Assembly (NCBI GenBank): GCA_963789815.1 | Contig: CAWBMG010000009.1 | Span: 137,103-201,102, forward strand | Direction of reading: 5' to 3' | Source of the DNA: an uncultured Acidobacteriota bacterium | GTDB lineage: Bacteria > Acidobacteriota > Vicinamibacteria > Vicinamibacterales > UBA2999 | Length of the DNA: 64,000 nt | Shown: in pieces, positions 1 through 64,000 of the stretch | How positions within the stretch are numbered: position 1 is the stretch's first letter | How the letters are laid out: every line of letters begins with the position of its first letter | The notes under the pieces: model-generated | Database searches by the model: none | The model's input: only the letters and a program-made list of their open reading frames with translations | What the model was told of the DNA's origin: nothing | Translations under genes and position numbers: made by a program

Positions 1-179
1 TCTGCTGCTCGGCAGAAGCGACAAGACCCAACAAAGCGTCGGTGACGCCGCGACAGGCCGACAGCACGACAGCCAAGCGTTTGGCCGGCTCCGCTTCGAG
101 GATTTTTGCCACGCGCTCCATGCAGCCGGCATCGGCCACACTCGAGCCGCCGAATTTGTACACACGCCACGGGTTGTCC
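1..179 (-). CDS. aspartate kinase, N-terminal 59 codons (gene runs off the window start)
   Basis: Reverse translation from ATG at 177-179 gives MDNPWRVYKFGGSSVADAGCMERVAKILEAEPAKRLAVVLSACRGVTDALLGL. KFGGSS and SAxxGxTDxL are aspartokinase N-terminal motifs. Absent from the ORF track because it is truncated by the window edge. Confidence 0.6.
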
Positions 180-244
180 ATCTGCAAGTTAGGAAGTGTC
201 AGGTTCGAAGTGCGACGTACAGGCTGCCGGCTACCAGCTACCAG

Positions 245-2618
245 CTAGTATCTGAATAGTTTATTCACTTTTACGATCAGCGCGCGCGTGGTCAGCTCCG
301 GGAAGCTGCGCGTGAGGGTGTTGCGCTCGTCGTTGTAGACGATGAACAGCTCGCTGCCTGGCCGATACTCCCAGCGGAGCCTGGCATTCGTGGACACGGT
401 GTTCGTGCCGGTGTTGTACTGCAGTAGCGCGCTCACGAACATCATCGGCGTCAGCGTGTAGGTCACGCGCGATCCGGCCAAGTGGGTCGTGAAGGCTCCC
501 TGGACGAGGTCGACCTTGTTCAGCGAATACGTCGGTTCGACCGAGAGCGCGTTGGTCACGCTGAGGCGTGCTTGCGAAACGCTGACCGCGGTGCGATGTC
601 CGTTGTAGAAGGTCCCGAACTCGATCAAGTAGTTGCCCGAGAGTCGCCGCTGGCGGCCAAGATTGAAACCGATGCGCCCGTTCTCGAAATCGTATCCCCC
701 GACTGGAATGGTGACCGACGGCACAATGCTGAACGGCAAGGGTAGGAACTCGTACAGGTCGCTGTAGCCAGCGATGAACTGATCGCCGTTCTGGAACTCC
801 ACTGCGAATTCGCCTTCGTTCTCTCGTGACTCGAGGATGCCCGCACCGTTCTCGACGTAAGTGAGGCCGGCCTGGTACCGGAATCGCCGGACCGACGGCA
901 TGGTGCTTGGACGCGGACTGAACCTGGCTTGCGCGAAGCTCCGTCGCATATCGTCGCGGCGAAGGAACCCGACCTCCGGGTTGAAATTGTCGCCAACCGC
1001 CAACTGCTCGAGCTGAAGGCCGTACCGATCACCGTTGTAGTCGAGCTGGGCGCGATAGCTCATGTCGTCGCCGCTCAGGCCCTCGAGTCTCAGTCTTTGC
1101 CCAGTAGGTGTTGATACTGAGATTGTCGAAGAACGCAAACGCGCCGTCGAGGCCGTACACGAGGTTCCGTCCTACGCCGTTCTGCGCCACCGACCGCCCG
1201 GTGGCAATCAGACCCACACTGCTCTTCCGAAACACGTCCCGTTTGACACGAACAACGGAGAAGTTCGTGCTCCGTGCGGGCGAGGGTAAGAGCTCGGACT
1301 CCTCGCCCGTCTGAGTATTCACGATGCCGATGCTGTAGCGACCAGTGCGCCCCGTAAGGCGCCCTCCCACGTCGAGCGGCACGACCCGCCCCGAAACACG
1401 CCCCGCCGCGTCCTGTATCTGGTTGAGTCCGACGCGTCGACTGTAAAAGAGAATGGGAGCGTCGTTGTTGTTGTTATTGTTGAAGTTGTTGGCGAGCTGC
1501 ACGCCACCGAAGGAAAACATCCCCTGATTCTCGAGGAAGAACTCGCGCTTCTCGGGAAAGAAGAGGCTGAAGCGCGTGAGGTTGACCTGCTGCTCGTCGG
1601 CCTCCACTTGCGCGAAGTCCGTGTGCACGGTCACGTCGGCGGTCAACCCCTGCGTGACCGCATACTTGAGGTCGACGCCAACAGCGGCATCTGGGTCGTT
1701 CGACACGGCCGGTGTGAGGGTGCGATTGCTCGTCAGACTCGACGTCGCATACGGCTTGAGATCTAGGTTGCGACCCGCGGGCGGCGCCTCGAGCCCGACG
1801 AGCGAGGCCGCAAACGAGGTCTGCACCATTGCCGCGTTTCCGCGAGCGGGCGGCACCTTGGTCAGGAGCGACATCTCGTTTTTCGAGCGCTTCACCCGGG
1901 CGACCTGGAAGCCCCACACCTGCGCCTTGCCGGCGCCATATCGCAACGACTTGAACGGAATGGCGACCTCGACGGTCCAACCGCGATCGAACCGTCCAGT
2001 CTTGAGCTCCCACACCGGGTTCCAATCCTGACTGAACTGCCGCTCGTTGGTAACCTGCGTGTCGGACCGCCCTCCAATCGGGTTGATGCTGAAGAGGATG
2101 GCGTTTCGGCGATCGTAGAAGGGATCAAACACGAACGACACGACATCGTTGCCTTGAAACATCGTGTTGCTGTCGCGACGCATCTCGGTGGCAACGAGAC
2201 GGTCCATTTGGCTGTCCCACATGCGAGCCGACACGTAGATGTTCTTGTCGTCGAACGACACCCAGACGTCGGTCTGCTCGGTCGCGGGCGCGCCAGGCTG
2301 TGGCTCGGTCTGAATGAATCCCGACATTGGGAGAACATCTTCGTAGTGAGCCTCATCGAGAACACCATCGAGGCGAATGGGCTGGGCGAGACGGACCGCG
2401 CGAACCGTCGCGCGCCCCTCCGTGTCGCGCGTGATCGTTTCCGGCGCTACGGGCTCCGGCGGTGCGTCGGCGACGAGCGTCAAGGCTCTCGCCGCGGCGG
2501 ACGCTTCGGCTGATGCAAACGGTTCCTCAGCCGGCGCCTGTCCGGCCTCGGCGACTCGGATTGCCAGAAGCACCGCAGACGCGAGCAGGAACGCGGCCCG
2601 AACAGCCGAACGTCTCAT
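245..2618 (-). pseudogene. DUF5916/CBM9-like outer-membrane protein, frameshifted (pseudogene or assembly indel)
   Basis: ORF 1029..2618 is the N-part, with signal peptide MRRSAVRAAFLLASAVLLA. ORF 245..1138 is the C-part, ending KVNKLFRY. Together they align end to end with the intact paralog at 2897..5335. The frames switch at TYWAKTETRG|[14 protein letters not shown], one extra base near the CCC run at 1080-1082. Confidence 0.75.
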
Positions 2619-2712
2619 GCGGAAAGACCAGCATGCGGTAGGGCGGGCAGAGCGACCGTGATGGCGGGCAGAGCGTCAAGAGTATTGCACACACGCGGGT
2701 TGGGACGGTTTG

Positions 2713-2897
2713 AGTCGTTCGGACGTTCGAGACGTTCGAGACGTTCGGGCGTTCGGGGATCGTTCGACGTTCGAGCCGTTCTGCGTTCTTGAACGATCTG
2801 AGCGAACCAAACGACCTGCGAACACGCGAACGGTCCGAACCGTCGAACGATCCGAACGATCCGAACGATCCGAACGATCCGAACGATCCGAACGATC
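2713..2897. repeat. long imperfect palindrome built from GTTCG / CGAAC units, including (CGAACGATC)x6 tandem repeat
   Basis: The left arm has irregularly spaced GTTCG units (2713-2790). The centre is GTTCTTGAAC (2785-2794). The right arm has CGAAC units ending in six perfect CGAACGATC copies (2844-2897) that abut the stop codon of the upstream gene. Confidence 0.8.
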
Positions 2898-5287
2898 TAG
2901 AAACGAAACAGTCTATTGATCTTCACGGTGAACGAGCGGTTGGAGAGCGACGGAAAGCTGCGGGCGAGTGTGTCGCGCTCTTCGTTGTAGACGACGAACA
3001 GCTCGCTGCCCGGCTGGTACTCCCACCGTAAGCGTGCGTTGGTCGACACCGCGTTCGTCCCCGAGTTGTATTGCAGCAGGGCGCTCACGAACATGAGCGG
3101 CGTCATCGAAAACGTGACGCGTGAACCGGCGAGGTGCGTCGTGAAATCACCCTGAAGGAGGTTTACGCGATTCAGCGAGTAAGTCGGCTCCACCGAAAGT
3201 TGGTTCGTGATCGGGATCCGGCCACGCGCGATACTGAGCGTTGTCTTGTGACCGTTGTAGAACGTGCCGAACTCGGCCGACAGATTCGCCGAGATCGCGC
3301 GCTGCTGCCCCAAGTTGTAACCCAGGCGCAGCGTGTCGAAGGTGTAACCGCCGATCGGCAGGATGACGTCGCCGCCAATCGGGAAGGGAGCCGGCAGAAA
3401 CTCGAACGTGTTGGTGTAGTTGACGCCTAGGCGATCTGCGTTCTGAAACTCGAGCGCAAACTCTCCGGCGCGTTCACGCGATTCCAAGCGTCCGGCGCCG
3501 TTCTCGATGTACTCCAGCGAGCCGTCGTAGACGTACTTGCGGATCGCGCTTTGGTTCCGCGGCCGGGGACTGAAGCGAAAACGCGCGTAGTCGCGCACCA
3601 TGTCGTCCCGCCGCAGAAAGCCAATCTCAGGGTTGAAGTTGTCACCGATCTTCAGGCGCTCGAGCTGTACTGCGTACCGATCGCCCGGGTAGTCGAGTTG
3701 CGCGCGATAGCTGGTGTTGTCGCGGCTGCTGAGCCCGTCCGTGTCGGTCCGCGCCCAATAGGTATTGATCTGGAAGTTCTCGTAGAACGCGAACGTGCCA
3801 TCGAGCCCGTATGCCCGGTTGGCGCCGGTCCCGCTGGCTCCCACCGACCGGTTCGTGAACAACAGGCCTACGCTGCTGCGCCGTAGCACGTCGCGTTTGA
3901 GACGAACGACGCTGAAGTTGGTGGTGGGCGTTCCGGTGTCCGGCTCATCGCCCGCCTGAATGTTGAGCAGGCCAACGCTGTATTTGCCCGCGCGCCCGGT
4001 GAGGCGGCCGCCGAGCTCGAGCGGCACCTCACGGTCGCCGTTCAGGCCGATCCGGCGGCTGTAAAACATGATCGGCGCATCGGAGCTCCCGCTGTTGTTG
4101 AACCCGCTGTTGAAGTTGCCTCCCCCGCCACTGTTGACCGCGACACCGCCGAAGGAGAACGTCCCCTGGTTCTCGAGGAAAAACTCGCGCTTCTCGGGAA
4201 AGAACAGGCTGAACCGAGTGAGGTTCACTTGTTGCTCGTCGGCTTCGACTTGAGCGAAATCGGTGTTCACCGTCACGTCCGCTGCCAGGCCTTGTGTCAC
4301 TGCGTATTTCAGGTCGAGCCCCACCTCACCGTGGGGATCGTTCGACACCCGCGGCGTGGCGTTGCGGTCCGTGATGACGCTCGAGATCGCGTACGGCTTG
4401 AGGTCGATGTTACGCCCTCCGCGTGGCGACTCGATCCCGACAAGCGATGCCGCGAACTGAGCCTGCTGGAATCCCGACTGCCCCCGTGCTGGGGGCACCG
4501 GCGTCAAGGTCGAGATCTCGTTCGTCGAGCGTTTCACCCGCATGGCGTTGAAACCCCACACTTGCTCCGAGCCGGGGCGATAGCGGAGCGACTTGAAAGG
4601 AACCGCGGTCTCGACCGTCCAGCCACCTTCGAAACGGCCAGCCTTCGTGTCCCACACGGGATTCCAGTCACTGCTGTATTGCCGATCGTTGACCATCTGC
4701 CCGTCCGATCGGCCGCCCAACGGGTTCATCGTGAAGGTGAATGAGTTCCGCCGGTCGTAGAACGTGTCGAGGATGAACGAGACGAGGTCGTTTCCCTGCC
4801 AGTTGTTGGGGCTGTCTCGCCGCATCTCGGTGGCGACAAGCCGGTCCATCTGGCTATCCCAGGCCCTGAACGACACGTACACGTAGTCGTTGTCAAATGC
4901 GATCCACGCCTCGGTTTTTTCAGTGGCTTGCGCCCCAGCCTGCGGTTCCACCTGAACGAAATCCGACACGGAGCGGACCTGAGAATAGAGTTCCTCATCC
5001 AGAACGCCGTCGATTCGCAACGGTCGCGCGAGTCGAACGGCTCGGACGGTCGCGCGCCCTTCGGTGTCGCGCGAGATCACCTCAGGCGAGAGCGGCTCTG
5101 GCGGCGCATCCGGGTGGAGCGGAACCATCCTCGACGGCGAAGCGGCGGCCTCAATTGGGGCAGCGGATTCCTCTGACGACGCCTGTCCAGCAGAGGCTGA
5201 GGATGCTGAAAGGGCCGCGGTTGCCGACAGCAGGACGATCGATACGACGAGTTGTCGATAGGCTCGTAAGTCGCTGAAATAATTCAT
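2897..5287 (-). CDS. DUF5916/CBM9-like domain outer-membrane protein
   Basis: 812-aa ORF. The likely start is ATG 5285-5287 ([33 protein letters not shown] signal peptide). It has an N-terminal [10 protein letters not shown] carbohydrate-binding-family-9-like module. The beta-rich C-part ends in the aromatic KINRLFRF typical of OM barrels. Confidence 0.8.
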
Positions 5288-5386
5288 GAAACGCGTTGGA
5301 CGGCCCGATATCGTACAACAAAGCTGATCGATCAATTCACGTTGCCACTTTGTACGCCCTTACTCCAGTACGATCGGGGCTTGTCC

Positions 5387-6481
5387 ATGACTCGACGCGA
5401 AGCACGGAACAAAGCCCCTAAGCCAAGGGATCGCGCCGACGCTTTCTGCGCGAAGTACGGCCTCGCGATGCCGATCCTGCTTGCGCCGATGGCCGGTGCG
5501 TGCCCGGCCAGCCTGTCGATCGCTGTTGCCAATGCCGGTGGAATGGGAGCCATGGGCGCGCTCCTGACCAAGCCCGCCGGCATCAAGGACTGGGTGACCG
5601 AGTTCCGGTCAGGAAGCAGCGGTCCACTCCAGCTGAATCTCTGGATCCCGGATCCTCCTCCGCTCAGAAATCCCGAGGCTGAGGCGCGCGTGCGCCAGTT
5701 CCTATCGGCGTGGGGACCAGATGTGGCAACGTCGGCCGGGGATGTCATACCCCCCGACTTCAACGGGCAATGTGAGGGGCTCCTTGCGTCGCAGCCGACA
5801 GCTGTCTCGTCAATCATGGGCGTGTTCCCGGCTGAGTTCGTGACACGTCTGAAGCAAGCCGGCATCGCGTGGTTCGCAACGGCAACGACGTTGGCCGAGG
5901 CGCTCCAAGCGCAGGCAGCCGGTGCGGACGCTATCGTCGCTCAGGGGTTTGAAGCAGGCGGCCACAGAGGCTCATTCGATCCGGCAGCAGCCGAACGGCA
6001 GGCGATTGGGCTGTTTGCGTTGCTTCCGCGTCTAGCCGACCACCTCGACGTCCCGATCATCGCCGCCGGCGGAATCGGCGACGGTCGCGGCGTTGCGGCC
6101 GCGTTGACGCTCGGAGCGACGGCGGCAACAGTCGGGACCGCGTTCCTGCGATGCCCGGAAGCCAAGACTCACCGCTCGTGGGCCGCTGCGCTCGACAATC
6201 TCGAACCGGAGGGCACGACGCCGACGCGCGCGCTGACCGGACGGTTGGGCCGCGCGATCGCCACTGATTACGTCAAAGCCGCCGCAGCATCAAGCGCGCC
6301 GATGCCCGCTCCCTATCCAGTTCAACGAGGTCTCACCGCGTCGATGAAAGAGGCCGGCGCCGCCGCGGGAGACTACCACCGGATGCAGTTGTGGGCGGGT
6401 CAGTCCGCGGCCATGGCCCAGCCGGTTCCCGCTGGCGAACTGGCCAGCCGGATCTGGGATGAGGCTCGGGCCCTCTTATAG
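5387..6481 (+). CDS. nitronate monooxygenase (NMO/2-nitropropane dioxygenase family)
   Basis: Motifs [28 protein letters not shown] and [17 protein letters not shown], plus [12 protein letters not shown]. The start is taken at ATG 5387 (MTRRE) rather than the ORF-track start 5342. Confidence 0.85.
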
Positions 6482-6490
6482 GACGCGACA

Positions 6491-7144
6491 ATGGCAGTCA
6501 GCGACGACCTGCTCGGCTTCGTGAAGGAAGGCTTATCGCGTGGCATTCCTCGGGCGCAGATGGAGGAAGTCCTTTTGAAGGCCGGCTGGACGTCTGAACA
6601 GGCCAGAGGCGCGCTCAGCGCTTTCGCCGAGATCGACTTCCCGATTCCCATCCCGAAGGCCCGGCCGTACTTGTCGGCGCGTGAAGCCTTCATGTACCTC
6701 GTGCTGTTCAGTACTTTGTATGTCAGCACCTACAACCTGGGGAGTCTCATCTTCGAGTTCATCAACCGGGCTCTTCCTGATCCGGCCTCGCCTGGGTTTG
6801 TCGAGAACGTCGAATACTCGCGTCGAACGATCCGCTGGGCCGTCTCGTCGCTCATCGTCGCGTTTCCGGTGTTCATCTACACCTCCTGGCTGACGAGCCG
6901 TGCGATTCAGCGTGACCCCAACAAGCGCTCGTCGAAGGTCCGGCGTTGGCTGACGTACTGGACCCTGTTCATGGCCGCGTGCGTCTTGATCGGCGATGTC
7001 ATCAGTCTTGTTTACAATCTGCTCGGTGGAGAACTGACGACGCGCTTTGTCTTGAAGACGCTCACGATCGGGATCATCGCTGGAACCGCCTTCGGGTACT
7101 ACCTGTGGGATCTTCGGCTCGACGAACGGGAAAGCAAGTCATGA
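6491..7144 (+). CDS. DUF5671-like integral membrane protein
   Basis: A soluble N-terminal module (GFVKEGLSRGIPRAQMEEVLLKAGWTSEQARGAL) is followed by about 4 hydrophobic helices. This is the architecture I associate with DUF5671. Confidence 0.65.
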   Translation: MAVSDDLLGFVKEGLSRGIPRAQMEEVLLKAGWTSEQARGALSAFAEIDFPIPIPKARPYLSAREAFMYLVLFSTLYVSTYNLGSLIFEFINRALPDPASPGFVENVEYSRRTIRWAVSSLIVAFPVFIYTSWLTSRAIQRDPNKRSSKVRRWLTYWTLFMAACVLIGDVISLVYNLLGGELTTRFVLKTLTIGIIAGTAFGYYLWDLRLDERESKS

Positions 7145-7566
7145 GCCTCGTATCAGGCAGGTTCGTCCTCGCCGGACTCGCGACGGCGGTGGTCGTCATC
7201 GCCGTGGTGCGCGGACTCGTGATGCTGGGTCCACCGTCCGAAGCACGAGCCCGACAGCTCGATCAGAGACGCGTACAGGATCTCCGCATGATTACATCCC
7301 TGGCCGACGTCTATTGGGCCCGACACGGAGCCTTGCCGTCGACGCTCGAAGAGCTGTCGAGTGAACCAGGAATGAGGCCAACCTCTCGCGATCCCGTGAG
7401 CGGGGAGCCGTACGCTTATCGCGCCCTCGACGCAAAGAAGTACGAACTGTGCGCTGAGTTCGAACACGACTCCACAGAGCTGCCGCAGGGGTTTGACGTG
7501 GCCTTCTGGTCACATGGCGTCGGCAGAAGGTGTTTCCCGTTCTCCGTGCGCGAGAACGGGAAGTAA
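7141..7566 (+). CDS. hypothetical membrane-anchored protein
   Basis: ATG 7141 overlaps the upstream stop (ATGA). It has one N-terminal TM helix (FVLAGLATAVVVIAVVRGLVML). The part of ORF 6946..7566 upstream of 7141 overlaps the previous gene and is discounted. Confidence 0.55.
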   Translation: MSLVSGRFVLAGLATAVVVIAVVRGLVMLGPPSEARARQLDQRRVQDLRMITSLADVYWARHGALPSTLEELSSEPGMRPTSRDPVSGEPYAYRALDAKKYELCAEFEHDSTELPQGFDVAFWSHGVGRRCFPFSVRENGK

Positions 7567-7589
7567 CGGGGGATCGAACGTCCGAACGG

Positions 7590-8537
7590 TTACTTTTCGG
7601 CCTTCAATTCCTCGAAGATGACGCCGAAGTTCCCGCCCGGGCCGCCGCGGCCGCCGGTCAGGTTGTAGTCCTTGAATTTCTCCGGGAGTTTCAAATCCAT
7701 CATCGCCTGCTCGGGGGTCTTACCGGCCTTGAGCGAGGCTCGCGCGTGGGCCAGGAACAACCGGTTGAACTCTCCGAAATCCACGAAGTCCTGCCACTTC
7801 ATCACCGTGCTGTGACCGGGGATGACGGTGTCGACGTTCTTGACCGTTCTCGCCGCCTTCGCGAGCGTCTCGGGGTACGCCACTCCACTGCCGCCGTTCA
7901 TCCTGTCGATGAGCGGTTGCCCTTTGTTGGCAAACGCATCGCCAGCATGCATCACGCGGGCGTTGCGAAACACCACAAAGGCATCGCCGCTCGTATGCGC
8001 GGCGCCAAAGTAGTACAGGTCGATCGACTCGTTGCCTTTCAGGAGCGTCAGCTTGTCTTTGAACGTTCGGTCCGGCAGTCCATTCTTGTTGGCAGCCTCC
8101 TGGAAGACCGGCATCTTCTCCATGTTGGTCTTGGTATTCTCCTGCGTCACGATCTCCACCGTTGCCGGAAAGAACTGATTGCTGCCGGTGTGGTCCCCGT
8201 GCGTGTGCGTATTGATGATGTGGGTGATCGGTTTGTCGGTAACCGCTTTCACCTGGTCGAGAATCGCCTGGCCGTTGTTGGCCAGCTTCGTATCGACCAA
8301 CACGACTCCGTCTGCCGTGACGAACGCGGCCGTGTTGCCGCCCTGGCCAGGGATCATGTAGAGATTGTTCGCCACTTTCTCGGCAGCGCTGACGGGGGGG
8401 AAGCCTGGCCCGCGGCCGGCGCCACCGCGGCCCTGACCTTGTCCTCCGGCTGGGGCCGCAGCCTGCTGCGCGCCAAGAATGGCCGAACCAATGACACCGC
8501 TCAACAGGATGACACCCAAGACAATTGCGCGTTTCAT
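7590..8537 (-). CDS. secreted MBL-fold metallo-hydrolase
   Basis: HTHGDHTG metallo-beta-lactamase motif. The start is taken at ATG 8535-8537 (MKRAIVLGVILLSGVIGSAILGA signal peptide). The longer ORF-track N-terminus looks non-coding. Confidence 0.85.
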   Translation of the reverse strand: MKRAIVLGVILLSGVIGSAILGAQQAAAPAGGQGQGRGGAGRGPGFPPVSAAEKVANNLYMIPGQGGNTAAFVTADGVVLVDTKLANNGQAILDQVKAVTDKPITHIINTHTHGDHTGSNQFFPATVEIVTQENTKTNMEKMPVFQEAANKNGLPDRTFKDKLTLLKGNESIDLYYFGAAHTSGDAFVVFRNARVMHAGDAFANKGQPLIDRMNGGSGVAYPETLAKAARTVKNVDTVIPGHSTVMKWQDFVDFGEFNRLFLAHARASLKAGKTPEQAMMDLKLPEKFKDYNLTGGRGGPGGNFGVIFEELKAEK

Positions 8538-8628
8538 GACGCTACTCCTCACATGAACAATCTGAACGACTACTTCCCTTGCTGCCTTCGTCAGGTCTTC
8601 CGTCGCCGCATTCGGATCCCTGATGGAC

Positions 8629-9240
8629 CTACCGGCGCGCCGGCCACCGCGTATCGAGCGGCTTGCTCCGATCAGCAGTGATACGAAGGTCGGCACAGTG
8701 GTGGTAAGAGAAGTCGCCATCACGATTGCGACCATGTTCAGCCATGAACTGGATGATCTGCAACGTGCACTTCTCACAGTCGATGTTAGGCAGCTCGATA
8801 TCCGTCTCGAAAGGCTCGGTCGTACGTGTTGTATGCGCAAACAAGCCATCGGCCAGTACCGGAGGCCGCACGGGATTCTGGATCACGGCTGACACAGACC
8901 AGGGGCCCTTTTCGGTCTCGCGTGTCGTGGTTTCCGGGTCGGGCGGGAGCTCTGCGCGTGAGTTGATCGCCAACGCCACGCGGTAGTGCCCCGGGTGAAA
9001 CACCGTCTCCTGGAGCTTCAGGTGCAGCTTCTGCCCACCTTGTGCCTGACCGACGATGTTGGTTGGCATGCCGGCGTCTGCCGATGTGCCGCCACAGGGC
9101 CCCGCCTTCTGCGGATCGCCCAGCTTGTTCTCGACCAGCCACGAGGCCGGTTCCATCAGAGTGAAGTGGGCATCAGCCGTCACGGGCAGGATCGCTCCCA
9201 CCGTAACCGCCGCGAGCACGAATCTCACAGACTGGCGCAT
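8629..9240 (-). CDS. secreted His1 protein, lytic-polysaccharide-monooxygenase-like (copper histidine-brace candidate)
   Basis: The signal peptide MRQSVRFVLAAVTVGAILPVTADA|HF would leave His as the mature residue 1. Further conserved His lie in FHPGHY and YHHC. It resembles the SCE4755-type LPMO-like family as I recall it. Confidence 0.55.
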   Translation of the reverse strand: MRQSVRFVLAAVTVGAILPVTADAHFTLMEPASWLVENKLGDPQKAGPCGGTSADAGMPTNIVGQAQGGQKLHLKLQETVFHPGHYRVALAINSRAELPPDPETTTRETEKGPWSVSAVIQNPVRPPVLADGLFAHTTRTTEPFETDIELPNIDCEKCTLQIIQFMAEHGRNRDGDFSYHHCADLRITADRSKPLDTRWPARR

Positions 9241-9253
9241 GTCGCCTCCTCGC

Positions 9254-10292
9254 TTACCGAGCACCTTGCCACTGGATCTTATCCGTCATCCCGTCTTCCC
9301 AGCTGCTCCAACCCGACACCATGCCATAGGGCGCACGCTCGAGAATGGCCTCGACCTGCCGAATCAGGCCCTTTTCGATGCGAAACAGCTCTGCGATGTG
9401 CCACGTCCACGGGACGGTCGGGCCGGCCGTCACTGTTCGGCCGTTCGGGGTTTGGAAGGTTCGCGAAGCGCCTGCGTCGTGGTCAAAGAAGACGAAAGCC
9501 AAAGCGAGGCCGCGTTCCTCGTCGACGACGACGTATCGCCGATCGCGAATGCGGCTGACGAAGTGCAGCAGGCCGGATTCAAACTGCTCGCGGCAGCTCC
9601 ACATCGCGGAATAGTTGGTCGCCGTGCTCGGATCCGGCCGCGTCGGCGGCGTCCCGGCTCGCGCACCTCTCCCGCCGGTAGGATTGTTGGTCGTCAGATT
9701 GCCGTTCTCGATGCGATTGCAGTCGGGCGCGAACGGATACTGGCCCTTACCGTCGTTGAGTTGCATGCCGGAAAAGTACATGTTCGCGACTCGGACCAGA
9801 TCCGCTCGAGACATGCGCTCGGCTGGCGGAATGATTTGCGAGAACAACGCGTTGGGTTGTCCGAGCGCCTCGAAGCCCTTAGCCCCTTGCTCGCTGCGCC
9901 CGACGAGCGTCTCAATCTCGCTGATTCGGCGGTTCTCGACTTTGAGCCGAACCGCAATGATCATCGGCGTGCCGGCCTCACGCATCGTGGCAAACGTGAC
10001 CACCTGCGCCGCCCCGGTGTCGGCGGCGTGGAAGTGTGTACGTGCCTCGCCCTGAAACCGAGTTCCAGAAGCCGTCGCCAAGGCGGAGACGCTGACCGTT
10101 CTCCGTGTACTTGACGTTGACGGTCACCGGGACCTTCTTGGAATCTTTGGCGACCAGCGCGTCGAGGTACTGCTCGGCGACACCGATTAAGCATTCGCGA
10201 TCGCATAGTCCCGTTTCGGGCGTGCCCTGTGCGGTAGCGACTCCACCGAGACATAGCCAGGCCCCAACGGCGATAACCAACTGAGTATTCAT
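9254..10292 (-). pseudogene. secreted hypothetical protein (possible tandem NTF2/SnoaL-like fold), frameshifted
   Basis: The N-part lies in ORF 9978..10415, with the real start at ATG 10290-10292 (MNTQLVIAVGAWLCLGGVATAQG). The C-part is ORF 9254..10081. The frames switch at GDGFWNS|FQGEARTHF, one extra base at the CC at 10058-10059. Confidence 0.6.
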
Positions 10293-10302
10293 GATCGGTC
10301 CT

Positions 10303-11639
10303 TCACAACGCCCAATTTTCCCAACTCCAAACTGCCGACTGCCTACTACCATCGAAATTCTTCCTGAGCCCCTGCCAGTGCATGTAGTAGTCGCGCTCGA
10401 GCAGGTCTGTTTCAAGGGCGAACCTGGTCGGCCTGATCGGAAGCTGGGTTTCGAAGAGAAACACCATGGTGTCGTCGAGGTACTGCGGTTTCAGCTGGGC
10501 GTTTCGACCCCGCTCATAGCCTCCGCATCCGGCCCATGACCTGACATGCAGTTGTGCAGGCTCGCGCTTCCGGGGCCAAAACCGTCCGACTTGCCGATGT
10601 ACTGCCCAGAGATCAATCCCAAGAACTCGCTGGCGACGTTTCGATGAAACGGAGGTGGGCGAAACGTGTGCTCAGCGACGGTCCAGCGAGGTGGAAAGCA
10701 GCCGAGCTCCATGTTCGACGTTCCCGGCACGCCTGTCGGCGAGGCCAGCACGCAGTAGATTGATGGATCCGGGTGATCAAACGTCACGGTGTTGATGCAC
10801 TGGAACCGATAGAGGTCGTATTTGAACGGCACGTAGTTGCCGCGCCAGGCAACGATGTCGAGCGGGGAGTGATCGATCACGGCCTCCCACAACCCACCGC
10901 CATACTTGGCGACCACACGGAAATCGCCCTCGCGATCTTCGTACGCCGCGACCGGTGCGAGAAAGTCGCGCGCGTTGGCAAGACCAAACGTCCCAATTGG
11001 TCCGAGATCGGGAAGTCGAAGATTCTGTCCGTAGTTCTCGCAGATGTATCCGCGCGCCGAACCGTCAGGAAGCTCGACACGGAACTTGATCCCTCGTGGG
11101 ATGAGGCAGACCTCGCCCGGCTTCACGTCAAGCACACCGAGCTCGGAATGGATGCCAAGCGCGCCGACCTGCGGAACGATCAGCAGCTCGCCATCCGCGT
11201 CGTAGAAAAACCGATCGCGCATCGAGGTGTTCGCCGCATACACGTGGATGGCCGCGCCCGTCTGGCCGGCAGGGTCACCGTTGCCCCCGAGCGTGACTAT
11301 GCCATTCACGAAGTCGGTCGGGTCAGACGGAATCGGCATCGGCCTCCAGCGCAGCTGGTTCGGCGTTGGGGGCACTTCGTTGAACGGACCGCTTCGAATC
11401 AGTCGGCTGCCGATCGACGCGAACGGCTTGTGCATTGCGGACGGTCGGATGCGATAGGTCCATGTAGACCGGCTCACACCGCGCGGCGCCGTGAAGGCCG
11501 TCCCGTTCAGTTCCTCGATGTACAACCCGAACGGCGGCTTCTGTGGCGTGTTCTGATCACGGGGCAATGCGCCGGCGAGCGCTTCGGACGCGAACTCGTT
11601 GCCAAAGCCAGACTGATAAGAACGCTGGGTTGGGGACAT
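10303..11639 (-). pseudogene. hmgA: homogentisate 1,2-dioxygenase, frameshifted near the 3' end (pseudogene or assembly indel)
   Basis: The N-terminus [46 protein letters not shown] is classic HGD. ORF 10491..11639 stops after GHGPDAEA. A second frame continues [55 protein letters not shown] to the stop at 10303-10305. One base is missing near 10518-10520. Confidence 0.85.
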
Positions 11640-11689
11640 GGCCGAAGTAGGCTATCGCCCGCAACACGTGGCGTCAAATTCGCGAGAAC

Positions 11690-11867
11690 GAAGGGAGCGG
11701 AGGGGGCGGAGGAAACGGAGGGAACGGAGACGACGGAGGAAACGGGATCACACGGAGCAACGGAGGAACGGAGATAAACGGAGAATCTTTACCTCCGTGT
11801 CTCCGTTCCTCCGTGTGATCCCGTTTCCTCCGTGTGATCCCGTTTCCTCCGTCCCCTCCGTTCCCTC
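11690..11867. repeat. long imperfect palindrome built from CGGAGG/CCTCCG units, with 21-bp direct repeat
   Basis: The left arm is GGAGGAAACGGAGGGAACGGAGACGACGGAGGAAACGGGATCACACGGAG... The loop is near 11787-11790. The right arm carries two copies of CTCCGTGTGATCCCGTTTCCT (about 11808-11849). It fills the gap between the cotH-like stop and the hmgA start. Confidence 0.8.
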
Positions 11868-11874
11868 TCGACGG

Positions 11875-13332
11875 TCAGCGCGCGCCCTGCAGCAGGTACG
11901 CGCGACGCCGATCGACGAAGCTCTTCAAGCTCTCCGGTCCGCTGGCGACGCCAGACTGGAACGCTTCGAAGCTGTAGATCTTTCGCGTGTCGATCTTCAT
12001 GTCTTCTGCGATAAGCGCCTGGTACTGCCGGACGAGTGGCTCGAGCGTTTTCCAATCCAGCCACTTCTCGGCGATGTCCCGAACGTACCCGAGGTACCGC
12101 GTGCGAAGTGCGGGCACTGCCAGGAGCTTTGAGCGCAGTGGCTTCGTCGGATCGTTCACCGCAACGAGCGGGTCGAGGTTCACGCCGCCCCCTCCAAAAC
12201 CGAAACCGGTCTCTTCCGACAGCCCCTCGTTGACGTCGTGGGGAATGACGTGGAAACGGCCCTGGGGGTCCTCGTAGATGTTGTAATCGCTGGCTCGCGT
12301 CCAGTAGCCATCGCTGTTGACGAGGGCGACCTCCAAGGCCAGGAACTTGAGCGTTCCGTCGATGTCGAGCAGCGGCGACAGCGCTGCTTCGAGCTTCTCG
12401 GCCGGCGTTTCGTTGAGCACGCGGAACATCCGGATGAGGTCGCCCCAGGCCTTCGGGTCGTCCTTGGTATGGATTTCGTACAACCGTCGGTACGAAGCGA
12501 GGTTTTCTCCGAGGTACTCCATACCGCCTTGCCCTCTCGGGCTGCCGGGCACCTTCCACCGGGGGCCTTTTGAGGAGGAAAACCATTCGCGCGTGAAATC
12601 GGAATTGAACTGCTGGGCGTTTATGTAGACACCCCAGCTCTCGTCGTTGACGACGACGCGCGCGTAGTTGGTCTTGGGCATTGGCACGTAGTGCCGGGCG
12701 ATCTCGGAGTAGATCAGCGTCCGGACGAGTGTCGGATCGCCGTTGCCGTTCAGCAGATTCAGGGTGCGATACCCCCTGAGGCGCTGCGCATCGTGAACGA
12801 AGTCGAACGAGAGATTGAGTGACTTCTTCGCGCCCTCGGCCACCATCCTGTAGGAGGACATGCCACGGAAGTGCACGCCGACCTCGCGATAAGTTTGCCC
12901 GTCAACCGTTGCGGTTGCCGGAACCTCCACATCCGTGTTGTAGAAGGCGGCGAGCTCGTCCTCCCAGTCGCTGCTGTCAAAGCGGAGGAAGATCGTGCGG
13001 AGCGTGCCGGCGTCGTAGAGCGGTGTAGTAAACGACTTGACCTGGGCCGGGGACAACTTCCGGCCCTCCGATGCAGGTGCGGCTCCACGGCCGCCAAAGC
13101 CTCCGAACCGCCGTCGTCCGAATCCTCGGCCGCCCGTCGAGCTCGTCAACCATTCACGAGCCAGTTTCCGTTCGGCGGCGTCGAGCCGCCCATCGGCGTC
13201 CTTGTCAAACTGCTTGACTACTTGTTGCTCGGCTGAGCCGAACCCGAAGAAACCCTGCGCCCCCGCTGGGTACTGCGCGGAAGCCAACACCGCCAATATG
13301 CTTGCGAGCCTCCAAGCGGTCCCCTTGGTCAT
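11875..13332 (-). CDS. secreted CotH-family atypical kinase
   Basis: Signal peptide MTKGTAWRLASILAVLASA. EF-hand-like loop DKDADGRLDAAE. CotH core motifs: LNLSFDF, YRTLNLLNGNGDPTLVR, YSEIARHYVP, ESWGVYINAQQFN, HVIPHDVNE. Confidence 0.85.
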   Translation of the reverse strand: MTKGTAWRLASILAVLASAQYPAGAQGFFGFGSAEQQVVKQFDKDADGRLDAAERKLAREWLTSSTGGRGFGRRRFGGFGGRGAAPASEGRKLSPAQVKSFTTPLYDAGTLRTIFLRFDSSDWEDELAAFYNTDVEVPATATVDGQTYREVGVHFRGMSSYRMVAEGAKKSLNLSFDFVHDAQRLRGYRTLNLLNGNGDPTLVRTLIYSEIARHYVPMPKTNYARVVVNDESWGVYINAQQFNSDFTREWFSSSKGPRWKVPGSPRGQGGMEYLGENLASYRRLYEIHTKDDPKAWGDLIRMFRVLNETPAEKLEAALSPLLDIDGTLKFLALEVALVNSDGYWTRASDYNIYEDPQGRFHVIPHDVNEGLSEETGFGFGGGGVNLDPLVAVNDPTKPLRSKLLAVPALRTRYLGYVRDIAEKWLDWKTLEPLVRQYQALIAEDMKIDTRKIYSFEAFQSGVASGPESLKSFVDRRRAYLLQGAR

Positions 13333-13343
13333 TCGAGCGCCCT

Positions 13344-15077
13344 CTATCGTTGTGCCTTCAACAGGAAGGCTCGCCGGCGGTCCACAAAACTCTTCACGCT
13401 CTCTTCGTTGCCACTCACGCCGGCCTGAAACTCTTCGAAGGTGTAGAGCTTGCGGGTATCAGCCTTGACGTGTTCCGCGATGAGGGAATGATACTGCCGG
13501 ACGAGCGGTTCGAGCGTACGCCAGTCGAGCCACTGCTGGGCGATCTCGCGCACGTAGCCGAGGTATCGCGTGCGCAGCGCCGGCACTGCGAGCAGTTTCG
13601 ATCGCAGTGGCTTGCTCGCATCGTCGAGTCCAACGAGGGGGTCCAGATCCACCCCGGCCTGCCCGAACATGGGCGGAAATTGGAAGCCGGGGGGAAGCCC
13701 GGCGGCGGTCCTCCGCCGGGAAATCCTGGCGGCCCGCCGGCGCGCGGGAACCCGGGAGGGGGCTGGAAGCCCGGCGGCGGAAATCCTGGAGGGGGTCCGC
13801 CCCGTCCACGTCCTGGCCCACCACCCTCATCGGCGAGAGCTTCGTTCACGTCGTGAGGAATGAGGTGAAAGCGTCCCTTCTCGTCTTGATAGATGCTGTA
13901 GTCGCTCGCGCGCACCCAGTAACCGTCACTGTTGACCAACGCCACTTCCAGCGCCAGAAACTTCAGAGTCCCATCGACGTCCAGCATCGGGGCAAGCGCA
14001 GCTTCGAGCTTGTCCGGGGGCGTCTCGTTGAGGACCCGAAACATTCGAATGAGATCTCGTCCACGACTTCTCGTCGTCTCGCGTCCTGATCTCGTAGATG
14101 CTCTTGTACGGGGCGGCGTTTTCGCCCAGGTACGCCATGCCGCCCTGCCCAAAGGGGCTGCCTGGGACCCTCCATCGGGCTCCGCGTCGTGTGGAGAACC
14201 AGTCGTTCACGAAATCGGCATTGAACTGTTGCGCGTTCACATAGACGCCCCAGTTCTCGCCGTTGATAACCGCGCGAAGGTAGTTCATCTTTGGGGTCGG
14301 TACGTAATGCCGAGCGATTTCCGAGTACAAGAGACCGCGAACCAACGTCGGGTCGCCGTTCCCATTGAGAAGGTTGAGCGTCCGATATCCCAACAGACGC
14401 TGATCGTCGTTGACGAAGTCGAATGCGAGGTTCAGCGATCGCTTGGAGCCCTCCGAAGCAAACATGAAGGAGGACATGCCGCGAAAGTGAACGCCGACGT
14501 CTGGGTACGTCTTGCCATCGACGGTGACAATGGCCGGGACATCGACATCGGTGTTGTAGAAATCGGCAAGTTCCTTCTCCCAGTCGGGGCTCTCGAACTG
14601 CATGAACAAGGTTCGAAGCGTGCCTGTGTCGTAGAGCGACTCAGTTCCGTACGAGCGCACGTCTGCGGGCGAAAGCCGCCGGCCCGTGGACGAGGGCGCG
14701 AAACCGCGACCACCGAGCAACGCTGCCATCCCTCCGGGCGGAGGAGGCCCGAATCGTCCCAGTAGGCCCGCGAGACCCGCTGGGGGTTGGCTCGCCAACC
14801 ACTCCCGCGCGGCCTTGCGCTCGGCGCCATCGAGCCGGCGATCGCCGGTCTTGTCGAACTGGCGAACGAGCGGCCGTTCCTGAAGCATGGCCGCAAAATC
14901 TGGCGGGAATCCGCCGGGCGGTCCGGGAGATCCGGCCGGGCGTTGGGCAGCTGGTGAGTACTGAAAGACGACGAGCCCAAGAATCCCGGCCATGGCACAC
15001 GTCAGAGGCCAACCCGTGCGCGGCGCGTGGTTGGCGCCGCCGGTTTGCGCTTCACTTGATGCAACGTGTTCGGTCAT
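13344..15077 (-). pseudogene. CotH-family atypical kinase paralog with Pro/Gly-rich insertion, two frame disruptions
   Basis: Three ORF pieces (13926..15077, 13415..14152, 13344..13670) align colinearly with the neighbouring CotH. The first shift is at W|DLIRMFRVL (about 14056-14059). The second is inside a G6 run (13689-13694), within the GGPPPGFPPPGFQPPPGF region. Confidence 0.8.
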
Positions 15078-15769
15078 CGCTCGTTCCTTTGCTGCTCTTC
15101 GGAACCACTTCGCTGCAACGTGACGCCTTGAACACCCTCAAGCCGATTCAAGGCCGTCACGAGCTCATGAGCCGACTCTTCTCTGCGCAACGCTGTCTGG
15201 TACAACACCTCGGTCGCGATTCCCTGGCGTGCGGTAGAGATCGTCACGAGACGCCGCGCTCCAAGGTACGTGTCAAGTGTCGGTCCAAGCAACGCGTTCA
15301 CATCGTGTCCGATGCCGACGCGCACCTGAAGCGTGAAGGGAAACTGTGCCCCTTCCTCTTCCTGTGGAATCGACTGCTTCCTCATCGCGAATGCCGCGAT
15401 AGCGACGATCACGATCCCGGAGAGCGCCACCCACACGTTGCTGGCGCCGACGGCCATTCCAACCGCGACGGCAAAAATCACGTATGCCGTGTCCTGAGTG
15501 TCACGAACCACGGTGCGAAAACGGACGATGGACAGCGCGCCGACCAGGCTGAACGCGCGAGCAACGTTGTCGCCAATGACCTGAGTCACCATCGCGATCA
15601 AAACCGACAGCAGCACCAGCGTTGTCGTAAATGATGACGGCGGTTCACGCCGTGAGCGACGATAGATGAAGGCAACCACTGCCCCCAGCACGAGCGCCGA
15701 AAAGAGTCGCAGCAACACCTCGAACATCGAGGTGGGATGTCCTTCGAACGGCCGCAGGAAATCAGGCAT
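15074..15769 (-). CDS. DUF4956 membrane protein
   Basis: Multi-TM N-part with ARAFSLVGALSIVRFRTVVRDTQDTAYVIFAVAVGMAVG, plus a soluble C-terminal domain of about 100 aa. It overlaps the VTC gene stop (8 nt) and the CotH start (ATGA). Confidence 0.8.
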   Translation of the reverse strand: MPDFLRPFEGHPTSMFEVLLRLFSALVLGAVVAFIYRRSRREPPSSFTTTLVLLSVLIAMVTQVIGDNVARAFSLVGALSIVRFRTVVRDTQDTAYVIFAVAVGMAVGASNVWVALSGIVIVAIAAFAMRKQSIPQEEEGAQFPFTLQVRVGIGHDVNALLGPTLDTYLGARRLVTISTARQGIATEVLYQTALRREESAHELVTALNRLEGVQGVTLQRSGSEEQQRNER

Positions 15770-16511
15770 GGACGTCGCTGCCAGTCGCGGCCGACGACTC
15801 GTCGACGGCGCGCACGTGCCCGAGCGCCGTCATCCCGAACCGATATTTCGATGCGGTCTGGGGAGCGAGTTTGAACTCCTCAATAAGACGCTTGAAGACT
15901 GCCGGCAAATACCCGCGGAACTTCATTTCCAGGATCAGTTGCCCGTCGAGGATCGCGGTGCCAGCGTCTCCGTTGAAGTGCGCCTCCTCTATGGGTGCGA
16001 CGCTCACTGAGTCGTCCAGGGTGAGTCGGGCGGATGCGCCATTCACCAGCGTTCCGCGCGCCATGCGGTGATAGGAGAGCTGGCAGGCCGGACCGAGGCC
16101 CCGAGCCAATAGGCGCCGGTGAAACCAGTGGCCTGGCCAGTCACCATCAGGCTCGGGTTGCTTCAGGTTCACCAGAACGTCGAGGGGCGTCTTGGTTCGT
16201 CGCTTGACCACGATGCCGGGTTTCCTCAACTTACGTTCAAGGAATACGAAGTCGCTGTCGGTATAGCGGCGAATGCGGTACTTTGCCCTGCCAAACGAGC
16301 CTCGCCGGTGGAAGACATCGAAATCCGCCGTGTCAAAGTAGAGACTCGCGGTCCGGTACTCATCACCATGGGGCCCAGTGCCGTAGGGGTCGGCCTGGAG
16401 GTGGGTGCGAGCCCACTCGCGAACGCGCTCACCAAGGTCAGGGTCCACCACGAACTTGATCTCCGAAGCGAATGCGCGCGCCTCTCTGCTATCGACCATG
16501 TTGTTAGACAA
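15762..16511 (-). CDS. VTC-domain (triphosphate-tunnel, polyphosphate-polymerase-like) protein
   Basis: SEIKFVV (the ExK of the CYTH/TTM tunnel), ASLYFDTADFDVFHRR, KYRIRRY and VFLERKLRKPG match the bacterial 'polyphosphate polymerase domain-containing protein' family as I recall it. Confidence 0.75.
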   Translation of the reverse strand: MSNNMVDSREARAFASEIKFVVDPDLGERVREWARTHLQADPYGTGPHGDEYRTASLYFDTADFDVFHRRGSFGRAKYRIRRYTDSDFVFLERKLRKPGIVVKRRTKTPLDVLVNLKQPEPDGDWPGHWFHRRLLARGLGPACQLSYHRMARGTLVNGASARLTLDDSVSVAPIEEAHFNGDAGTAILDGQLILEMKFRGYLPAVFKRLIEEFKLAPQTASKYRFGMTALGHVRAVDESSAATGSDVHA

Positions 16512-16627
16512 TACGCCAAACGTTACACGGCGGACACACGGGTGTTACCTTGACTGCGCAAAAATCGGAGTTTTTACGAATTCTTTACCTTTTCGGGCGG
16601 GGTGAGGCTGCGGCGAGTGGGGCGTAG

Positions 16628-16654
16628 GGCGGGTCCTGCTTTTTTGGACCCGCC
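16628..16654 (-). terminator. GC-rich hairpin downstream of the CMD-family gene
   Basis: GGCGGGTCC-TGCTTTTTT-GGACCCGCC is a perfect 9-bp stem, 4 nt after the stop at 16658. There is no U-tail on the minus strand, so terminator function is inferred only. Confidence 0.4.
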
Positions 16655-16657
16655 AAG

Positions 16658-17203
16658 TCACAAGGGAATCAGGGCAGGCATCGCTCCCTGGGGTAACGGT
16701 GTGCGTGCGACATTCATCAGCATCGCGAGCGTCGTGTAGTAGCCCACCGCCCCCACCAGATCGACCACGCCCTGCTCACCGAATGCCGCGACTGCGCGCG
16801 CGTACGTGATGTCGCTGACGGCTTTGTCGCGCTGCAGCTCGACGAAGAAGTCGTAGATGAGGGCTTCGTGGGGCGCCATCCCATCGGGTTGCTCGCCGAG
16901 TGCGATCGCGTCGATGATCGCCGGGCTGAGACCCGCATCGAGCGCGATAGGCGCGTGAACGAACCATTCATACTGCTGCGTCCACGCTCTGGCGGTAAGC
17001 AGGATGACCATCTCACGCAGCCGCGGCTCGAGCGAGTGATCGAACCGCAGATACTCCCCCAGCCGCTGAAGACGACGACTGAACTCGGGGCTGCGAAGCG
17101 CGGGAACAAACGGGCCTCCCAATTCGCCCCGCCGGCCCGAGACGATCTCCTGAGCCGCTAGCCTTTGGGCCGCTGTCATCTTGTCCGTCGCAATCGGCGG
17201 CAT
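16658..17203 (-). CDS. carboxymuconolactone decarboxylase (AhpD-like) family protein
   Basis: The pattern MPPIATDKMTAAQRLAAQEIVSGRRGELGGPFVPALRSPEF is typical of the CMD family. The start is moved to ATG 17201-17203 because the ORF-track N-terminus (MWELGL) is a translated GGGAGTTGGGA repeat. Confidence 0.75.
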   Translation of the reverse strand: MPPIATDKMTAAQRLAAQEIVSGRRGELGGPFVPALRSPEFSRRLQRLGEYLRFDHSLEPRLREMVILLTARAWTQQYEWFVHAPIALDAGLSPAIIDAIALGEQPDGMAPHEALIYDFFVELQRDKAVSDITYARAVAAFGEQGVVDLVGAVGYYTTLAMLMNVARTPLPQGAMPALIPL

Positions 17204-17266
17204 TCTATCTTTGGTGAACTCAGTCAATCCCAACTCCCACACAACCCAGCCACCCAGCTACCTAGC

Positions 17267-18169
17267 CTACCTAGCCCCGACAATCCTATCGAGCAACGTA
17301 CGCCGCGTGGTCTCGAGCGTGAACGCCAAAGACTCGCGAGGGATGCTCGTGACGAACGGCCCGACTATCCAGCCGAGACCGAAGGGAATTCCACGCGTCA
17401 GCGAGATCGACTCGCACTCGATGTACACGCCGCCGTCTCGCTCGAGAAATCTCCAATACGTATTGAGACGCCACAAGTATCCGCCGCCACTCCCGACGGG
17501 CTCTTCGTGCTCACCGGGCTCGTCCGGATTGATAACTTCGGCAATGCGGGTGCTGGAGATGCGACTACGAGCTCGCCCGTCGCTCTCTCGCGTGAACCGC
17601 GCGTCGTGCTCGGTGTTCATCACGACCGTGATGACCTTCTTCATGGTGAAGCGAAGGAAGACCTGGAACTCATCTCCATCCCGTTTCAGGATACGAGAAC
17701 GGGCGACTGCCGGAGCATAGATGCTGGCGTGGCGGTCGTAGTCCTGCAGGAGCGACACAGCCCCGTTCACGGACCCACCAAGCACGAAGACCGTGCCGAC
17801 CCAGTGGTGAATCAAGCCGTCCGGTACATCAACCTCTCGCCCGCCTTCGCGTACCCTGAGCCGCTCAATGACGAGCGTCCCTCGCCTGACCTCCGCGAGC
17901 TTTGACTCGCGCTGCGAGACCGGTAATGAATCAAGCCAGAGAAAACCGCCAGCCTCCATTCGCGGCTCGGCCAATGAGACGTAGCGCTGGAAGGCTGCGA
18001 CGGTTGAGGGGAGGAGGTCGGCCCCATCCGACTGCGATGGTACTAAGGTGAGAGCTATCGCAAATCCCAAACAGGTCTTAGCAATCGTACACACGTCTCT
18101 AGGTCTCCACGTCTCAATGTGCAAAAGCCTTGAGAACGGGCTCGCGGAATGTTCAGCCGAACCGGACAT
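17267..18169 (-). CDS. hypothetical protein (possible START/SRPBCC-like lipid-binding fold)
   Basis: 300-aa ORF with coding-like composition and an N-terminal hydrophobic segment (CLGFAIALTLV). I recognise no family motif with certainty. Confidence 0.55.
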   Translation of the reverse strand: MSGSAEHSASPFSRLLHIETWRPRDVCTIAKTCLGFAIALTLVPSQSDGADLLPSTVAAFQRYVSLAEPRMEAGGFLWLDSLPVSQRESKLAEVRRGTLVIERLRVREGGREVDVPDGLIHHWVGTVFVLGGSVNGAVSLLQDYDRHASIYAPAVARSRILKRDGDEFQVFLRFTMKKVITVVMNTEHDARFTRESDGRARSRISSTRIAEVINPDEPGEHEEPVGSGGGYLWRLNTYWRFLERDGGVYIECESISLTRGIPFGLGWIVGPFVTSIPRESLAFTLETTRRTLLDRIVGAR

Positions 18170-18330
18170 TGGTCATTTGCCGGAACAGCCAGGCCGAGAT
18201 CCATGGTTTTATTTCAGACGGTACTGGCACTGGTCCTCTAATTCGCGCAAGATATGGAAAGTTCGTCGCTTGACGCTAATTACCTCCAAGAGAATCCCAC
18301 GACGCCCTCCAGCCGAGAAGCTCATCCATC

Positions 18331-19446
18331 ATGTCTGACATCGAACAACGTAGCGAAAATCTTCGTCAAGGCGCCGAAGGGCTGCCGGTTCCCATCCGCG
18401 AAGGGCTTCCACCGACGTTTCGTATGCGTGCGGATTCTCATTACGTCGAAGAGCTCGAGTCGACGCCTCTTAACTCAGCTGTCAAGCTCGTGGATGCCCG
18501 ATCCATCGAGGTTCGTGGAGACGAACCGCACCCGGCTGTGGACTTCGTCGAGTCGATCAAGCAGCACGGGGTCCTCCAGCCTCTCCTGGTCCAAACGCGT
18601 GGCGGCCGCTATCGACTGATCGCGGGACGCAAGCGACTAGCCGCGGCCATTGCCGCTGGACTTCGCGAAGTCCCCTGTCTGGTTCAGCGGGTGGACGAGG
18701 ACCAGGCGATCGCGCTGGCAGAGGCGACAAACCTGCCGTCAGTCAGCGCATCGGGTGTCGTTGGAACCGCGATCTCGTTGAGCGCCGTTCCCGCTACCGT
18801 GGATGCCGCGGCCGAAGCGCTCGCACAGTCCCTGTCGGCACTCGCGTCGTCTGCAAACTTGCTTTCGGGAGGTTCACAACTCACCCAAACCGTAGCCGCA
18901 GACCTGGTTAGGGCAGAAGCGGCACGCGCCCTCCAGCTGCTCCTCGCGGGCCGTGTTCTGCGCGGAGATGTAGCCATTGCCAGGACTCGAGTGCCCGTGA
19001 AGGTCATCGTTGACCGCGCGATGCAGATCACAGCCGCCGAACGCCATCTTCGAGGCGCTGACGTGCGCCTCAATGTGGAAGGAACACGGGACGCGATGGT
19101 GCGCGGTGACGAAGAGCTGCTCTCCGGCGCTGTTGCTGGTCTGATGATGACAACCGTGGTCCTCGTCGGCGACCTTCGAGGTCCAGTCGTGCTCACGACC
19201 TCGGCTCGTCCTGACGGTCGAATCGCAATGACGGTTTCTCAGGAATCGCTCACCGTGCCGGAGTCGTGGATTGCCGCGACGTTCGACACCCCTTGGCCGA
19301 TCGCTACCGCGACCTCGAGCGGCTTGCTGCTGATGCAGGCGGCTCGGCGAATCGCGGAGGCTCACGGCGGAGACGCGATCGCGACATCGACGGAGAGCGG
19401 CATCAGCTTCTCCATCGTGCTTCCGGTCGCACTTCGCGAAATGTAG
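18331..19446 (+). CDS. ParB/Srx N-terminal domain fused to a degenerate histidine-kinase-like (DHp+HATPase) module
   Basis: ParB-N box: HGVLQPLLVQTRGGRYRLIAGRKRLAAAIAAGLREVPCLV. The C-half has a HATPase_c-like layout (VRGDEELLSGAVAGLMMTTVV...SSGLLLMQAARRIAEAHGGDAIATSTESGISFSIVLP). It lacks the H-box His, the N-box Asn and the DxGxG box. Confidence 0.7.
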   Translation: MSDIEQRSENLRQGAEGLPVPIREGLPPTFRMRADSHYVEELESTPLNSAVKLVDARSIEVRGDEPHPAVDFVESIKQHGVLQPLLVQTRGGRYRLIAGRKRLAAAIAAGLREVPCLVQRVDEDQAIALAEATNLPSVSASGVVGTAISLSAVPATVDAAAEALAQSLSALASSANLLSGGSQLTQTVAADLVRAEAARALQLLLAGRVLRGDVAIARTRVPVKVIVDRAMQITAAERHLRGADVRLNVEGTRDAMVRGDEELLSGAVAGLMMTTVVLVGDLRGPVVLTTSARPDGRIAMTVSQESLTVPESWIAATFDTPWPIATATSSGLLLMQAARRIAEAHGGDAIATSTESGISFSIVLPVALREM

Positions 19447-19655
19447 GAACCGCTCGACGAAAAAAATATCGCTCGACATCAAAAACACTCTTGCGTCTCG
19501 AGCACTAACGGCTTATCTTGTGGTGTGACCGTCGCATGACGCTACTTGTTGGCGTTTTGCTCCCCCCTGCTATAGCGGTCGCGATGTGGTTTCACGACGA
19601 AAAAATCGGTTGACTCGTACACCTCTGACTCCCATGAGGGTGCGATCGGCCCTAA

Positions 19656-20354
19656 GTGGCTTCGAGCCCGTACCAGGGAGGGCTTTTGGTCGGCCAGCAT
19701 AATTTCGGATCCCGACTGAGGGCTCAGCGTGAACGTCACGGTGTCACGCTGGCATCAATTGCCGACTCGACAAAGATCAAACGCTCGCTACTCGAGGGGC
19801 TCGAAAGTGGCGACGTCTCGCAATGGCCGCGTGGCCTCTTCCGGCGTGCTTACATCCGCGACTATGCCTGTGCGATAGGCCTGCCTCCTGAACCGCTCGT
19901 GTTGGAGTTCGGGCAGATCTTCCCGGAAGACGGTGGTGAAGTTCGTGCCGGACTCGAGGCTGCCGAGCCCTTGCGATTGACACTTGCCGGCGACCCCGAC
20001 ACTGGTATGCGTCTGGTGGCCAGGCGCGCGCTCTGCGCAGCTCTCGAGATGAGTGTAGTCGTCGCGTTCAGCGGCGTCGTCGCCGTTGCATCCGGTGCCC
20101 CGTTCTGGAATGTGTGCGCCGTCGCTGCGCTGGTGTACTACGCTGTCGCCGCTGCCGTAACCGGCCGCAGCTTGGACGTGCGACAACTGCAGGCCTTGAT
20201 TCCTCACGGAGCGACAATCGGCACGTTACCGACCGAGACGCGAGAGGAGCCCGTTCGGCTCTATACGGTGGCCGAGCCACGCGGGCCACGAGTTCCATTC
20301 GTCCACGTCGTCGGCGGCGAGGACTTTCCTCAGCACCACACCGCGTCGCACTAG
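19656..20354 (+). CDS. RodZ-like XRE-type HTH membrane protein
   Basis: GTG start. The HTH is FGSRLRAQRERHGVTLASIADSTKIKRSLLEGLESGD, followed by two hydrophobic helices (VVVAFSGVVAVASG, VCAVAALVYYAVAAAV). Confidence 0.7.
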   Translation: MASSPYQGGLLVGQHNFGSRLRAQRERHGVTLASIADSTKIKRSLLEGLESGDVSQWPRGLFRRAYIRDYACAIGLPPEPLVLEFGQIFPEDGGEVRAGLEAAEPLRLTLAGDPDTGMRLVARRALCAALEMSVVVAFSGVVAVASGAPFWNVCAVAALVYYAVAAAVTGRSLDVRQLQALIPHGATIGTLPTETREEPVRLYTVAEPRGPRVPFVHVVGGEDFPQHHTASH

Positions 20355-20399
20355 CGTAGCGGCCACGGCCGCGCTCGTGCCTTTCACGTTCTTGCGCCG

Positions 20400-21311
20400 A
20401 TGCAGAATCCGGATGCCGCAGAGTTGCGGCGGCTCACAAGCGAACTGGAGAACTTTCGCGACATCGCGAAGTACCTTCTGCCACAACCCGGAGAGATACC
20501 GAAGCTCTCGGGAATCGACGTGTTCGGCGGCACGCTCGCGCTGAGCGGATCGGCGGGTGGCGACCACATCATCTACATCGATTTCAAGCAGCGATTCGAC
20601 CTGCAAGCGCGGATGACGCGAGCGCGTGAGGAAGGCAGGTCGGAGGTGCTCGCGAACCTCGAACGCTGCCAGCGGATGGCCGGGATCGCCGTGATCGACG
20701 TGGCGGGACATCGCATGACGGATGCCCTGCTCGCGGCCATGCTCCACCAGGCCTTTCTGCTCGGCGCGATCTACGAGTTGGATCGATTCGGCCAGATCAC
20801 GAAGCGATTGTTCGAGAATCTGAACACGCGCTTCTACCAGTCGTCGGGTGCGCACAAGTTCATTTCATTGGTCTACGGTGAGATTTCCGAGGATGCTCGC
20901 TTCAGGTTTCTCTCGGCGGGGATGCCGTTCCCGGCCGTGTTTTCGAAGCAAAACGATCGGTTCATGGAGGTGGGCGCACACCTCTCGGTGTCGTTTCCCC
21001 CGGTTGGCATGATGCCGTCGTGGAACGTGATCGACCGCAAGACGACGACGAGCATCTTGGGCTTCAAAGAACACTACGAAATGAACGAATGGCGGTTGAT
21101 GGGCGCGGGCGATATCCTTCTGCTGCACACCGACGGTCTTGTCGATCACAGAAAGCAAGACGACGCCTACTTCCCTGACCAGCTCGAACAGAAGCTGCGG
21201 GAAGTGAAGCACCTGGGGGCGCGCGAGATATTCGAGGCCATCAAAGCCGACCTGCTGGCGTTCACGGCGCCAAGCGACGACATCAGCATGGTCGTCATCA
21301 AGCTGGCCTGA
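20400..21311 (+). CDS. PP2C/SpoIIE-family protein phosphatase
   Basis: GGDHIIYIDF, AVIDVAGHRMTDA and ILLLHTDGLVDH are metal-binding Asp motifs of RsbU/SpoIIE-type phosphatases. Confidence 0.8.
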   Translation: MQNPDAAELRRLTSELENFRDIAKYLLPQPGEIPKLSGIDVFGGTLALSGSAGGDHIIYIDFKQRFDLQARMTRAREEGRSEVLANLERCQRMAGIAVIDVAGHRMTDALLAAMLHQAFLLGAIYELDRFGQITKRLFENLNTRFYQSSGAHKFISLVYGEISEDARFRFLSAGMPFPAVFSKQNDRFMEVGAHLSVSFPPVGMMPSWNVIDRKTTTSILGFKEHYEMNEWRLMGAGDILLLHTDGLVDHRKQDDAYFPDQLEQKLREVKHLGAREIFEAIKADLLAFTAPSDDISMVVIKLA

Positions 21312-21321
21312 TTACGTTGCG

Positions 21322-22482
21322 TCAGACTTCCTCGTTGAGCACCCGCACTTGCGCCTCGCCCTGGCGTAGCATCCGGATGAACGCGGTCACGAGATCGGGA
21401 TCGAACTCCGTGCCAGAGCGCTCTTCGAGGTAGCTCGTGACCTTTTCCGAAGCCCACGCATCGCGGTACGGACGTTTGGTCCGAAGCGCATCGAAGACGT
21501 CGCACACGTGAACGAGTCGGCTGGCCAGCGCGCAGGCGCGGCCGTAGTGCATCGCCGGATAGCCTCCGCCATCAAGCATGATGTGGTGCTCATATGCCAC
21601 AACGGCCGCGAGGTCTAATTCCTCGTCGCTCGTCATGATGATCCGCGCGCCATCAATGGGATGTTGATTCATGACGCGCCGCTCCTCGTCGCTCAGCTTC
21701 CCTGGCTTGGTGAGGACCTCCAAGGGGATCCGGATCTTGCCGATGTCGTGAAGCAGCCCGGCCACGCCGAAGGCACGAACCTCGCGTGGACCGCACCCAA
21801 GATGCTCGGCCAGGCCCATCGCAAGCACTGCAACGTTCAGCGAGTGCGTGGTCGTGTATTGATCGAATTCCTTCAACTGCAGCAACGGCAGCACCATTCG
21901 TCGATCGCTATGCATGGCCACCGACAATGAACGGACGACGGCCTCGGCCTCGGTAAGCGGTACCGCGCCATGCGATCGGACCTCCTGCTGCACCCATCGC
22001 AGCGTCTCTGCTTCTTCGCCGAGCGTGAGATTCAGGGTCGCGAGGGCAGGGGCACCGGCAGCCGCTTCGGCCTCAGCCTGACCCTGCAACCCGACGGCGC
22101 CGAAGCGAATGCCGAGGGGTGCCATTTGTCGGTTCTCGCTTGTGGTAATCGCCGACAGAGTGAGGCGCGCCAGTATCTCCTGTAGGAAGCTCTCGAACTC
22201 ATCCCGGCTGACCTGGCGCTCAAACTCGAGTCGTTGGACACCGGCGGCCATCAGCCGGCGACCCCAGTCCCATTCCTTCAACTCGCGCAACCGATCGCGG
22301 CCGAAGACGACTTCGTCTTCGAGGAACGTAAAGGATGGATGCGCGCCTCCGACCCACAGGCCGTCGAGCGTTTCATGCGCTACGTCGATCGCGCGTTCCC
22401 GGGAGGGATGCCCCTCTGGGTAGAGGGTCATCACGGCAAGCGCGTGCGCGAAGGCATTGAGAAAGCCGGCAGGATCGCTCAT
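21322..22482 (-). CDS. HD-GYP domain phosphodiesterase
   Basis: HSLNVAVLAMGLA, LLHDIGKIRIP, KPGKLSDEE, HPIDGARI, AYEHHIMLDGGGYP. The start overlaps the upstream stop (ATGA at 22479-22482). Confidence 0.9.
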   Translation of the reverse strand: MSDPAGFLNAFAHALAVMTLYPEGHPSRERAIDVAHETLDGLWVGGAHPSFTFLEDEVVFGRDRLRELKEWDWGRRLMAAGVQRLEFERQVSRDEFESFLQEILARLTLSAITTSENRQMAPLGIRFGAVGLQGQAEAEAAAGAPALATLNLTLGEEAETLRWVQQEVRSHGAVPLTEAEAVVRSLSVAMHSDRRMVLPLLQLKEFDQYTTTHSLNVAVLAMGLAEHLGCGPREVRAFGVAGLLHDIGKIRIPLEVLTKPGKLSDEERRVMNQHPIDGARIIMTSDEELDLAAVVAYEHHIMLDGGGYPAMHYGRACALASRLVHVCDVFDALRTKRPYRDAWASEKVTSYLEERSGTEFDPDLVTAFIRMLRQGEAQVRVLNEEV

Positions 22483-24560
22483 GGTCGAGTCTGGCGCGCA
22501 GCCTGACGAACCTCAGGATCAGACGATCCGATCGCCAGCGCGAGCATGCCGGAAGCACGTGGTTCTGAAGCCCAATTACTCGCCAAGGCTCGCACGGCGG
22601 CGAGAAGGACGGGCGTCCGAGGAGCGAGTTTGGGTTTTCCGAGCAGGGTCCTGCCGCCGTCAACCAAGTGTAGAAGGGCGTCCAACGAGACGCGCTCTCC
22701 CGAGCGCCCCAGGGCACCAGCTGCGAGGACGCGAAGTTCCTCGACAATCCGTGGATTGAGCGCCACGCGGACAACGAGTCCGGCCATCGCCGGCGGGCAC
22801 TCGTCCTGAAGCGCAATCAGACCCAGCCGCATGATTCGTAAGTCGTGGTCGTCGAGCGCCGTCAGAAGAGCGAGGTCCCGCTCGGCCGGCAACTTGAGTT
22901 GGAGGTGAATGGCTTCGTATCGCACCCGCGCGTCGTGATGACGCGTCCAAGGCGTGACCGAGAACCCGGACGGGACACGGCCCAACCGTTCGAGTAGCAA
23001 GAGCATATTGCGCTGCACGAACCACCGTTCGTCCGCCAGACGCGCGACGATGAGCGGGCCAACGTCGAGGTTCGTGCGCGGAAGACGGTCGAGCAGCTTG
23101 CGGCGGGTCGCACGGTTCGTAGACGTCACGAGCGTGCTGAGAAGCACTTCGTAGCTCTCGATGGAGAGCAATGGAAACAGGTGATCGAGCGAATCGAGGT
23201 CAACCGGATCGCGCGCGAGGAGTCGCCGTATCGTGGAAGGCAGAAGCAGCCTGCTCCGGAGGTTGTCCTTGGTGACGCCGCTCGCGGCAGGAGCTGATTC
23301 CAGAAGCTTCAACAGCGAGCCGACCGCGCCTCCGTCGATGGCTCGATCGACAGCGCGATCGACGAGCGGACCGACGGCCGCGACTTCGAGGCTCATTTGG
23401 ACCACGCGGAGAGGGTCTGACTGGTCGCCTTGATCACGTCCCCCATCAAGACGCTGTCCTGCCGGCGCTGCCGTCGCCAGGTGCTGTAGCACTCGGCCGT
23501 ACGCGTCGGGATTCGGATCCACAAGGTTCCAGCCAGACAGCAGACTGCTGACCTGGTCTCGCAACGCGCCGTCCGCGAACGATCGAGCCTCCTCGTGCCC
23601 GAGCTCGGCGTGCGCAGCCAGCTTCGAGAGCATTCTGATGAGTCCGTGCGAAATCGTTTGACCGCTCGCGTCGGCTGCGGCCTTGAGGATCTCGATCACG
23701 GCGTCCACTGCCATTCCGCTCGTCGCGTTCAGCACGAACGAGCGCCGCTGCGCCACGTCGCCACCCATCTCAATCAGTCGGCGTAGCGTTTCGGGCCTCA
23801 AGGCCGAGATCAATCGACCAGTCCGCCGCCGCAGCGCGGCCGCTTCGGCGCCCGTTGCGGTCTTGAGCTCGCTGGCGATTTGCAACAGGTAGCCGACGAC
23901 AACCTGGTCGTATGCCGCAGCACCGTGGTGTTCATCGATCGCCTTCGCGACGACGGAGGGCTCGGTGGACACCGTCTCTGCAGGTTGGCCGGCGGCGTCG
24001 TTGGCCATGGCGGCCCTTGCCAGGCCGATCCACAGCTCCGCTCCCTTCCAACCGCCGGGCCCACCCGATCCACCGGTAGCTAACGGGGCGTCCCCAACGA
24101 GCTCCAGCCGGTCGAATGTGAGTGGGTGCAGTCGAACGTGAGTCCAGTCAAGCATCCGTCCGGAGGACGCCAGCCCCAAAGGGCCCTCGCGCTCGACTTC
24201 AGTCGAAAGGGCACGCAGGGCCAAGCTGATCTCGGCGGCTTCGACACCGCGCGTCAGGCTGATCGCGCCGAGATGATGTCGATGCAGCCCCTCGGCAAGG
24301 CGGCGGAGAACAGGTTGATTAGGGTCGGTTGCGACACCCTCGATAATTAGCTGCCGGCGGGCGACGCCGAACGCGATCGTCTCGCGACCCTGGAGCAGAC
24401 GCTCGGCCCGACGCACCACACCCGCCGCAGCGGGCTCGAGGGAGGGATGCCCGCTTGGATACATCGCGTGCTTGTGGAGGGCAATCGACAGCTCGATCAG
24501 AAACTCGCTGAAATCACGCGAAAGGCTGACTCGTTCGGGCTTGGTTCCGGCGTCGCTCAC
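22479..24560 (-). CDS. large hypothetical protein with HD-GYP-associated N-domain and C-terminal HEAT-like repeats
   Basis: 693-aa ORF. Its N-terminus FSEFLIELSIALHKHAMYPSGHPS parallels FLNAFAHALAVMTLYPEGHPS of the downstream HD-GYP protein. The C-part has repeated helical units (DARVRYEAI..., DHDLRIMRLGLIAL, SSDPEVRQAARQ). Confidence 0.7.
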   Translation of the reverse strand: MSDAGTKPERVSLSRDFSEFLIELSIALHKHAMYPSGHPSLEPAAAGVVRRAERLLQGRETIAFGVARRQLIIEGVATDPNQPVLRRLAEGLHRHHLGAISLTRGVEAAEISLALRALSTEVEREGPLGLASSGRMLDWTHVRLHPLTFDRLELVGDAPLATGGSGGPGGWKGAELWIGLARAAMANDAAGQPAETVSTEPSVVAKAIDEHHGAAAYDQVVVGYLLQIASELKTATGAEAAALRRRTGRLISALRPETLRRLIEMGGDVAQRRSFVLNATSGMAVDAVIEILKAAADASGQTISHGLIRMLSKLAAHAELGHEEARSFADGALRDQVSSLLSGWNLVDPNPDAYGRVLQHLATAAPAGQRLDGGRDQGDQSDPLRVVQMSLEVAAVGPLVDRAVDRAIDGGAVGSLLKLLESAPAASGVTKDNLRSRLLLPSTIRRLLARDPVDLDSLDHLFPLLSIESYEVLLSTLVTSTNRATRRKLLDRLPRTNLDVGPLIVARLADERWFVQRNMLLLLERLGRVPSGFSVTPWTRHHDARVRYEAIHLQLKLPAERDLALLTALDDHDLRIMRLGLIALQDECPPAMAGLVVRVALNPRIVEELRVLAAGALGRSGERVSLDALLHLVDGGRTLLGKPKLAPRTPVLLAAVRALASNWASEPRASGMLALAIGSSDPEVRQAARQTRP

Positions 24561-24653
24561 GTGAGAGGCAGCGTAGGCTGTGATCTCTTTTCAATCAAGT
24601 CCTTTCATGTTTTGTGGCTTCCGGCTCAAACCAGGAGCCCCCTCGATCGACAG

Positions 24654-24669
24654 TGCTGCTCATGTGCCA
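24654..24669 (-). promoter_or_regulatory. weak sigma-54-like -24/-12 motif
   Basis: Minus strand reads TGGCAC-ATGAG-CAGCA (GG-N10-GC), 94 nt upstream of the start at 24560. The -12 region deviates from TTGCA. Confidence 0.3.
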
Positions 24670-24909
24670 GCAACGACGGCGCCCGAGATGGATCCCGATC
24701 CTCGTGCAGCCGATTGGTCACACGGGTGCCGGTCTCCACCTCAACGGCCTGCCTTCTGATTGCTCTGCACCTTCTACAGAGAAGGCGAGTAATTCCTGCC
24801 AGGCCATTGGGCTCCAGAACCGCCAAAGGCTGCGTAATCGCGCCTCCGGGTTGGAGTAGCTCAGGCTCGTCGAGCTGGCGCGGGCATCAGACTTGCTCAA
24901 CAGGAGACT

Positions 24910-25230
24910 ATGAAACGCAAGTCGCCCGGGCGGATCGAATCGCCTCGAGCGGATGAGGCACTCGAAACGCCTCCTGATGAGCCTCAGCCGATCCCGGTGC
25001 AGGAGCCGCCGCCGACACCGTCGGACGCACCGGCAGACGATCCGCCGACAGAGCCCGGTCCCGGGTCGTACATCGTAAGCCGTGAACGTGCATCGGATCA
25101 CAAGACTCGCGGCCCCGCGAAGACGCGCGCTCAATATGGACGCGTGGGCGGAGCGAATCGGCCCGCTGCAGAGACCCAAAAGCTTCTGAACATGGAAGAA
25201 AACATCCGCAAGGCCAGAGGCGACGAATAG
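24910..25230 (+). CDS. hypothetical Pro-rich small protein
   Basis: The ATG is preceded by AGGAG 5 nt upstream. The sequence is low complexity (PPDEPQPIPVQEPPPTPSDAPADDPPTEPGPG). No family recognised. Confidence 0.45.
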   Translation: MKRKSPGRIESPRADEALETPPDEPQPIPVQEPPPTPSDAPADDPPTEPGPGSYIVSRERASDHKTRGPAKTRAQYGRVGGANRPAAETQKLLNMEENIRKARGDE

Positions 25231-25277
25231 ACCCGAGCTGCCAGCGCAAAGGCGGTGGCTGAGGAGACGATCAAGAC

Positions 25278-26216
25278 GTGCTCGACATACGTGCGACCCG
25301 TCACGAGTTTCCAGGAAGGCTCATCGTCGCGATGGGGGTTCTCGCTGTCGTGCTGCTTTCACGAGCACCATCGGCGGCCGAGCTCGCGGAACTGTGGATC
25401 GAGCCTGAACCAGGTCGCGACCTGTTCTACGGCGTCGGAGGGCCGCAGCTCGCGCCGAAGCCATTGTTGACATACACAGTCATTGAGGCAAAGAAGCGTG
25501 GATTCAGCAGCGGCTACACCGTGAAGGACCCGGAAGGGAAAGAGTGGAGCGCGAAGCTCTATCCGGAGGCCAGAACGGAAGTCGTTGCCTCACGCATTCT
25601 CTGGGCGGTCGGCTATCACCAGCCGCCAGCCTACGTGCTGGAGCAGTGGTCGGCGGCTGGTGCCCGAGGTCCCAATCCGCAGCCCGTCGCCCGCTTTCGC
25701 GAACGGCAGCCAGAGTTTCACGGCTTGACGGAGTCAGGCCCGTGGGCATTCTCAGACAACCCCTTCGTCGGCACGAAGCCCCTCGCCGGACTTCTGGTGC
25801 TACAGGTGATGCTGGGTAACTCGGACCTCAAAGCTGCCAACAACATGCTCTACACACTCGCCCGGCCGGTCGAAGGAGCGCGACGCTGGTACGTGGTACG
25901 CGATCTCGGCCACACGTTCGGTCGAACGGGCGTCACCGATGCGCCCCGCGACGACATCGAGGTATTCGATGAGACGCCGTTCGTCAAAGCTGTGGACCAC
26001 GGTATCGTCAAGTTCGAATACCGCGGGTTGCATGGGCCCCTGTTCGAAGACATTACCGTGGCAGACCTTCGCTGGATTTGCGGCCGTCTGTCGAAGCTGA
26101 CGAATAGGCAGTGGGTCGACGCCTTCCGCGCAGGCGGGTATGCCGAGGCTACCAGCCAAAGGTATATCCGCCGGCTGAAGCAGAAGATCGCCGAGGGACT
26201 GGCGGTCGAGGGTTAG
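25278..26216 (+). CDS. secreted/membrane-anchored atypical kinase-fold protein (PI3/4-kinase- or HipA-like catalytic loop)
   Basis: GTG start with GAGGAG upstream. N-terminal hydrophobic anchor LIVAMGVLAVVLL. LGNSDLKAANNML resembles a kinase catalytic loop (GDxHxxN / HRDLKxxN). VVRDLGHTFG resembles a DFG-like metal loop. Confidence 0.55.
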   Translation: MLDIRATRHEFPGRLIVAMGVLAVVLLSRAPSAAELAELWIEPEPGRDLFYGVGGPQLAPKPLLTYTVIEAKKRGFSSGYTVKDPEGKEWSAKLYPEARTEVVASRILWAVGYHQPPAYVLEQWSAAGARGPNPQPVARFRERQPEFHGLTESGPWAFSDNPFVGTKPLAGLLVLQVMLGNSDLKAANNMLYTLARPVEGARRWYVVRDLGHTFGRTGVTDAPRDDIEVFDETPFVKAVDHGIVKFEYRGLHGPLFEDITVADLRWICGRLSKLTNRQWVDAFRAGGYAEATSQRYIRRLKQKIAEGLAVEG

Positions 26217-26233
26217 GCGTGCTTCGAACACCT

Positions 26234-27013
26234 ATGCTGACCAAGCGAGCTCTGACCGTTGCCCTCGGGTTGTCGATGGGCTTGTTGCTCGCGGGCGCGG
26301 CGCCCGCGCGATTGGCTGCTGCGCAGCAGGCCGAGGCGCAGCGGTCTCCGCTCGAACAGTCCCAGTCCATGCCCCCGGGCGACTGGAAGGAGATGATCTC
26401 CGAGGGAATTGTCCGCCTTCCGCTCGCCGGTGCTCTGGGAGCCTTGCTGGCTTTTCGATTGAAACGGCGAGGCACGCCAACTCGAACGCCTGCCGTGGTG
26501 CAGACGCAGATCATCCTGACGGTGGTCGGCGCCCTGATCATGCTAGTGGTCGGCGCCAGCCTCGCCCGCGCCTTTGGTATCGTCGGCGCGGCGAGCCTCA
26601 TTCGGTACCGCTCGAAGATCGACGACCCTAAAGATGCTGGTGTGATGCTGTGCGGCTTGTCTGTGGGACTCGCGACTGGCGTCGGTCTCTATGGCCTGGC
26701 CGTTTTCGCGACGGTGTTCCTACTGGCGGCACTGGCCCTTATCGAATCTTTCGAGCCGAGAAACTTCCACCACTTCGCGCTGCAGGCTACGGGCATACAA
26801 GACGTCGCGGAGCTTCGGCCGCGCTTCGAACAGGTGCTGAAACGGTTCAATGCAGAGTGGTCTCTTCGCACCCAGTCGAAAGAGGAACTCTCCTACGACG
26901 TGAAGGTGCCCTTTGAAGTGGAAACCGACCGCGTCACCAATGCGATCCTGAAACTCGAACCAGCAGGCAAGATCGCCGTCGAGTGGGAAGAAAAGAAAGA
27001 TAAGAAATCATGA
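26234..27013 (+). CDS. DUF4956 membrane protein (paralog of 15074..15769)
   Basis: ARAFGIVGAASLIRYRSKIDDPKDAGVMLCGLSVGLATG aligns with the DUF4956 signature of the first copy. It also shares the soluble C-terminal domain. The start is taken at ATG 26234 (MLTKRALTVALGL). Confidence 0.75.
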   Translation: MLTKRALTVALGLSMGLLLAGAAPARLAAAQQAEAQRSPLEQSQSMPPGDWKEMISEGIVRLPLAGALGALLAFRLKRRGTPTRTPAVVQTQIILTVVGALIMLVVGASLARAFGIVGAASLIRYRSKIDDPKDAGVMLCGLSVGLATGVGLYGLAVFATVFLLAALALIESFEPRNFHHFALQATGIQDVAELRPRFEQVLKRFNAEWSLRTQSKEELSYDVKVPFEVETDRVTNAILKLEPAGKIAVEWEEKKDKKS

Positions 27014-27031
27014 CCGAGTTCAGGAGGCCCT

Positions 27032-27925
27032 GTGAAGCTCATCGTTCAACCAGACGACGGCGTGATGCCGATCATGAAGGCCGTACGACGCGCGAAGAAA
27101 TCCATCGATCTCGTCATTTTTCGATTCGATCGTGTAGAGCTTGAAAAGGCACTCGCGGCGGCAGTCGCGCGGGGTGTCGTGGTTCGCGTGCTCATCGCAC
27201 ACACCAATGGGGGAGGCGAGAAGCTCCTTCGGAAGCTCGAGCCGCGCCTGCTCGAGGCTGGCGTAACGGTGACACGGACCGCAGACGACCTGCCACGCTA
27301 TCACGGCAAAATGACGCTGATTGACGACGCGCTATACGTGCTCGGGTTCAACTACACCCGACAGGACATCGAGCGCAGCCGAAGTTTCGGACTGATCACC
27401 CACGACAAGAAATTGTTTCAAGAGGCAGCCTCGCTCTTTGAGGCCGACTCGACTCGACAACCCTATAAACCGAGCCACGACCGGTTCGTGGTCAGCCCCG
27501 AGACTTCCCGCGAACGTCTGTCAGCGTTCATCGGCAAGGCCCGGAAGCAATTGCTGATCTACGACGAGCGCATTACCGACAAGCTGATCCTTCGCCTGAT
27601 TCGCGAACGCGTGGACGCCGGCGTCGAGATCCGTATCATCGGGAAAATCGAGAAGAACATACCGGGTGTGGCGACGCGTAAGCTGTCTGACATGCGGCTG
27701 CATGTGCGAGCAGTCATTTGCGACGGCGCCAGAGCCTTTGTCGGCAGTCAGAGCCTCAGGAAACCCGAACTCGATGAGCGCCGGGAAATCGGCGTCATCG
27801 TCAACGATTCGCGGGTCGCGCGAAAGATGCATGCTGTGTTCGAGGCCGACTGGGCTCTGGCCAAAGGGTCCAAAAATGATGCGGAGGACGAAAAGGCCTT
27901 TACTGCGGAGGCTGCCGCCGTTTGA
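27032..27925 (+). CDS. phospholipase-D-like two-HKD-domain protein
   Basis: GTG start after CAGGAGG. The first motif, YHGKMTLID, is HxK(x)4D. The second, LHVRAVICDG...GSQSL, is HxR(x)4D, i.e. K to R. Confidence 0.8.
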   Translation: MKLIVQPDDGVMPIMKAVRRAKKSIDLVIFRFDRVELEKALAAAVARGVVVRVLIAHTNGGGEKLLRKLEPRLLEAGVTVTRTADDLPRYHGKMTLIDDALYVLGFNYTRQDIERSRSFGLITHDKKLFQEAASLFEADSTRQPYKPSHDRFVVSPETSRERLSAFIGKARKQLLIYDERITDKLILRLIRERVDAGVEIRIIGKIEKNIPGVATRKLSDMRLHVRAVICDGARAFVGSQSLRKPELDERREIGVIVNDSRVARKMHAVFEADWALAKGSKNDAEDEKAFTAEAAAV

Positions 27926-28823
27926 GGGTGCCAGAGTCCACGACTTGTCCGGAACGGGAAATAGTGTTGAAGACCAGCTCGTCCTCGAAGATCTCCGCTG
28001 CGAGAAACGTTAGGTCCTTGTCGAATCCGCTGGCAGTCAGACCCGTCGACGGGTCGATGTTACCGCTGCGCAACTGACCTCCAGAGCCCACGACGAAATA
28101 GGCGATGCCCTTTTGCGGCTTGAGCCTCTCGTAGAAATGATCGTGTCCACTGAACACGACCGTCACATTGTTCTGCACGAAGAGCGGTTCTAGGCTTGTG
28201 CGAAGCCTCGTGTCGGAGCCATGCCGTTCGCCGGACGAATAGAGTGGGTGATGGAAAAAGGGGATCTTCCACTCGTCATTCGCGCCTTTGAGCTCCTTCT
28301 CGACCCAGGCAATCTGCTCGGGATCGGCATAGGTCGTCTCCAAGGCAAAGAAGCGAACGCTTTGCTTCGGGGCCTTGAAGGTGTAATACAGCTTCCCGTC
28401 CATGTTGAACAGCTTGTAGAAGCGCTGGTTCCTGGCATCGTGATTCCCGAGTGAGGCGTAGAACTTGACGCCCCCATCGAGCAAGGGCTTATACGGAATC
28501 TCGAACTTGCGCTGAAAATCTTTGGCCCGTTCTCCACCGTAGAGGTTGTCTCCGACGAGGATGACCATTTCGAACGGGAACCGCTCGTGAAGCCTCGCCA
28601 TTTGCTCGGCCAACTGATACTGCGCGCGTTCCCCAGTTCCGAAGTCTCCTAGCACGGCAAATTTCAGGGCCCCCTGCCGATTGGGGAGCGCGGTCGGCGC
28701 CGATTGGGGGGCCGGCGCCTGGACAACGGCCGGTGTCGCGGAAAGGCTGCGGCCGGTTTCGTAGGCGGTTATTGTGCCGAACAGTAGAAGTAGTAGGGCG
28801 AGGCGAAATGTCGAAGGAGGCAT
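27900..28823 (-). CDS. secreted calcineurin-like metallophosphoesterase
   Basis: FAVLGDFGTG, ILVGDNLY, LGNHD and SGHDHFYER motifs, plus a signal peptide. Its 3' end overlaps the convergent PLD-like gene by 26 bp. Confidence 0.85.
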   Translation of the reverse strand: MPPSTFRLALLLLLFGTITAYETGRSLSATPAVVQAPAPQSAPTALPNRQGALKFAVLGDFGTGERAQYQLAEQMARLHERFPFEMVILVGDNLYGGERAKDFQRKFEIPYKPLLDGGVKFYASLGNHDARNQRFYKLFNMDGKLYYTFKAPKQSVRFFALETTYADPEQIAWVEKELKGANDEWKIPFFHHPLYSSGERHGSDTRLRTSLEPLFVQNNVTVVFSGHDHFYERLKPQKGIAYFVVGSGGQLRSGNIDPSTGLTASGFDKDLTFLAAEIFEDELVFNTISRSGQVVDSGTLKRRQPPQ

Positions 28824-28827
28824 GGCT

Positions 28828-29460
28828 CTACGCTCGTGGCAAGGCGCGGTCTATATAGTCGACGATGAGGTGCGCATGGTTATCGAAGAGAATGAGCCGC
28901 TCTCCTACGAACCGGAACTCGAGCTCCTCGGGTAGCTTTGGAAGCGCCTCGAGTACTTTGGGAGGCATCGTGGACAGCGGAACTGAGTCCGGGTACGGGC
29001 CGTTCACTCGGACAGATGCAGCAACGGGGTTCTCGTCGAGAATCGATGCCCGCAATTGCTTCGCATCAGCACTGCCGAACGCCCGTTCGAGGACTCGTCG
29101 CAAGTAGCTTTGGGCCTCAGGCCCGAATACGTCCCCAACCTTGGCGCCGGCCCGTGCTTTCGCGATGCCTCGACTCAATTGCTGCTGGGCCACGTCAATC
29201 TGCTGGGGCGTGGCTTTGGTCGGAAACCGCGGAAGGCTATCTTCGATCTTCTTTCGAAGGGCGAGGTATTCATCGACGCGCTTCTCGAACTCTCTCAACG
29301 TCTGGGTATCCTGCGCGGCCTGTAGAGTCGCCACAGCCGTCGCCGTGAGCGCCGGTACGACTACCATCGAGGCGGCCCCACAGATGATCGCAAGGACCAT
29401 CACTCGACTTGCGAAGCCGACCGACCTCATGCCGTGGAGTGCATGCGTCTGTCGCGTCAT
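28828..29460 (-). CDS. hypothetical exported protein
   Basis: 210-aa ORF with a hydrophobic N-region (VMVLAIICGAASMVVVPALTA). Its ATG overlaps the stop of the upstream Omp85-like gene (ATGA at 29457-29460). Confidence 0.6.
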   Translation of the reverse strand: MTRQTHALHGMRSVGFASRVMVLAIICGAASMVVVPALTATAVATLQAAQDTQTLREFEKRVDEYLALRKKIEDSLPRFPTKATPQQIDVAQQQLSRGIAKARAGAKVGDVFGPEAQSYLRRVLERAFGSADAKQLRASILDENPVAASVRVNGPYPDSVPLSTMPPKVLEALPKLPEELEFRFVGERLILFDNHAHLIVDYIDRALPRA

Positions 29461-30899
29461 CGCATTCCCCAGGGTAAGACGTATCCTGCAGATATACGCA
29501 CGCGGCCGTCACGAACACCGTAGCCGACGTCGAGCCTTACCTTGCCGGCACTTGAGGCGTTGTATCGCACTCCGCCACCCACGTCGACATGGAACGTGGA
29601 TGTGCCCGGATCGAGCCGGCGCGATGCGCGGGCGGCGTCAATGAATCCGGCAATGCCTACCCTGCCCACTCGGGTCGAGATTGGATGCTCGTATTCCGAC
29701 GTCGTGAAGACGAGTTGCCTACCAAACACGTCGCCGGTGATGACGCTCGAGCGTCGCAAGGGGTGGGCGCGAAGAAAGGCGCCTCGTCCCTCACCAGAAC
29801 TGGCACCTGGCCAGATCGCTAGGGAGGCGGAGTCGGTGGCGCTTGCGACACCGATGAGCGTCGTGAACACCGGCACATCCTGCCTCGCTGTCGAACGCAC
29901 GGTCGCGACAAGCTCGCCATTCGAGAACGGGGCGCCACGATCGGTTGCGGCCCATCTCCCCGCGGTCAGGATCACGGCAAGACGATCACCGAGCGCGCGT
30001 GCGTTTACGCTGCCCTCCACTGCAACGTAGGGAACCTCCGCGATACGATCGAACGCCGCTCCACCCTCCCATCGCAGCCAGCTCGTTACCCAGTCGGACA
30101 AAGCGGCACCGACACGTTGTCTTCGCTCGCTGAAGACCCCGTCCCCGAGCGTCTCATATTGATAGGTCTGGCGCTCCAGAAAAGTCTGAAGGCGCAAGAT
30201 GCCTGGCAGCTTGCCGGGCGCTGGGGCCTGGAGTCGTAACATGACACGTGGTCGGTTGCGCGAGACACGATATGCGGGGCTCCACACCTCTCCCCGACCG
30301 GTCGGCCCGGCCACATCGACTCGAATCTCTTGGAGAAAGATCGCGCGAGCGCCGACGGCGCCCAATGCGTTGAGACCGCGGGGGACGACGTTACGTTCGG
30401 CAACGATCGCTGTGACCGTGGCGGAGCCACTAGACATCGGGTCGTACCGGACTCTTGAACGCGACGTAATCGGCAGCTCGTCCAACCGCCTCTCCATGCG
30501 TTCGAGTTTTTCTGAAGTCAACAGTTCGCCTGACGTCATATCGAGATGGTCGATAACGACGGACCGCCGCGTCCGCACGAGTCCATCGACGTTGATGCAC
30601 TGAACGCGCGGCTGCCCGACATCGTTCCAGATGTCGAGCGCACCGTGCACGTCACCAGTGATGAAACGCTCGCGCGCGAGGACCTGTCGACCGTCTTCGC
30701 GGGTTGCGACCGGCGCCTCGGACCGAACGCGCTCCGCCTCAGTCTTCTCTGCACGACAATCGACCGCAGGTCCTGTGGTCACAGACGAGGCTGGGGCGTC
30801 GATGCCATGAGCCTGCGCCGACACGACCATCGACAACAGAAAGAGTGGCCCGCCGAAGACGATCACGGGTTTGCAGAACATGCGCCCAACCCACGTCAC
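29457..30899 (-). CDS. Omp85-superfamily (POTRA + beta-barrel) outer-membrane protein
   Basis: It has a signal peptide and one POTRA-like unit (VDGLVRTRRSVVIDHLDMTSGELLTSEKLERMERRLDEL). The rest is a long segment of alternating beta-strand pattern. Family assignment is by architecture only. Confidence 0.55.
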   Translation of the reverse strand: MTWVGRMFCKPVIVFGGPLFLLSMVVSAQAHGIDAPASSVTTGPAVDCRAEKTEAERVRSEAPVATREDGRQVLARERFITGDVHGALDIWNDVGQPRVQCINVDGLVRTRRSVVIDHLDMTSGELLTSEKLERMERRLDELPITSRSRVRYDPMSSGSATVTAIVAERNVVPRGLNALGAVGARAIFLQEIRVDVAGPTGRGEVWSPAYRVSRNRPRVMLRLQAPAPGKLPGILRLQTFLERQTYQYETLGDGVFSERRQRVGAALSDWVTSWLRWEGGAAFDRIAEVPYVAVEGSVNARALGDRLAVILTAGRWAATDRGAPFSNGELVATVRSTARQDVPVFTTLIGVASATDSASLAIWPGASSGEGRGAFLRAHPLRRSSVITGDVFGRQLVFTTSEYEHPISTRVGRVGIAGFIDAARASRRLDPGTSTFHVDVGGGVRYNASSAGKVRLDVGYGVRDGRVRISAGYVLPWGMR

Positions 30900-30916
30900 A
30901 TTCGGCAGTCCGCGAG

Positions 30917-31129
30917 TCAGTGTTTCCGCCCACCGACAAGCAACATGCCAATTCCTGCGGCAACGGCGAGGCCGCCTACGACCGGTGGTAACGGGACACG
31001 GTTCGTCTTCTCCCTCGTGACTTCAATAGGACCGGCATCAATTACTTTGTCTTCGGTCTTGTATGAGAAGCCGCCATAAGCGAAAGCTACGACACCGAGC
31101 ACGATCAACAGGGCTGCAAGAAGTTTCAC
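30917..31129 (-). CDS. small two-TM membrane protein
   Basis: MKLLAALLIVLGVVAFAYGG...VVGGLAVAAGIGMLLVGGRKH. Two clear hydrophobic helices and coding-like codon usage. Confidence 0.6.
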   Translation of the reverse strand: MKLLAALLIVLGVVAFAYGGFSYKTEDKVIDAGPIEVTREKTNRVPLPPVVGGLAVAAGIGMLLVGGRKH

Positions 31130-31177
31130 GGGGCCCTCCTTAGGAGTTGCGGGTGATTGACATCGCGCCTGCGCGTC

Positions 31178-31570
31178 TCAGCGCGTCGGAGATTCAACTG
31201 TCTCCAGCGCCTTCCGCGCTGCGATCTGCGCTCGTCGGCGACGCAGTGAAAGCGCCTCGAGCCGTGCTTCAAGCGGCATCAATCGTTGCTCGTTCTGATC
31301 CTGAACGAGACGAGTTACGGCTCGCTGGCGACGATCGATAGCCATCCGGAAACACTCGAAACATAACGTTCGAGGGCGCTCGGTGAGCGGGTCGTCGCCG
31401 TCTACGCGGAAGCCGTACCTCGCCTCGCCGGCACGGCACGCCGCACACAACCCTGGCTGTTCGACCGGACGTCGCGGCACGGCGCGCGGGCGCGCTCGTC
31501 GCGGTCCTTTGTCATAGAGACCAGGCTGTTGGGTTCCATTGTGCCGAGCCGCTTTCGCCATTTGAGTCAT
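31178..31570 (-). CDS. hypothetical protein with CxxC...CxxC zinc-ribbon
   Basis: The CAAC and CFEC pairs are about 30 residues apart. The N-terminus is Arg-rich and the C-terminus is helical. Confidence 0.5.
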   Translation of the reverse strand: MTQMAKAARHNGTQQPGLYDKGPRRARPRAVPRRPVEQPGLCAACRAGEARYGFRVDGDDPLTERPRTLCFECFRMAIDRRQRAVTRLVQDQNEQRLMPLEARLEALSLRRRRAQIAARKALETVESPTR

Positions 31571-31616
31571 CCTTTCAACAAGACCACCGTCGATCGCTCT
31601 TTTGCGATCGAGAGCG

Positions 31617-32159
31617 CTACGTCGTCGCCTTGGGATCGACCTTTACTTCGCTTGAGACACGGCGGACGCCCGGGACCCTGTAGGCCTCCTCGATCGCCCT
31701 GAGGTGTTGTCCGTTGGTTCGCGCGTCGCCCGACAGCAGCACGACGCCCTGATTGACCGAGGACACTTTGATACCGCTTTGTTTGAGCGTCGCATCCAAC
31801 TTGAAGGTCGTTTCCAGACGATCCTTGATCGCCTCGTCCTTCACCTCGACGGTGTCACGCTGCGTCTTGGGCACAACCTGCAGCACGTTCTTGACGCTCT
31901 TGACGCCGTCGATGCCTTTGGCGACCATCTCGGCTTTCGTTTTCGCGGGCTCAGAGGCAACCTTTCCGTGGAGCGTGACGACGCCGCTGACCGTGTCAAC
32001 GTTGAGGTCTGACGTGTCGACGCCCTCGGTCGTCATCAGTGCGATCTTCGTTTTGACAGTCAGCCAACTGTCTGGCGGATCCGCGGCACGCACTGAGGCC
32101 CCGAGCGCGAGGATGGCGGTAAGGGCCCCGACCACAAATACTGTTGTGTTTCTCTTCAT
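31617..32159 (-). CDS. periplasmic BON-domain protein (OsmY-like)
   Basis: The start is ATG 32157-32159 (MKRNTTVFVVGALTAILALGASVRA). BON units are repeated (VDTVSGVVTLHGKVAS, GIDGVKSVKNVLQV, VSSVNQGVVLLSGDA, VPGVRRVSSEVKV). Confidence 0.85.
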   Translation of the reverse strand: MKRNTTVFVVGALTAILALGASVRAADPPDSWLTVKTKIALMTTEGVDTSDLNVDTVSGVVTLHGKVASEPAKTKAEMVAKGIDGVKSVKNVLQVVPKTQRDTVEVKDEAIKDRLETTFKLDATLKQSGIKVSSVNQGVVLLSGDARTNGQHLRAIEEAYRVPGVRRVSSEVKVDPKATT

Positions 32160-32209
32160 GGAAATTGGTTCCTCCGCGTGATCGGAAAGAGAGGAGCTAC
32201 CCGTGCTGG

Positions 32210-32225
32210 AGCAACCGGTGTGCCA
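32210..32225 (-). promoter_or_regulatory. sigma-54 -24/-12 promoter upstream of BON gene
   Basis: Minus strand reads TGGCAC-ACCGG-TTGCT, a perfect consensus with GG-N10-GC. It lies 51 nt upstream of ATG 32159. Confidence 0.65.
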
Positions 32226-32534
32226 GTGGCGGCAGGTCGCAGCCGCATCCACGCAGCTACGGCATGCTCGTCAATTGCGTAGGTTGGCCGAGCCAGACGT
32301 GCTGATGCGAGGTCAGAATTACCGCGCTCGGCAATCCTTACCAATCCATCAAAGGCCCACTTGAGGACGCCCCTCTCGGTGTCTCATGCCGACTCGTTCA
32401 CACTGAGGCCGACTCGAGCGCAGACCGAGGGCATGCCTCATGCACCTGGGAGAGTCGAGTACTCATGGCTGCGACATCCGCGGTCTAGGCCTTCAGGAAC
32501 ACGCACGTCATCAGTTCGCGCGAGGAGAAACGGC

Positions 32535-34055
32535 ATGGCGGTACAGATCTTCGACGGCACGTTGTGGCAACTTGGGATCACGAGACGGGCGTTTGCCCCT
32601 CTGCGAAAGACCCTGATCGTTGACGTCGCGATCGTGGGCGCCGGTATCACAGGGCTTCTGACAGCGATTCTCCTGCGGCGTCAGGGCTTCGAAGTTGCCG
32701 TGCTCGAGGCAACTCAGGTGGGAGCAGGCGTCACGGGGGCATCGTCAGCTCATCTGACAGAGGTGCCCGACATCGGCTACGTTCGGTTGACACAAGTGCT
32801 GGGGGAAAAGGGCGCCATCGATTTCGTGCGGGCTTACAGCGCTGGCTTCGCCCTCGTGGAGCGGCTGTCGCGACAGGACATTCACTGCGACTTCGGGTGG
32901 GCACCTGCCTACCGGTACAGCGAACGCGCAGAAGACGTCGAGCAACTCGAACAGGAGGCCGACGCAGCGATGCGGCTCGGCATCGATGCAGCTTTCACAG
33001 TGGACTTGCCAGCGTGGTGCAGCGCTTCAGGTGGTGTGAGGTTTGCTCGGCAAGGGATGTTCAACCCCGTGCGATTCCTCGAGGGAGTGACCGAGGCTTA
33101 TGTCGCAGAAGGCGGTCAATTGTTCGAGGGCTCCCGGGTGACCGAGTACCACGAGCAAGAAGGGGCGGCAGTTCGGCTGGTTACCCAGGACGGCGAATGC
33201 GTACTCGCCGACCACGTGGTTCTCGCAACCCACACACCGATCAGCTTCAATGCGGTTCAGGCTCTCGTGGCCCCGTATCAGTCCTACGTGACCACGTTTG
33301 GCTGTCGCAATTTCCACGACGCCGCGATGTTCTGGGATTCCGAGACGCCATACCACTACATTCGTCCGGCGCTTACGGACCAAGGTGCCGTGCTCATCGT
33401 AGGGGGCGAGGATCACAAGGCTGGCGATGGGTCGGATCCAGAGGTGCATTACCGCCGGCTTGAAGCGTGGGCGCGGCAACGGTTCACTCTCGGCGCCTCG
33501 GTCGCGAGGTGGTCCGACACGGTGTATGAACCAGCCGATGGTGTGCCGTATTTCGGGCGATCGGCGCTGGCGACGTCGGTCTCAATCGCGACAGGTTTTT
33601 CGGGCGTCGGTCTTGTTGGTGGTGCGGCGGCTTCGATCGCAATTGCCGGCGAAATCGCCGGACGCCCGAAACCGTGGGCGAGCGTGTTTTCCCCCACACG
33701 GCTAAGGCCGATCGCTTCGGCACGATCCGTTCTCTTGGAGAATCTGGATGTCGCGGCGAGGTGGCTCGAAGGGCGCCTGGCGGTGCCGCCGGCGCTCTGC
33801 CCCAAAGACTTACCGATTGGCGAGGGACGTCTCGTGACGTTCGAGGGCAAGAAGGCCGCGGTGTACCGAGATGAGCAGGGCGCCTACCATGCCCTATCAC
33901 CAACCTGCACGCATCTGGGTTGCACGGTCAACTGGAACGCCTACGATAAGACTTGGGATTGCCCTTGTCATGGTGGCCGCTTCTCCATGAACGGCGAAGT
34001 CATCTCCGGCCCGCCGACGAAACCGCTCGGACTGCACGAACCCCCCGCACGGTGA
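32535..34055 (+). CDS. FAD-dependent oxidoreductase fused to C-terminal Rieske [2Fe-2S] domain
   Basis: ATG 32535 follows GAGGAG. VDVAIVGAGITGLLTA is the dinucleotide fold. The C-terminus has CTHLGC...CPCHGGRF Rieske ligands. Confidence 0.85.
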   Translation: MAVQIFDGTLWQLGITRRAFAPLRKTLIVDVAIVGAGITGLLTAILLRRQGFEVAVLEATQVGAGVTGASSAHLTEVPDIGYVRLTQVLGEKGAIDFVRAYSAGFALVERLSRQDIHCDFGWAPAYRYSERAEDVEQLEQEADAAMRLGIDAAFTVDLPAWCSASGGVRFARQGMFNPVRFLEGVTEAYVAEGGQLFEGSRVTEYHEQEGAAVRLVTQDGECVLADHVVLATHTPISFNAVQALVAPYQSYVTTFGCRNFHDAAMFWDSETPYHYIRPALTDQGAVLIVGGEDHKAGDGSDPEVHYRRLEAWARQRFTLGASVARWSDTVYEPADGVPYFGRSALATSVSIATGFSGVGLVGGAAASIAIAGEIAGRPKPWASVFSPTRLRPIASARSVLLENLDVAARWLEGRLAVPPALCPKDLPIGEGRLVTFEGKKAAVYRDEQGAYHALSPTCTHLGCTVNWNAYDKTWDCPCHGGRFSMNGEVISGPPTKPLGLHEPPAR

Positions 34056-34125
34056 GCCCTCGCCACCGTGCCTCGAGTATCCCGAGTACACAGGGATGCG
34101 CTTTTGGACCGTCTGAGGCTAGTCG

Positions 34126-34228
34126 AACTCCCAACCCACTCTTGTCCAACTTCCAACGCCCAAGATGTCCAACTTCCAACGCCAGACCGCTGATTTGGGA
34201 GTTGGGCTCTCTTGGGAGTTGGGAATTG
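34126..34228. repeat. GGGAGTTG/CAACTCCC hairpin repeat element (copy A, inverted relative to B/C)
   Basis: Left arm: CTCCCAACCC plus two copies of GTCCAACTTCCAACGCC. Right arm: TTTGGGAGTTGGGCTCTCTTGGGAGTTGGGAATTG. It lies between convergent genes (stops at 34055 and 34241). Confidence 0.75.
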
Positions 34229-34240
34229 TCGTGAGCGCGA

Positions 34241-34645
34241 TCAGACGTTGGCCTCGTCAAACAGCACCGGGCGCCGTGGGGATTGCCAGCGCGGGCTCGT
34301 TTCGGCCGACTCCTCGCATTCGCGGCAACGAATCGCAAACGGGAGCGCCTCGAGTCGTCGATCGCTGATTTCCTGCGCGCATTCGGAGCAGAGACCGTAC
34401 TCATCTTCATCGAGACGTCTAAGCGCTTCGTCGATACGCTGGATCGTCTCCGTCTTCATCCCGAGCAACGCGTATTCGATATCCTCTTCTTGAACTCGCT
34501 CCACCCTGTCAAGAATATCGCTCGCATGCAAGGCTTGCGCTTCGTCGCGGGCGTGGCGCAGTCTCTCGGCGATCTCGCTGAGCAATCGGCCGCGGTACGA
34601 TTCGAGTATCTGTCGCAGTCGCAACGTGCGCTCTCTGGTCGTCAT
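34241..34645 (-). CDS. DksA/TraR-family C4 zinc-finger regulator
   Basis: CSECAQEISDRRLEALPFAIRCRECEE is the C4 finger after a coiled-coil region. ATG 34643-34645 is preceded by GAGGAGGAAAGG. Confidence 0.85.
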   Translation of the reverse strand: MTTRERTLRLRQILESYRGRLLSEIAERLRHARDEAQALHASDILDRVERVQEEDIEYALLGMKTETIQRIDEALRRLDEDEYGLCSECAQEISDRRLEALPFAIRCRECEESAETSPRWQSPRRPVLFDEANV

Positions 34646-34679
34646 GTCACCTTTCCTCCTCTGAATGGACATGACGACC

Positions 34680-34695
34680 TGCAACTGTCAGGCCG
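34680..34695 (-). promoter_or_regulatory. sigma-54-like -24/-12 motif upstream of dksA/traR-like gene
   Basis: Minus strand reads CGGCCT-GACAG-TTGCA (GG-N10-GC, perfect -12, partial -24). It lies 36 nt upstream of the ATG. Confidence 0.45.
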
Positions 34696-34834
34696 TCTTC
34701 GCAACTTCTAGTCAGACAGTTGTCCGGCAGACAACGTTTCCTACCATCGCCGGCAAGGAAGCTCTTTCCGGACGCACCTGTAACCATTACCAACGGCTGA
34801 GTCTTGAAACCTGCCGCCTGCGATGATTCGCAGA

Positions 34835-37800
34835 CTAGTGGGAACGGGCGGGGGCCAATCCCATCACGATACGGACGTCATGCACGCGTCCATCGTCAAC
34901 GAGAGGAATGGCCGTGTGCTCAACCAGGTTACCGTCGAGCTCGGCGCTCGACACGCCCGAACTGCACCGAGCGGCGTTATCGACGTGCACGCGGTAGCGG
35001 CTCGTACCGTGGCGCCATTCGAGGCGAAAGTCCGGCCACACTGCGGGTATGCAGGGATCGACCATGAAGACCCTGCCCCGCCTTCGAAGACCCAGGATGC
35101 TCTCGATCGCGGCCCGGTACATCACGCCGCCCGAGGCCGTGTACCAGGTCCACCCACCCCGTCCCGCATGCTGATGATGGGCGTAAACGTCGGCGGCGAC
35201 GACATACGGCTCGACTGCATAACGCTCGACCGCCGCCCCGTCGCGAGTGTGGTTGATCGGGTTCAGCATATGAAATAGCTCGACCGCTTCGTCGCCGTAG
35301 CCGAGCTTAGCGAGCGCCATCACCGTCCACAGCGCAGCGTGGGTATACTGGCCGCCATTCTCGCGGATGCCCGGAGGATAGGCCTTGATGTAGCCCGGGT
35401 TCCTCGCGCCGCGATCGAACGGCGGCGCCAGCAGCAGGAGCACCTGAGCGTCTCGCCGAATCAACCGGCTCCGGACCGCGTCCATCGCGCGTTCGGCACG
35501 ACGCACGGGCGCCGCGCCCGAGAGAACGGCCCAGGACTGTGCAATCGAGTCGATCTGGCACTCGTCGGTATTCGCAGACCCGAGCGGTGTGCCATCGTCA
35601 AAGTACGCCCGTCGGTACCACTCGCCGTCCCACGACAATTCGAGGGCGCCTTTGAGGCGCTGTGCCTCCACACGGTATCGAGCGGCCAGTGCTCGCTCAC
35701 CTCGTGACTCGGCCACCGGAACAAACTCGCTCAGTACATGAAATAGAAACCAACCGAGCCACACACTCTCGCCACGCCCTTCGCGCCCGACGCGGTTCAT
35801 GCCATCGTTCCAATCGCCGCTGCCGATAAGCGGCAGCCCGTGCGCGCCAAGGTTGATGCCACGATTGATCGCTCGAACGCAGTGCTCGAAGAGCGACGCT
35901 TTGTCATCGGAGATCTGAGGCAAGGTATACGATTCCGTTTCGCCACCTGCCAACAGTGGCGCGTCGAGAAATGTGATGACCTCATCGAAGATGCCGGTGT
36001 CGCCTGTGGATGTCACATAGTGCAGAGCCACGTGTGGAAGCCACAGCAGGTCGTCGGAGCACTTGGAGCGAACGCCCTGCCCACCAGGCGGGTGCCACCA
36101 GTGCTGCACGTCGCCCTCGACGAACTGGCGACTCGCGGCCAGGAGCACTTGCTGCCGGTACAAGTCAGGCCGGCTGTAGACCAAGGCCATGACGTCTTGA
36201 AGCTGATCCCGAAACCCAAACGCTCCACCGGGCTGATAAAAGCCGGTCCTGGCCCAGAGTCGCGCGCTGACATTCTGATACTGCAGCCACCCATTGATGA
36301 TGAGATCGAAGGAATCATCCGGCGTCCGGTACTTGAACGGCGTTCACGATATGGTCCCAGGAATCGCTGACGGCGACGCGTGTGCGACGAGAGTGTTCAG
36401 GACTGCCGTGCCGATCGATCAACGTGCGGACATCGTCCACCGATGTCCCTTCGCCAAGGAGAAACACGACCTCTCGGGTCTCGCCCGGTTGGAGGACCAC
36501 TTCGACGTGGAGAGCCGCGCACGGGTCCAGACCGGCCCCGACCTGGTTCGACAGTCTTGGCTCCGAGAGCGCCCGCGGGCGCTGAAGGGTGCCGTGTCGT
36601 CCAAGGAAGTCGCGCCGATCCCCGCAAAATGATCGTGGTGGCGTGCTGCTCCAGGCAAAAGCTAACCGCTCGCTCCAGGCGGCGTCGCGAAAGCGATTAC
36701 CCGCCAGAATGGCGCCGGTCTCATCGTCGAGGCTGGTGACGACGTGGCGTTGATGGCCGGTTCGTGGAGGGCCGAGAAGCCATTCGGTATAGCTGAATAC
36801 GCTCACGTGACGAACGCGCAGCGAATCGTTCGTCAACGTGAGCACTGACGCCTTCACCGGATCCGTCGGTGAGACAAATACCTCCAACGTCTGGCGAAGA
36901 TCTGTCCCGATCCTCTCGAAGCGCGTGAACCCAATCCCGTGCCGGACGATCCATGAGGTTCCGCTCACACGCGGCAACGGCCCTGGCGTGGCACCCCACA
37001 CGTCGTCGCTGTCGTCATCGCGGAATAGGATGGTCTCGCTCGTCGGATCGGAAACGGCATCGTGGGCGAACGGGGTCAATCGATTCTCGCGGCTGTTCTG
37101 AAACCACGTGAACGACGAGCCTGACGCTGTTACGAGCGTGCCGAAGTCGGGATTCGCGAGGATGTTCGACCACGGGGCCGGGGTTTCCTTGTCACCGCCG
37201 AGCACCATGACGTACTCGCGTCCGTCGAGGCTGAACCCCCCTACGCTGTTTCCCATCAACAGCGGTACGTCGACGCGAGGCTCAGCGCGACCCCGTTCAT
37301 CGGGGGCGTTATGACGCCAGACGGCCGCCGGCATTGGGACCGGCGAGGGCCGATCGAGCTGATGAACCAGGTCGCCACGACTGCCAATCAGTACGGCTTT
37401 TGCGGCGGATTCGAGCGCTCGTCGGTCGGAGGCGGCCAGGCCGTCGCCTCTCAATAGGTAGACGCCACCTGGCCGGTCTTTCCACGCGGCCCAGGGGCCG
37501 CGCTCGATGAGCGTGGCCAGTTGCTCTTGCATCTCGTCGAGGTAGCCCGTCGGGTGCTCGTTGACGAGCACGACGTCGGCGCGAAGCGCCTGCAGCCGCC
37601 AGAATTCCTGCGCCTGCAGGATCTGCCGAACGAGCCGCAGATCCTCGCCCCCGGCCGCACGCACCAGAACGATCGGAAGGTCTCCTGAGATGCCATGCGC
37701 CCAGAGACTCGACACTCCCATGACATTCTGGCGAATGGTGTCGGTATCGGCGCGGAGGGAGTCGTCCAGAGAGAACACCCGAGACGCGAGCCGATCGTAC

Positions 37801-40800
37801 TGTCGTGCGACGTCACTGGTCACACCGAGATGGCGAAGGCGCATCTGGCTGTGCGTGCGGGCCATCGCAAACACGCGCGACGCGGCTCCGCGATCGTGAT
37901 ACTTCTGCGCCAGTAGACTCGCGGCGGCGCGGTCGTGCGCGACGCCGGTCGCGAAAGAGAGGCGGACGAATCCGCCAGGCGCCAGCCTGAGCCGCTGCCG
38001 CAGGCTGACAATGGGATCGAGGACCGAGCCGACGAAGCCGCTCAGTGGCCGCCCATCGAGCGACACCGGATTGGCAAGCGAACGCCCTCTCCCGATGAAC
38101 CGCCCTCGGCTCGTCTCCCATTCTGTGGACCCCTGAACTCTCCCTTCCACGCTGAGCACGTGGAACATCCAGGGGCCAGGCTCTTCAGGGCTTCTTGGCC
38201 GTCTTCCGCACAGCAGTGCGGCGGTATCAGCCAGGTACTCGGTCTCGACAAACAGTTTGCTGAACGCCGGATGCGCGACATCGTCTTCCTGCCGGCCCAG
38301 CGCCACCTCGACATAGCTGGTGACCTCGATCTCCCGCGTTCTGTCAGTGGGGTTCGTCAGCGAGAGCCGCCGGACCTCGGCGTCGTCTTCGGGCGAGACA
38401 GTGATCTCGAGCTGCGTCTCAATCTGGTGGTCGGTTCGCCGAAACACCGCCCTATCTGACGCAAAGGTCACGAGGTATTCGTCCGGCTCCTGACAGGTCG
38501 GCTGATAGGTCGCCGACCACAGCTCGCCGGAACGCACGTCACGAAGGTAGAACGCCTGGCCAACACCATCGGACGTGTGATCTTCTCGCCAGCGAGTCAC
38601 GGCCAAGTCGCGCCACCGGCTGAAGCCACCCCCAGCGTTGGTCACGGCCGCGACGTACGAACCGTTCGAGACGAACTGTGTGTGAGGGTAGTAGGTATGC
38701 GGTGTCCTAAATCGCCGCAGAGAAGACGACTGAGGCGAGGAGGCGACGTGCGTTTCCTCCGCAGGCCGCGGCGGCTCGGCGGCCGCCTGGCGCGGGACTC
38801 GCTCCTGGAGCAGGAGCTCCGTTGCCTGGACGCGGGAATCAGAATGAAACCGGCGCACCATGACGTCCGCTCGAAGCGCATTGGTAAGCGCAACGAGAAA
38901 CATGCCCTGATGATGAGCCATGAACGTCCGGACGACGGCCGTGGTCTCCAAGGCAGGGGCCGCCTCCTCATCCGCCTTCTTGCGAGGGGTGTAGTCGACG
39001 GCGTCGTAGAAACCGAAGTGTCCGAGAGCGCCCACGCTCGCCAACCGATTGAGATTGCGAACCGCCGCCGCCGGCTCGAAGGGGATCGCCAACGCCGTCG
39101 CGTAGGGTGCCACCACCAGCTCGTCGGCCAGCCCTCGTTTGAGCCCGAGGCCAGGAACGCCGAATGCCTTGTATTGATAGGTCTCGTGCCGATCCCGCAC
39201 GTTGAACGCTGACTCAGAGATGCCCCACGGCACACCGCGACGACGGCCGTATTGCATCTGGCGTCGAACCGCGCGACTGCACGTGGCATCGAGAAGCGTG
39301 TTGGGGAACACGCGCATCACGAGCGTCGGCATGAGGTACTCGAACATCGAGGCGCTCCACGAAAGGAGCGTGGGCACCCCGTCGACGCTGACCGCTGGCC
39401 TGCCGAGATGAAACCAGTGTCGCTGGGGCACGTCGCCGTTGGCGATGGCGAGAAAACTCGCGAGGCGCGCCTCGGAGGCGAGCAGGTCGTAGAACGACGT
39501 ATCCAGTCGGCCTGGCCCATCCGCATCCGCCATTCGATAGCCAATCGCGAACAGATGCCGGCTGCGATCGTACAAGAACCCGAATCGCATGCCGTCGGCA
39601 ATCGACCGGCATCGCCCGGCGAGCGCCGTGGTGGCGGCCGATGACGGAACGACGTTGTCGTCAGCACACCCGCACATGCAGGCTGAGATTCTCTGAAGGA
39701 GCGCGTTCGCCCACTCGATGGCTTCGTGGCCATCGTGCTGCGAGGGCGAGGTGGAGATCGAGTCCACCGATGATACCGAGAGCGAACTTTCGAGCGCGTC
39801 CTTCCAGCTGACGAGTGCATCGAGAGGCAACTCCGCCGTGTCTGCCTCCGGCACGCTCTCGAGCACTGATTGAGCAATGGCTCGCCACGCCTTGAGGTCC
39901 TCAGGTCCAGACGCGCTACCTCGCACGGACGACTGCGGTTTCGTTGCGGCAGCAAGACGTTGGGCCGTATCGCGAAGGCCATCGACGAGTTGGGCGGTCG
40001 TCTGCGGATCGGTAGCGAGATCGTCGAGGCCGGACGCCAGGGTCAACAGCGCCGCCGCGAGGTTACCGCTGTCAACCGTAGACACGTAGCGTGGCATGAG
40101 CGGCGCCAACGACTCCGTGTCGTACCAATTGAACAGGTGGCCCTCATGGCTTTCAAGCGCCTCGACTGTGTCGAGAGCTCCCTCGACCCGCTGGACGAGC
40201 TCGCCAGTCGTGACGTAGCCGAGATCGTGCGCAGCGAGTGTTGCGAGGAGCCCCATCCCGACGTTGGTCGGCGATGTGCGATGGGCCACGCGTGGATCCG
40301 GCCACTCCTGAAAGTTGTCGGGCGGCAACCAGTGATCCTTGGGACCGACGTGCACCTCGAAATACCGCCAGGTGCGCCGAGCCCACCCACGCAACTGCTG
40401 ACGGTCTTCGTCCTCGAATTGCCAATGTGCGGCGGACACGGGGCGGCTGAGCCAGTACCCGATGGCGGGGGCAGACAGCCACGCGGCTGAAAACGGCGTC
40501 GCGCACAGCCAGACGTCCAGCGACGAGTGCCTGATGGCCACGAGGAGACCGATGGCGATGAGCGAACTCGAGGCCATCTCGACCTCGAATGTCCGCAGGC
40601 CGCCGCGGCCGATGAGCCCCGTGGCGCGAGCGGCGATGCTCGCCGCGGTTTCCCACTCGAGCAGTCGTCGCTGGGTGATGAGAAGCCGCACGAGCGTCAG
40701 CACGATTGCATGGACCATGTCCCACGCGTGATACGCGAGCAGGACAAGGGATAGGGTCGCCTGCGCGGCCGTGGTGCGTGCGTCATCCCACAGTCGCCGC

Positions 40801-43379
40801 ACCGAGACTCCGAACGGCCGCGTCCAGGGTAGCTCCAGGAGCCGAGGACCGAGCGTCAGGAGTGGAGCACCGATCACAGCCAGGGCCCCCACCGTCCACA
40901 CGACTGGGGAACCTGGAAGCAGCGTCCATCCGCCCAGGAGGAGCGCCAGCAGCGCGGGCGGAACAAGACTCCGACGGAGATTGTCCAGAATCTTCCATCG
41001 GCTGATCATCGACAGCGGGTTTCGCTCGAGACCGCGCCGGGTGGGGACGAATGGAAACAGCCACAACAGCACTTGCCAGTCCCCGCGAACCCACCGACGC
41101 TGCCGTCGGGCGTGCGCGAGCACCGTTGCCGGATAGTCGTCCACGACCTCGACGTCTGTCGCGAGCGCTGCGCGAGCGTGCAGCCCTTCGAAGAGATCGT
41201 GAGAGAGCAACGCGTTCTCGGGTACGCGGCCCTCGAGCGTTGTGTGAAATGCGTCGACGTGGAACAGACCCTTCCCCGCGAAGATGCCTTCTCCGAACAC
41301 GTCCTGATACACGTCAGACACGGCCGTCGTGTACGGGTCTACGCCGGTATGGCCTGCGTAGACCCGCGCGAACACAGACCCCGCCGCGCTCGCCATCGTC
41401 ACGCTCACACGTGGTTGAATAATGCCGTAGCCTTGGGTGACGAGACGGGAGCGTGCGTCGATTCGAGGCTGATTGAGCGGGTGCATTGCGATCCCGATAA
41501 GGGCCTTGGCGGCGTCCCTAGGGAGTCGCGTGTCGCTGTCGAGCGTGATGCAGTAGGTGACATCGGGCAGGATCGAGAGATCGCCCACGCACTCAACAAA
41601 GCTCGTGTCGGAGGCGCCGCGCAGCAGACGTGCAAATTCCTCGATCTTGCCGCGCTTGCGCTCCCAGCCAATCCACCGCCCCTCACTCGCGTTCCACAAT
41701 CGAACGCGATGAAACAGAAGGAATCGATCGTCTCGCCCGTTCGAATGCCGGCGGTTGAGCTCGTTGATGCCATCGTGCGCGGCCCGAAGAATCTCTTCGT
41801 CACCGGGCATGTGCTCCGTGTCCGCGTCCACGAAATCGCTGAGGACGGCGAAGTGAATGCGTTCATCCACGTTCCCCAGCGCCTGCACCTCGAGGTGTGC
41901 GAGCAGCTCCTCCACGGCCGACACATTGGCGAACAGCGTCGGCACGATCACCATCGTGCGTCCGTGGGGCGGAATTGTGCCGTCGGGATCGAGTCGAGGC
42001 AGCCGGCGAGGCGTCAGCAATCGCGCGAGCGCGTGTTGGACGACCGTCGTCGCCACCTCGCTTGCCGGAATCAGCGTCAAACAGAGGACGACGAAGAGAA
42101 GACGGTTCGATGCCTCCGTAGTGTCGGCGTAGAACAGCGCCCCTGCCACAATGAGCGCGGTCAATGCCGCGATGGTGCCGAGATACAGCGGCGTCGCGTG
42201 GCGCCGCAGAAAACGCTGGCAGCGCCTCAAGCGCTTCCACGGAGACGGCAGCGGCGCTTCGAACTCTTGCCGGCCTGGGCCCACGAGGTAGTAACCGATG
42301 TGCTCGGCCCGCGGATCCATGCCGAGCGAAAACGCCTGGCGAGTGCGTTCGACACACAGGAGCGCCACGCGCACTTGCTCTTCGCCCGAGAAGCCCGCCA
42401 TCTCTTCAACTGCGCGTCGATACTGGTCCCGCGTCAGGAAGTCCATCTGGCCGTACACGCCTGGAGGATCGCGCTGGAGCACCTGCTCGACCTGACTGAC
42501 AGTCTCGAAGAAGCGGCTCCAATCGAGTGAGGCGCAGAGCCTGAGACTTGTCACGGCGTTGGCCATCGAGACCTGGTCTGCGGCCTCGCGCTGACCTTCG
42601 ATTCGAATCGCGTCCTCCGAGGTCATGCCCTTCGAGGCCAGCCACGAATCGACCTCCTGGCGCACGACCGCAGCGCGAGAGCCATATTCACGCACCCGCT
42701 GCAGCAGCCGGACGATGAACGCCAGGCTCGGCTGACCCGAGATCGCCTGCGCGCGCCGCCGCGCCGGCACGTCGAGTGCCGTCAGATACGCGTCAGCCAG
42801 GGCAAATGCGTCTCGAACACCTCGTACGCGCGCAGCGAGCCCGGTGATGTGACCAACGAGCGTGAGCTTGAGAGCACTCGACCACGCCCACAGCTCGCCG
42901 ATTGTCAACGGCGATACTGACTGGAACGCGAGCAGAAAGCCTCCAAGCCGCTCGGCATCCAATCGTCCGTCGCTGTGGCGGATAATTTCGGCCGCGAGCA
43001 CCTCGATGCGCGTGGAATCCGGGGGATCGAGAACTCTGGGAAGGCGACGGTAGTAGCCCGGCGGAAGATCCCGTCGGATACTGTGAGCCTCAGCCGAGAT
43101 CAGATGGTAGTTATCGAGGAGCCATTCCGCGGACGGCGACACCGTTTCTCCGCGGTGCACGTCGTCGGCAACCTCTTGATAGACGTCGGAAAGGATGCCG
43201 AGCTGCCGGTCGATACGGTGGAGATGGTCTGACCGCGTGCTCCAAGACGCACGGGCTCGCGTGAGGCTCAGCCGCTGCGCGAGCGCTGCGGCGAACTCGC
43301 GAAGACGCGCGAGGTCAAGAAGCTCGCCAGCCAGGGGCGGTTGAGGCACTCTCTTGGAGGAGACAGACGAACCGGGCAT
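34835..43379 (-). pseudogene. ndvB: cyclic beta-1,2-glucan synthase (NdvB/ChvB/Cgs type, GT84 + GH94), one frame disruption
   Basis: ORF 36315..43409 (2364 aa) plus ORF 34835..36190 (451 aa, GH94-like C-domain). The second frame stays open upstream and reads [55 protein letters not shown], so the two join at AVQV|RTPDD. There is one extra base at CCGG 36326-36329. The likely start is ATG 43377-43379, after GGAGGGGG. Confidence 0.9.
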
Positions 43380-43399
43380 GGGTAGACCCCCTCCGACAG

Positions 43400-43415
43400 G
43401 GCAACCCACGTGCCA
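43400..43415 (-). promoter_or_regulatory. sigma-54-like -24/-12 motif immediately upstream of ndvB-like gene
   Basis: Minus strand reads TGGCAC-GTGGG-TTGCC (GG-N10-GC). It is only about 22 nt from ATG 43379, so the predicted leader would be very short. Hence moderate confidence. Confidence 0.45.
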
Positions 43416-43514
43416 CTGGCAAATCGCTCCACGCTTGAGCTCCGGCTCTAAGCGATGTGTACTGACTGGCGTTTCTTACAACTAGCGTCGAAAGTTACAA
43501 GCCAAATCCCTGCG

Positions 43515-43904
43515 TCAATTTGCAGAATCGGCAGCGCTACGAACGGCGCGCGCAGTCTCTTCCGCACTTCTCGCCACATCGCTCGCAAGCCCCTGACCCT
43601 GGCGTAGTGCGTCGCGGTATCCGGCCTTCCCGTGCTCGACGGCTTGGGTGATCCGCTCACTGAACGCCAACGCCTTGTCACGCCCCCGCTCGATCGCCTC
43701 GGTCACACGAGGGCCGTGCTCGTCCACCAATTCGCGCCCCTTGTCGGCGACCCGACGGCTTCGCTGTGCCAGCAAGGCTCGCGTTTCGCGACCCGTGGAG
43801 GGGGCAAATATCAGCGCCGCGGCAGCCCCGGCGACCGCGCCGCATGCAAACGTAAGAAAGGTACCGACCGCTGACATAGAATCGTTTGAGTTCTCGTGGC
43901 TCAT
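43515..43904 (-). CDS. YtxH-domain protein
   Basis: The start is ATG 43902-43904 (MSHENSN). GAVAGAAAALIFAPSTGRETRALL is the YtxH signature, followed by a helical repeat region. Confidence 0.8.
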   Translation of the reverse strand: MSHENSNDSMSAVGTFLTFACGAVAGAAAALIFAPSTGRETRALLAQRSRRVADKGRELVDEHGPRVTEAIERGRDKALAFSERITQAVEHGKAGYRDALRQGQGLASDVARSAEETARAVRSAADSAN

Positions 43905-43952
43905 AGAGTGCTCCTGAAAAGGCGCGCGCTGAAGCGCACCGCTCCGACACGG

Positions 43953-43968
43953 AGCACGGAGCGTGCCA
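43953..43968 (-). promoter_or_regulatory. sigma-54 -24/-12 promoter upstream of ytxH-like gene
   Basis: Minus strand reads TGGCAC-GCTCC-GTGCT (GG-N10-GC). It lies in the 43905-44009 intergenic gap, 49 nt upstream of the ATG. Confidence 0.65.
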
Positions 43969-44009
43969 AGGCTGCTCATCGGCTAACTCCCAAGAGACCC
44001 AACTTCTTC

Positions 44010-45368
44010 CTAGACTGGCTCCTGCTTCCGGTATTCCTGGAGCCGATTGTAGAGAGTCTTGAGGCTGATACCGAGGATCTCGGCAGCCTTCGTCTTGCTG
44101 CCATCGAAATGCGAAAGCGTGGCAACTATAAGGCGCTGCTCGACATCGGCGAGCGTCATGCCCACATGAACGGGCAGGCTGTGATCGATGGGTGGCGCCG
44201 CCACGTCCGGGCTCCTCACTTCTGGAGGAAAGCAATCAGGGGTGAGATCCGTGGACGCCATGATGTAGGCGCTGTACACGGCGTTCTTGAGCTCCCGCAC
44301 GTTGCCCGGCCACGAATATTCGCGGAGCATCTTCGCCGCCTCAGGCGACAATCGCTTGTCGGCGCCCTCGCTCTCGGCGATCTGTCTGAGGAAGCGCTCG
44401 GCGAGCAGCTCGACGTCTTCGATCCGATCACGCAGGCGAGGCAGGGTCAATTGAAACACTTTGAGACGATAGAACAAGTCCTCGCGAAGCCGGCCTTGCC
44501 TGACCGCCTCGTCCGGATTGCGATTGGTCGCGGCGATGAACCGCACGTCGACCGTGAGCGGCGCCTCGCCGCCGGTGCGTGTGAAAGCACCGGTCTCCAG
44601 GACTCGCAGGAGCTTGACTTGTAGCTCCATCGGCATTTCGGTGACTTCGTCCAAGAACAGCGTGCCCCGCATCGCCTGCTCGAACACACCTCTATGTCGT
44701 CGGTCGGCACCTGTGAAACTGCCCCGCTCGTGACCGAAGAGCTCGCTCTCGATGAGCGTCGGAGACATCGCGCCACAATTGAGCGCAACGAACGGACCGT
44801 GCCTCCGCCGGCTCAAGCCGTGCAGCGTCCGCGCAACGAGCTCCTTGCCCGTGCCGCTATCTCCGGCAACGAGAACGGTCGCATTCGTCGGGGCCACTCG
44901 GGCGATCTGCTCGTAGATCTGCTGCATCCGCGCCGACGTGCCCACGAGCAAACCGAAGGACCCGCGGGTAGACAATCCCGATCGCAGCGCGCCGATCTCC
45001 TGCTTGAGACCGCGAGTCTGCGCGATGTCACCCAGGATCGTGCGTAGGCGCCCGAAGTCCACGGGCTTGGTCAGATAGTCAGACAGACCGCGCCGAAGGG
45101 CCTCGACGGCGGTATCCACGCTTGCCTGCCCGGTAATCAACACGACGGCCGGTGACGAGGCGGGATCCAATTCGTCGAGCAGGGTCATTCCTTCGCCGTC
45201 AGGCAGATGGAGGTCCAGCAGGATGACCTCAGGAGGCTGCGCTTGCAGCTGTTGTCTCGCGTCCTGGAGCGAGCGCGCGCGCGAGGTTGTAAAGCCCTCG
45301 CGCTCCACCAGTTCGGCCAGGGAAGACAACGTCTCGGAATGATCGTCGACGATCAGTGCATGCGGCAT
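44010..45368 (-). CDS. sigma-54-dependent response regulator (NtrC family: REC + AAA+ + Fis HTH)
   Basis: ILLDLHLPDGEG (REC), GDSGTGKE (Walker A), ESELFGHERGSFTGA (the GAFTGA-type sigma-54 contact loop), and the C-terminal AAEILGISLKTLYNRL (HTH). Confidence 0.92.
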   Translation of the reverse strand: MPHALIVDDHSETLSSLAELVEREGFTTSRARSLQDARQQLQAQPPEVILLDLHLPDGEGMTLLDELDPASSPAVVLITGQASVDTAVEALRRGLSDYLTKPVDFGRLRTILGDIAQTRGLKQEIGALRSGLSTRGSFGLLVGTSARMQQIYEQIARVAPTNATVLVAGDSGTGKELVARTLHGLSRRRHGPFVALNCGAMSPTLIESELFGHERGSFTGADRRHRGVFEQAMRGTLFLDEVTEMPMELQVKLLRVLETGAFTRTGGEAPLTVDVRFIAATNRNPDEAVRQGRLREDLFYRLKVFQLTLPRLRDRIEDVELLAERFLRQIAESEGADKRLSPEAAKMLREYSWPGNVRELKNAVYSAYIMASTDLTPDCFPPEVRSPDVAAPPIDHSLPVHVGMTLADVEQRLIVATLSHFDGSKTKAAEILGISLKTLYNRLQEYRKQEPV

Positions 45369-45372
45369 GAGT

Positions 45373-46452
45373 CTACCGGGCCAGCGGGAGCCGGATTGTG
45401 AATCGAGCGCCGGATTCCGTTCGGTCGAGCGTCACGGTGCCACCATGTGCGCGGGCCACGCTCCGGACCACGTGTAAGCCGATTCCATGCCCCTGTGTCT
45501 TTGTCGAGAAATACAGGTCCCATATCTTGTGCCGCAGGTCGCCTGAAACTCCAGGGCCAGTGTCGGACACCATCAGCACCGCCATTGGGCCGTCGGCCTT
45601 CAACTCGATCGTCAGCTCGCCACCTTGGGGCATGGCTTCGAGCGAGTTGTTTGCGAGATTCAGAACGGCCTGCCGCATCTCGCTGGCCACGCCCATGACT
45701 TCGATCGTCGGGTCAGACACGCCGAGACGCATCGTGACGCGCTGACGCTCGGCCTTGGCTCGAAGCAGCATGAGGACGGACTCGAGAACTGGAGCAAGGT
45801 GACATCGTGACGGCTGCGTCTGGTCGAGCCGACTCTCATCGAGCACGCTTCCGACCGACAGCGCCAATATACCGAGCTCCTGCCGAATCGCTTGGAGGCA
45901 GTGCCGTTGAACCTCGCGGTCGTTCTCACGGGCCGCGCCCGGCTCGAGGGTACGACCGAGCAACTCTACGTTGAGCGTGACTGCATTGAGGGAGCCTTTG
46001 AAATCGTGCGCGGTCGTCAAGTGGAGGGAGGCCAACGTCTGATATCGACTCGCGAGCTGCAAGGCGCGCTCGACGGCGGCAACACGCTCGGATGACTGGA
46101 CGAGCAGCAAATGACCGACGCAGTCATCTTCGGTCAGCGGATGCACTTCGCACTGAACGCGTCGACTCTGGCCGTCCAGCTCGAATGCGATGTCAACGAT
46201 CTGCGGGGTATCGGTGTTCTCGCGGAGAGAGGGAGCGAGCTTTTCCTGAATCACAGTCCAGCGTGCCTTCAGGTCGTCGGGGGCGGAGGCACCAAACAGC
46301 TCGCATGCTGTCGAGGTCGCATCGTCGACCTCCCCGTCTGAACCGAGGAGCACGAACCCTACGTGAAGCAAGGCGGAGAAGGTGCTCGCCCAACGCGCGA
46401 CCTGATTGCGCTCGGCACTTACTCCGACGTGACTGATCTGGGGCGGACTCAT
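45373..46452 (-). CDS. sensor histidine kinase (PAS-like + HisKA + HATPase_c)
   Basis: H-box region TTAHDFKGSLNAV, N-box LNLANNSLEAM, G-boxes SDTGPGV and GHGIGLHVV. It ends 4 nt upstream of the NtrC-type regulator. Confidence 0.85.
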   Translation of the reverse strand: MSPPQISHVGVSAERNQVARWASTFSALLHVGFVLLGSDGEVDDATSTACELFGASAPDDLKARWTVIQEKLAPSLRENTDTPQIVDIAFELDGQSRRVQCEVHPLTEDDCVGHLLLVQSSERVAAVERALQLASRYQTLASLHLTTAHDFKGSLNAVTLNVELLGRTLEPGAARENDREVQRHCLQAIRQELGILALSVGSVLDESRLDQTQPSRCHLAPVLESVLMLLRAKAERQRVTMRLGVSDPTIEVMGVASEMRQAVLNLANNSLEAMPQGGELTIELKADGPMAVLMVSDTGPGVSGDLRHKIWDLYFSTKTQGHGIGLHVVRSVARAHGGTVTLDRTESGARFTIRLPLAR

Positions 46453-46596
46453 CTATATCTCGAGAGTTGTAAGGCTCGCTCCAGTTTAGGGGAGCGGAAC
46501 GGTGATCTTATCGAGCGCGAACCACGACAGCAAGCGATTGAAGGATTTGGGGGATCTAGCACGTTTGTTGCAACCCTCATAGGTGGGAGACCCACT

Positions 46597-47028
46597 ATGG
46601 ACGCCGCGACGCATGAGGCCTTGAAAGAACATATTGAGGCCCCCGCGTACGAGGTGCTCATCATTGAAGACGACCACAACACGGCCGAGGGCCTCAGACT
46701 TCTGTTGGAATTCGATGGCTTCTCGGTCGGCGTGGCTGAGGATGCGATCGAAGGTCTGAGGCTGGCGCGACTACGCCACGCCCAGGCCGTCATCTGCGAC
46801 ATCGACCTGTCTGGCGTGCTTAACGGTTTCGACGTAGCTGCTGTTCTTCAGAGCGACCCCGCAACAAGCTCGGCCCTTCTGATTGCGGTTACGGCATGTG
46901 TAGATGCGCAGGACAGGTTGCGAGGAGCACAAGTGGGCTTTAGGGCCTACCTCGACAAGCCGGTGAACTATCGGCAGCTCCTTGCCGTCCTGATCGCCGG
47001 CCTTGAAGACGCCGCCGGCTGGCCCTAA
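46597..47028 (+). CDS. single-domain response regulator (receiver only)
   Basis: ATG 46597 follows AGGTGGGAG. VLIIEDDHNTAEGL...VICDIDLSG...LDKP is the receiver pattern. The upstream part of ORF 46363..47028 overlaps the divergent kinase gene. Confidence 0.85.
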   Translation: MDAATHEALKEHIEAPAYEVLIIEDDHNTAEGLRLLLEFDGFSVGVAEDAIEGLRLARLRHAQAVICDIDLSGVLNGFDVAAVLQSDPATSSALLIAVTACVDAQDRLRGAQVGFRAYLDKPVNYRQLLAVLIAGLEDAAGWP

Positions 47029-47032
47029 CGAA

Positions 47033-47073
47033 GTGAAGCGCGACCGATGCACGATGCACCGCCCGCGCTTCAC
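47033..47073. terminator. hairpin between convergent genes
   Basis: GTGAAGCGCG (47033-47042) and CGCGCTTCAC (47064-47073) form a perfect 10-bp stem with a 21-nt loop. It lies between the stops at 47028 and 47088. Confidence 0.5.
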
Positions 47074-47087
47074 CCCTCACGATGGCG

Positions 47088-47318
47088 TCAGCGTGCTTTC
47101 TGCCAATTCGCTTCGCTACGCGGTGGTGACTCCAGCCATTCGTTCACCTCTTCCTCGGCGCGCTCGCGCGCGTACCCGTAGCGCTGCTGAATCGACCCGA
47201 TAAGCTTCTCGTAATCGCCTTCGGCCTGCATCAGGTCGTCGTCAGTCAGCTTCGCCCACTTCGCCTTTGCGGTACCCTTGAGCTGCTTCCACTGGCCCGC
47301 AAGAATGTCTGTGTTCAT
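47088..47318 (-). CDS. csbD: CsbD-family stress protein
   Basis: ATG 47316-47318. MNTDILAGQWKQLKGTAKAKWAKLTDDDLMQAEGDYEKLIGSIQQRYGY is the CsbD signature. Confidence 0.85.
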   Translation of the reverse strand: MNTDILAGQWKQLKGTAKAKWAKLTDDDLMQAEGDYEKLIGSIQQRYGYARERAEEEVNEWLESPPRSEANWQKAR

Positions 47319-47407
47319 GACCCTGTTTCCTCCGTCACATCGTGACCATTGAACGAGCCGCCACGTTTGAGGTGGACGGCCTTGCTGGGAGAGCTGACGC
47401 CAAACGG

Positions 47408-47423
47408 AGCACTGGTCGTGCCA
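47408..47423 (-). promoter_or_regulatory. sigma-54 -24/-12 promoter upstream of csbD-like gene
   Basis: Minus strand reads TGGCAC-GACCA-GTGCT (GG-N10-GC), 90 nt upstream of ATG 47318. Confidence 0.65.
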
Positions 47424-47556
47424 GCGCATTCACTGCCTGAGTCACGAACACTCGAGGCAATTCATCAGCCGGGTTGCAGTTCCTACAACCGCGGGGCGGC
47501 AAGACTGACGGCATCCCCCGTACAAGCGCCCATCTTCTTATCTGTCGGCGACTACA

Positions 47557-47572
47557 TGGCACGTGCGTTGCT
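47557..47572 (+). promoter_or_regulatory. sigma-54 -24/-12 promoter upstream of 47726..48142
   Basis: Plus strand reads TGGCAC-GTGCG-TTGCT, a perfect consensus, 154 nt upstream of ATG 47726. It is divergent from the csbD promoter. Confidence 0.7.
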
Positions 47573-47725
47573 CCCCTTGCAGATCATCTATTCGACGTTG
47601 CTCGCGATGCGAGATGCGACCACGTGGATCTCATAGTCGAAGTGGACGAGCTTGACCAACGTCGATTTCCAATGAAGGTACATTCGACTTCTCGAGAGCC
47701 TCTCTCGGGGTCGTTGTTCTAACAA

Positions 47726-48142
47726 ATGAACATTCCCCAACTCGAAGCGACAAATCTCTTTCTCGGCATCCTCGTCGGGTTGGCCATCGTGCAGATGGTT
47801 ACGCTCGTCGCCGCTGGCATCTGGGTGAAACGCGTCGTAGCACGCGTCTCACAGGTGGCGGCCTTCGAATCGCAGCGACTAGGCCCGATGGTGGGAGAGG
47901 TGCGCCAGTTAGCGAACCAGGCGCAGCATCTGATGACCGAGGTGCAATCGACCGTTCACCGAGCCAATAGGTTCGTTGACGGCATCGAGCAGCGCACCCG
48001 TCGCGCGATGGCGACCGTCGATGCCGTCAACGATCGAGTGGATTCAGTCGTGAACACCGGGTTGAACGAGGTGCACGCGCTGAAATCTGGATTGCGCCGA
48101 GGGATGAGCGAACTCGTGCGTTCGGCAAGTCGTCGTCCATAA
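47726..48142 (+). CDS. membrane-anchored helical protein (DUF948-like)
   Basis: One N-terminal TM helix (LFLGILVGLAIVQMVTLVAAGIW), then long helical repeats (VRQLANQAQHLMTEVQSTVHRANRFVDGIEQRTRRAM). This is the architecture of DUF948 stress proteins. Confidence 0.6.
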   Translation: MNIPQLEATNLFLGILVGLAIVQMVTLVAAGIWVKRVVARVSQVAAFESQRLGPMVGEVRQLANQAQHLMTEVQSTVHRANRFVDGIEQRTRRAMATVDAVNDRVDSVVNTGLNEVHALKSGLRRGMSELVRSASRRP

Positions 48143-48346
<204 letters not shown>

Positions 48347-48499
48347 CTACGTGACCGGGCTACGGCCTTGGATCACACGGATGAGCACGACTGCCACGGC
48401 GAGGAGCAGCAGAAGGTGAATGAACCCTCCGAGGGTATAGGAACTCACCACGCCCAGCACCCACAACACCAACAAGACCATAAAGATGGTCCACAGCAT
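48347..48499 (-). CDS. lmo0937-family small membrane protein (50 aa, below ORF-track cutoff)
   Basis: Reverse translation gives MLWTIFMVLLVLWVLGVVSSYTLGGFIHLLLLLAVAVVLIRVIQGRSPVT. AAAGGAGAC lies 6 nt upstream of the ATG at 48497-48499. Confidence 0.7.
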   Translation of the reverse strand: MLWTIFMVLLVLWVLGVVSSYTLGGFIHLLLLLAVAVVLIRVIQGRSPVT

Positions 48500-48537
48500 A
48501 AAGTCTCCTTTTGTTAGCAACGCACACAGGTCTCTAG

Positions 48538-48553
48538 AGCATTGCGCGTGCCA
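48538..48553 (-). promoter_or_regulatory. sigma-54 -24/-12 promoter upstream of the lmo0937-like gene
   Basis: Minus strand reads TGGCAC-GCGCA-ATGCT (GG-N10-GC), 39 nt upstream of the ATG at 48499. Confidence 0.65.
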
Positions 48554-48684
48554 AGGACGGCACTGCCGGAACGGTTGAGACTACGGCCGAGAATGATGGG
48601 AAACGCTGGGTCGAACTCCGACCGTTACACGCCGGCACGTAAGGTTTTCCGATCTGGGAAGAACGGTGATTGGCGGCGGCGTGT

Positions 48685-51030
48685 TCACGCGGACCGGCGG
48701 GCGGCAAGACCCGCTAGAGACTTGATGAGTGCACCCGGGTCCACCGGCTTCACCACATGCTGGTCGAAGCCCACTTCCTTGGATCGTGTTCTCGCCTCGG
48801 CGTGGCTGTAGCCAGTCACCGCGATCATGACCACATCAGCGGTTGACGGCTCCGATCGGAGCCGGCGTCCAATTTCGTAGCCGTCCATCCCCGGGAGGCC
48901 GATGTCGAGCAAGACGACATCCGGACGAAACTGCGGGGCCAGGCGCAAGGCTCCTGGGCCGTCGTGGGCAACGGCCACTTCATGCCCTTCGAGTCGAAGC
49001 AACATGGCCAGGGTGAGCGATGCGTCCGCGTTGTCGTCGACGAGAAGGACACGGGCCTTCGCGGCTGCCTCGGCCTGCGGCTCCGGCGCGGCGGGCGTCA
49101 CAGCATGGACGATCGTCGGTAGCCTGACGGTGAAAGAGCTACCGCGTCCAAGTCCATCGCTTTCGGCCGTCACGCTGCCGCCATGAAGGCTCGCCAGAGT
49201 CTTGACCAAGTTCAGGCCGATGCCGAGACCCGTCGTTACACGGTCAACGGCGTGATCTGCCTGGGCGAACGGCTCGAAGATGTGACGAAGCATGTCCCTC
49301 GTGATACCGATGCCTGAATCGGACACAACAATCTCGACCGAACCCGCGTCCTCCTTGACCTTCAGAGCGATGCGTCCTCCTTCTGGAGTGAACTTCGCTG
49401 CGTTGTTCAAGAGGTTGGCCACAATTTGCGTCAGGCGTACTTCGTCACCGTCGATCCAGATCGGCTGCTCTGGCAGGAGCACCTCGAGGTGGTGACGCCG
49501 CTCGTCGAAGAGTCCGCGCGTGGACTCGAGGGCGCGGGCGACCACCTCGCTGGCTTGCACCGGCGCTTTTCGCAGCGTCACCTTTCCGTGCGCTGCTCGC
49601 GACACATCAAGGAGGTCGTCGACGATTCTGGTGAGATGATAGGCTTGGCGCTCAATCGCTGCATACGCGGCGCGCACGTCAGGGTCGTTCGTCCCTAAAC
49701 GCTGCATGACCTGGACGCCGGAAATGATTGGGGCGAGCGGGTTCCTGAGCTCGTGCGCGAGCATGGCGAGGAACTCATCCTTCCGCTTGTCGGCATGCTT
49801 CTGAGCATCGATGTCCGTGGCTGTGCCGATCCAGGTCACGATCGCACCTGAGTCGTCTCTGTCGGGCACTGCCCGTACGAGATGCCACCGATACTGACCT
49901 GAGCGATCCTTCAGGCGATAGTCCATTTCATAAGGGGTGCCACTCTCGATGCACCGCTTCCACGTGCTCACTGTCTTTCGCAGGTCTTCAGGGTGAATGA
50001 AGCGGCGACCGATATGCTTCATCGGCATACCCGGTTCCATACCCGTGTACTCGAACCAACGACTGTTCGCGTAGTTGACGCGTCCGTCTGGCCCGGCCAT
50101 GAACACAATCGGCGGCATCGCGTCGGCAAGCCGTCGGTACCTTCGTTCGCCGTCGAGCAGCGCCGCCTCGGCGAGCGCCTTGGCTGTCGCGATACGATCC
50201 AAGACGCCAGCCGTCCAGAAAATCAGCGCCACGAGCGTCGCCACGGCGAGCATCACGAACGCGGCAATGTCGAACTCCGATGCCAACCATCCGCCCGACC
50301 GGGCCAGGATGATCACGGCGCCACTGCCAGTGATAGCGGCCGCACTGAGCGGGAGCAACCGTCGAATCAGCTGCCCACCCGGCCCGTCGCTCATGAGACT
50401 GCCGATAACCCCACGGGAAGGATTCAGACACAGGACCGCAACCGCAAACACCAGCAGAAGGCCCGCGGTCCCAGGCGTCATCTCTGGTGAAGACAGCACA
50501 CGGTACAAGCCGGCAACGCCGTAGAGGTATCCAAGGAGCGCCGTCAGTGTGATGAGGGTTGCCGAAAGCGCGAGGCCCTGGATGAGTCCCGCGCGCTGGT
50601 CGTCTTCCCTGGCACCCAGGCAGAGGGCCGTGCCCAGGAACGCGAGGCAGGCGGCGGTGTTGATGCCCATGCGACCGGCGGTCGTGGTCACAACGTCTTG
50701 GGCCAGCAGCTGGTCAATCCCGAGTTGAAAGGGTGTGACGTATTCAACGAGGGTGAGCCCGCCTATGATGGCCACCGCCGACCCGAAGATCGCCGCCAGG
50801 ATCCGTGCGATCCGGGGGACCGGCTGTAAACCCAGGCACAGCAGCCCGAGGCTTGCGAGAAGGAGGCCGAAGGCCGTGTTGGCCTTCATGGAGGCAAACC
50901 AGGGTACGAGCTCCCGAACAAAGGGATCGTCCCAGCGCCATGCAACTAGAACCGCCGACGACACGACCAAGAGGAGAAGCGCAAGCGCGTCGCGCAGGCG
51001 CCCGGGCCGGGGTGCGATCGGGTTGAACAC
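48685..51030 (-). CDS. hybrid sensor histidine kinase (multi-TM sensor + PAS + HisKA + HATPase_c + REC)
   Basis: FLAMLAHELRNPLAPI (H-box), SDSGIGI and GLGIGLNLV (G-boxes), and C-terminal VLLVDDNAD...VLLDIGLPGMDGYE (REC). The start is placed at in-frame GTG 51028-51030, because the ORF-track N-terminus overlaps the divergent gene at 51145 and looks non-coding. Confidence 0.85.
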   Translation of the reverse strand: MFNPIAPRPGRLRDALALLLLVVSSAVLVAWRWDDPFVRELVPWFASMKANTAFGLLLASLGLLCLGLQPVPRIARILAAIFGSAVAIIGGLTLVEYVTPFQLGIDQLLAQDVVTTTAGRMGINTAACLAFLGTALCLGAREDDQRAGLIQGLALSATLITLTALLGYLYGVAGLYRVLSSPEMTPGTAGLLLVFAVAVLCLNPSRGVIGSLMSDGPGGQLIRRLLPLSAAAITGSGAVIILARSGGWLASEFDIAAFVMLAVATLVALIFWTAGVLDRIATAKALAEAALLDGERRYRRLADAMPPIVFMAGPDGRVNYANSRWFEYTGMEPGMPMKHIGRRFIHPEDLRKTVSTWKRCIESGTPYEMDYRLKDRSGQYRWHLVRAVPDRDDSGAIVTWIGTATDIDAQKHADKRKDEFLAMLAHELRNPLAPIISGVQVMQRLGTNDPDVRAAYAAIERQAYHLTRIVDDLLDVSRAAHGKVTLRKAPVQASEVVARALESTRGLFDERRHHLEVLLPEQPIWIDGDEVRLTQIVANLLNNAAKFTPEGGRIALKVKEDAGSVEIVVSDSGIGITRDMLRHIFEPFAQADHAVDRVTTGLGIGLNLVKTLASLHGGSVTAESDGLGRGSSFTVRLPTIVHAVTPAAPEPQAEAAAKARVLLVDDNADASLTLAMLLRLEGHEVAVAHDGPGALRLAPQFRPDVVLLDIGLPGMDGYEIGRRLRSEPSTADVVMIAVTGYSHAEARTRSKEVGFDQHVVKPVDPGALIKSLAGLAARRSA

Positions 51031-51144
51031 GGCGGCGGCGTTCAAACGGCAACTATGGCATATTCTCGAACTCGACGCCCAAGAACCCAGGTGGCGCAGA
51101 GCTGGCACGCGACATGAAGGTGCAGGGTTGGAGCATCCCTGAGA

Positions 51145-52677
51145 ATGTCCAGACCATCGTTCAGCGCAGTCGTGCTCGGAGTCCTCTTGGCCGGCGCCGT
51201 GGCGGCTGGGCTGTTCTACGCGTTTCTGACGAGCGCGTGGGCGTCCAACCGCGTCAGAACCGAGATCATCGAGTTTCTCGCAGCCCGGTTCGACGCACAG
51301 GTCGAGATCGGCGAGATCTCGATATCGATTGTGCCGCGAGTGGCGATCGAGGGACGCGAGTTGACGCTCACGCGACTCGAGAATACACATGACGGCCCGT
51401 TCGTCCGCCTCGAGCGTTTTAGCGTGGCGGGCTGGCCGCTCGATCTGTTCCGCCGCCGAGCGTCGCGCGTGGATGTGGACGGCTTCGAGTTGCGCCTCGA
51501 GCGCGGCTCCGACCGTCCAGGTGTGTCGAGTGAGCTCGCACAGCACGACATCACGATTGACGAGGTCGTCGTGCGCAATGGTCTGCTGTTGATCCTTCCC
51601 AAAGATCCCAGAAAGCTCCCGTTGCGGTTCGAGCTCCAAGAAGTTGCGATGAACGACTTCAGCTTCAACCGTCCGTCGCAGTACAGAGCCCGTTTGACCA
51701 ACCCGAAACCACGGGGCTTCATCGACAGCACCGGACAGTTTGGCCCGTGGAACACCTACAGCCCGCGATCGACACCCGTCTCAGGGGGATACACATTCGC
51801 CGATGCTGACCTCGCGACCATCAAAGGCATCGGAGGAACTCTCAGATCGACCGGCAAGTTCGAAGGCGTGCTCGAACGCATCCAGGTTCGTGGCGTCACC
51901 TCCACGCCAGACTTCCAGCTCAAGCTCGCGGGTCAGCCGCTGAACCTCGACACCCGCTTTCGAGCCGTCGTCGACGGCACAAGTGGAGACACGTATCTCG
52001 AGGAGGTTGACGCTATGCTGGGCAAGTCACACATCCTCGCGAAGGGTTCTGTGACTTCAGAACCCGGGGTAAAGGGCCGCACGGTGTCTCTCCAGGTAAA
52101 GGTGGACAAAGGTCGGTTCGAAGACTTCTTGAAGCTTGCGGTCAAGGCGGCACAGCCGCCGATGCGTGGCGCGATCGGTCTCGACACGGGCTTCCTCCTT
52201 CCCCCTGGCGAAGACGATGTGCCGCAGCGATTGCAGCTGACGGGCAAATTCAACATTCAGCGTGGCCAGTTCACGAGCGACACGGTCCAGGACAAAATAG
52301 ACAATCTGAGCCGCCGAGGCCTCGGTGAACCTGAGAATGAAGAACTGCAAAACGTGATGTCCGCGTTCGGCGGCGCAATGACGTTGCGGGAAGGCCTCTT
52401 GCGTTTGCCGCGGCTTCAGTTCCGTGTCAGCGGCGCCGTTGTGGACTTGGCGGGCTCCTATCGACTGAAGAGCGAGGAACTGGATTTCGCCGGCACTCTC
52501 ATGCTCGACGCCCCGCTGTCGAAGACGACGACCGGCTTCAAGTCGCTGCTCCTGAAGGCCGTCGATCCGCTTTTTCGAAAACGCGGCGGTGGAAGCGTTC
52601 TACCGATCAAGGTCACGGGAACCGTCGACAAACCTTCGTTCGGGCTGGATGTAGGGAAAGCCTTCTCGCGAAAGTAG
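51145..52677 (+). CDS. AsmA-family protein
   Basis: N-terminal TM anchor (VVLGVLLAGAVAAGLFYAF), a long beta-rich body, and the C-terminal VLPIKVTGTVDKPSFGLD motif typical of AsmA C-termini. Confidence 0.65.
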   Translation: MSRPSFSAVVLGVLLAGAVAAGLFYAFLTSAWASNRVRTEIIEFLAARFDAQVEIGEISISIVPRVAIEGRELTLTRLENTHDGPFVRLERFSVAGWPLDLFRRRASRVDVDGFELRLERGSDRPGVSSELAQHDITIDEVVVRNGLLLILPKDPRKLPLRFELQEVAMNDFSFNRPSQYRARLTNPKPRGFIDSTGQFGPWNTYSPRSTPVSGGYTFADADLATIKGIGGTLRSTGKFEGVLERIQVRGVTSTPDFQLKLAGQPLNLDTRFRAVVDGTSGDTYLEEVDAMLGKSHILAKGSVTSEPGVKGRTVSLQVKVDKGRFEDFLKLAVKAAQPPMRGAIGLDTGFLLPPGEDDVPQRLQLTGKFNIQRGQFTSDTVQDKIDNLSRRGLGEPENEELQNVMSAFGGAMTLREGLLRLPRLQFRVSGAVVDLAGSYRLKSEELDFAGTLMLDAPLSKTTTGFKSLLLKAVDPLFRKRGGGSVLPIKVTGTVDKPSFGLDVGKAFSRK

Positions 52678-52704
52678 AGAGCGGTACGCTCAGGTCCGGC
52701 CCCC

Positions 52705-54060
52705 TCAAATGGCAGGAAGCGTGAACCCTGATTTCGTCACCACGTAGTCGCGCGATTCGTACGCCAGCCTGTTCACACGGCTGAGATCGATGTCCAGCAA
52801 TTGTCCGCGCCGCTTTCTGGCTTTGCCCGCAATGAACACGGAATCCACGTTCGAGGAGTCCATCCCGCGCACCACGACACCGATCGGATCGTTGATGGGG
52901 AGCACGTTGATGCGATCAGTCCTGAGCATGATGACGTCGGCTTCCTTGCCCGGCGTCAGGGTGCCGACCTTGTGGTCCAGCCCATTGGCTCGCGCGCCCT
53001 CGATCGTGGCAAACTCCATTACGTCGCGGCTCGTGAGCATCGCAGGCAGATTCTCTTTGCCTTGCAATCGCAGCTCATTGACCTGACCGCGCTGGAGCGT
53101 CAGCACGGACCGCATCTGCGCAAAAAGGTCACCAGACACGGTGGTTTCCACGTCGACGCTGAGGCTCGGCCGAAGGCCACGGTCGAGACAGCGTTGCACC
53201 GGCGGCATCCCGTGACCCATTTGCATCTCGACGGGCGCGGCGATCGACACCGTACCACCGGTATCCGCGATCATCTGAAGCTCCTCATCACTGAGAGTGC
53301 AGCAGTGGATGTACGTCGTGTCGGGTCCGAGCAGGCCCGCCCGACCCATCGCACCGAGCTTTCCGAACTTGCCGGCCACGCCAACTCCGACGTGCACGCT
53401 GATGCGAACACCCACTTCGCGGGCCAGCTCCCAATCGTGCTTCGAGACGTCGAACGTGGTGAACTCAGGACCGCGAGGGGCAAGGGCCAGCGTGAGGAGC
53501 TGGTCGTTCGCCGAAAAGTACTGCTTTGCCACTCGCTTGACGTCGTGGGGGTGCTTCAAGCTGCTGTCGTGCCACCAGGCTGTCATGTCGAGATTCGGCG
53601 TGCCGTACGCAAACACCGACCGTAAGCCAGACTCCTGCAACGCGCTGATGGCAGCATCCGTATGCTCGGGGGTGTTCTGTATGTGCGACCAGTCGAGCAG
53701 CGTGGTCACGCCGGCGTCGATGGCCCCCAGCGCGCTCACGAGATTGCCGGCATAAGCATCCTGGGGCCGATACACGGGCGCTAGCACGCCCAGGATGTCT
53801 CTGAAGTACTCATCCAGAAGCGCGTCGGGCGCGATGTTTTTCAGGATGCCCTCCCAGATGTGCCGATGCGTGTCGATGAACCCCGGCATCACAATCATGT
53901 TAGAGGCGTCGATGACTTCCGCATCCGCGACTTTCAGACGGGGACCGACTGACGCGATCTTCGTGCCCTCGATGAGGACATCGCCTTGGCGATAGTTGCC
54001 GATGTCGGGGTCGAGGGTCAGCACGCAGCCGCCCTTCAAGAGAATTCTGTCGACTGCCAT
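52705..54060 (-). CDS. amidohydrolase-family (metal-dependent deaminase/hydrolase) protein
   Basis: ATG 54058-54060 (MAVDRILLKGG). MPGFIDTHRHIWEG is the HxH metal motif, and the later His/Asp positions are conserved. Confidence 0.85.
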   Translation of the reverse strand: MAVDRILLKGGCVLTLDPDIGNYRQGDVLIEGTKIASVGPRLKVADAEVIDASNMIVMPGFIDTHRHIWEGILKNIAPDALLDEYFRDILGVLAPVYRPQDAYAGNLVSALGAIDAGVTTLLDWSHIQNTPEHTDAAISALQESGLRSVFAYGTPNLDMTAWWHDSSLKHPHDVKRVAKQYFSANDQLLTLALAPRGPEFTTFDVSKHDWELAREVGVRISVHVGVGVAGKFGKLGAMGRAGLLGPDTTYIHCCTLSDEELQMIADTGGTVSIAAPVEMQMGHGMPPVQRCLDRGLRPSLSVDVETTVSGDLFAQMRSVLTLQRGQVNELRLQGKENLPAMLTSRDVMEFATIEGARANGLDHKVGTLTPGKEADVIMLRTDRINVLPINDPIGVVVRGMDSSNVDSVFIAGKARKRRGQLLDIDLSRVNRLAYESRDYVVTKSGFTLPAI

Positions 54061-54192
54061 CGTCCATCTCCTCCGGCCCGGTATCATCGCACGGCGGCGC
54101 GGAGCCAGGTTGACGCTGCCGCGCTTCTCCTCATAGCATGGCGAGTGCGTCCCGGGGCGTCGTCCGTTGTCCGGGTCACACTAGGAGTAGGA

Positions 54193-54615
54193 ATGAAACC
54201 GTTGCGAATCGTCGTCCTATTGGTGTGCGTCGTTGCGGTCTCGTCCGTTGTCGCTCAAGGCCCCATGCGCGAGGGAGAGTGGGAAACGACGGTGGAAGTA
54301 CAGATGGCGAACATGCCGATGAAGATGCCGGCGATGAAATCCACGAAGTGCCTCACGGTAGCCGATATCAAGGACCCGAACACTGCCCTTCCGACCGGGC
54401 CGGATGCCAAGACGTCCTGCAAGGTAACGGACCAGAAGACAGAGGGCAACAAGGTCACGTGGAAGGTCGCATGCACCGCTCCCATGGAGATGACCGGCAA
54501 CGGTGAAATCCTGTTCGTGGGCGACACCTACACCGGCGTGGCGAAAATGACCATGGCGGTCGGCGAGATGACGATGAACTATTCGGGGAAGCGGCTCGGG
54601 GATTGTAAGAAGTAG
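54193..54615 (+). CDS. DUF3617-like exported protein
   Basis: ATG 54193 follows AGGAGTAGG. It has a signal peptide MKPLRIVVLLVCVVAVSSVVA and a G-x-W...C...C...TW...C...G pattern with Met-rich loops. Confidence 0.7.
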   Translation: MKPLRIVVLLVCVVAVSSVVAQGPMREGEWETTVEVQMANMPMKMPAMKSTKCLTVADIKDPNTALPTGPDAKTSCKVTDQKTEGNKVTWKVACTAPMEMTGNGEILFVGDTYTGVAKMTMAVGEMTMNYSGKRLGDCKK

Positions 54616-54620
54616 GAGCA

Positions 54621-54734
54621 GCAACTCCCAACTCCTCAATTCCCAACTCCCAACTCCCAAGAAGGCTGAGCGCCTCGGGGAGTCCTTGGGAGTTGGACAA
54701 GGAGATGTTGGGAGTTGGGAGTTGGGAGTTGTTG
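54621..54734. repeat. GGGAGTTG/CAACTCCC hairpin repeat element (copy B)
   Basis: GCAACTCCCAACTCCTCAATTCCCAACTCCCAACTCCCAAG ... CTTGGGAGTTGGACAAGGAGATGTTGGGAGTTGGGAGTTGGGAGTTG. It exactly fills the gap between the convergent stops at 54615 and 54738. Confidence 0.8.
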
Positions 54735-54737
54735 TCT

Positions 54738-55448
54738 TCAGCTCGCTCTTCGTGAGGAATAGTTGGCCAACGCCTTGGGAAACGCTTGAACGGCAGGCGT
54801 GGCGAGTTTTGGGTCTCGGAGCACCTCTTTGGCCGTTACGCCCGCTCCATATACATCACGCATGTCGTCCCCTGCCGGCTGGATGACGGCGCCCTTGAGT
54901 GCCACGCCGGCAAAGAGCCCTTTGCTGCGCGAGTAGGAAAGAATCTCGGCGTTCAGCTTGACGTCGGTCGCCGCGGCAGCCTCCCGTCCCACCGGTCCGG
55001 CCGCAACTGAAGCGTCCGCGCCGAGTTCGAGCTTGCTGCTTATCAGGCTGTTGAGGCCCTTCTGGTTCATGAACAGCATCACGAGGTCGGTGGCTTCAGC
55101 GCCAATCTGAAAGCCAAAACTTCCGCCTCCAAGGTTGAAATACGCCGGCGCGCTCCAACCCGTCGACGTGCGACAGCTCGCCACGCCACGTCCGCCGCGC
55201 CCGCCGATTCCAAACGCGACCTTGATGACCTTCGGGAACACCGCCACGCATTCGGCCCCGTCGATCACCGACTGGGGAATACCCTTGTCGGGCGCAGCCA
55301 TGATCTCGCGAAAGGCTTCAGCCGCTTTCTCTGACTGCTCGATTTCGTCTTTCACGTCAGCCGCCGGTCTCTCTTGAGCAAAGGCTGCCGCCGATAGCCC
55401 CAGAAACATCGACGCCACTATTACCGCGCGAACCAGTAGATTCTTCAT
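54738..55448 (-). CDS. SYLF (Ysc84-like, DUF500) lipid-binding domain protein
   Basis: ATG 55446-55448 (MKNLLVRAVIVASMFLGLSAAAFA). CVAVFPKVIKVAFGIGGRGGRGVASCR and GGGSFGFQIGAEATDLVMLFMN are SYLF signatures. Confidence 0.85.
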   Translation of the reverse strand: MKNLLVRAVIVASMFLGLSAAAFAQERPAADVKDEIEQSEKAAEAFREIMAAPDKGIPQSVIDGAECVAVFPKVIKVAFGIGGRGGRGVASCRTSTGWSAPAYFNLGGGSFGFQIGAEATDLVMLFMNQKGLNSLISSKLELGADASVAAGPVGREAAAATDVKLNAEILSYSRSKGLFAGVALKGAVIQPAGDDMRDVYGAGVTAKEVLRDPKLATPAVQAFPKALANYSSRRAS

Positions 55449-55496
55449 CTGTTCCACCTCTTCAAGAACCGAGTTCCTCAACGATTTCGTCTCCTG

Positions 55497-55583
55497 CTAG
55501 CCGCAGCCAACTTGATTTGCCGCGAACCACAGAACGACCAGCCCAAAAGGCACGCCGAGAAGCCATGCAATGCCGTACTTCAT
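55497..55583 (-). CDS. candidate 28-aa membrane peptide
   Basis: Reverse translation gives MKYGIAWLLGVPFGLVVLWFAANQVGCG. GAGGAG lies 8 nt upstream of the ATG at 55581-55583, and a sigma-54-like motif lies 31 nt upstream. Too short for composition tests. Confidence 0.4.
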   Translation of the reverse strand: MKYGIAWLLGVPFGLVVLWFAANQVGCG

Positions 55584-55613
55584 CGTGATGTCTCCTCTTA
55601 CGTCGCCATGTAG

Positions 55614-55629
55614 AGCAACGGGCGTTCCA
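55614..55629 (-). promoter_or_regulatory. sigma-54-like -24/-12 motif upstream of small ORF/SYLF gene
   Basis: Minus strand reads TGGAAC-GCCCG-TTGCT (GG-N10-GC, perfect -12). Confidence 0.5.
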
Positions 55630-55805
55630 GGTCTCGGAAGGCGGAAGTGTGCGACGAAGGTCGCGCGACAGCGCGCGCTACTACAGGGAAGAGCGAGCAG
55701 CCCGTGGTTAAAGCGCGCGTTCTGGCGCGACAGACTCGGATTGGAAATACGGCGTTCCAGGCGCCCGTGCAGGGCGCCTGGACGCGGGCGAAGGCGTGGG
55801 AGTCG

Positions 55806-56267
55806 TTACCGGCGATTGTTGGACACGTCAGGCACGTCTTCGCCAAGCGCCGTCGCAAGGTCTGTTTGATGCTCTTGTTCTTGTCGCAGGATTTCCCGTA
55901 GATCCTCTGCGATGCCAAACTCCTCCAAAGCTTCGCTCTGCTTGAGGCGTTGGCGATACTGGCGAATGGTCTGATTCTCGTTCTCGAGGTCGGCCCGTAG
56001 CATTTCAACGGCCTTGTCGGTCACCTTCACGGGCAAGGGCGTCACCGTGGGCGTCCCGCCGAGATAGTCAATGTGCTTGGCGATAGTGATGGCGTGACTC
56101 AATTCTTGAGCCGCATGTTTCTCTAGTTCCTGGGCGATGGCCATATAGGCCGCGCCCTTCAGCGTCTGCGAGTACACGACATAGGCGATGATCGCCTGGT
56201 ACTCGCGTGCCAAGTCTTCGTTCAGAAGCCTGATGAGCTCTTTCCGTCCGGTCGTCGCTTTGGCCAC
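55806..56267 (-). CDS. ferritin-like (bacterioferritin/Dps superfamily) protein
   Basis: LNEDLAREYQAIIAYVVYSQ, ELEKHAAQELSHA and ENENQTIRQYRQR are the four-helix di-iron ligand pattern. The start is tentatively GTG 56265-56267 (after AAAGGGGG). ORF-track start 56393 would overlap the divergent transporter gene. Confidence 0.7.
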   Translation of the reverse strand: MAKATTGRKELIRLLNEDLAREYQAIIAYVVYSQTLKGAAYMAIAQELEKHAAQELSHAITIAKHIDYLGGTPTVTPLPVKVTDKAVEMLRADLENENQTIRQYRQRLKQSEALEEFGIAEDLREILRQEQEHQTDLATALGEDVPDVSNNRR

Positions 56268-56309
56268 ACGGGCCCCCTTTCGACTCTTCTGCGGTCGCCG
56301 ATCCTCTGA

Positions 56310-56325
56310 TGCCAAGACCGTGCCG
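56310..56325 (-). promoter_or_regulatory. sigma-54-like -24/-12 motif upstream of ferritin-like gene
   Basis: Minus strand reads CGGCAC-GGTCT-TGGCA (GG-N10-GC), 43 nt upstream of GTG 56267. The -12 is imperfect. Confidence 0.4.
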
Positions 56326-56397
56326 CCCAGCCGCTGGGGCAATGAGTTCGCCGGCATGTCGCTTGCTCTGGCGAGAGCTAGCCAGGAAACCAAGTCG

Positions 56398-57567
56398 ATG
56401 TGTCCCGTTCAGTCGCCGAAGACCTACGTCCGCTCCACCTCGGCACACGAAGGCGCAACACTGCGGGCAGATCCGCCGGCGTCGCATCTGTGGGGCGTCG
56501 ATCTGTCGCTGCGGGTGCTCGCAGTGTGCGCCGTCGTGGTGATCTTGCAGTTCGCCGCGCCGGTCCTGCTTCCAGTAATTCTCTCCCTGCTGCTTTTTTA
56601 CGCACTCGATCCCATCGTTGACCGAATTGAGAGATGGAGGGTGCCGCGGGCGCTTGCGTCGGCCACCGTGGTGTTGGGACTGGTTGGTCTGCTGGGCACC
56701 AGTGGCACGTTGTTGTGGCCGCAGATTGAATCGGTGGTGACCAAGATTCCCGCCGGAGCGGCGCAGCTGCGGTCCGCGTTCCGCAGCCAGCGCACTGTAA
56801 GAAGCGATTCGACATTGGCGAAGGTGCAGGCTGCCGCCAAGGCGCTGGACTCGGCGGCCGCAGAAGCCGGCCAATCCAACCCCGCGACGCCAGGGGTGAC
56901 GCGCGTCGAAGTGCAACAGCCCTTGCGTGTATCCACCTGGCTGTGGGCAGGTGGGCTGGGCGCCCTCGGCATCCTCGGCCAAGGCGTCACGGTGTTGTTT
57001 CTCACCATCTTTCTGCTCAATGAAGACGATTCCTTCAAACGCAAGCTCATCAATCGGATGGACACACTCGGCAGAAAGCGCGTCACGATTCACATCCTCA
57101 ACGACATCGCGAAGCAGATCGAAAGCTTCATCTGGGTTCAGGCCCTCACATCGGCCGCTGTGGCATTGGCAACCGGGCTGGTGCTGTGGTGGCTCGGGGT
57201 GGAAGAGCCGGCCGTATGGGGACTATTCGCCGGCGTCATGAACATCGTTCCGTACTTCGGCCCGCTGGTCGTGACGGTCGTTCTGACCGGGGTGGGTTTT
57301 CTGCAGTTCGGTACGCTCGAGATGGCCGCACTCGTGGCTGGCGCGGCGCTTGCCATCACGACGTTCGAGGGCATGTTCCTCACCCCGCACTTGCTGAGCC
57401 GTACGGCATCGTTGAACCACGTGGCCATCTTCCTGGCGATCGCCTTCTGGAGTTGGGCGTGGGGCGTTCCAGGCATGCTCCTGGCCGTGCCCATGCTGAT
57501 GGCGGTGAAGGCCATCTGCGATCACGTCGAGGGTTTGCAGGGTGTCAGCCAGTTTCTAGGTGAGTGA
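56398..57567 (+). CDS. AI-2E family (PerM-like) transporter
   Basis: LLFYALDPIVDRIERWRVPRALA, NIVPYFGPLVVTVVL and AWGVPGMLLAVPMLMAVKAI are typical AI-2E/UPF0118 motifs. The start is tentatively ATG 56398. Confidence 0.85.
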   Translation: MCPVQSPKTYVRSTSAHEGATLRADPPASHLWGVDLSLRVLAVCAVVVILQFAAPVLLPVILSLLLFYALDPIVDRIERWRVPRALASATVVLGLVGLLGTSGTLLWPQIESVVTKIPAGAAQLRSAFRSQRTVRSDSTLAKVQAAAKALDSAAAEAGQSNPATPGVTRVEVQQPLRVSTWLWAGGLGALGILGQGVTVLFLTIFLLNEDDSFKRKLINRMDTLGRKRVTIHILNDIAKQIESFIWVQALTSAAVALATGLVLWWLGVEEPAVWGLFAGVMNIVPYFGPLVVTVVLTGVGFLQFGTLEMAALVAGAALAITTFEGMFLTPHLLSRTASLNHVAIFLAIAFWSWAWGVPGMLLAVPMLMAVKAICDHVEGLQGVSQFLGE

Positions 57568-57583
57568 CGAGCTGCTTCTGTGA

Positions 57584-57668
57584 CAACCTCCAACTCCCAA
57601 ATTCCCAACTCCCAAAGGTCCGGAATTCTTGGGAGTTGGACACGTAGTTGTTGGGAGTTGGGAGTTGT
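57584..57668. repeat. GGGAGTTG/CAACTCCC hairpin repeat element (copy C)
   Basis: ACAACCTCCAACTCCCAAATTCCCAACTCCCAAAGG - TCCGGAATTC - TTGGGAGTTGGACACGTAGTTGTTGGGAGTTGGGAGTTGT. It is colinear with copy B and lies between the convergent stops at 57567 and 57674. Confidence 0.8.
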
Positions 57669-57673
57669 AGCCC

Positions 57674-58582
57674 TTATTTCGATCGCGCGAAGAACTCGTC
57701 GTAGAGCTCGTCGAGCCTGGCCTGTGGGAACGGCCAACCGAGATCGTCGGTCTTCAGCTTGCTTCCGAGCTCCTCTTTCTTGATGGCCGATCGACCGAGG
57801 TCCATCATGCGCTGACGCAGCGTCACAAGCTTCTGTCGGTACGATCGGATCTCGTCTTTTGTCAGCACGGGGCCATGGCCGGGAATCGCCGCGTCGAAAT
57901 CCAACTGAAGGAGCTTGTCCAGCGTCCCGACCCATTCGGCGAGGCTGCCGCCGTTCGCGCGGTCAACGAACGGCGTCAGCACGGTGCCGTCAGTCCGCTT
58001 CCCCCACACGACGAGGTCGCCGGTATGTACGGTTCGCAGATCTGGAAAGTAGATGACCGCGTCTCCGTTCGTGTGCCCTCGCCCCATGTGAATCGCGCGA
58101 ACCTCGACACCGCCGAGGAAGACGGATGCCTCGTCGGTGAACACGACGCGCGGTGGTGCCGCCTGCTTGTTTCTGACCATGTTCGTACGCGCGTTGCGGT
58201 GAGCAATGATCTCGGCAAACGCAATGAATTCCGGATGACCGCCGGTATGGTCGCCATGACTGTGAGTGCTCAGGACGTACCTAATCGGTTGTGACGTCAC
58301 GGAGCGGACCTTGGGCACGATCTCGGCCGAGGGCGGCGGAAATTTGTCGTCGACGATGAGCGCGCCCTCGCTCGTCACGCGGACGGCAACGTTGCCGCCG
58401 GTCGCGGCGCCGTCGTAGCCAGGGATGACGTAGAGCCCTTCTTTGAGCTTGCGAATGGCTGTAGAGAACGGCTCGCCTTCCGGCTGCTGGCTGGCGGCGA
58501 ATGGAATCGTGGCCAGAGCCAAAAGGCCAAGACCGAGCGCCACAAAGAGCCTTAACTGAATGTTGCCAAATCGAGCGGACAT
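57674..58582 (-). CDS. secreted MBL-fold metallo-hydrolase (paralog of 7590..8537)
   Basis: HSHGDHTGG motif. The start is taken at the ATG ending at 58582 (MSARFGNIQLRLFVALGLGLLALA signal peptide). It aligns along its length with the first MBL protein. Confidence 0.85.
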   Translation of the reverse strand: MSARFGNIQLRLFVALGLGLLALATIPFAASQQPEGEPFSTAIRKLKEGLYVIPGYDGAATGGNVAVRVTSEGALIVDDKFPPPSAEIVPKVRSVTSQPIRYVLSTHSHGDHTGGHPEFIAFAEIIAHRNARTNMVRNKQAAPPRVVFTDEASVFLGGVEVRAIHMGRGHTNGDAVIYFPDLRTVHTGDLVVWGKRTDGTVLTPFVDRANGGSLAEWVGTLDKLLQLDFDAAIPGHGPVLTKDEIRSYRQKLVTLRQRMMDLGRSAIKKEELGSKLKTDDLGWPFPQARLDELYDEFFARSK

Positions 58583-58655
58583 GTCCGCGGTCCTCCGAAA
58601 GTCCGAAGGAGGACAGACTAGCAGATTCCCGGGGCGGCTGGGCGCTGAGAGGACA

Positions 58656-58695
58656 GAGAACGCAGAGGACGAGTCCACGCATTCTCTGCGTTCTC
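58656..58695 (-). terminator. hairpin downstream of fasciclin gene
   Basis: GAGAACGCAGAG (58656-58667) and CTCTGCGTTCTC (58684-58695) form a perfect 12-bp stem with a 16-nt loop. There is no U-tail, so function is inferred from position only. Confidence 0.45.
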
Positions 58696-58711
58696 CGCTT
58701 GCTCTGCAGGC

Positions 58712-59263
58712 TCAGTTGGGCATCGCAACCGTGTCGATCACGTGAATTACACCGTTCGACTGGAAGACGTTGGCCTGGGTAATCATCGCCATCCTGCCCT
58801 TTTCGTCCTTGAGCACGATGTCGTTGCCGTGCAGCATCGCCCAGAGCATGCCGCCACTCGCCGTCTTCAACGTGGCGGAACCGTTGCCGCTTTTGATCTG
58901 CTTCCTTAGGTCAGCGCTCGACCACTTTCCAGGCACTACGTGATAGGTGAGTACCTTGGTCAAGGTCCCCTTATTCTCTGGCTTGAGGAGCATGTCGACG
59001 GTACCGGAAGGGAGCTTCGCAAAGGCAGCGTTGGTGGGTGCGAAGACCGTGAACGGCCCGGCTCCCTGAAGTGTCTCTGCCAGGCCCGCGGCCTTTACGG
59101 CCGCGACGAGTGTCGTGTGATCGGCTGAGTTCACGGCGTTCTCGATGATGTTCTTGCTCGGGAACATCTCTTTGCCGCCAACCGTCGGATTCTTGGCCGC
59201 CCCTGTCGCTACCGTCATCGCCACGACGGCCAACGCGGTTCCGCAAAATGTTCGAAGTGTCAT
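58712..59263 (-). CDS. fasciclin (FAS1) domain protein
   Basis: Signal peptide, then ADHTTLVAAVKAAGLAETLQGAGPFTVFAPTNAAFAKLP and NGVIHVIDTV, the FAS1 H1/H2 motifs. Confidence 0.9.
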   Translation of the reverse strand: MTLRTFCGTALAVVAMTVATGAAKNPTVGGKEMFPSKNIIENAVNSADHTTLVAAVKAAGLAETLQGAGPFTVFAPTNAAFAKLPSGTVDMLLKPENKGTLTKVLTYHVVPGKWSSADLRKQIKSGNGSATLKTASGGMLWAMLHGNDIVLKDEKGRMAMITQANVFQSNGVIHVIDTVAMPN

Positions 59264-59348
59264 CTCTTTTGGTCCTTTCCATCAGGCGCGTCTGGCGCGC
59301 GTTCTCTCCTTCTCTACGGAGGACCGAGAGACTTGGATGGGGAGACCC

Positions 59349-59567
59349 TTAGCTTTCGGGGCGCTCGACACGGCCGTCGGCGTGTCGCGCGAAGCGCCCC
59401 TCGTCGCGACCGTGCACGGGAGCATCAACAGGCCATGGCCAGCCACCGAACTGCGTTCGGCGGCAGTCGTCGAACGCTTGCTCGAGCTCCGACCGTGTTT
59501 GTTCAGCAATGAGGATGCCGTCAGAGGGTGACCAGGGTGCGCTGTACTGGCCGCATCCGGTCAGCAC
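59349..59567 (-). CDS. possible small hypothetical protein
   Basis: 72-aa ORF in an otherwise empty 336-bp gap. Its third-position GC looks coding-like, but I see no recognisable motif, RBS or homology. Confidence 0.25.
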   Translation of the reverse strand: MLTGCGQYSAPWSPSDGILIAEQTRSELEQAFDDCRRTQFGGWPWPVDAPVHGRDEGRFARHADGRVERPES

Positions 59568-59599
59568 GCGCTTTGCACTTCACTGCGCCGGAGGTGCGG

Positions 59600-59788
59600 A
59601 TGGCAAAGTACGGAGCGTCGGCGTCGAAGAGCGTCGAATCAGCGATGCGTCGGAAGAAGAAGGGGACGCTTCGAAGCGGGTCGGGGCAAAAGGTGACGAG
59701 CCGGAACCAGGCGATCGCAATCGGCCTGAGTGAGGCACGGAAGAAGGGGGCGAAGGTTCCGAGTCGGAAATCGTCGAGAGAAAGGTAG
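59600..59788 (+). CDS. DUF6496-like small basic protein
   Basis: ATG 59600 follows GGAGGTG. MAKYGASASKSVESAMRRKKKGTLRSGSGQKVTSRNQAIAIGLSEARKKGAKVP matches the DUF6496 pattern as I recall it. Confidence 0.7.
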   Translation: MAKYGASASKSVESAMRRKKKGTLRSGSGQKVTSRNQAIAIGLSEARKKGAKVPSRKSSRER

Positions 59789-59794
59789 GCGGCC

Positions 59795-61405
59795 TTACCC
59801 TATCGCCCGTGTGCTGGCGACGGCCAGTGCGCGGAAGAGCTCGAGGTCCGTGACCGGCTTGACCAAATGCACATCGAAGCCCGCCTCGGAGGTGCGCTGC
59901 CTATCCTGTGGCTGCCCCCACCCTGTGAGGGCAACGAGGGTTGCGTGCTTCCCCCAAGGCCGGCAACGCATCTCTCGTGCGGTTTCGTACCCGTCCATTT
60001 GCGGCATCCCGAGGTCAAGCAGAACGACCTCTGGTCGGAACGTCGTCGCAACCTCGAGCGCTTCCAGGCCATCGTGCGCGATGCGGACGTCGTGTCCGGC
60101 CAGCTGAAGCTGCACTTCCAACGACTCAGCGGCGTCACGGTTGTCGTCAGCCACGAGTATGCGGCGAGGGCCCACAGATGGGATCACGTCGGATTCAGGC
60201 TGTGTCGCCACGAGCATGGCCGGGCTTGCCGACATGGGCAAGCGGACCGAGACTTCGGTGCCGTGCCCGAGACCGGCGCTGGCCGCCGTGACGGTTCCGC
60301 CATGCATTTCCGTGAGGCGCCGAACCAGCGCGAGCCCGATTCCCAGTCCGCCCGGCGACGTGCGGGCCTTGCCGTGGACCTGCGCGAACAGGTCGAAGAT
60401 GCGGGGCACGCTCTCGTGCGGGATTCCAATACCCGAGTCTTTGACCCTGATCAGGACCATGGAACCTTCACGCGTGACTGAAAGCCACACACAACCGCCA
60501 ACATCGGTGAACTTTGCGGCATTGTGCAGAATGTTCCCGACAATCTGGACCAAGCGCGTCTCGTCGCCTTCGACAACGATCGCTTCATCCGGCACATCCA
60601 ACACGAGCTCGTGCTGACGAGCATCGATCGCCGGCCGCGCGGTTTCAACCGCGCGAGCGACGATGGCGCCAATCGAGAGAGGTTCGCGTTCAAGGGTGAT
60701 CATGCCGCGGGTGATGCGCGACACATCGAGCAGATCGTCGATCAGGGACACGAGATGTTCCACCTGCCGCTCGATCACGTCGCGCGCGCGTGTACGGTCT
60801 GATTCGCCGAGCTCGTTCCGGCGCAAAATCTGCACGGCCGTACGGATGGGTGCCAGGGGATTGCGCAGCTCGTGCGCAAGCATCGCGAGGAATTCGTCCT
60901 TTCGCCGGTCAGCCTCCTTGAGGGCCTCGGTCGTTGCCTCGAGCGCGGCTGTGCGGTCGGCGACTCGCTGTTCGAGCTCGCGGTTGAGGTGCTCGAGCGC
61001 GCGCGTCTTCCGGTACAGTTCTGCGAAGACACTCACTTTCGCGCGAAGAATCGCCGGAACCACTGGAACTGGCACGTAGTCGACTGCGCCGCACTCGTAG
61101 CCACGGAGCCGATCGAGATCGGTCATCAAGATCGCAGACACGAAAATCAGAGAGGTTTTCTGAAAACGCGGGTGTTGTCGAATCATCGCCGCCAGGTCGT
61201 ACCCATCGAACTCCGGCATGCACACGTCCACGAGCACGACCGCGATCTCGTTCTTCAGCAGACAGTCGAGCGCCTCATTTGCAGAGCTGGCAGTAATGAG
61301 ATTCTCACCGAGCTCGCCGAGAATCGCTTGGTACGTGAGGAGCTTCGATGGCTGGTCATCTACCAGGAGGATATTGACCGTGTCAGTCTGTATCGGAGTC
61401 GTCAT
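59795..61405 (-). CDS. hybrid histidine kinase (REC + HisKA + HATPase_c + REC)
   Basis: ATG 61403-61405 (MTTPIQTDTVNILLVDDQPS). FLAMLAHELRNPLAPI, KDSGIGI, GLGIGLALV, and a C-terminal ILVADDNRD...VLLDLGMPQMDGYE receiver. Confidence 0.88.
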   Translation of the reverse strand: MTTPIQTDTVNILLVDDQPSKLLTYQAILGELGENLITASSANEALDCLLKNEIAVVLVDVCMPEFDGYDLAAMIRQHPRFQKTSLIFVSAILMTDLDRLRGYECGAVDYVPVPVVPAILRAKVSVFAELYRKTRALEHLNRELEQRVADRTAALEATTEALKEADRRKDEFLAMLAHELRNPLAPIRTAVQILRRNELGESDRTRARDVIERQVEHLVSLIDDLLDVSRITRGMITLEREPLSIGAIVARAVETARPAIDARQHELVLDVPDEAIVVEGDETRLVQIVGNILHNAAKFTDVGGCVWLSVTREGSMVLIRVKDSGIGIPHESVPRIFDLFAQVHGKARTSPGGLGIGLALVRRLTEMHGGTVTAASAGLGHGTEVSVRLPMSASPAMLVATQPESDVIPSVGPRRILVADDNRDAAESLEVQLQLAGHDVRIAHDGLEALEVATTFRPEVVLLDLGMPQMDGYETAREMRCRPWGKHATLVALTGWGQPQDRQRTSEAGFDVHLVKPVTDLELFRALAVASTRAIG

Positions 61406-61413
61406 GGACCTTC

Positions 61414-64000
61414 CTATCGATGCAGCCACATGCGAAGCGCAGACAACAGCTGTTCCGTATTGACCGGCTTGGCGAGGTAATCGGAGGCACCGGCCTCGAA
61501 GCACTTCTCACGATCCCCTTTCATCGCCTTGGCGGTCAGCGCGATGATCGGAAGGCGCCGGAACGTGGGATTCTGTCTAATCGCCTGCATCGTCTCATAG
61601 CCATCCATTTCAGGCATCATGATGTCCATCAGCACGATCGCGACGCCTGGAGTCACTTCCAACAACCGGGTCGCTTCGCTGCCAGTGCTGGCCGTGAGGA
61701 CCTTCATTCCCCGCCGTTCAAGCACACTGCTCAGCGCAAAGATGTTCCGCACGTCGTCGTCCACGACGAGAACAGCCTTGCCGATGAGATCGTCGTCCGA
61801 GCGGTGTAACTGCTCGAGCATCCGTTGCTTTTCCGTCGGCAAATCGGAAAGGACTCGATGCAGGAAGAGGGATGTCTCGTCGAGCAGGCGCTCAGGAGAC
61901 TCGACTCCCTTGACAACAACGCTGCGAGCGAGCGTGTGCAGCTTGGCATCTTCTTCGGCGGACAACTCACGGCCCGTGAACACAACAACCGGAAGGTCCG
62001 ACAATTCTTTGTTCTGGCTGATGCGTTCCAGTACGTCGAACCCCGACATGTCGGGCAGCCGCAGATCGAGCACCACGCAGTCGCACGGCTGTTCCGCCAT
62101 GGCAGCCATGGCAGCTTCCCCGGTATCAGCCGTCACGATGTCCACGTCGTCATGACCGAGCAGCTCCTTGATGCTCAATTGCTCGGCAGCGTTGTCCTCG
62201 ACGACAAGCAATCTCTTCCGTCGCGGCATCGCGTACGCCTTGATGCGTGAGACCGCCTCCCCTAGTCCTTCCGACGTCGTTGGCTTGCTGATGAACGAGA
62301 AGGCTCCCCGCGCCAAGCCGTGTCGCCGATCCTCATCGAGCGTCACGATCTGGACGGGAATATGACGCGTCTCAGGATCCTGTTTCAAGTGGCTGAGGAC
62401 CGTCCACCCGAGCATGTCGGGGAGGAATACGTCGAGCGACACGGCGGTTGGACGGAACTGCCGGGCGAGGCTCAGTGCATCAGCGCCACGCGAGGCCACC
62501 AGCGCTTTCAACCCGTTCTCGTGCGCCACTTCTACGAGAATTCGGGCGTAACGCGGGTCATCTTCCACAATCAGCAACATAGAATCGTCAGCCTGTAGAT
62601 CCTCGCGATCGTCCAGCACGACCTCCAAGGCTCGTTCAGGCTGCCGGATGGCCGAGAGCGTCGCCAATGCCGAGGTCGTCAGTTGTCTCATGTGGCCGCT
62701 GCCATCACCAGTGCGACCCGCGACAGACGGTCCGGCATACATGAGCGGCAAGTAAAGCGTGAACGTACTGCCAACACTCGGCGTGCTGCGCAGGTGAATT
62801 TCGCCTCCGAGCAAATTCGACAGCTCGCGACTGATAGCCAGACCAAGTCCGGTGCCGCCGTACTTCCGGCTCGTACTGGCGTCGGCCTGCTGGAACGCCT
62901 CGAAGATAATCCGCTGCTTCTCGGCGGGGATTCCAATGCCAGTGTCGGATACTTCGAACGACACGACATTGCCGGCCTGGCTGAGCACTGGGTGACTGGA
63001 CGTCCAGCCCCCCGCGACTTCCGACACGTTCAGCCGCACGCCACCGTGTGAGGTGAACTTGAAGGCATTCGACAACAGGTTCTTGAGCACCTGTTGCAAG
63101 CGTTTGGAGTCCGTGACGATGCCACGGCCGAGCCGCGGGTCCACCTGGATGTCGAACGAGAGACCACGACTCTCGGCCTCGTGCCTGAACGTTCGCCCAA
63201 CCATGTCGAGCAAGCTCGTGAAGTAGACCTCCTCGGCGTCGACTGTCACGGTGCCCGACTCGATCTTCGACAAGTCGAGAATGTCGGTGATGAGGTTGAG
63301 GAGGTCAGTGCCGGCACCGTGAATCGTGCGCGCGAACTCGACCTGCTTGCCGGTCAGGTTGCGATCGGGGTTGTCGGAGAGTTGTTGACCGAGGATCAAG
63401 ATGCTGTTGAGCGGTGTTCTGAGCTCGTGCGACATGTTGGCAAGGAATTCCGACTTGTACTTGGACGTCAGCGCCAGCTCCGCCGCCTTGTCTTCCAGCG
63501 CACGCCGAGCCTGCTCGATTTCCTGGTTCTTGCGTTCGACCTCTGCGTTCTGCTCGGCGAGCTGCTGCGCCTTTTGCGCGAGCTGATCGTTGGTCTGCTG
63601 CAATTCCTTCTGCTGGGTCTGCAGCTCACCGGCAAGCTGCTGCGATTGCTTCAGCAGCCCTTCCGTCTGCATCGTCGCCTCGATACTGTTGAGTACGATA
63701 CCGATACTGGCCGTCAACTGTTCGAGAAACGCGAGATGCGTCGGCGAGAACTCGTTCAAAGACGCGATCCCGAGTACGGCCATGATCTGTCCTTCGAAGA
63801 CCACTGGAAACACAACCAGGTTCTTGGGCAGCGCGTGGAAGAAGACGGACCCCACGGGAGTGGTGTCAGCAGGCACATCCGACACGAGAATGCGGCGCAT
63901 GCTCCGCGCACACTGCCCGATGAAACCTTCACCCAGTCGGAGCTCTTGTGGATACGGATGATCGTAAACGTCGGCGTAGCTGGCCAGCATGACCAGATGT
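61414..64000 (-). CDS. hybrid sensor histidine kinase (GAF + coiled coil + HisKA + HATPase_c + 3 REC), 5' end outside window
   Basis: The frame stays open to the window edge. The partial GAF domain (GEGFIGQCA) is followed by FLANMSHELRTPLNS, SDTGIGI and GTGLGLAIS. There are three receivers (LLIVEDDPRY, LLVVEDNAAE, VLVVDDDVRN). It ends 8 nt before the next kinase gene. Confidence 0.88.
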   Translation of the reverse strand, partial: HLVMLASYADVYDHPYPQELRLGEGFIGQCARSMRRILVSDVPADTTPVGSVFFHALPKNLVVFPVVFEGQIMAVLGIASLNEFSPTHLAFLEQLTASIGIVLNSIEATMQTEGLLKQSQQLAGELQTQQKELQQTNDQLAQKAQQLAEQNAEVERKNQEIEQARRALEDKAAELALTSKYKSEFLANMSHELRTPLNSILILGQQLSDNPDRNLTGKQVEFARTIHGAGTDLLNLITDILDLSKIESGTVTVDAEEVYFTSLLDMVGRTFRHEAESRGLSFDIQVDPRLGRGIVTDSKRLQQVLKNLLSNAFKFTSHGGVRLNVSEVAGGWTSSHPVLSQAGNVVSFEVSDTGIGIPAEKQRIIFEAFQQADASTSRKYGGTGLGLAISRELSNLLGGEIHLRSTPSVGSTFTLYLPLMYAGPSVAGRTGDGSGHMRQLTTSALATLSAIRQPERALEVVLDDREDLQADDSMLLIVEDDPRYARILVEVAHENGLKALVASRGADALSLARQFRPTAVSLDVFLPDMLGWTVLSHLKQDPETRHIPVQIVTLDEDRRHGLARGAFSFISKPTTSEGLGEAVSRIKAYAMPRRKRLLVVEDNAAEQLSIKELLGHDDVDIVTADTGEAAMAAMAEQPCDCVVLDLRLPDMSGFDVLERISQNKELSDLPVVVFTGRELSAEEDAKLHTLARSVVVKGVESPERLLDETSLFLHRVLSDLPTEKQRMLEQLHRSDDDLIGKAVLVVDDDVRNIFALSSVLERRGMKVLTASTGSEATRLLEVTPGVAIVLMDIMMPEMDGYETMQAIRQNPTFRRLPIIALTAKAMKGDREKCFEAGASDYLAKPVNTEQLLSALRMWLHR

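Follow-up and report, generated by a model that had tools for sequence, protein, structure and literature searches.

Do a tunnel-fold enzyme of the VTC family, a DUF4956 membrane protein and CotH-type kinases that are encoded side by side form a single route for polyphosphate (polyP), from its synthesis to its use outside the cytoplasm? The question is raised by a 64-kb stretch of Acidobacteriota DNA (hereafter, the window), whose ORF list places four such genes, VTC, DUF4956, CotH-up and CotH-down, on the minus strand. Known bacterial polyP synthesis proceeds via PPK1 and PPK2, and a working Vtc4-type polymerase, if true, would be a route separate from both. Likewise, a coupling of synthesis to export, if true, would bear on the question of how extracytoplasmic kinases are energised and also of how polyP gets to the envelope or the matrix. 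The module is abundant in two major soil phyla, Acidobacteriota and Verrucomicrobiota, and could therefore be relevant to soil phosphorus cycling.

The operon is conserved in related bacteria

A first, sequence-only reading of this DNA had described four same-strand genes with overlapping or closely spaced ends, and this layout was recovered on the minus strand. The VTC stop and the DUF4956 start overlap by 8 nt at 15762-15769 (ATGCCTGA), the DUF4956 stop and the CotH-up start have an ATGA in common at 15074-15077, and CotH-up is separated from CotH-down by 11 nt (13333-13343), lying between the TAG at 13344-13346 and the ATG at 13332. Gene 1 ends at 15762; the TTG at 16511 is a less likely start than the ATG at 16499, which gives the 245 aa called in public records. 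The three Pfam families proposed for the products, PF09359 (VTC), PF16316 (DUF4956) and PF08757 (CotH), were all matched, while NCBIfam contained no model for any of the four operon proteins.

Synteny was then assessed in 72 informative related loci from Acidobacteriota, Verrucomicrobiota and Proteobacteria. The order VTC-DUF4956-CotH was present in 53 of them, and CotH lay within the fetched locus in 62. The co-occurrence of the three families, which the sequence-only reading had left as a point to check, is strong, and it has also been reported from Gram-positive bacteria. In seven loci VTC and CotH occurred without DUF4956 between them, in six VTC stood alone, and no VTC-DUF4956 fusion was found among the homologues listed; all three observations count against the polyP reading set out in the next section. 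Altogether, the four-gene operon is real and present in many soil bacteria. Its genes form a conserved module that is transcribed as one unit and encodes a Vtc4-like tunnel enzyme of the cytoplasm, a DUF4956 protein of MgtC type in the inner membrane, and one or two CotH-type kinases that are secreted.

DUF4956 is an MgtC-like membrane protein

The reading that we favour, with a probability of about 0.35, is that the tunnel enzyme makes polyP at the inner face of the membrane, that DUF4956 exports it or gates its synthesis, and that the product serves periplasmic CotH kinases; as a general scheme, polyP export feeding such kinases is plausible. The VTC protein would polymerise the chain from nucleoside triphosphate, DUF4956 would be its partner, passing the chain outward or gating the enzyme, and polyP or its phosphoryl groups would be available to kinases that would themselves lack a source of ATP. 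Some relatives encode an OprO/P-type anion porin and a metallophosphoesterase, which might carry the phosphate traffic on across the outer membrane, and an OmpR-family response regulator acting on an upstream direct repeat would probably set expression. A broader version appears improbable, namely a third bacterial polyP route in which VTC and DUF4956 deliver periplasmic polyP, calcium-dependent CotH kinases use polyP instead of ATP, OprO/P-type porins carry polyP or its products through the outer membrane, and control is exerted by a dedicated OmpR-type two-component system.

The DUF4956 gene (15074..15769, minus strand) encodes 231 aa and matched PF16316 with E=8.5e-14 and 52.1 bits (cut-off 30.6). 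In the AF2 model, helices at residues 15-39, 46-65, 67-86, 91-108 and 112-130 are followed by a C-terminal domain (145-220; pLDDT about 93) with a beta-alpha-beta-beta-alpha-beta order and weak Foldseek matches to ACT and S6 folds, in agreement with the earlier description of a multi-TM protein with a soluble tail. According to the positive-inside rule, the ACT-like domain is predicted to be cytoplasmic, on the same side as the VTC protein. The MgtC profile PF02308 was matched over positions 1-117 of 121 at 24.9 bits, below its cut-off of 31.4. The protein thus falls outside the MgtC family by threshold, although it resembles Salmonella and Mycobacterium MgtC in having five TM helices and a small cytoplasmic ACT-like domain. 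Unlike MgtC, it belongs to a separate family with an invariant SLVGALSIVRFRTVVRDTQDT segment of its own, and its gene stands with those of a tunnel enzyme and kinases, not with that of a Mg2+ transporter. Nor is it related to DUF202, the channel domain of eukaryotic VTC. Of the split VTC-like synthase/translocase suggested by the sequence-only reading, the Vtc4-like half stands, while the channel role of DUF4956 is not borne out by an MgtC-like protein with an ACT-like domain.

These features bear on a possible, though doubtful, alternative, in which the product of the tunnel enzyme stays in the cytoplasm and DUF4956 is an MgtC-like regulator that senses a ligand through its ACT-like domain and acts on phosphate or energy homeostasis or on the CotH pathway; the genes would then be linked by shared regulation under phosphate or envelope stress and not by a hand-over of substrate. 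The nearly full MgtC profile and the C-terminal fold speak for it, as do the seven VTC-CotH loci that are missing DUF4956 and the association of the operon with two-component systems and an operator-like repeat. Characterised MgtC proteins have regulatory roles, with the F1Fo ATP synthase and PhoR as targets (as cited in PMC12345266). In Streptococcus intermedius, where the VTC, DUF4956 and CotH genes have each been deleted, the DUF4956 and CotH mutants lost >50% of aggregation while loss of VTC had no clear effect on aggregation (PMC12345266), a difference that is in line with the regulator and argues against a strict VTC-to-CotH supply line. On the other hand, a regulator leaves unexplained the tight and widespread coupling of a cytoplasmic polymerase to secreted kinases, it offers no source of phosphoryl donor for periplasmic kinases, and the phosphate-selective outer-membrane porins found beside CotH (see below) point to anionic phosphate species in the envelope.

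The VTC-domain protein is closest to Vtc4

The polyP reading further requires that the VTC-domain protein (245 aa; 15762..16499, minus strand) be a polymerase. It matched PF09359 with E=5e-28 and 98.7 bits (cut-off 23) over profile positions 3-234 of 235, and it contains the EIKF, YFDT and KYRIRRY motifs pointed out earlier for gene 1. A PDB search with the single sequence gave one spurious match only, so that a profile was required; with a profile built from 38 homologues, the best match was the Vtc4 catalytic domain (E=1.4e-6), while a sub-profile of the C-terminus gave chance matches only. The AF2 model (pLDDT 88.9) is a closed beta-barrel tunnel closest to Vtc4, with the best Foldseek matches to the Vtc4 structures 3g3r and 3g3q (E=4e-13, TM 0.66). 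The top 12 PDB matches were all VTC subunit chains, nine of Vtc4 and three of Vtc3 from cryo-EM complexes, and YgiF and CYTH enzymes ranked below all of them.

Triphosphate is bound in Vtc4 by K200, R264, R266, K281, Y359, R361, E426, S457 and K458 (bioRxiv 10.1101/2023.01.27.525886). As counterparts of catalytic residues we found R75, R77, K90, Y143 and R145, which were matched in the HMM alignment, and E191, S217 and K218, which were in register in an hhalign comparison with a yeast Vtc4 fragment at a weak E-value (E=0.21); K15, in the EIKF motif, is equivalent to K200 by position only. All these counterparts are invariant in the 38 homologues. K218 aligns with K458, the sole triphosphate-binding position that differs in the inactive Vtc2/3 (bioRxiv 10.1101/2023.01.27.525886). 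The yeast-like contig for this alignment was reached via a short exon fragment, and the large protein search seeded with the Vtc4 fragment yielded such short exon fragments only.

Among tunnel enzymes, the VTC protein is thus nearest to the polyP polymerase Vtc4 and, judging from its conserved catalytic residues, it is a candidate polyP polymerase. We know of no bacterial VTC-domain protein with biochemical evidence, which counts against the polymerase and export readings and leaves room for a tripolyphosphatase, a polyphosphatase or another tunnel-fold enzyme like the characterised bacterial members. The fold search did match YgiF, CYTH and triphosphatase structures as well, with E-values down to 6e-10, and the tunnel residues in common carry out hydrolysis in those enzymes (PMC4641920). 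Nevertheless, we consider a non-polymerase unlikely: Pfam assigns the protein to VTC and not to CYTH, Vtc4 gives all of the best matches, in sequence as in structure, and the 38 homologues all keep the Lys by which active Vtc4 differs from inactive Vtc2/3.

Returning to the polymerase reading, the operon has in common with the yeast and other eukaryotic VTC complexes (Vtc4 catalytic; Vtc1 and Vtc2/3 forming the channel) the PF09359 tunnel-fold family, the best PDB match, the triphosphate-binding residues including the counterpart of K458, and a catalytic domain tied, here genetically, to a membrane protein. In contrast to those complexes, the VTC protein is by Pfam single-domain, with neither SPX nor a fused DUF202 TM domain, the membrane partner is the unrelated MgtC-like five-TM protein with its ACT-like domain, and the operon couples secreted CotH kinases that eukaryotic VTC does not have. 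Both polymerase activity and translocation are putative here. The operon VTC protein is consequently not a member of the VTC complex, but it may work in a VTC-like manner.

CotH proteins and the broken frame of the upstream gene

CotH-down (11875..13332, minus strand) is an intact gene for 485 aa whose product begins with a signal-peptide-like segment and matched PF08757 over its full profile, 1-322 (E=3.4e-39, 135.7 bits). In an alignment with CotH of Bacillus cereus (5jd9), both of its catalytic Asp positions are kept: in CotH-down and in the intact CotH-up of a 99.0%-identical contig (L001), NSDG and PHDVNE align with NFDG and PWDYD of B. cereus, so that the catalytic and the metal-binding Asp (D228 and D251 of B. 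subtilis) are conserved in both. The protein therefore resembles the Bacillus spore-coat kinase (5jd9/5jda) over the whole profile. Bacillus CotH acts on spore-coat proteins in the mother cell, where ATP is available. The proteins studied here differ from it in their signal-like N-termini, in an additional N-terminal region that carries an EF-hand-like loop (DKDADGRLDAAE in CotH-down) and in having no sporulation context. Signal peptides were judged by eye and by a crude hydrophobicity rule, and by this rule the N-terminus is signal-like in 63 of 73 related CotH ORFs; the CotH proteins thus look secreted, as had been proposed. As for the EF-hand-like loops that had been noted in both kinases, they stand as a conserved motif, since the 12-residue DxNxDxRLDxxE is present in 59 of the 73 ORFs, but not as recognised EF-hands: EF-hand profiles gave 13-14 bits for the CotH-down loop against cut-offs of about 25, and no match in CotH-up.

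The sequence-only reading took CotH-up (13344..15077, minus strand) for one intact gene and missed that its frame is disrupted by a +1 nt change at 14058 and a -1 nt change at 13688, with an in-frame stop at 13926. The gene consists of three ORF pieces (13926-15077, 13415-14152 and 13344-13670), which match successive PF08757 positions 1-103, 134-217 and 239-322. As written, translation stops after 383 aa, ahead of both catalytic Asp residues, whose positions fall in an out-of-frame stretch. In L001, the gene is intact and encodes 577 aa with a PPGF-repeat insert; by comparison, one G is inserted in the window at 14058 and the C-run at 13688 is one C shorter, and repair of both indels restores an ORF of 577 aa that differs from L001 in two residues. 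Programmed frameshifting was rejected, as the two shifts are opposite in direction and lie 370 nt apart with an in-frame stop between them, and the near-identical strain has a plain ORF.

The broken frame is likely an assembly error, because the next gene, for homogentisate dioxygenase, is also frameshifted. That CotH-up might instead be a true pseudogene in this strain, redundant beside its 70%-identical downstream paralogue, is a less probable explanation. It would agree with the presence of two indels and an early stop in the sequence as given, with the intact paralogue directly downstream and with the position of the 14058 insertion outside any homopolymer; a scan of metagenomes at the 14058 site found neither allele. 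Against decay stand, besides the neighbouring frameshift and the intact gene in L001, the 405-kb length of the source contig, which suggests long-read assembly, the similarly fragmented CotH genes of those relatives whose contigs belong to the 'MFD' MAG series, and the position of one indel in a C-run and of the other beside a GATC site. Moreover, the codons of the repaired frame differ from those of L001 by seven synonymous and two non-synonymous substitutions.

Neighbouring genes and the triad in Pel loci

Among the relatives, Porin_O_P adjoins CotH in 11 loci, in two arrangements and from two porin lineages, and Metallophos is present in five of these 11. Phosphate-selective porins and a metallophosphoesterase beside CotH are new support for a phosphate-linked role. 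Genes for a response regulator and a histidine kinase, forming OmpR-type two-component systems, are adjacent in about 20 loci; NCBIfam gave no equivalog-level identity for these systems, so they cannot be named PhoBR. Beside the operon of the window itself, neither a porin nor a two-component system was found.

The triad had been regarded as experimentally uncharacterised, a statement that is outdated. Besides the S. intermedius deletions, it was noted in the NELoc-2 of Clostridium perfringens (PMC2879425), and streptococci, clostridia and bifidobacteria have it directly beside pelDEADAFG (bioRxiv 10.1101/768473). Its presence in Gram-positive Pel loci, with deletion mutants, is already known. 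New here are its existence independently of Pel loci and, as handles for further work, the catalytic residues, a candidate operator sequence, and the porin and phosphoesterase partners. In S. intermedius, the same families are contiguous as SIR_1592 (MgtC-type TM domain and intracellular ACT domain, as described here for DUF4956), SIR_1593 (polyP-polymerase domain) and SIR_1594 (CotH-FN3), and there, as in clostridia and bifidobacteria, CotH is predicted to be secreted. The authors of that work did not find the synteny outside Pel loci (PMC12345266), but no pel locus exists here or in 80 related Gram-negative-type loci. Unlike CotH-FN3, the CotH here is duplicated and has the EF-hand-like loop instead of FN3, and in relatives the triad is accompanied by phosphate porins, a phosphoesterase and two-component systems. 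In NELoc-2, VTC genes of ~230 aa are followed by a cytoplasmic-membrane protein of ~222-226 aa with CotH alongside (PMC2879425); the membrane protein, labelled 'tubulin/FtsZ GTPase', is probably DUF4956 from its size, position and predicted location, and the locus differs from ours in being pathogenicity-associated and in a Gram-positive bacterium.

It is very unlikely that the triad is an accessory module for exopolysaccharide or matrix modification, with CotH phosphorylating matrix or surface and polyP as a polyanionic matrix partner, because, in spite of its contiguity with pelDEADAFG and the reduced Pel-dependent aggregation of DUF4956 and CotH deletions, neither pel nor glycosyltransferase genes were found near the operon in the window or among the gene families that recur beside it in the 80 related loci, namely porins, a phosphoesterase and two-component systems.

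Sequences flanking the operon

About 75-90 nt upstream of the VTC start, the minus strand carries a direct repeat, GTAAAGAATTCGTAAA (16573..16588), which we infer to be a candidate binding site of an OmpR-family response regulator. It is the sole match to [GCT]TAA[ACT]-N5-6-[GCT]TAA[ACT] on either strand of the window. Of 80 regions upstream of VTC, from 79 related loci and the window, 26 have a repeat of this kind no more than 180 nt from the gene, a strong enrichment over the 0.88 +/- 0.9 of dinucleotide shuffles. A scan for sigma-70 promoters and terminators gave matches not above chance, and Rfam gave no match on the window. Just 3' of the operon, a long imperfect hairpin on the minus strand (11680..11880; RNA fold -139.6 kcal/mol, z=-12.3 against shuffles) is likely the transcript end or a repeat element, and the copy number of its internal 19-nt and 27-nt units is not the same as in L001.

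Gene organisation of the VTC-DUF4956-CotH operon

The operon comprises four genes on the minus strand, coding for a VTC-domain protein (15762-16499), a DUF4956 membrane protein (15074-15769) and two CotH-type kinases, here called upstream (13344-15077) and downstream (11875-13332) CotH. The longest VTC ORF opens at TTG 16511; public gene calls prefer ATG 16499, which gives a product of 245 aa. The three tight junctions described in the sequence-only reading were all borne out: the VTC and DUF4956 genes overlap by 8 nt at 15762-15769 (ATGCCTGA), DUF4956 and upstream CotH share an ATGA at 15074-15077, and an 11-nt spacer runs from the TAG of upstream CotH (13344-13346) to the ATG of downstream CotH at 13332. 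Its domain assignments were likewise recovered by Pfam, with matches of the VTC product to PF09359 (E=5e-28), of the DUF4956 product to PF16316 (E=8.5e-14) and of downstream CotH to PF08757 (E=3.4e-39), and no NCBIfam model was found for any of the four operon proteins. Thus, gene set and junctions of the proposed four-gene operon stand, whereas upstream CotH does not stand as an intact gene, since two indels and a stop at 13926 break its frame in the window.

The flanking genes, a CMD-family gene upstream and a homogentisate dioxygenase gene downstream, are unrelated to the operon, whose vicinity in the window is free of pel genes, porins and two-component systems. A GC-rich hairpin (GGCGGGTCC...GGACCCGCC; 16628-16654, minus strand) lies directly past the stop of the CMD gene, which suggests that the VTC operon is transcribed separately, from a promoter region of its own. 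In the gap to the gene that follows the operon, a 200-nt near-perfect hairpin (11680-11880; -139.6 kcal/mol, z=-12.3) is composed of short CGGAGGAA-type units, and the number of its 19-nt and 27-nt copies differs between the window and the 99%-identical public contig L001.

The VTC protein resembles the yeast polyphosphate polymerase Vtc4

The best PDB match of a profile built from 38 homologues of the VTC protein was the yeast Vtc4 catalytic domain (E=1.4e-6), and Vtc4 also headed the structural matches (3g3r, E=4e-13, TM 0.66) of its AlphaFold2 model (pLDDT 88.9). The residues K200, R264, R266, K281, Y359, R361, E426, S457 and K458 are required in Vtc4, and K458 is the only one of them altered in the inactive Vtc2/3 (cryo-EM preprint, bioRxiv 10.1101/2023.01.27.525886). 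In the HMM alignment, R75, R77, K90, Y143 and R145 of the window protein correspond to Vtc4 R264, R266, K281, Y359 and R361, while K15 of the EIKF motif was matched to K200 by position alone. The C-terminus was placed using a yeast-like Vtc4 fragment recovered from a public contig; hhalign pairs LILEMKF with AVLEVKL and ASKYRFG with FSKFIHG, so that E191, S217 and K218 correspond to E426, S457 and K458 in an alignment that is weak alone but in register. All of these counterparts are invariant across the 38 homologues. From sequence and fold together, the VTC protein looks like an active Vtc4-type polymerase; it carries neither an SPX nor a DUF202 domain. Searches of the literature turned up no biochemical work on any VTC-domain protein from bacteria.

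The DUF4956 and CotH proteins

The AlphaFold2 model of DUF4956 has five transmembrane helices, predicted with moderate confidence, and a confident C-terminal beta-alpha-beta-beta-alpha-beta domain (residues 145-220); the fold search found ACT domains and ribosomal protein S6 as its matches, all of them weak. By the positive-inside rule, we read the loops RRSRRE and RFRTVVRD and the C-terminal domain as probably cytoplasmic. The strongest conservation lies in the segment SLVGALSIVRFRTVVRDTQDT. In Pfam, the membrane part spans nearly the whole MgtC profile at a score below threshold, and many homologues carry a YhiD/MgtC-type label in JGI. The known role of MgtC proteins is regulatory. The window encodes a further MgtC-family membrane protein at 26111-27013 (33 bits, exceeding the MgtC cut-off; its DUF4956 match is weak), adjoined by a gene for a PLD-like enzyme (27032-27925) and followed by a convergent metallophosphoesterase gene (27900-28823, minus strand); this region is another pairing of a phosphoryl-transfer enzyme with an MgtC-like protein.

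The two CotH copies are 70% identical, upstream CotH having a PPGF-repeat insert of about 40 residues, and both catalytic Asp positions (B. subtilis D228 and D251) are kept. The N-terminus of downstream CotH, MTKGTAWRLASILAVLASAQYPAGAQG, looks like a signal peptide, and an uncharged hydrophobic N-terminal stretch is present in 63 of the 73 near-full-length CotH ORFs of related loci. The EF-hand-like loop noticed earlier is a conserved pattern (DxNxDxRLDxxE, 59/73 of these ORFs) that scores below threshold with EF-hand profiles; therefore, "EF-hand-like" is a fair description, but a claim of membership in the family is not.

The triad and its neighbours in related loci

A scan at one genome per species yielded 80 loci, by record title 53 from Acidobacteriota, 17 from Verrucomicrobiota, 5 from Proteobacteria and 1 from Haliangiales, the rest being labelled Bifidobacteriaceae (2) or unclassified (2). 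A VTC-DUF4956-CotH operon is present in both loci labelled uncultured Bifidobacteriaceae, its VTC protein sharing 54-56% identity with that of the window, and one of these loci (L029, the other being L023) also has an outer-membrane phosphate porin; these bins are probably mislabelled or contaminated.

Conserved synteny, left to be checked by the sequence-only reading, was found: among the 72 loci whose downstream sequence was long enough, 53 have the order VTC-DUF4956-CotH, 7 have VTC-CotH without DUF4956, 2 have VTC-DUF4956 and a CotH gene at another place in the locus, 4 have VTC-DUF4956 only and 6 have VTC alone. Additional partners emerged when every neighbouring ORF was clustered. About 20 loci encode OmpR-type response regulators together with HAMP histidine kinases, divergent from VTC or downstream of CotH, and none of these proteins reached an NCBIfam equivalog. 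In 11 loci there are phosphate-selective porins (PF07396), which fall into two lineages; the genes are arranged either as VTC-DUF4956-CotH-CotH-porin-(RR-HK) or as Metallophos-porin-CotH-(membrane spermidine-synthase-like)-VTC-DUF4956. In five loci (L045, L052, L057, L079 and L082), the order is Metallophos, Porin_O_P, CotH, a large membrane spermidine-synthase-like gene, a second VTC and DUF4956; L045 and L079 have two VTC paralogues each, and in L082 a DUF4956 fragment lies at the contig end and no second VTC was detected.

Upstream of VTC, the direct repeat [GCT]TAA[ACT]-N5-6-[GCT]TAA[ACT] is present in 26 of the 80 upstream regions, compared to 0.88 +/- 0.9 expected from dinucleotide shuffles, and 18 of these 26 sequences had not been inspected before the pattern was written. 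Both strands of the 64-kb window together hold a single match, whose position (16573-16588) puts it about 75-90 nt ahead of the VTC start, and Verrucomicrobial loci with a divergent regulator contain TTAACGnnnGCTTAAT. A spacing of 10-11 nt is typical of OmpR-family sites, and we infer that the repeat is a candidate site for such a regulator.

Possible role of the module

The triad is not new. In C. perfringens NELoc-2, each VTC-domain gene precedes one whose membrane-protein product was annotated as "tubulin/FtsZ", and a CotH gene accompanies them (PMC2879425). In a 2019 survey, genes for CotH, a polyP polymerase and DUF4956 formed a contiguous stretch with the pel operons of Gram-positive bacteria (bioRxiv 10.1101/768473). 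The sequence-only reading was aware of no experimental characterisation; in a 2025 study, however, all three genes were deleted in S. intermedius (PMC12345266). In mutants lacking DUF4956 or CotH, aggregation in sputum medium fell by more than 50% and Pel levels were changed, whereas deletion of the VTC gene gave no clear phenotype; a connection with phosphate metabolism was proposed (PMC12345266). The authors reported that they had not found the synteny outside Pel loci (PMC12345266), whereas in our related loci it is common there. The operon represents a diderm-type version, new and independent of Pel loci, of a triad that has been described before.

There is good support for VTC, DUF4956 and CotH being a functional module of three families under regulation. 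The observation made from the sequence was confirmed in part. Its interpretation, a polyP synthase/translocase serving secreted CotH kinases, is supported in part. In the export-and-supply model, to which we assign a probability of about 0.35, polyP would be exported through DUF4956 and then used by CotH. CotH kinases have no obvious donor outside the cytoplasm, and relatives link the module to a phosphate porin and a phosphoesterase; however, DUF4956 is MgtC-like, i.e. of a regulator's character, it is absent from some loci, no evidence for a channel came from our profile, model or fold searches, and the streptococcal VTC mutant lacks a clear phenotype. Shared regulation of the triad without polyP export is a tentative alternative, which we consider only slightly less probable. 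It is improbable that the VTC protein is a non-polymerase enzyme, its model matching YgiF, CYTH cyclases and thiamine triphosphatases more poorly than Vtc4, and the polymerase reading is reasonably supported. The module is a good experimental target.

The break in upstream CotH

In the window, upstream CotH is split into three ORF pieces in two frames that match successive parts of the CotH profile. In L001 (10.6 kb, NCBI GCA_025450795.1; 99.0% identity to window 11631-22294), the gene is intact and codes for 577 aa. A base-by-base comparison revealed an extra G at 14058 and a C-run at 13688 that is one C short, between which the true frame is lost; the product as written has 383 aa and lacks both catalytic aspartates. 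When both indels were undone, a 577-aa ORF was obtained that differs from L001 in two residues, with 7 synonymous and 2 non-synonymous codon differences, which argues for an assembly error. In addition, the window was drawn from a 405-kb contig, and similarly fragmented CotH genes are seen in those related loci that lie on contigs of the 'MFD' MAG series; judging from contig size, our guess is that the window's contig and the latter are long-read assemblies. The neighbouring homogentisate 1,2-dioxygenase gene (10306-11639, minus strand) is also frameshifted, with HgmA_C positions 2-100 in the main ORF, positions 98-153 in a second frame (10306-10671) and one T apparently absent near 10525 (GCT(T)ATGAG), suggesting indel errors in the assembly. 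We therefore favour an assembly error, a real pseudogene being rather unlikely, and the window copy is an ordinary member of the module with a probably artefactual break. A metagenome scan for either allele gave no match.

Two further same-strand pairs of overlapping ORFs with coding-like composition in different frames may be additional frameshifts. At 9257-10490 (minus strand), a signal-peptide ORF (9981-10490) is followed by 9257-10123, and at 248-2675 (minus strand), a DUF5916 gene (1032-2675) is followed by 248-1171; a Pfam scan of the pieces 9257-10123, 9981-10490 and 248-1171 gave no match. Most indels and many substitutions relative to L001 are concentrated at 17207-17303, which spans the 3' end of an unannotated 300-aa gene plus the sequence just past it and may be a locally hypervariable or misassembled patch.
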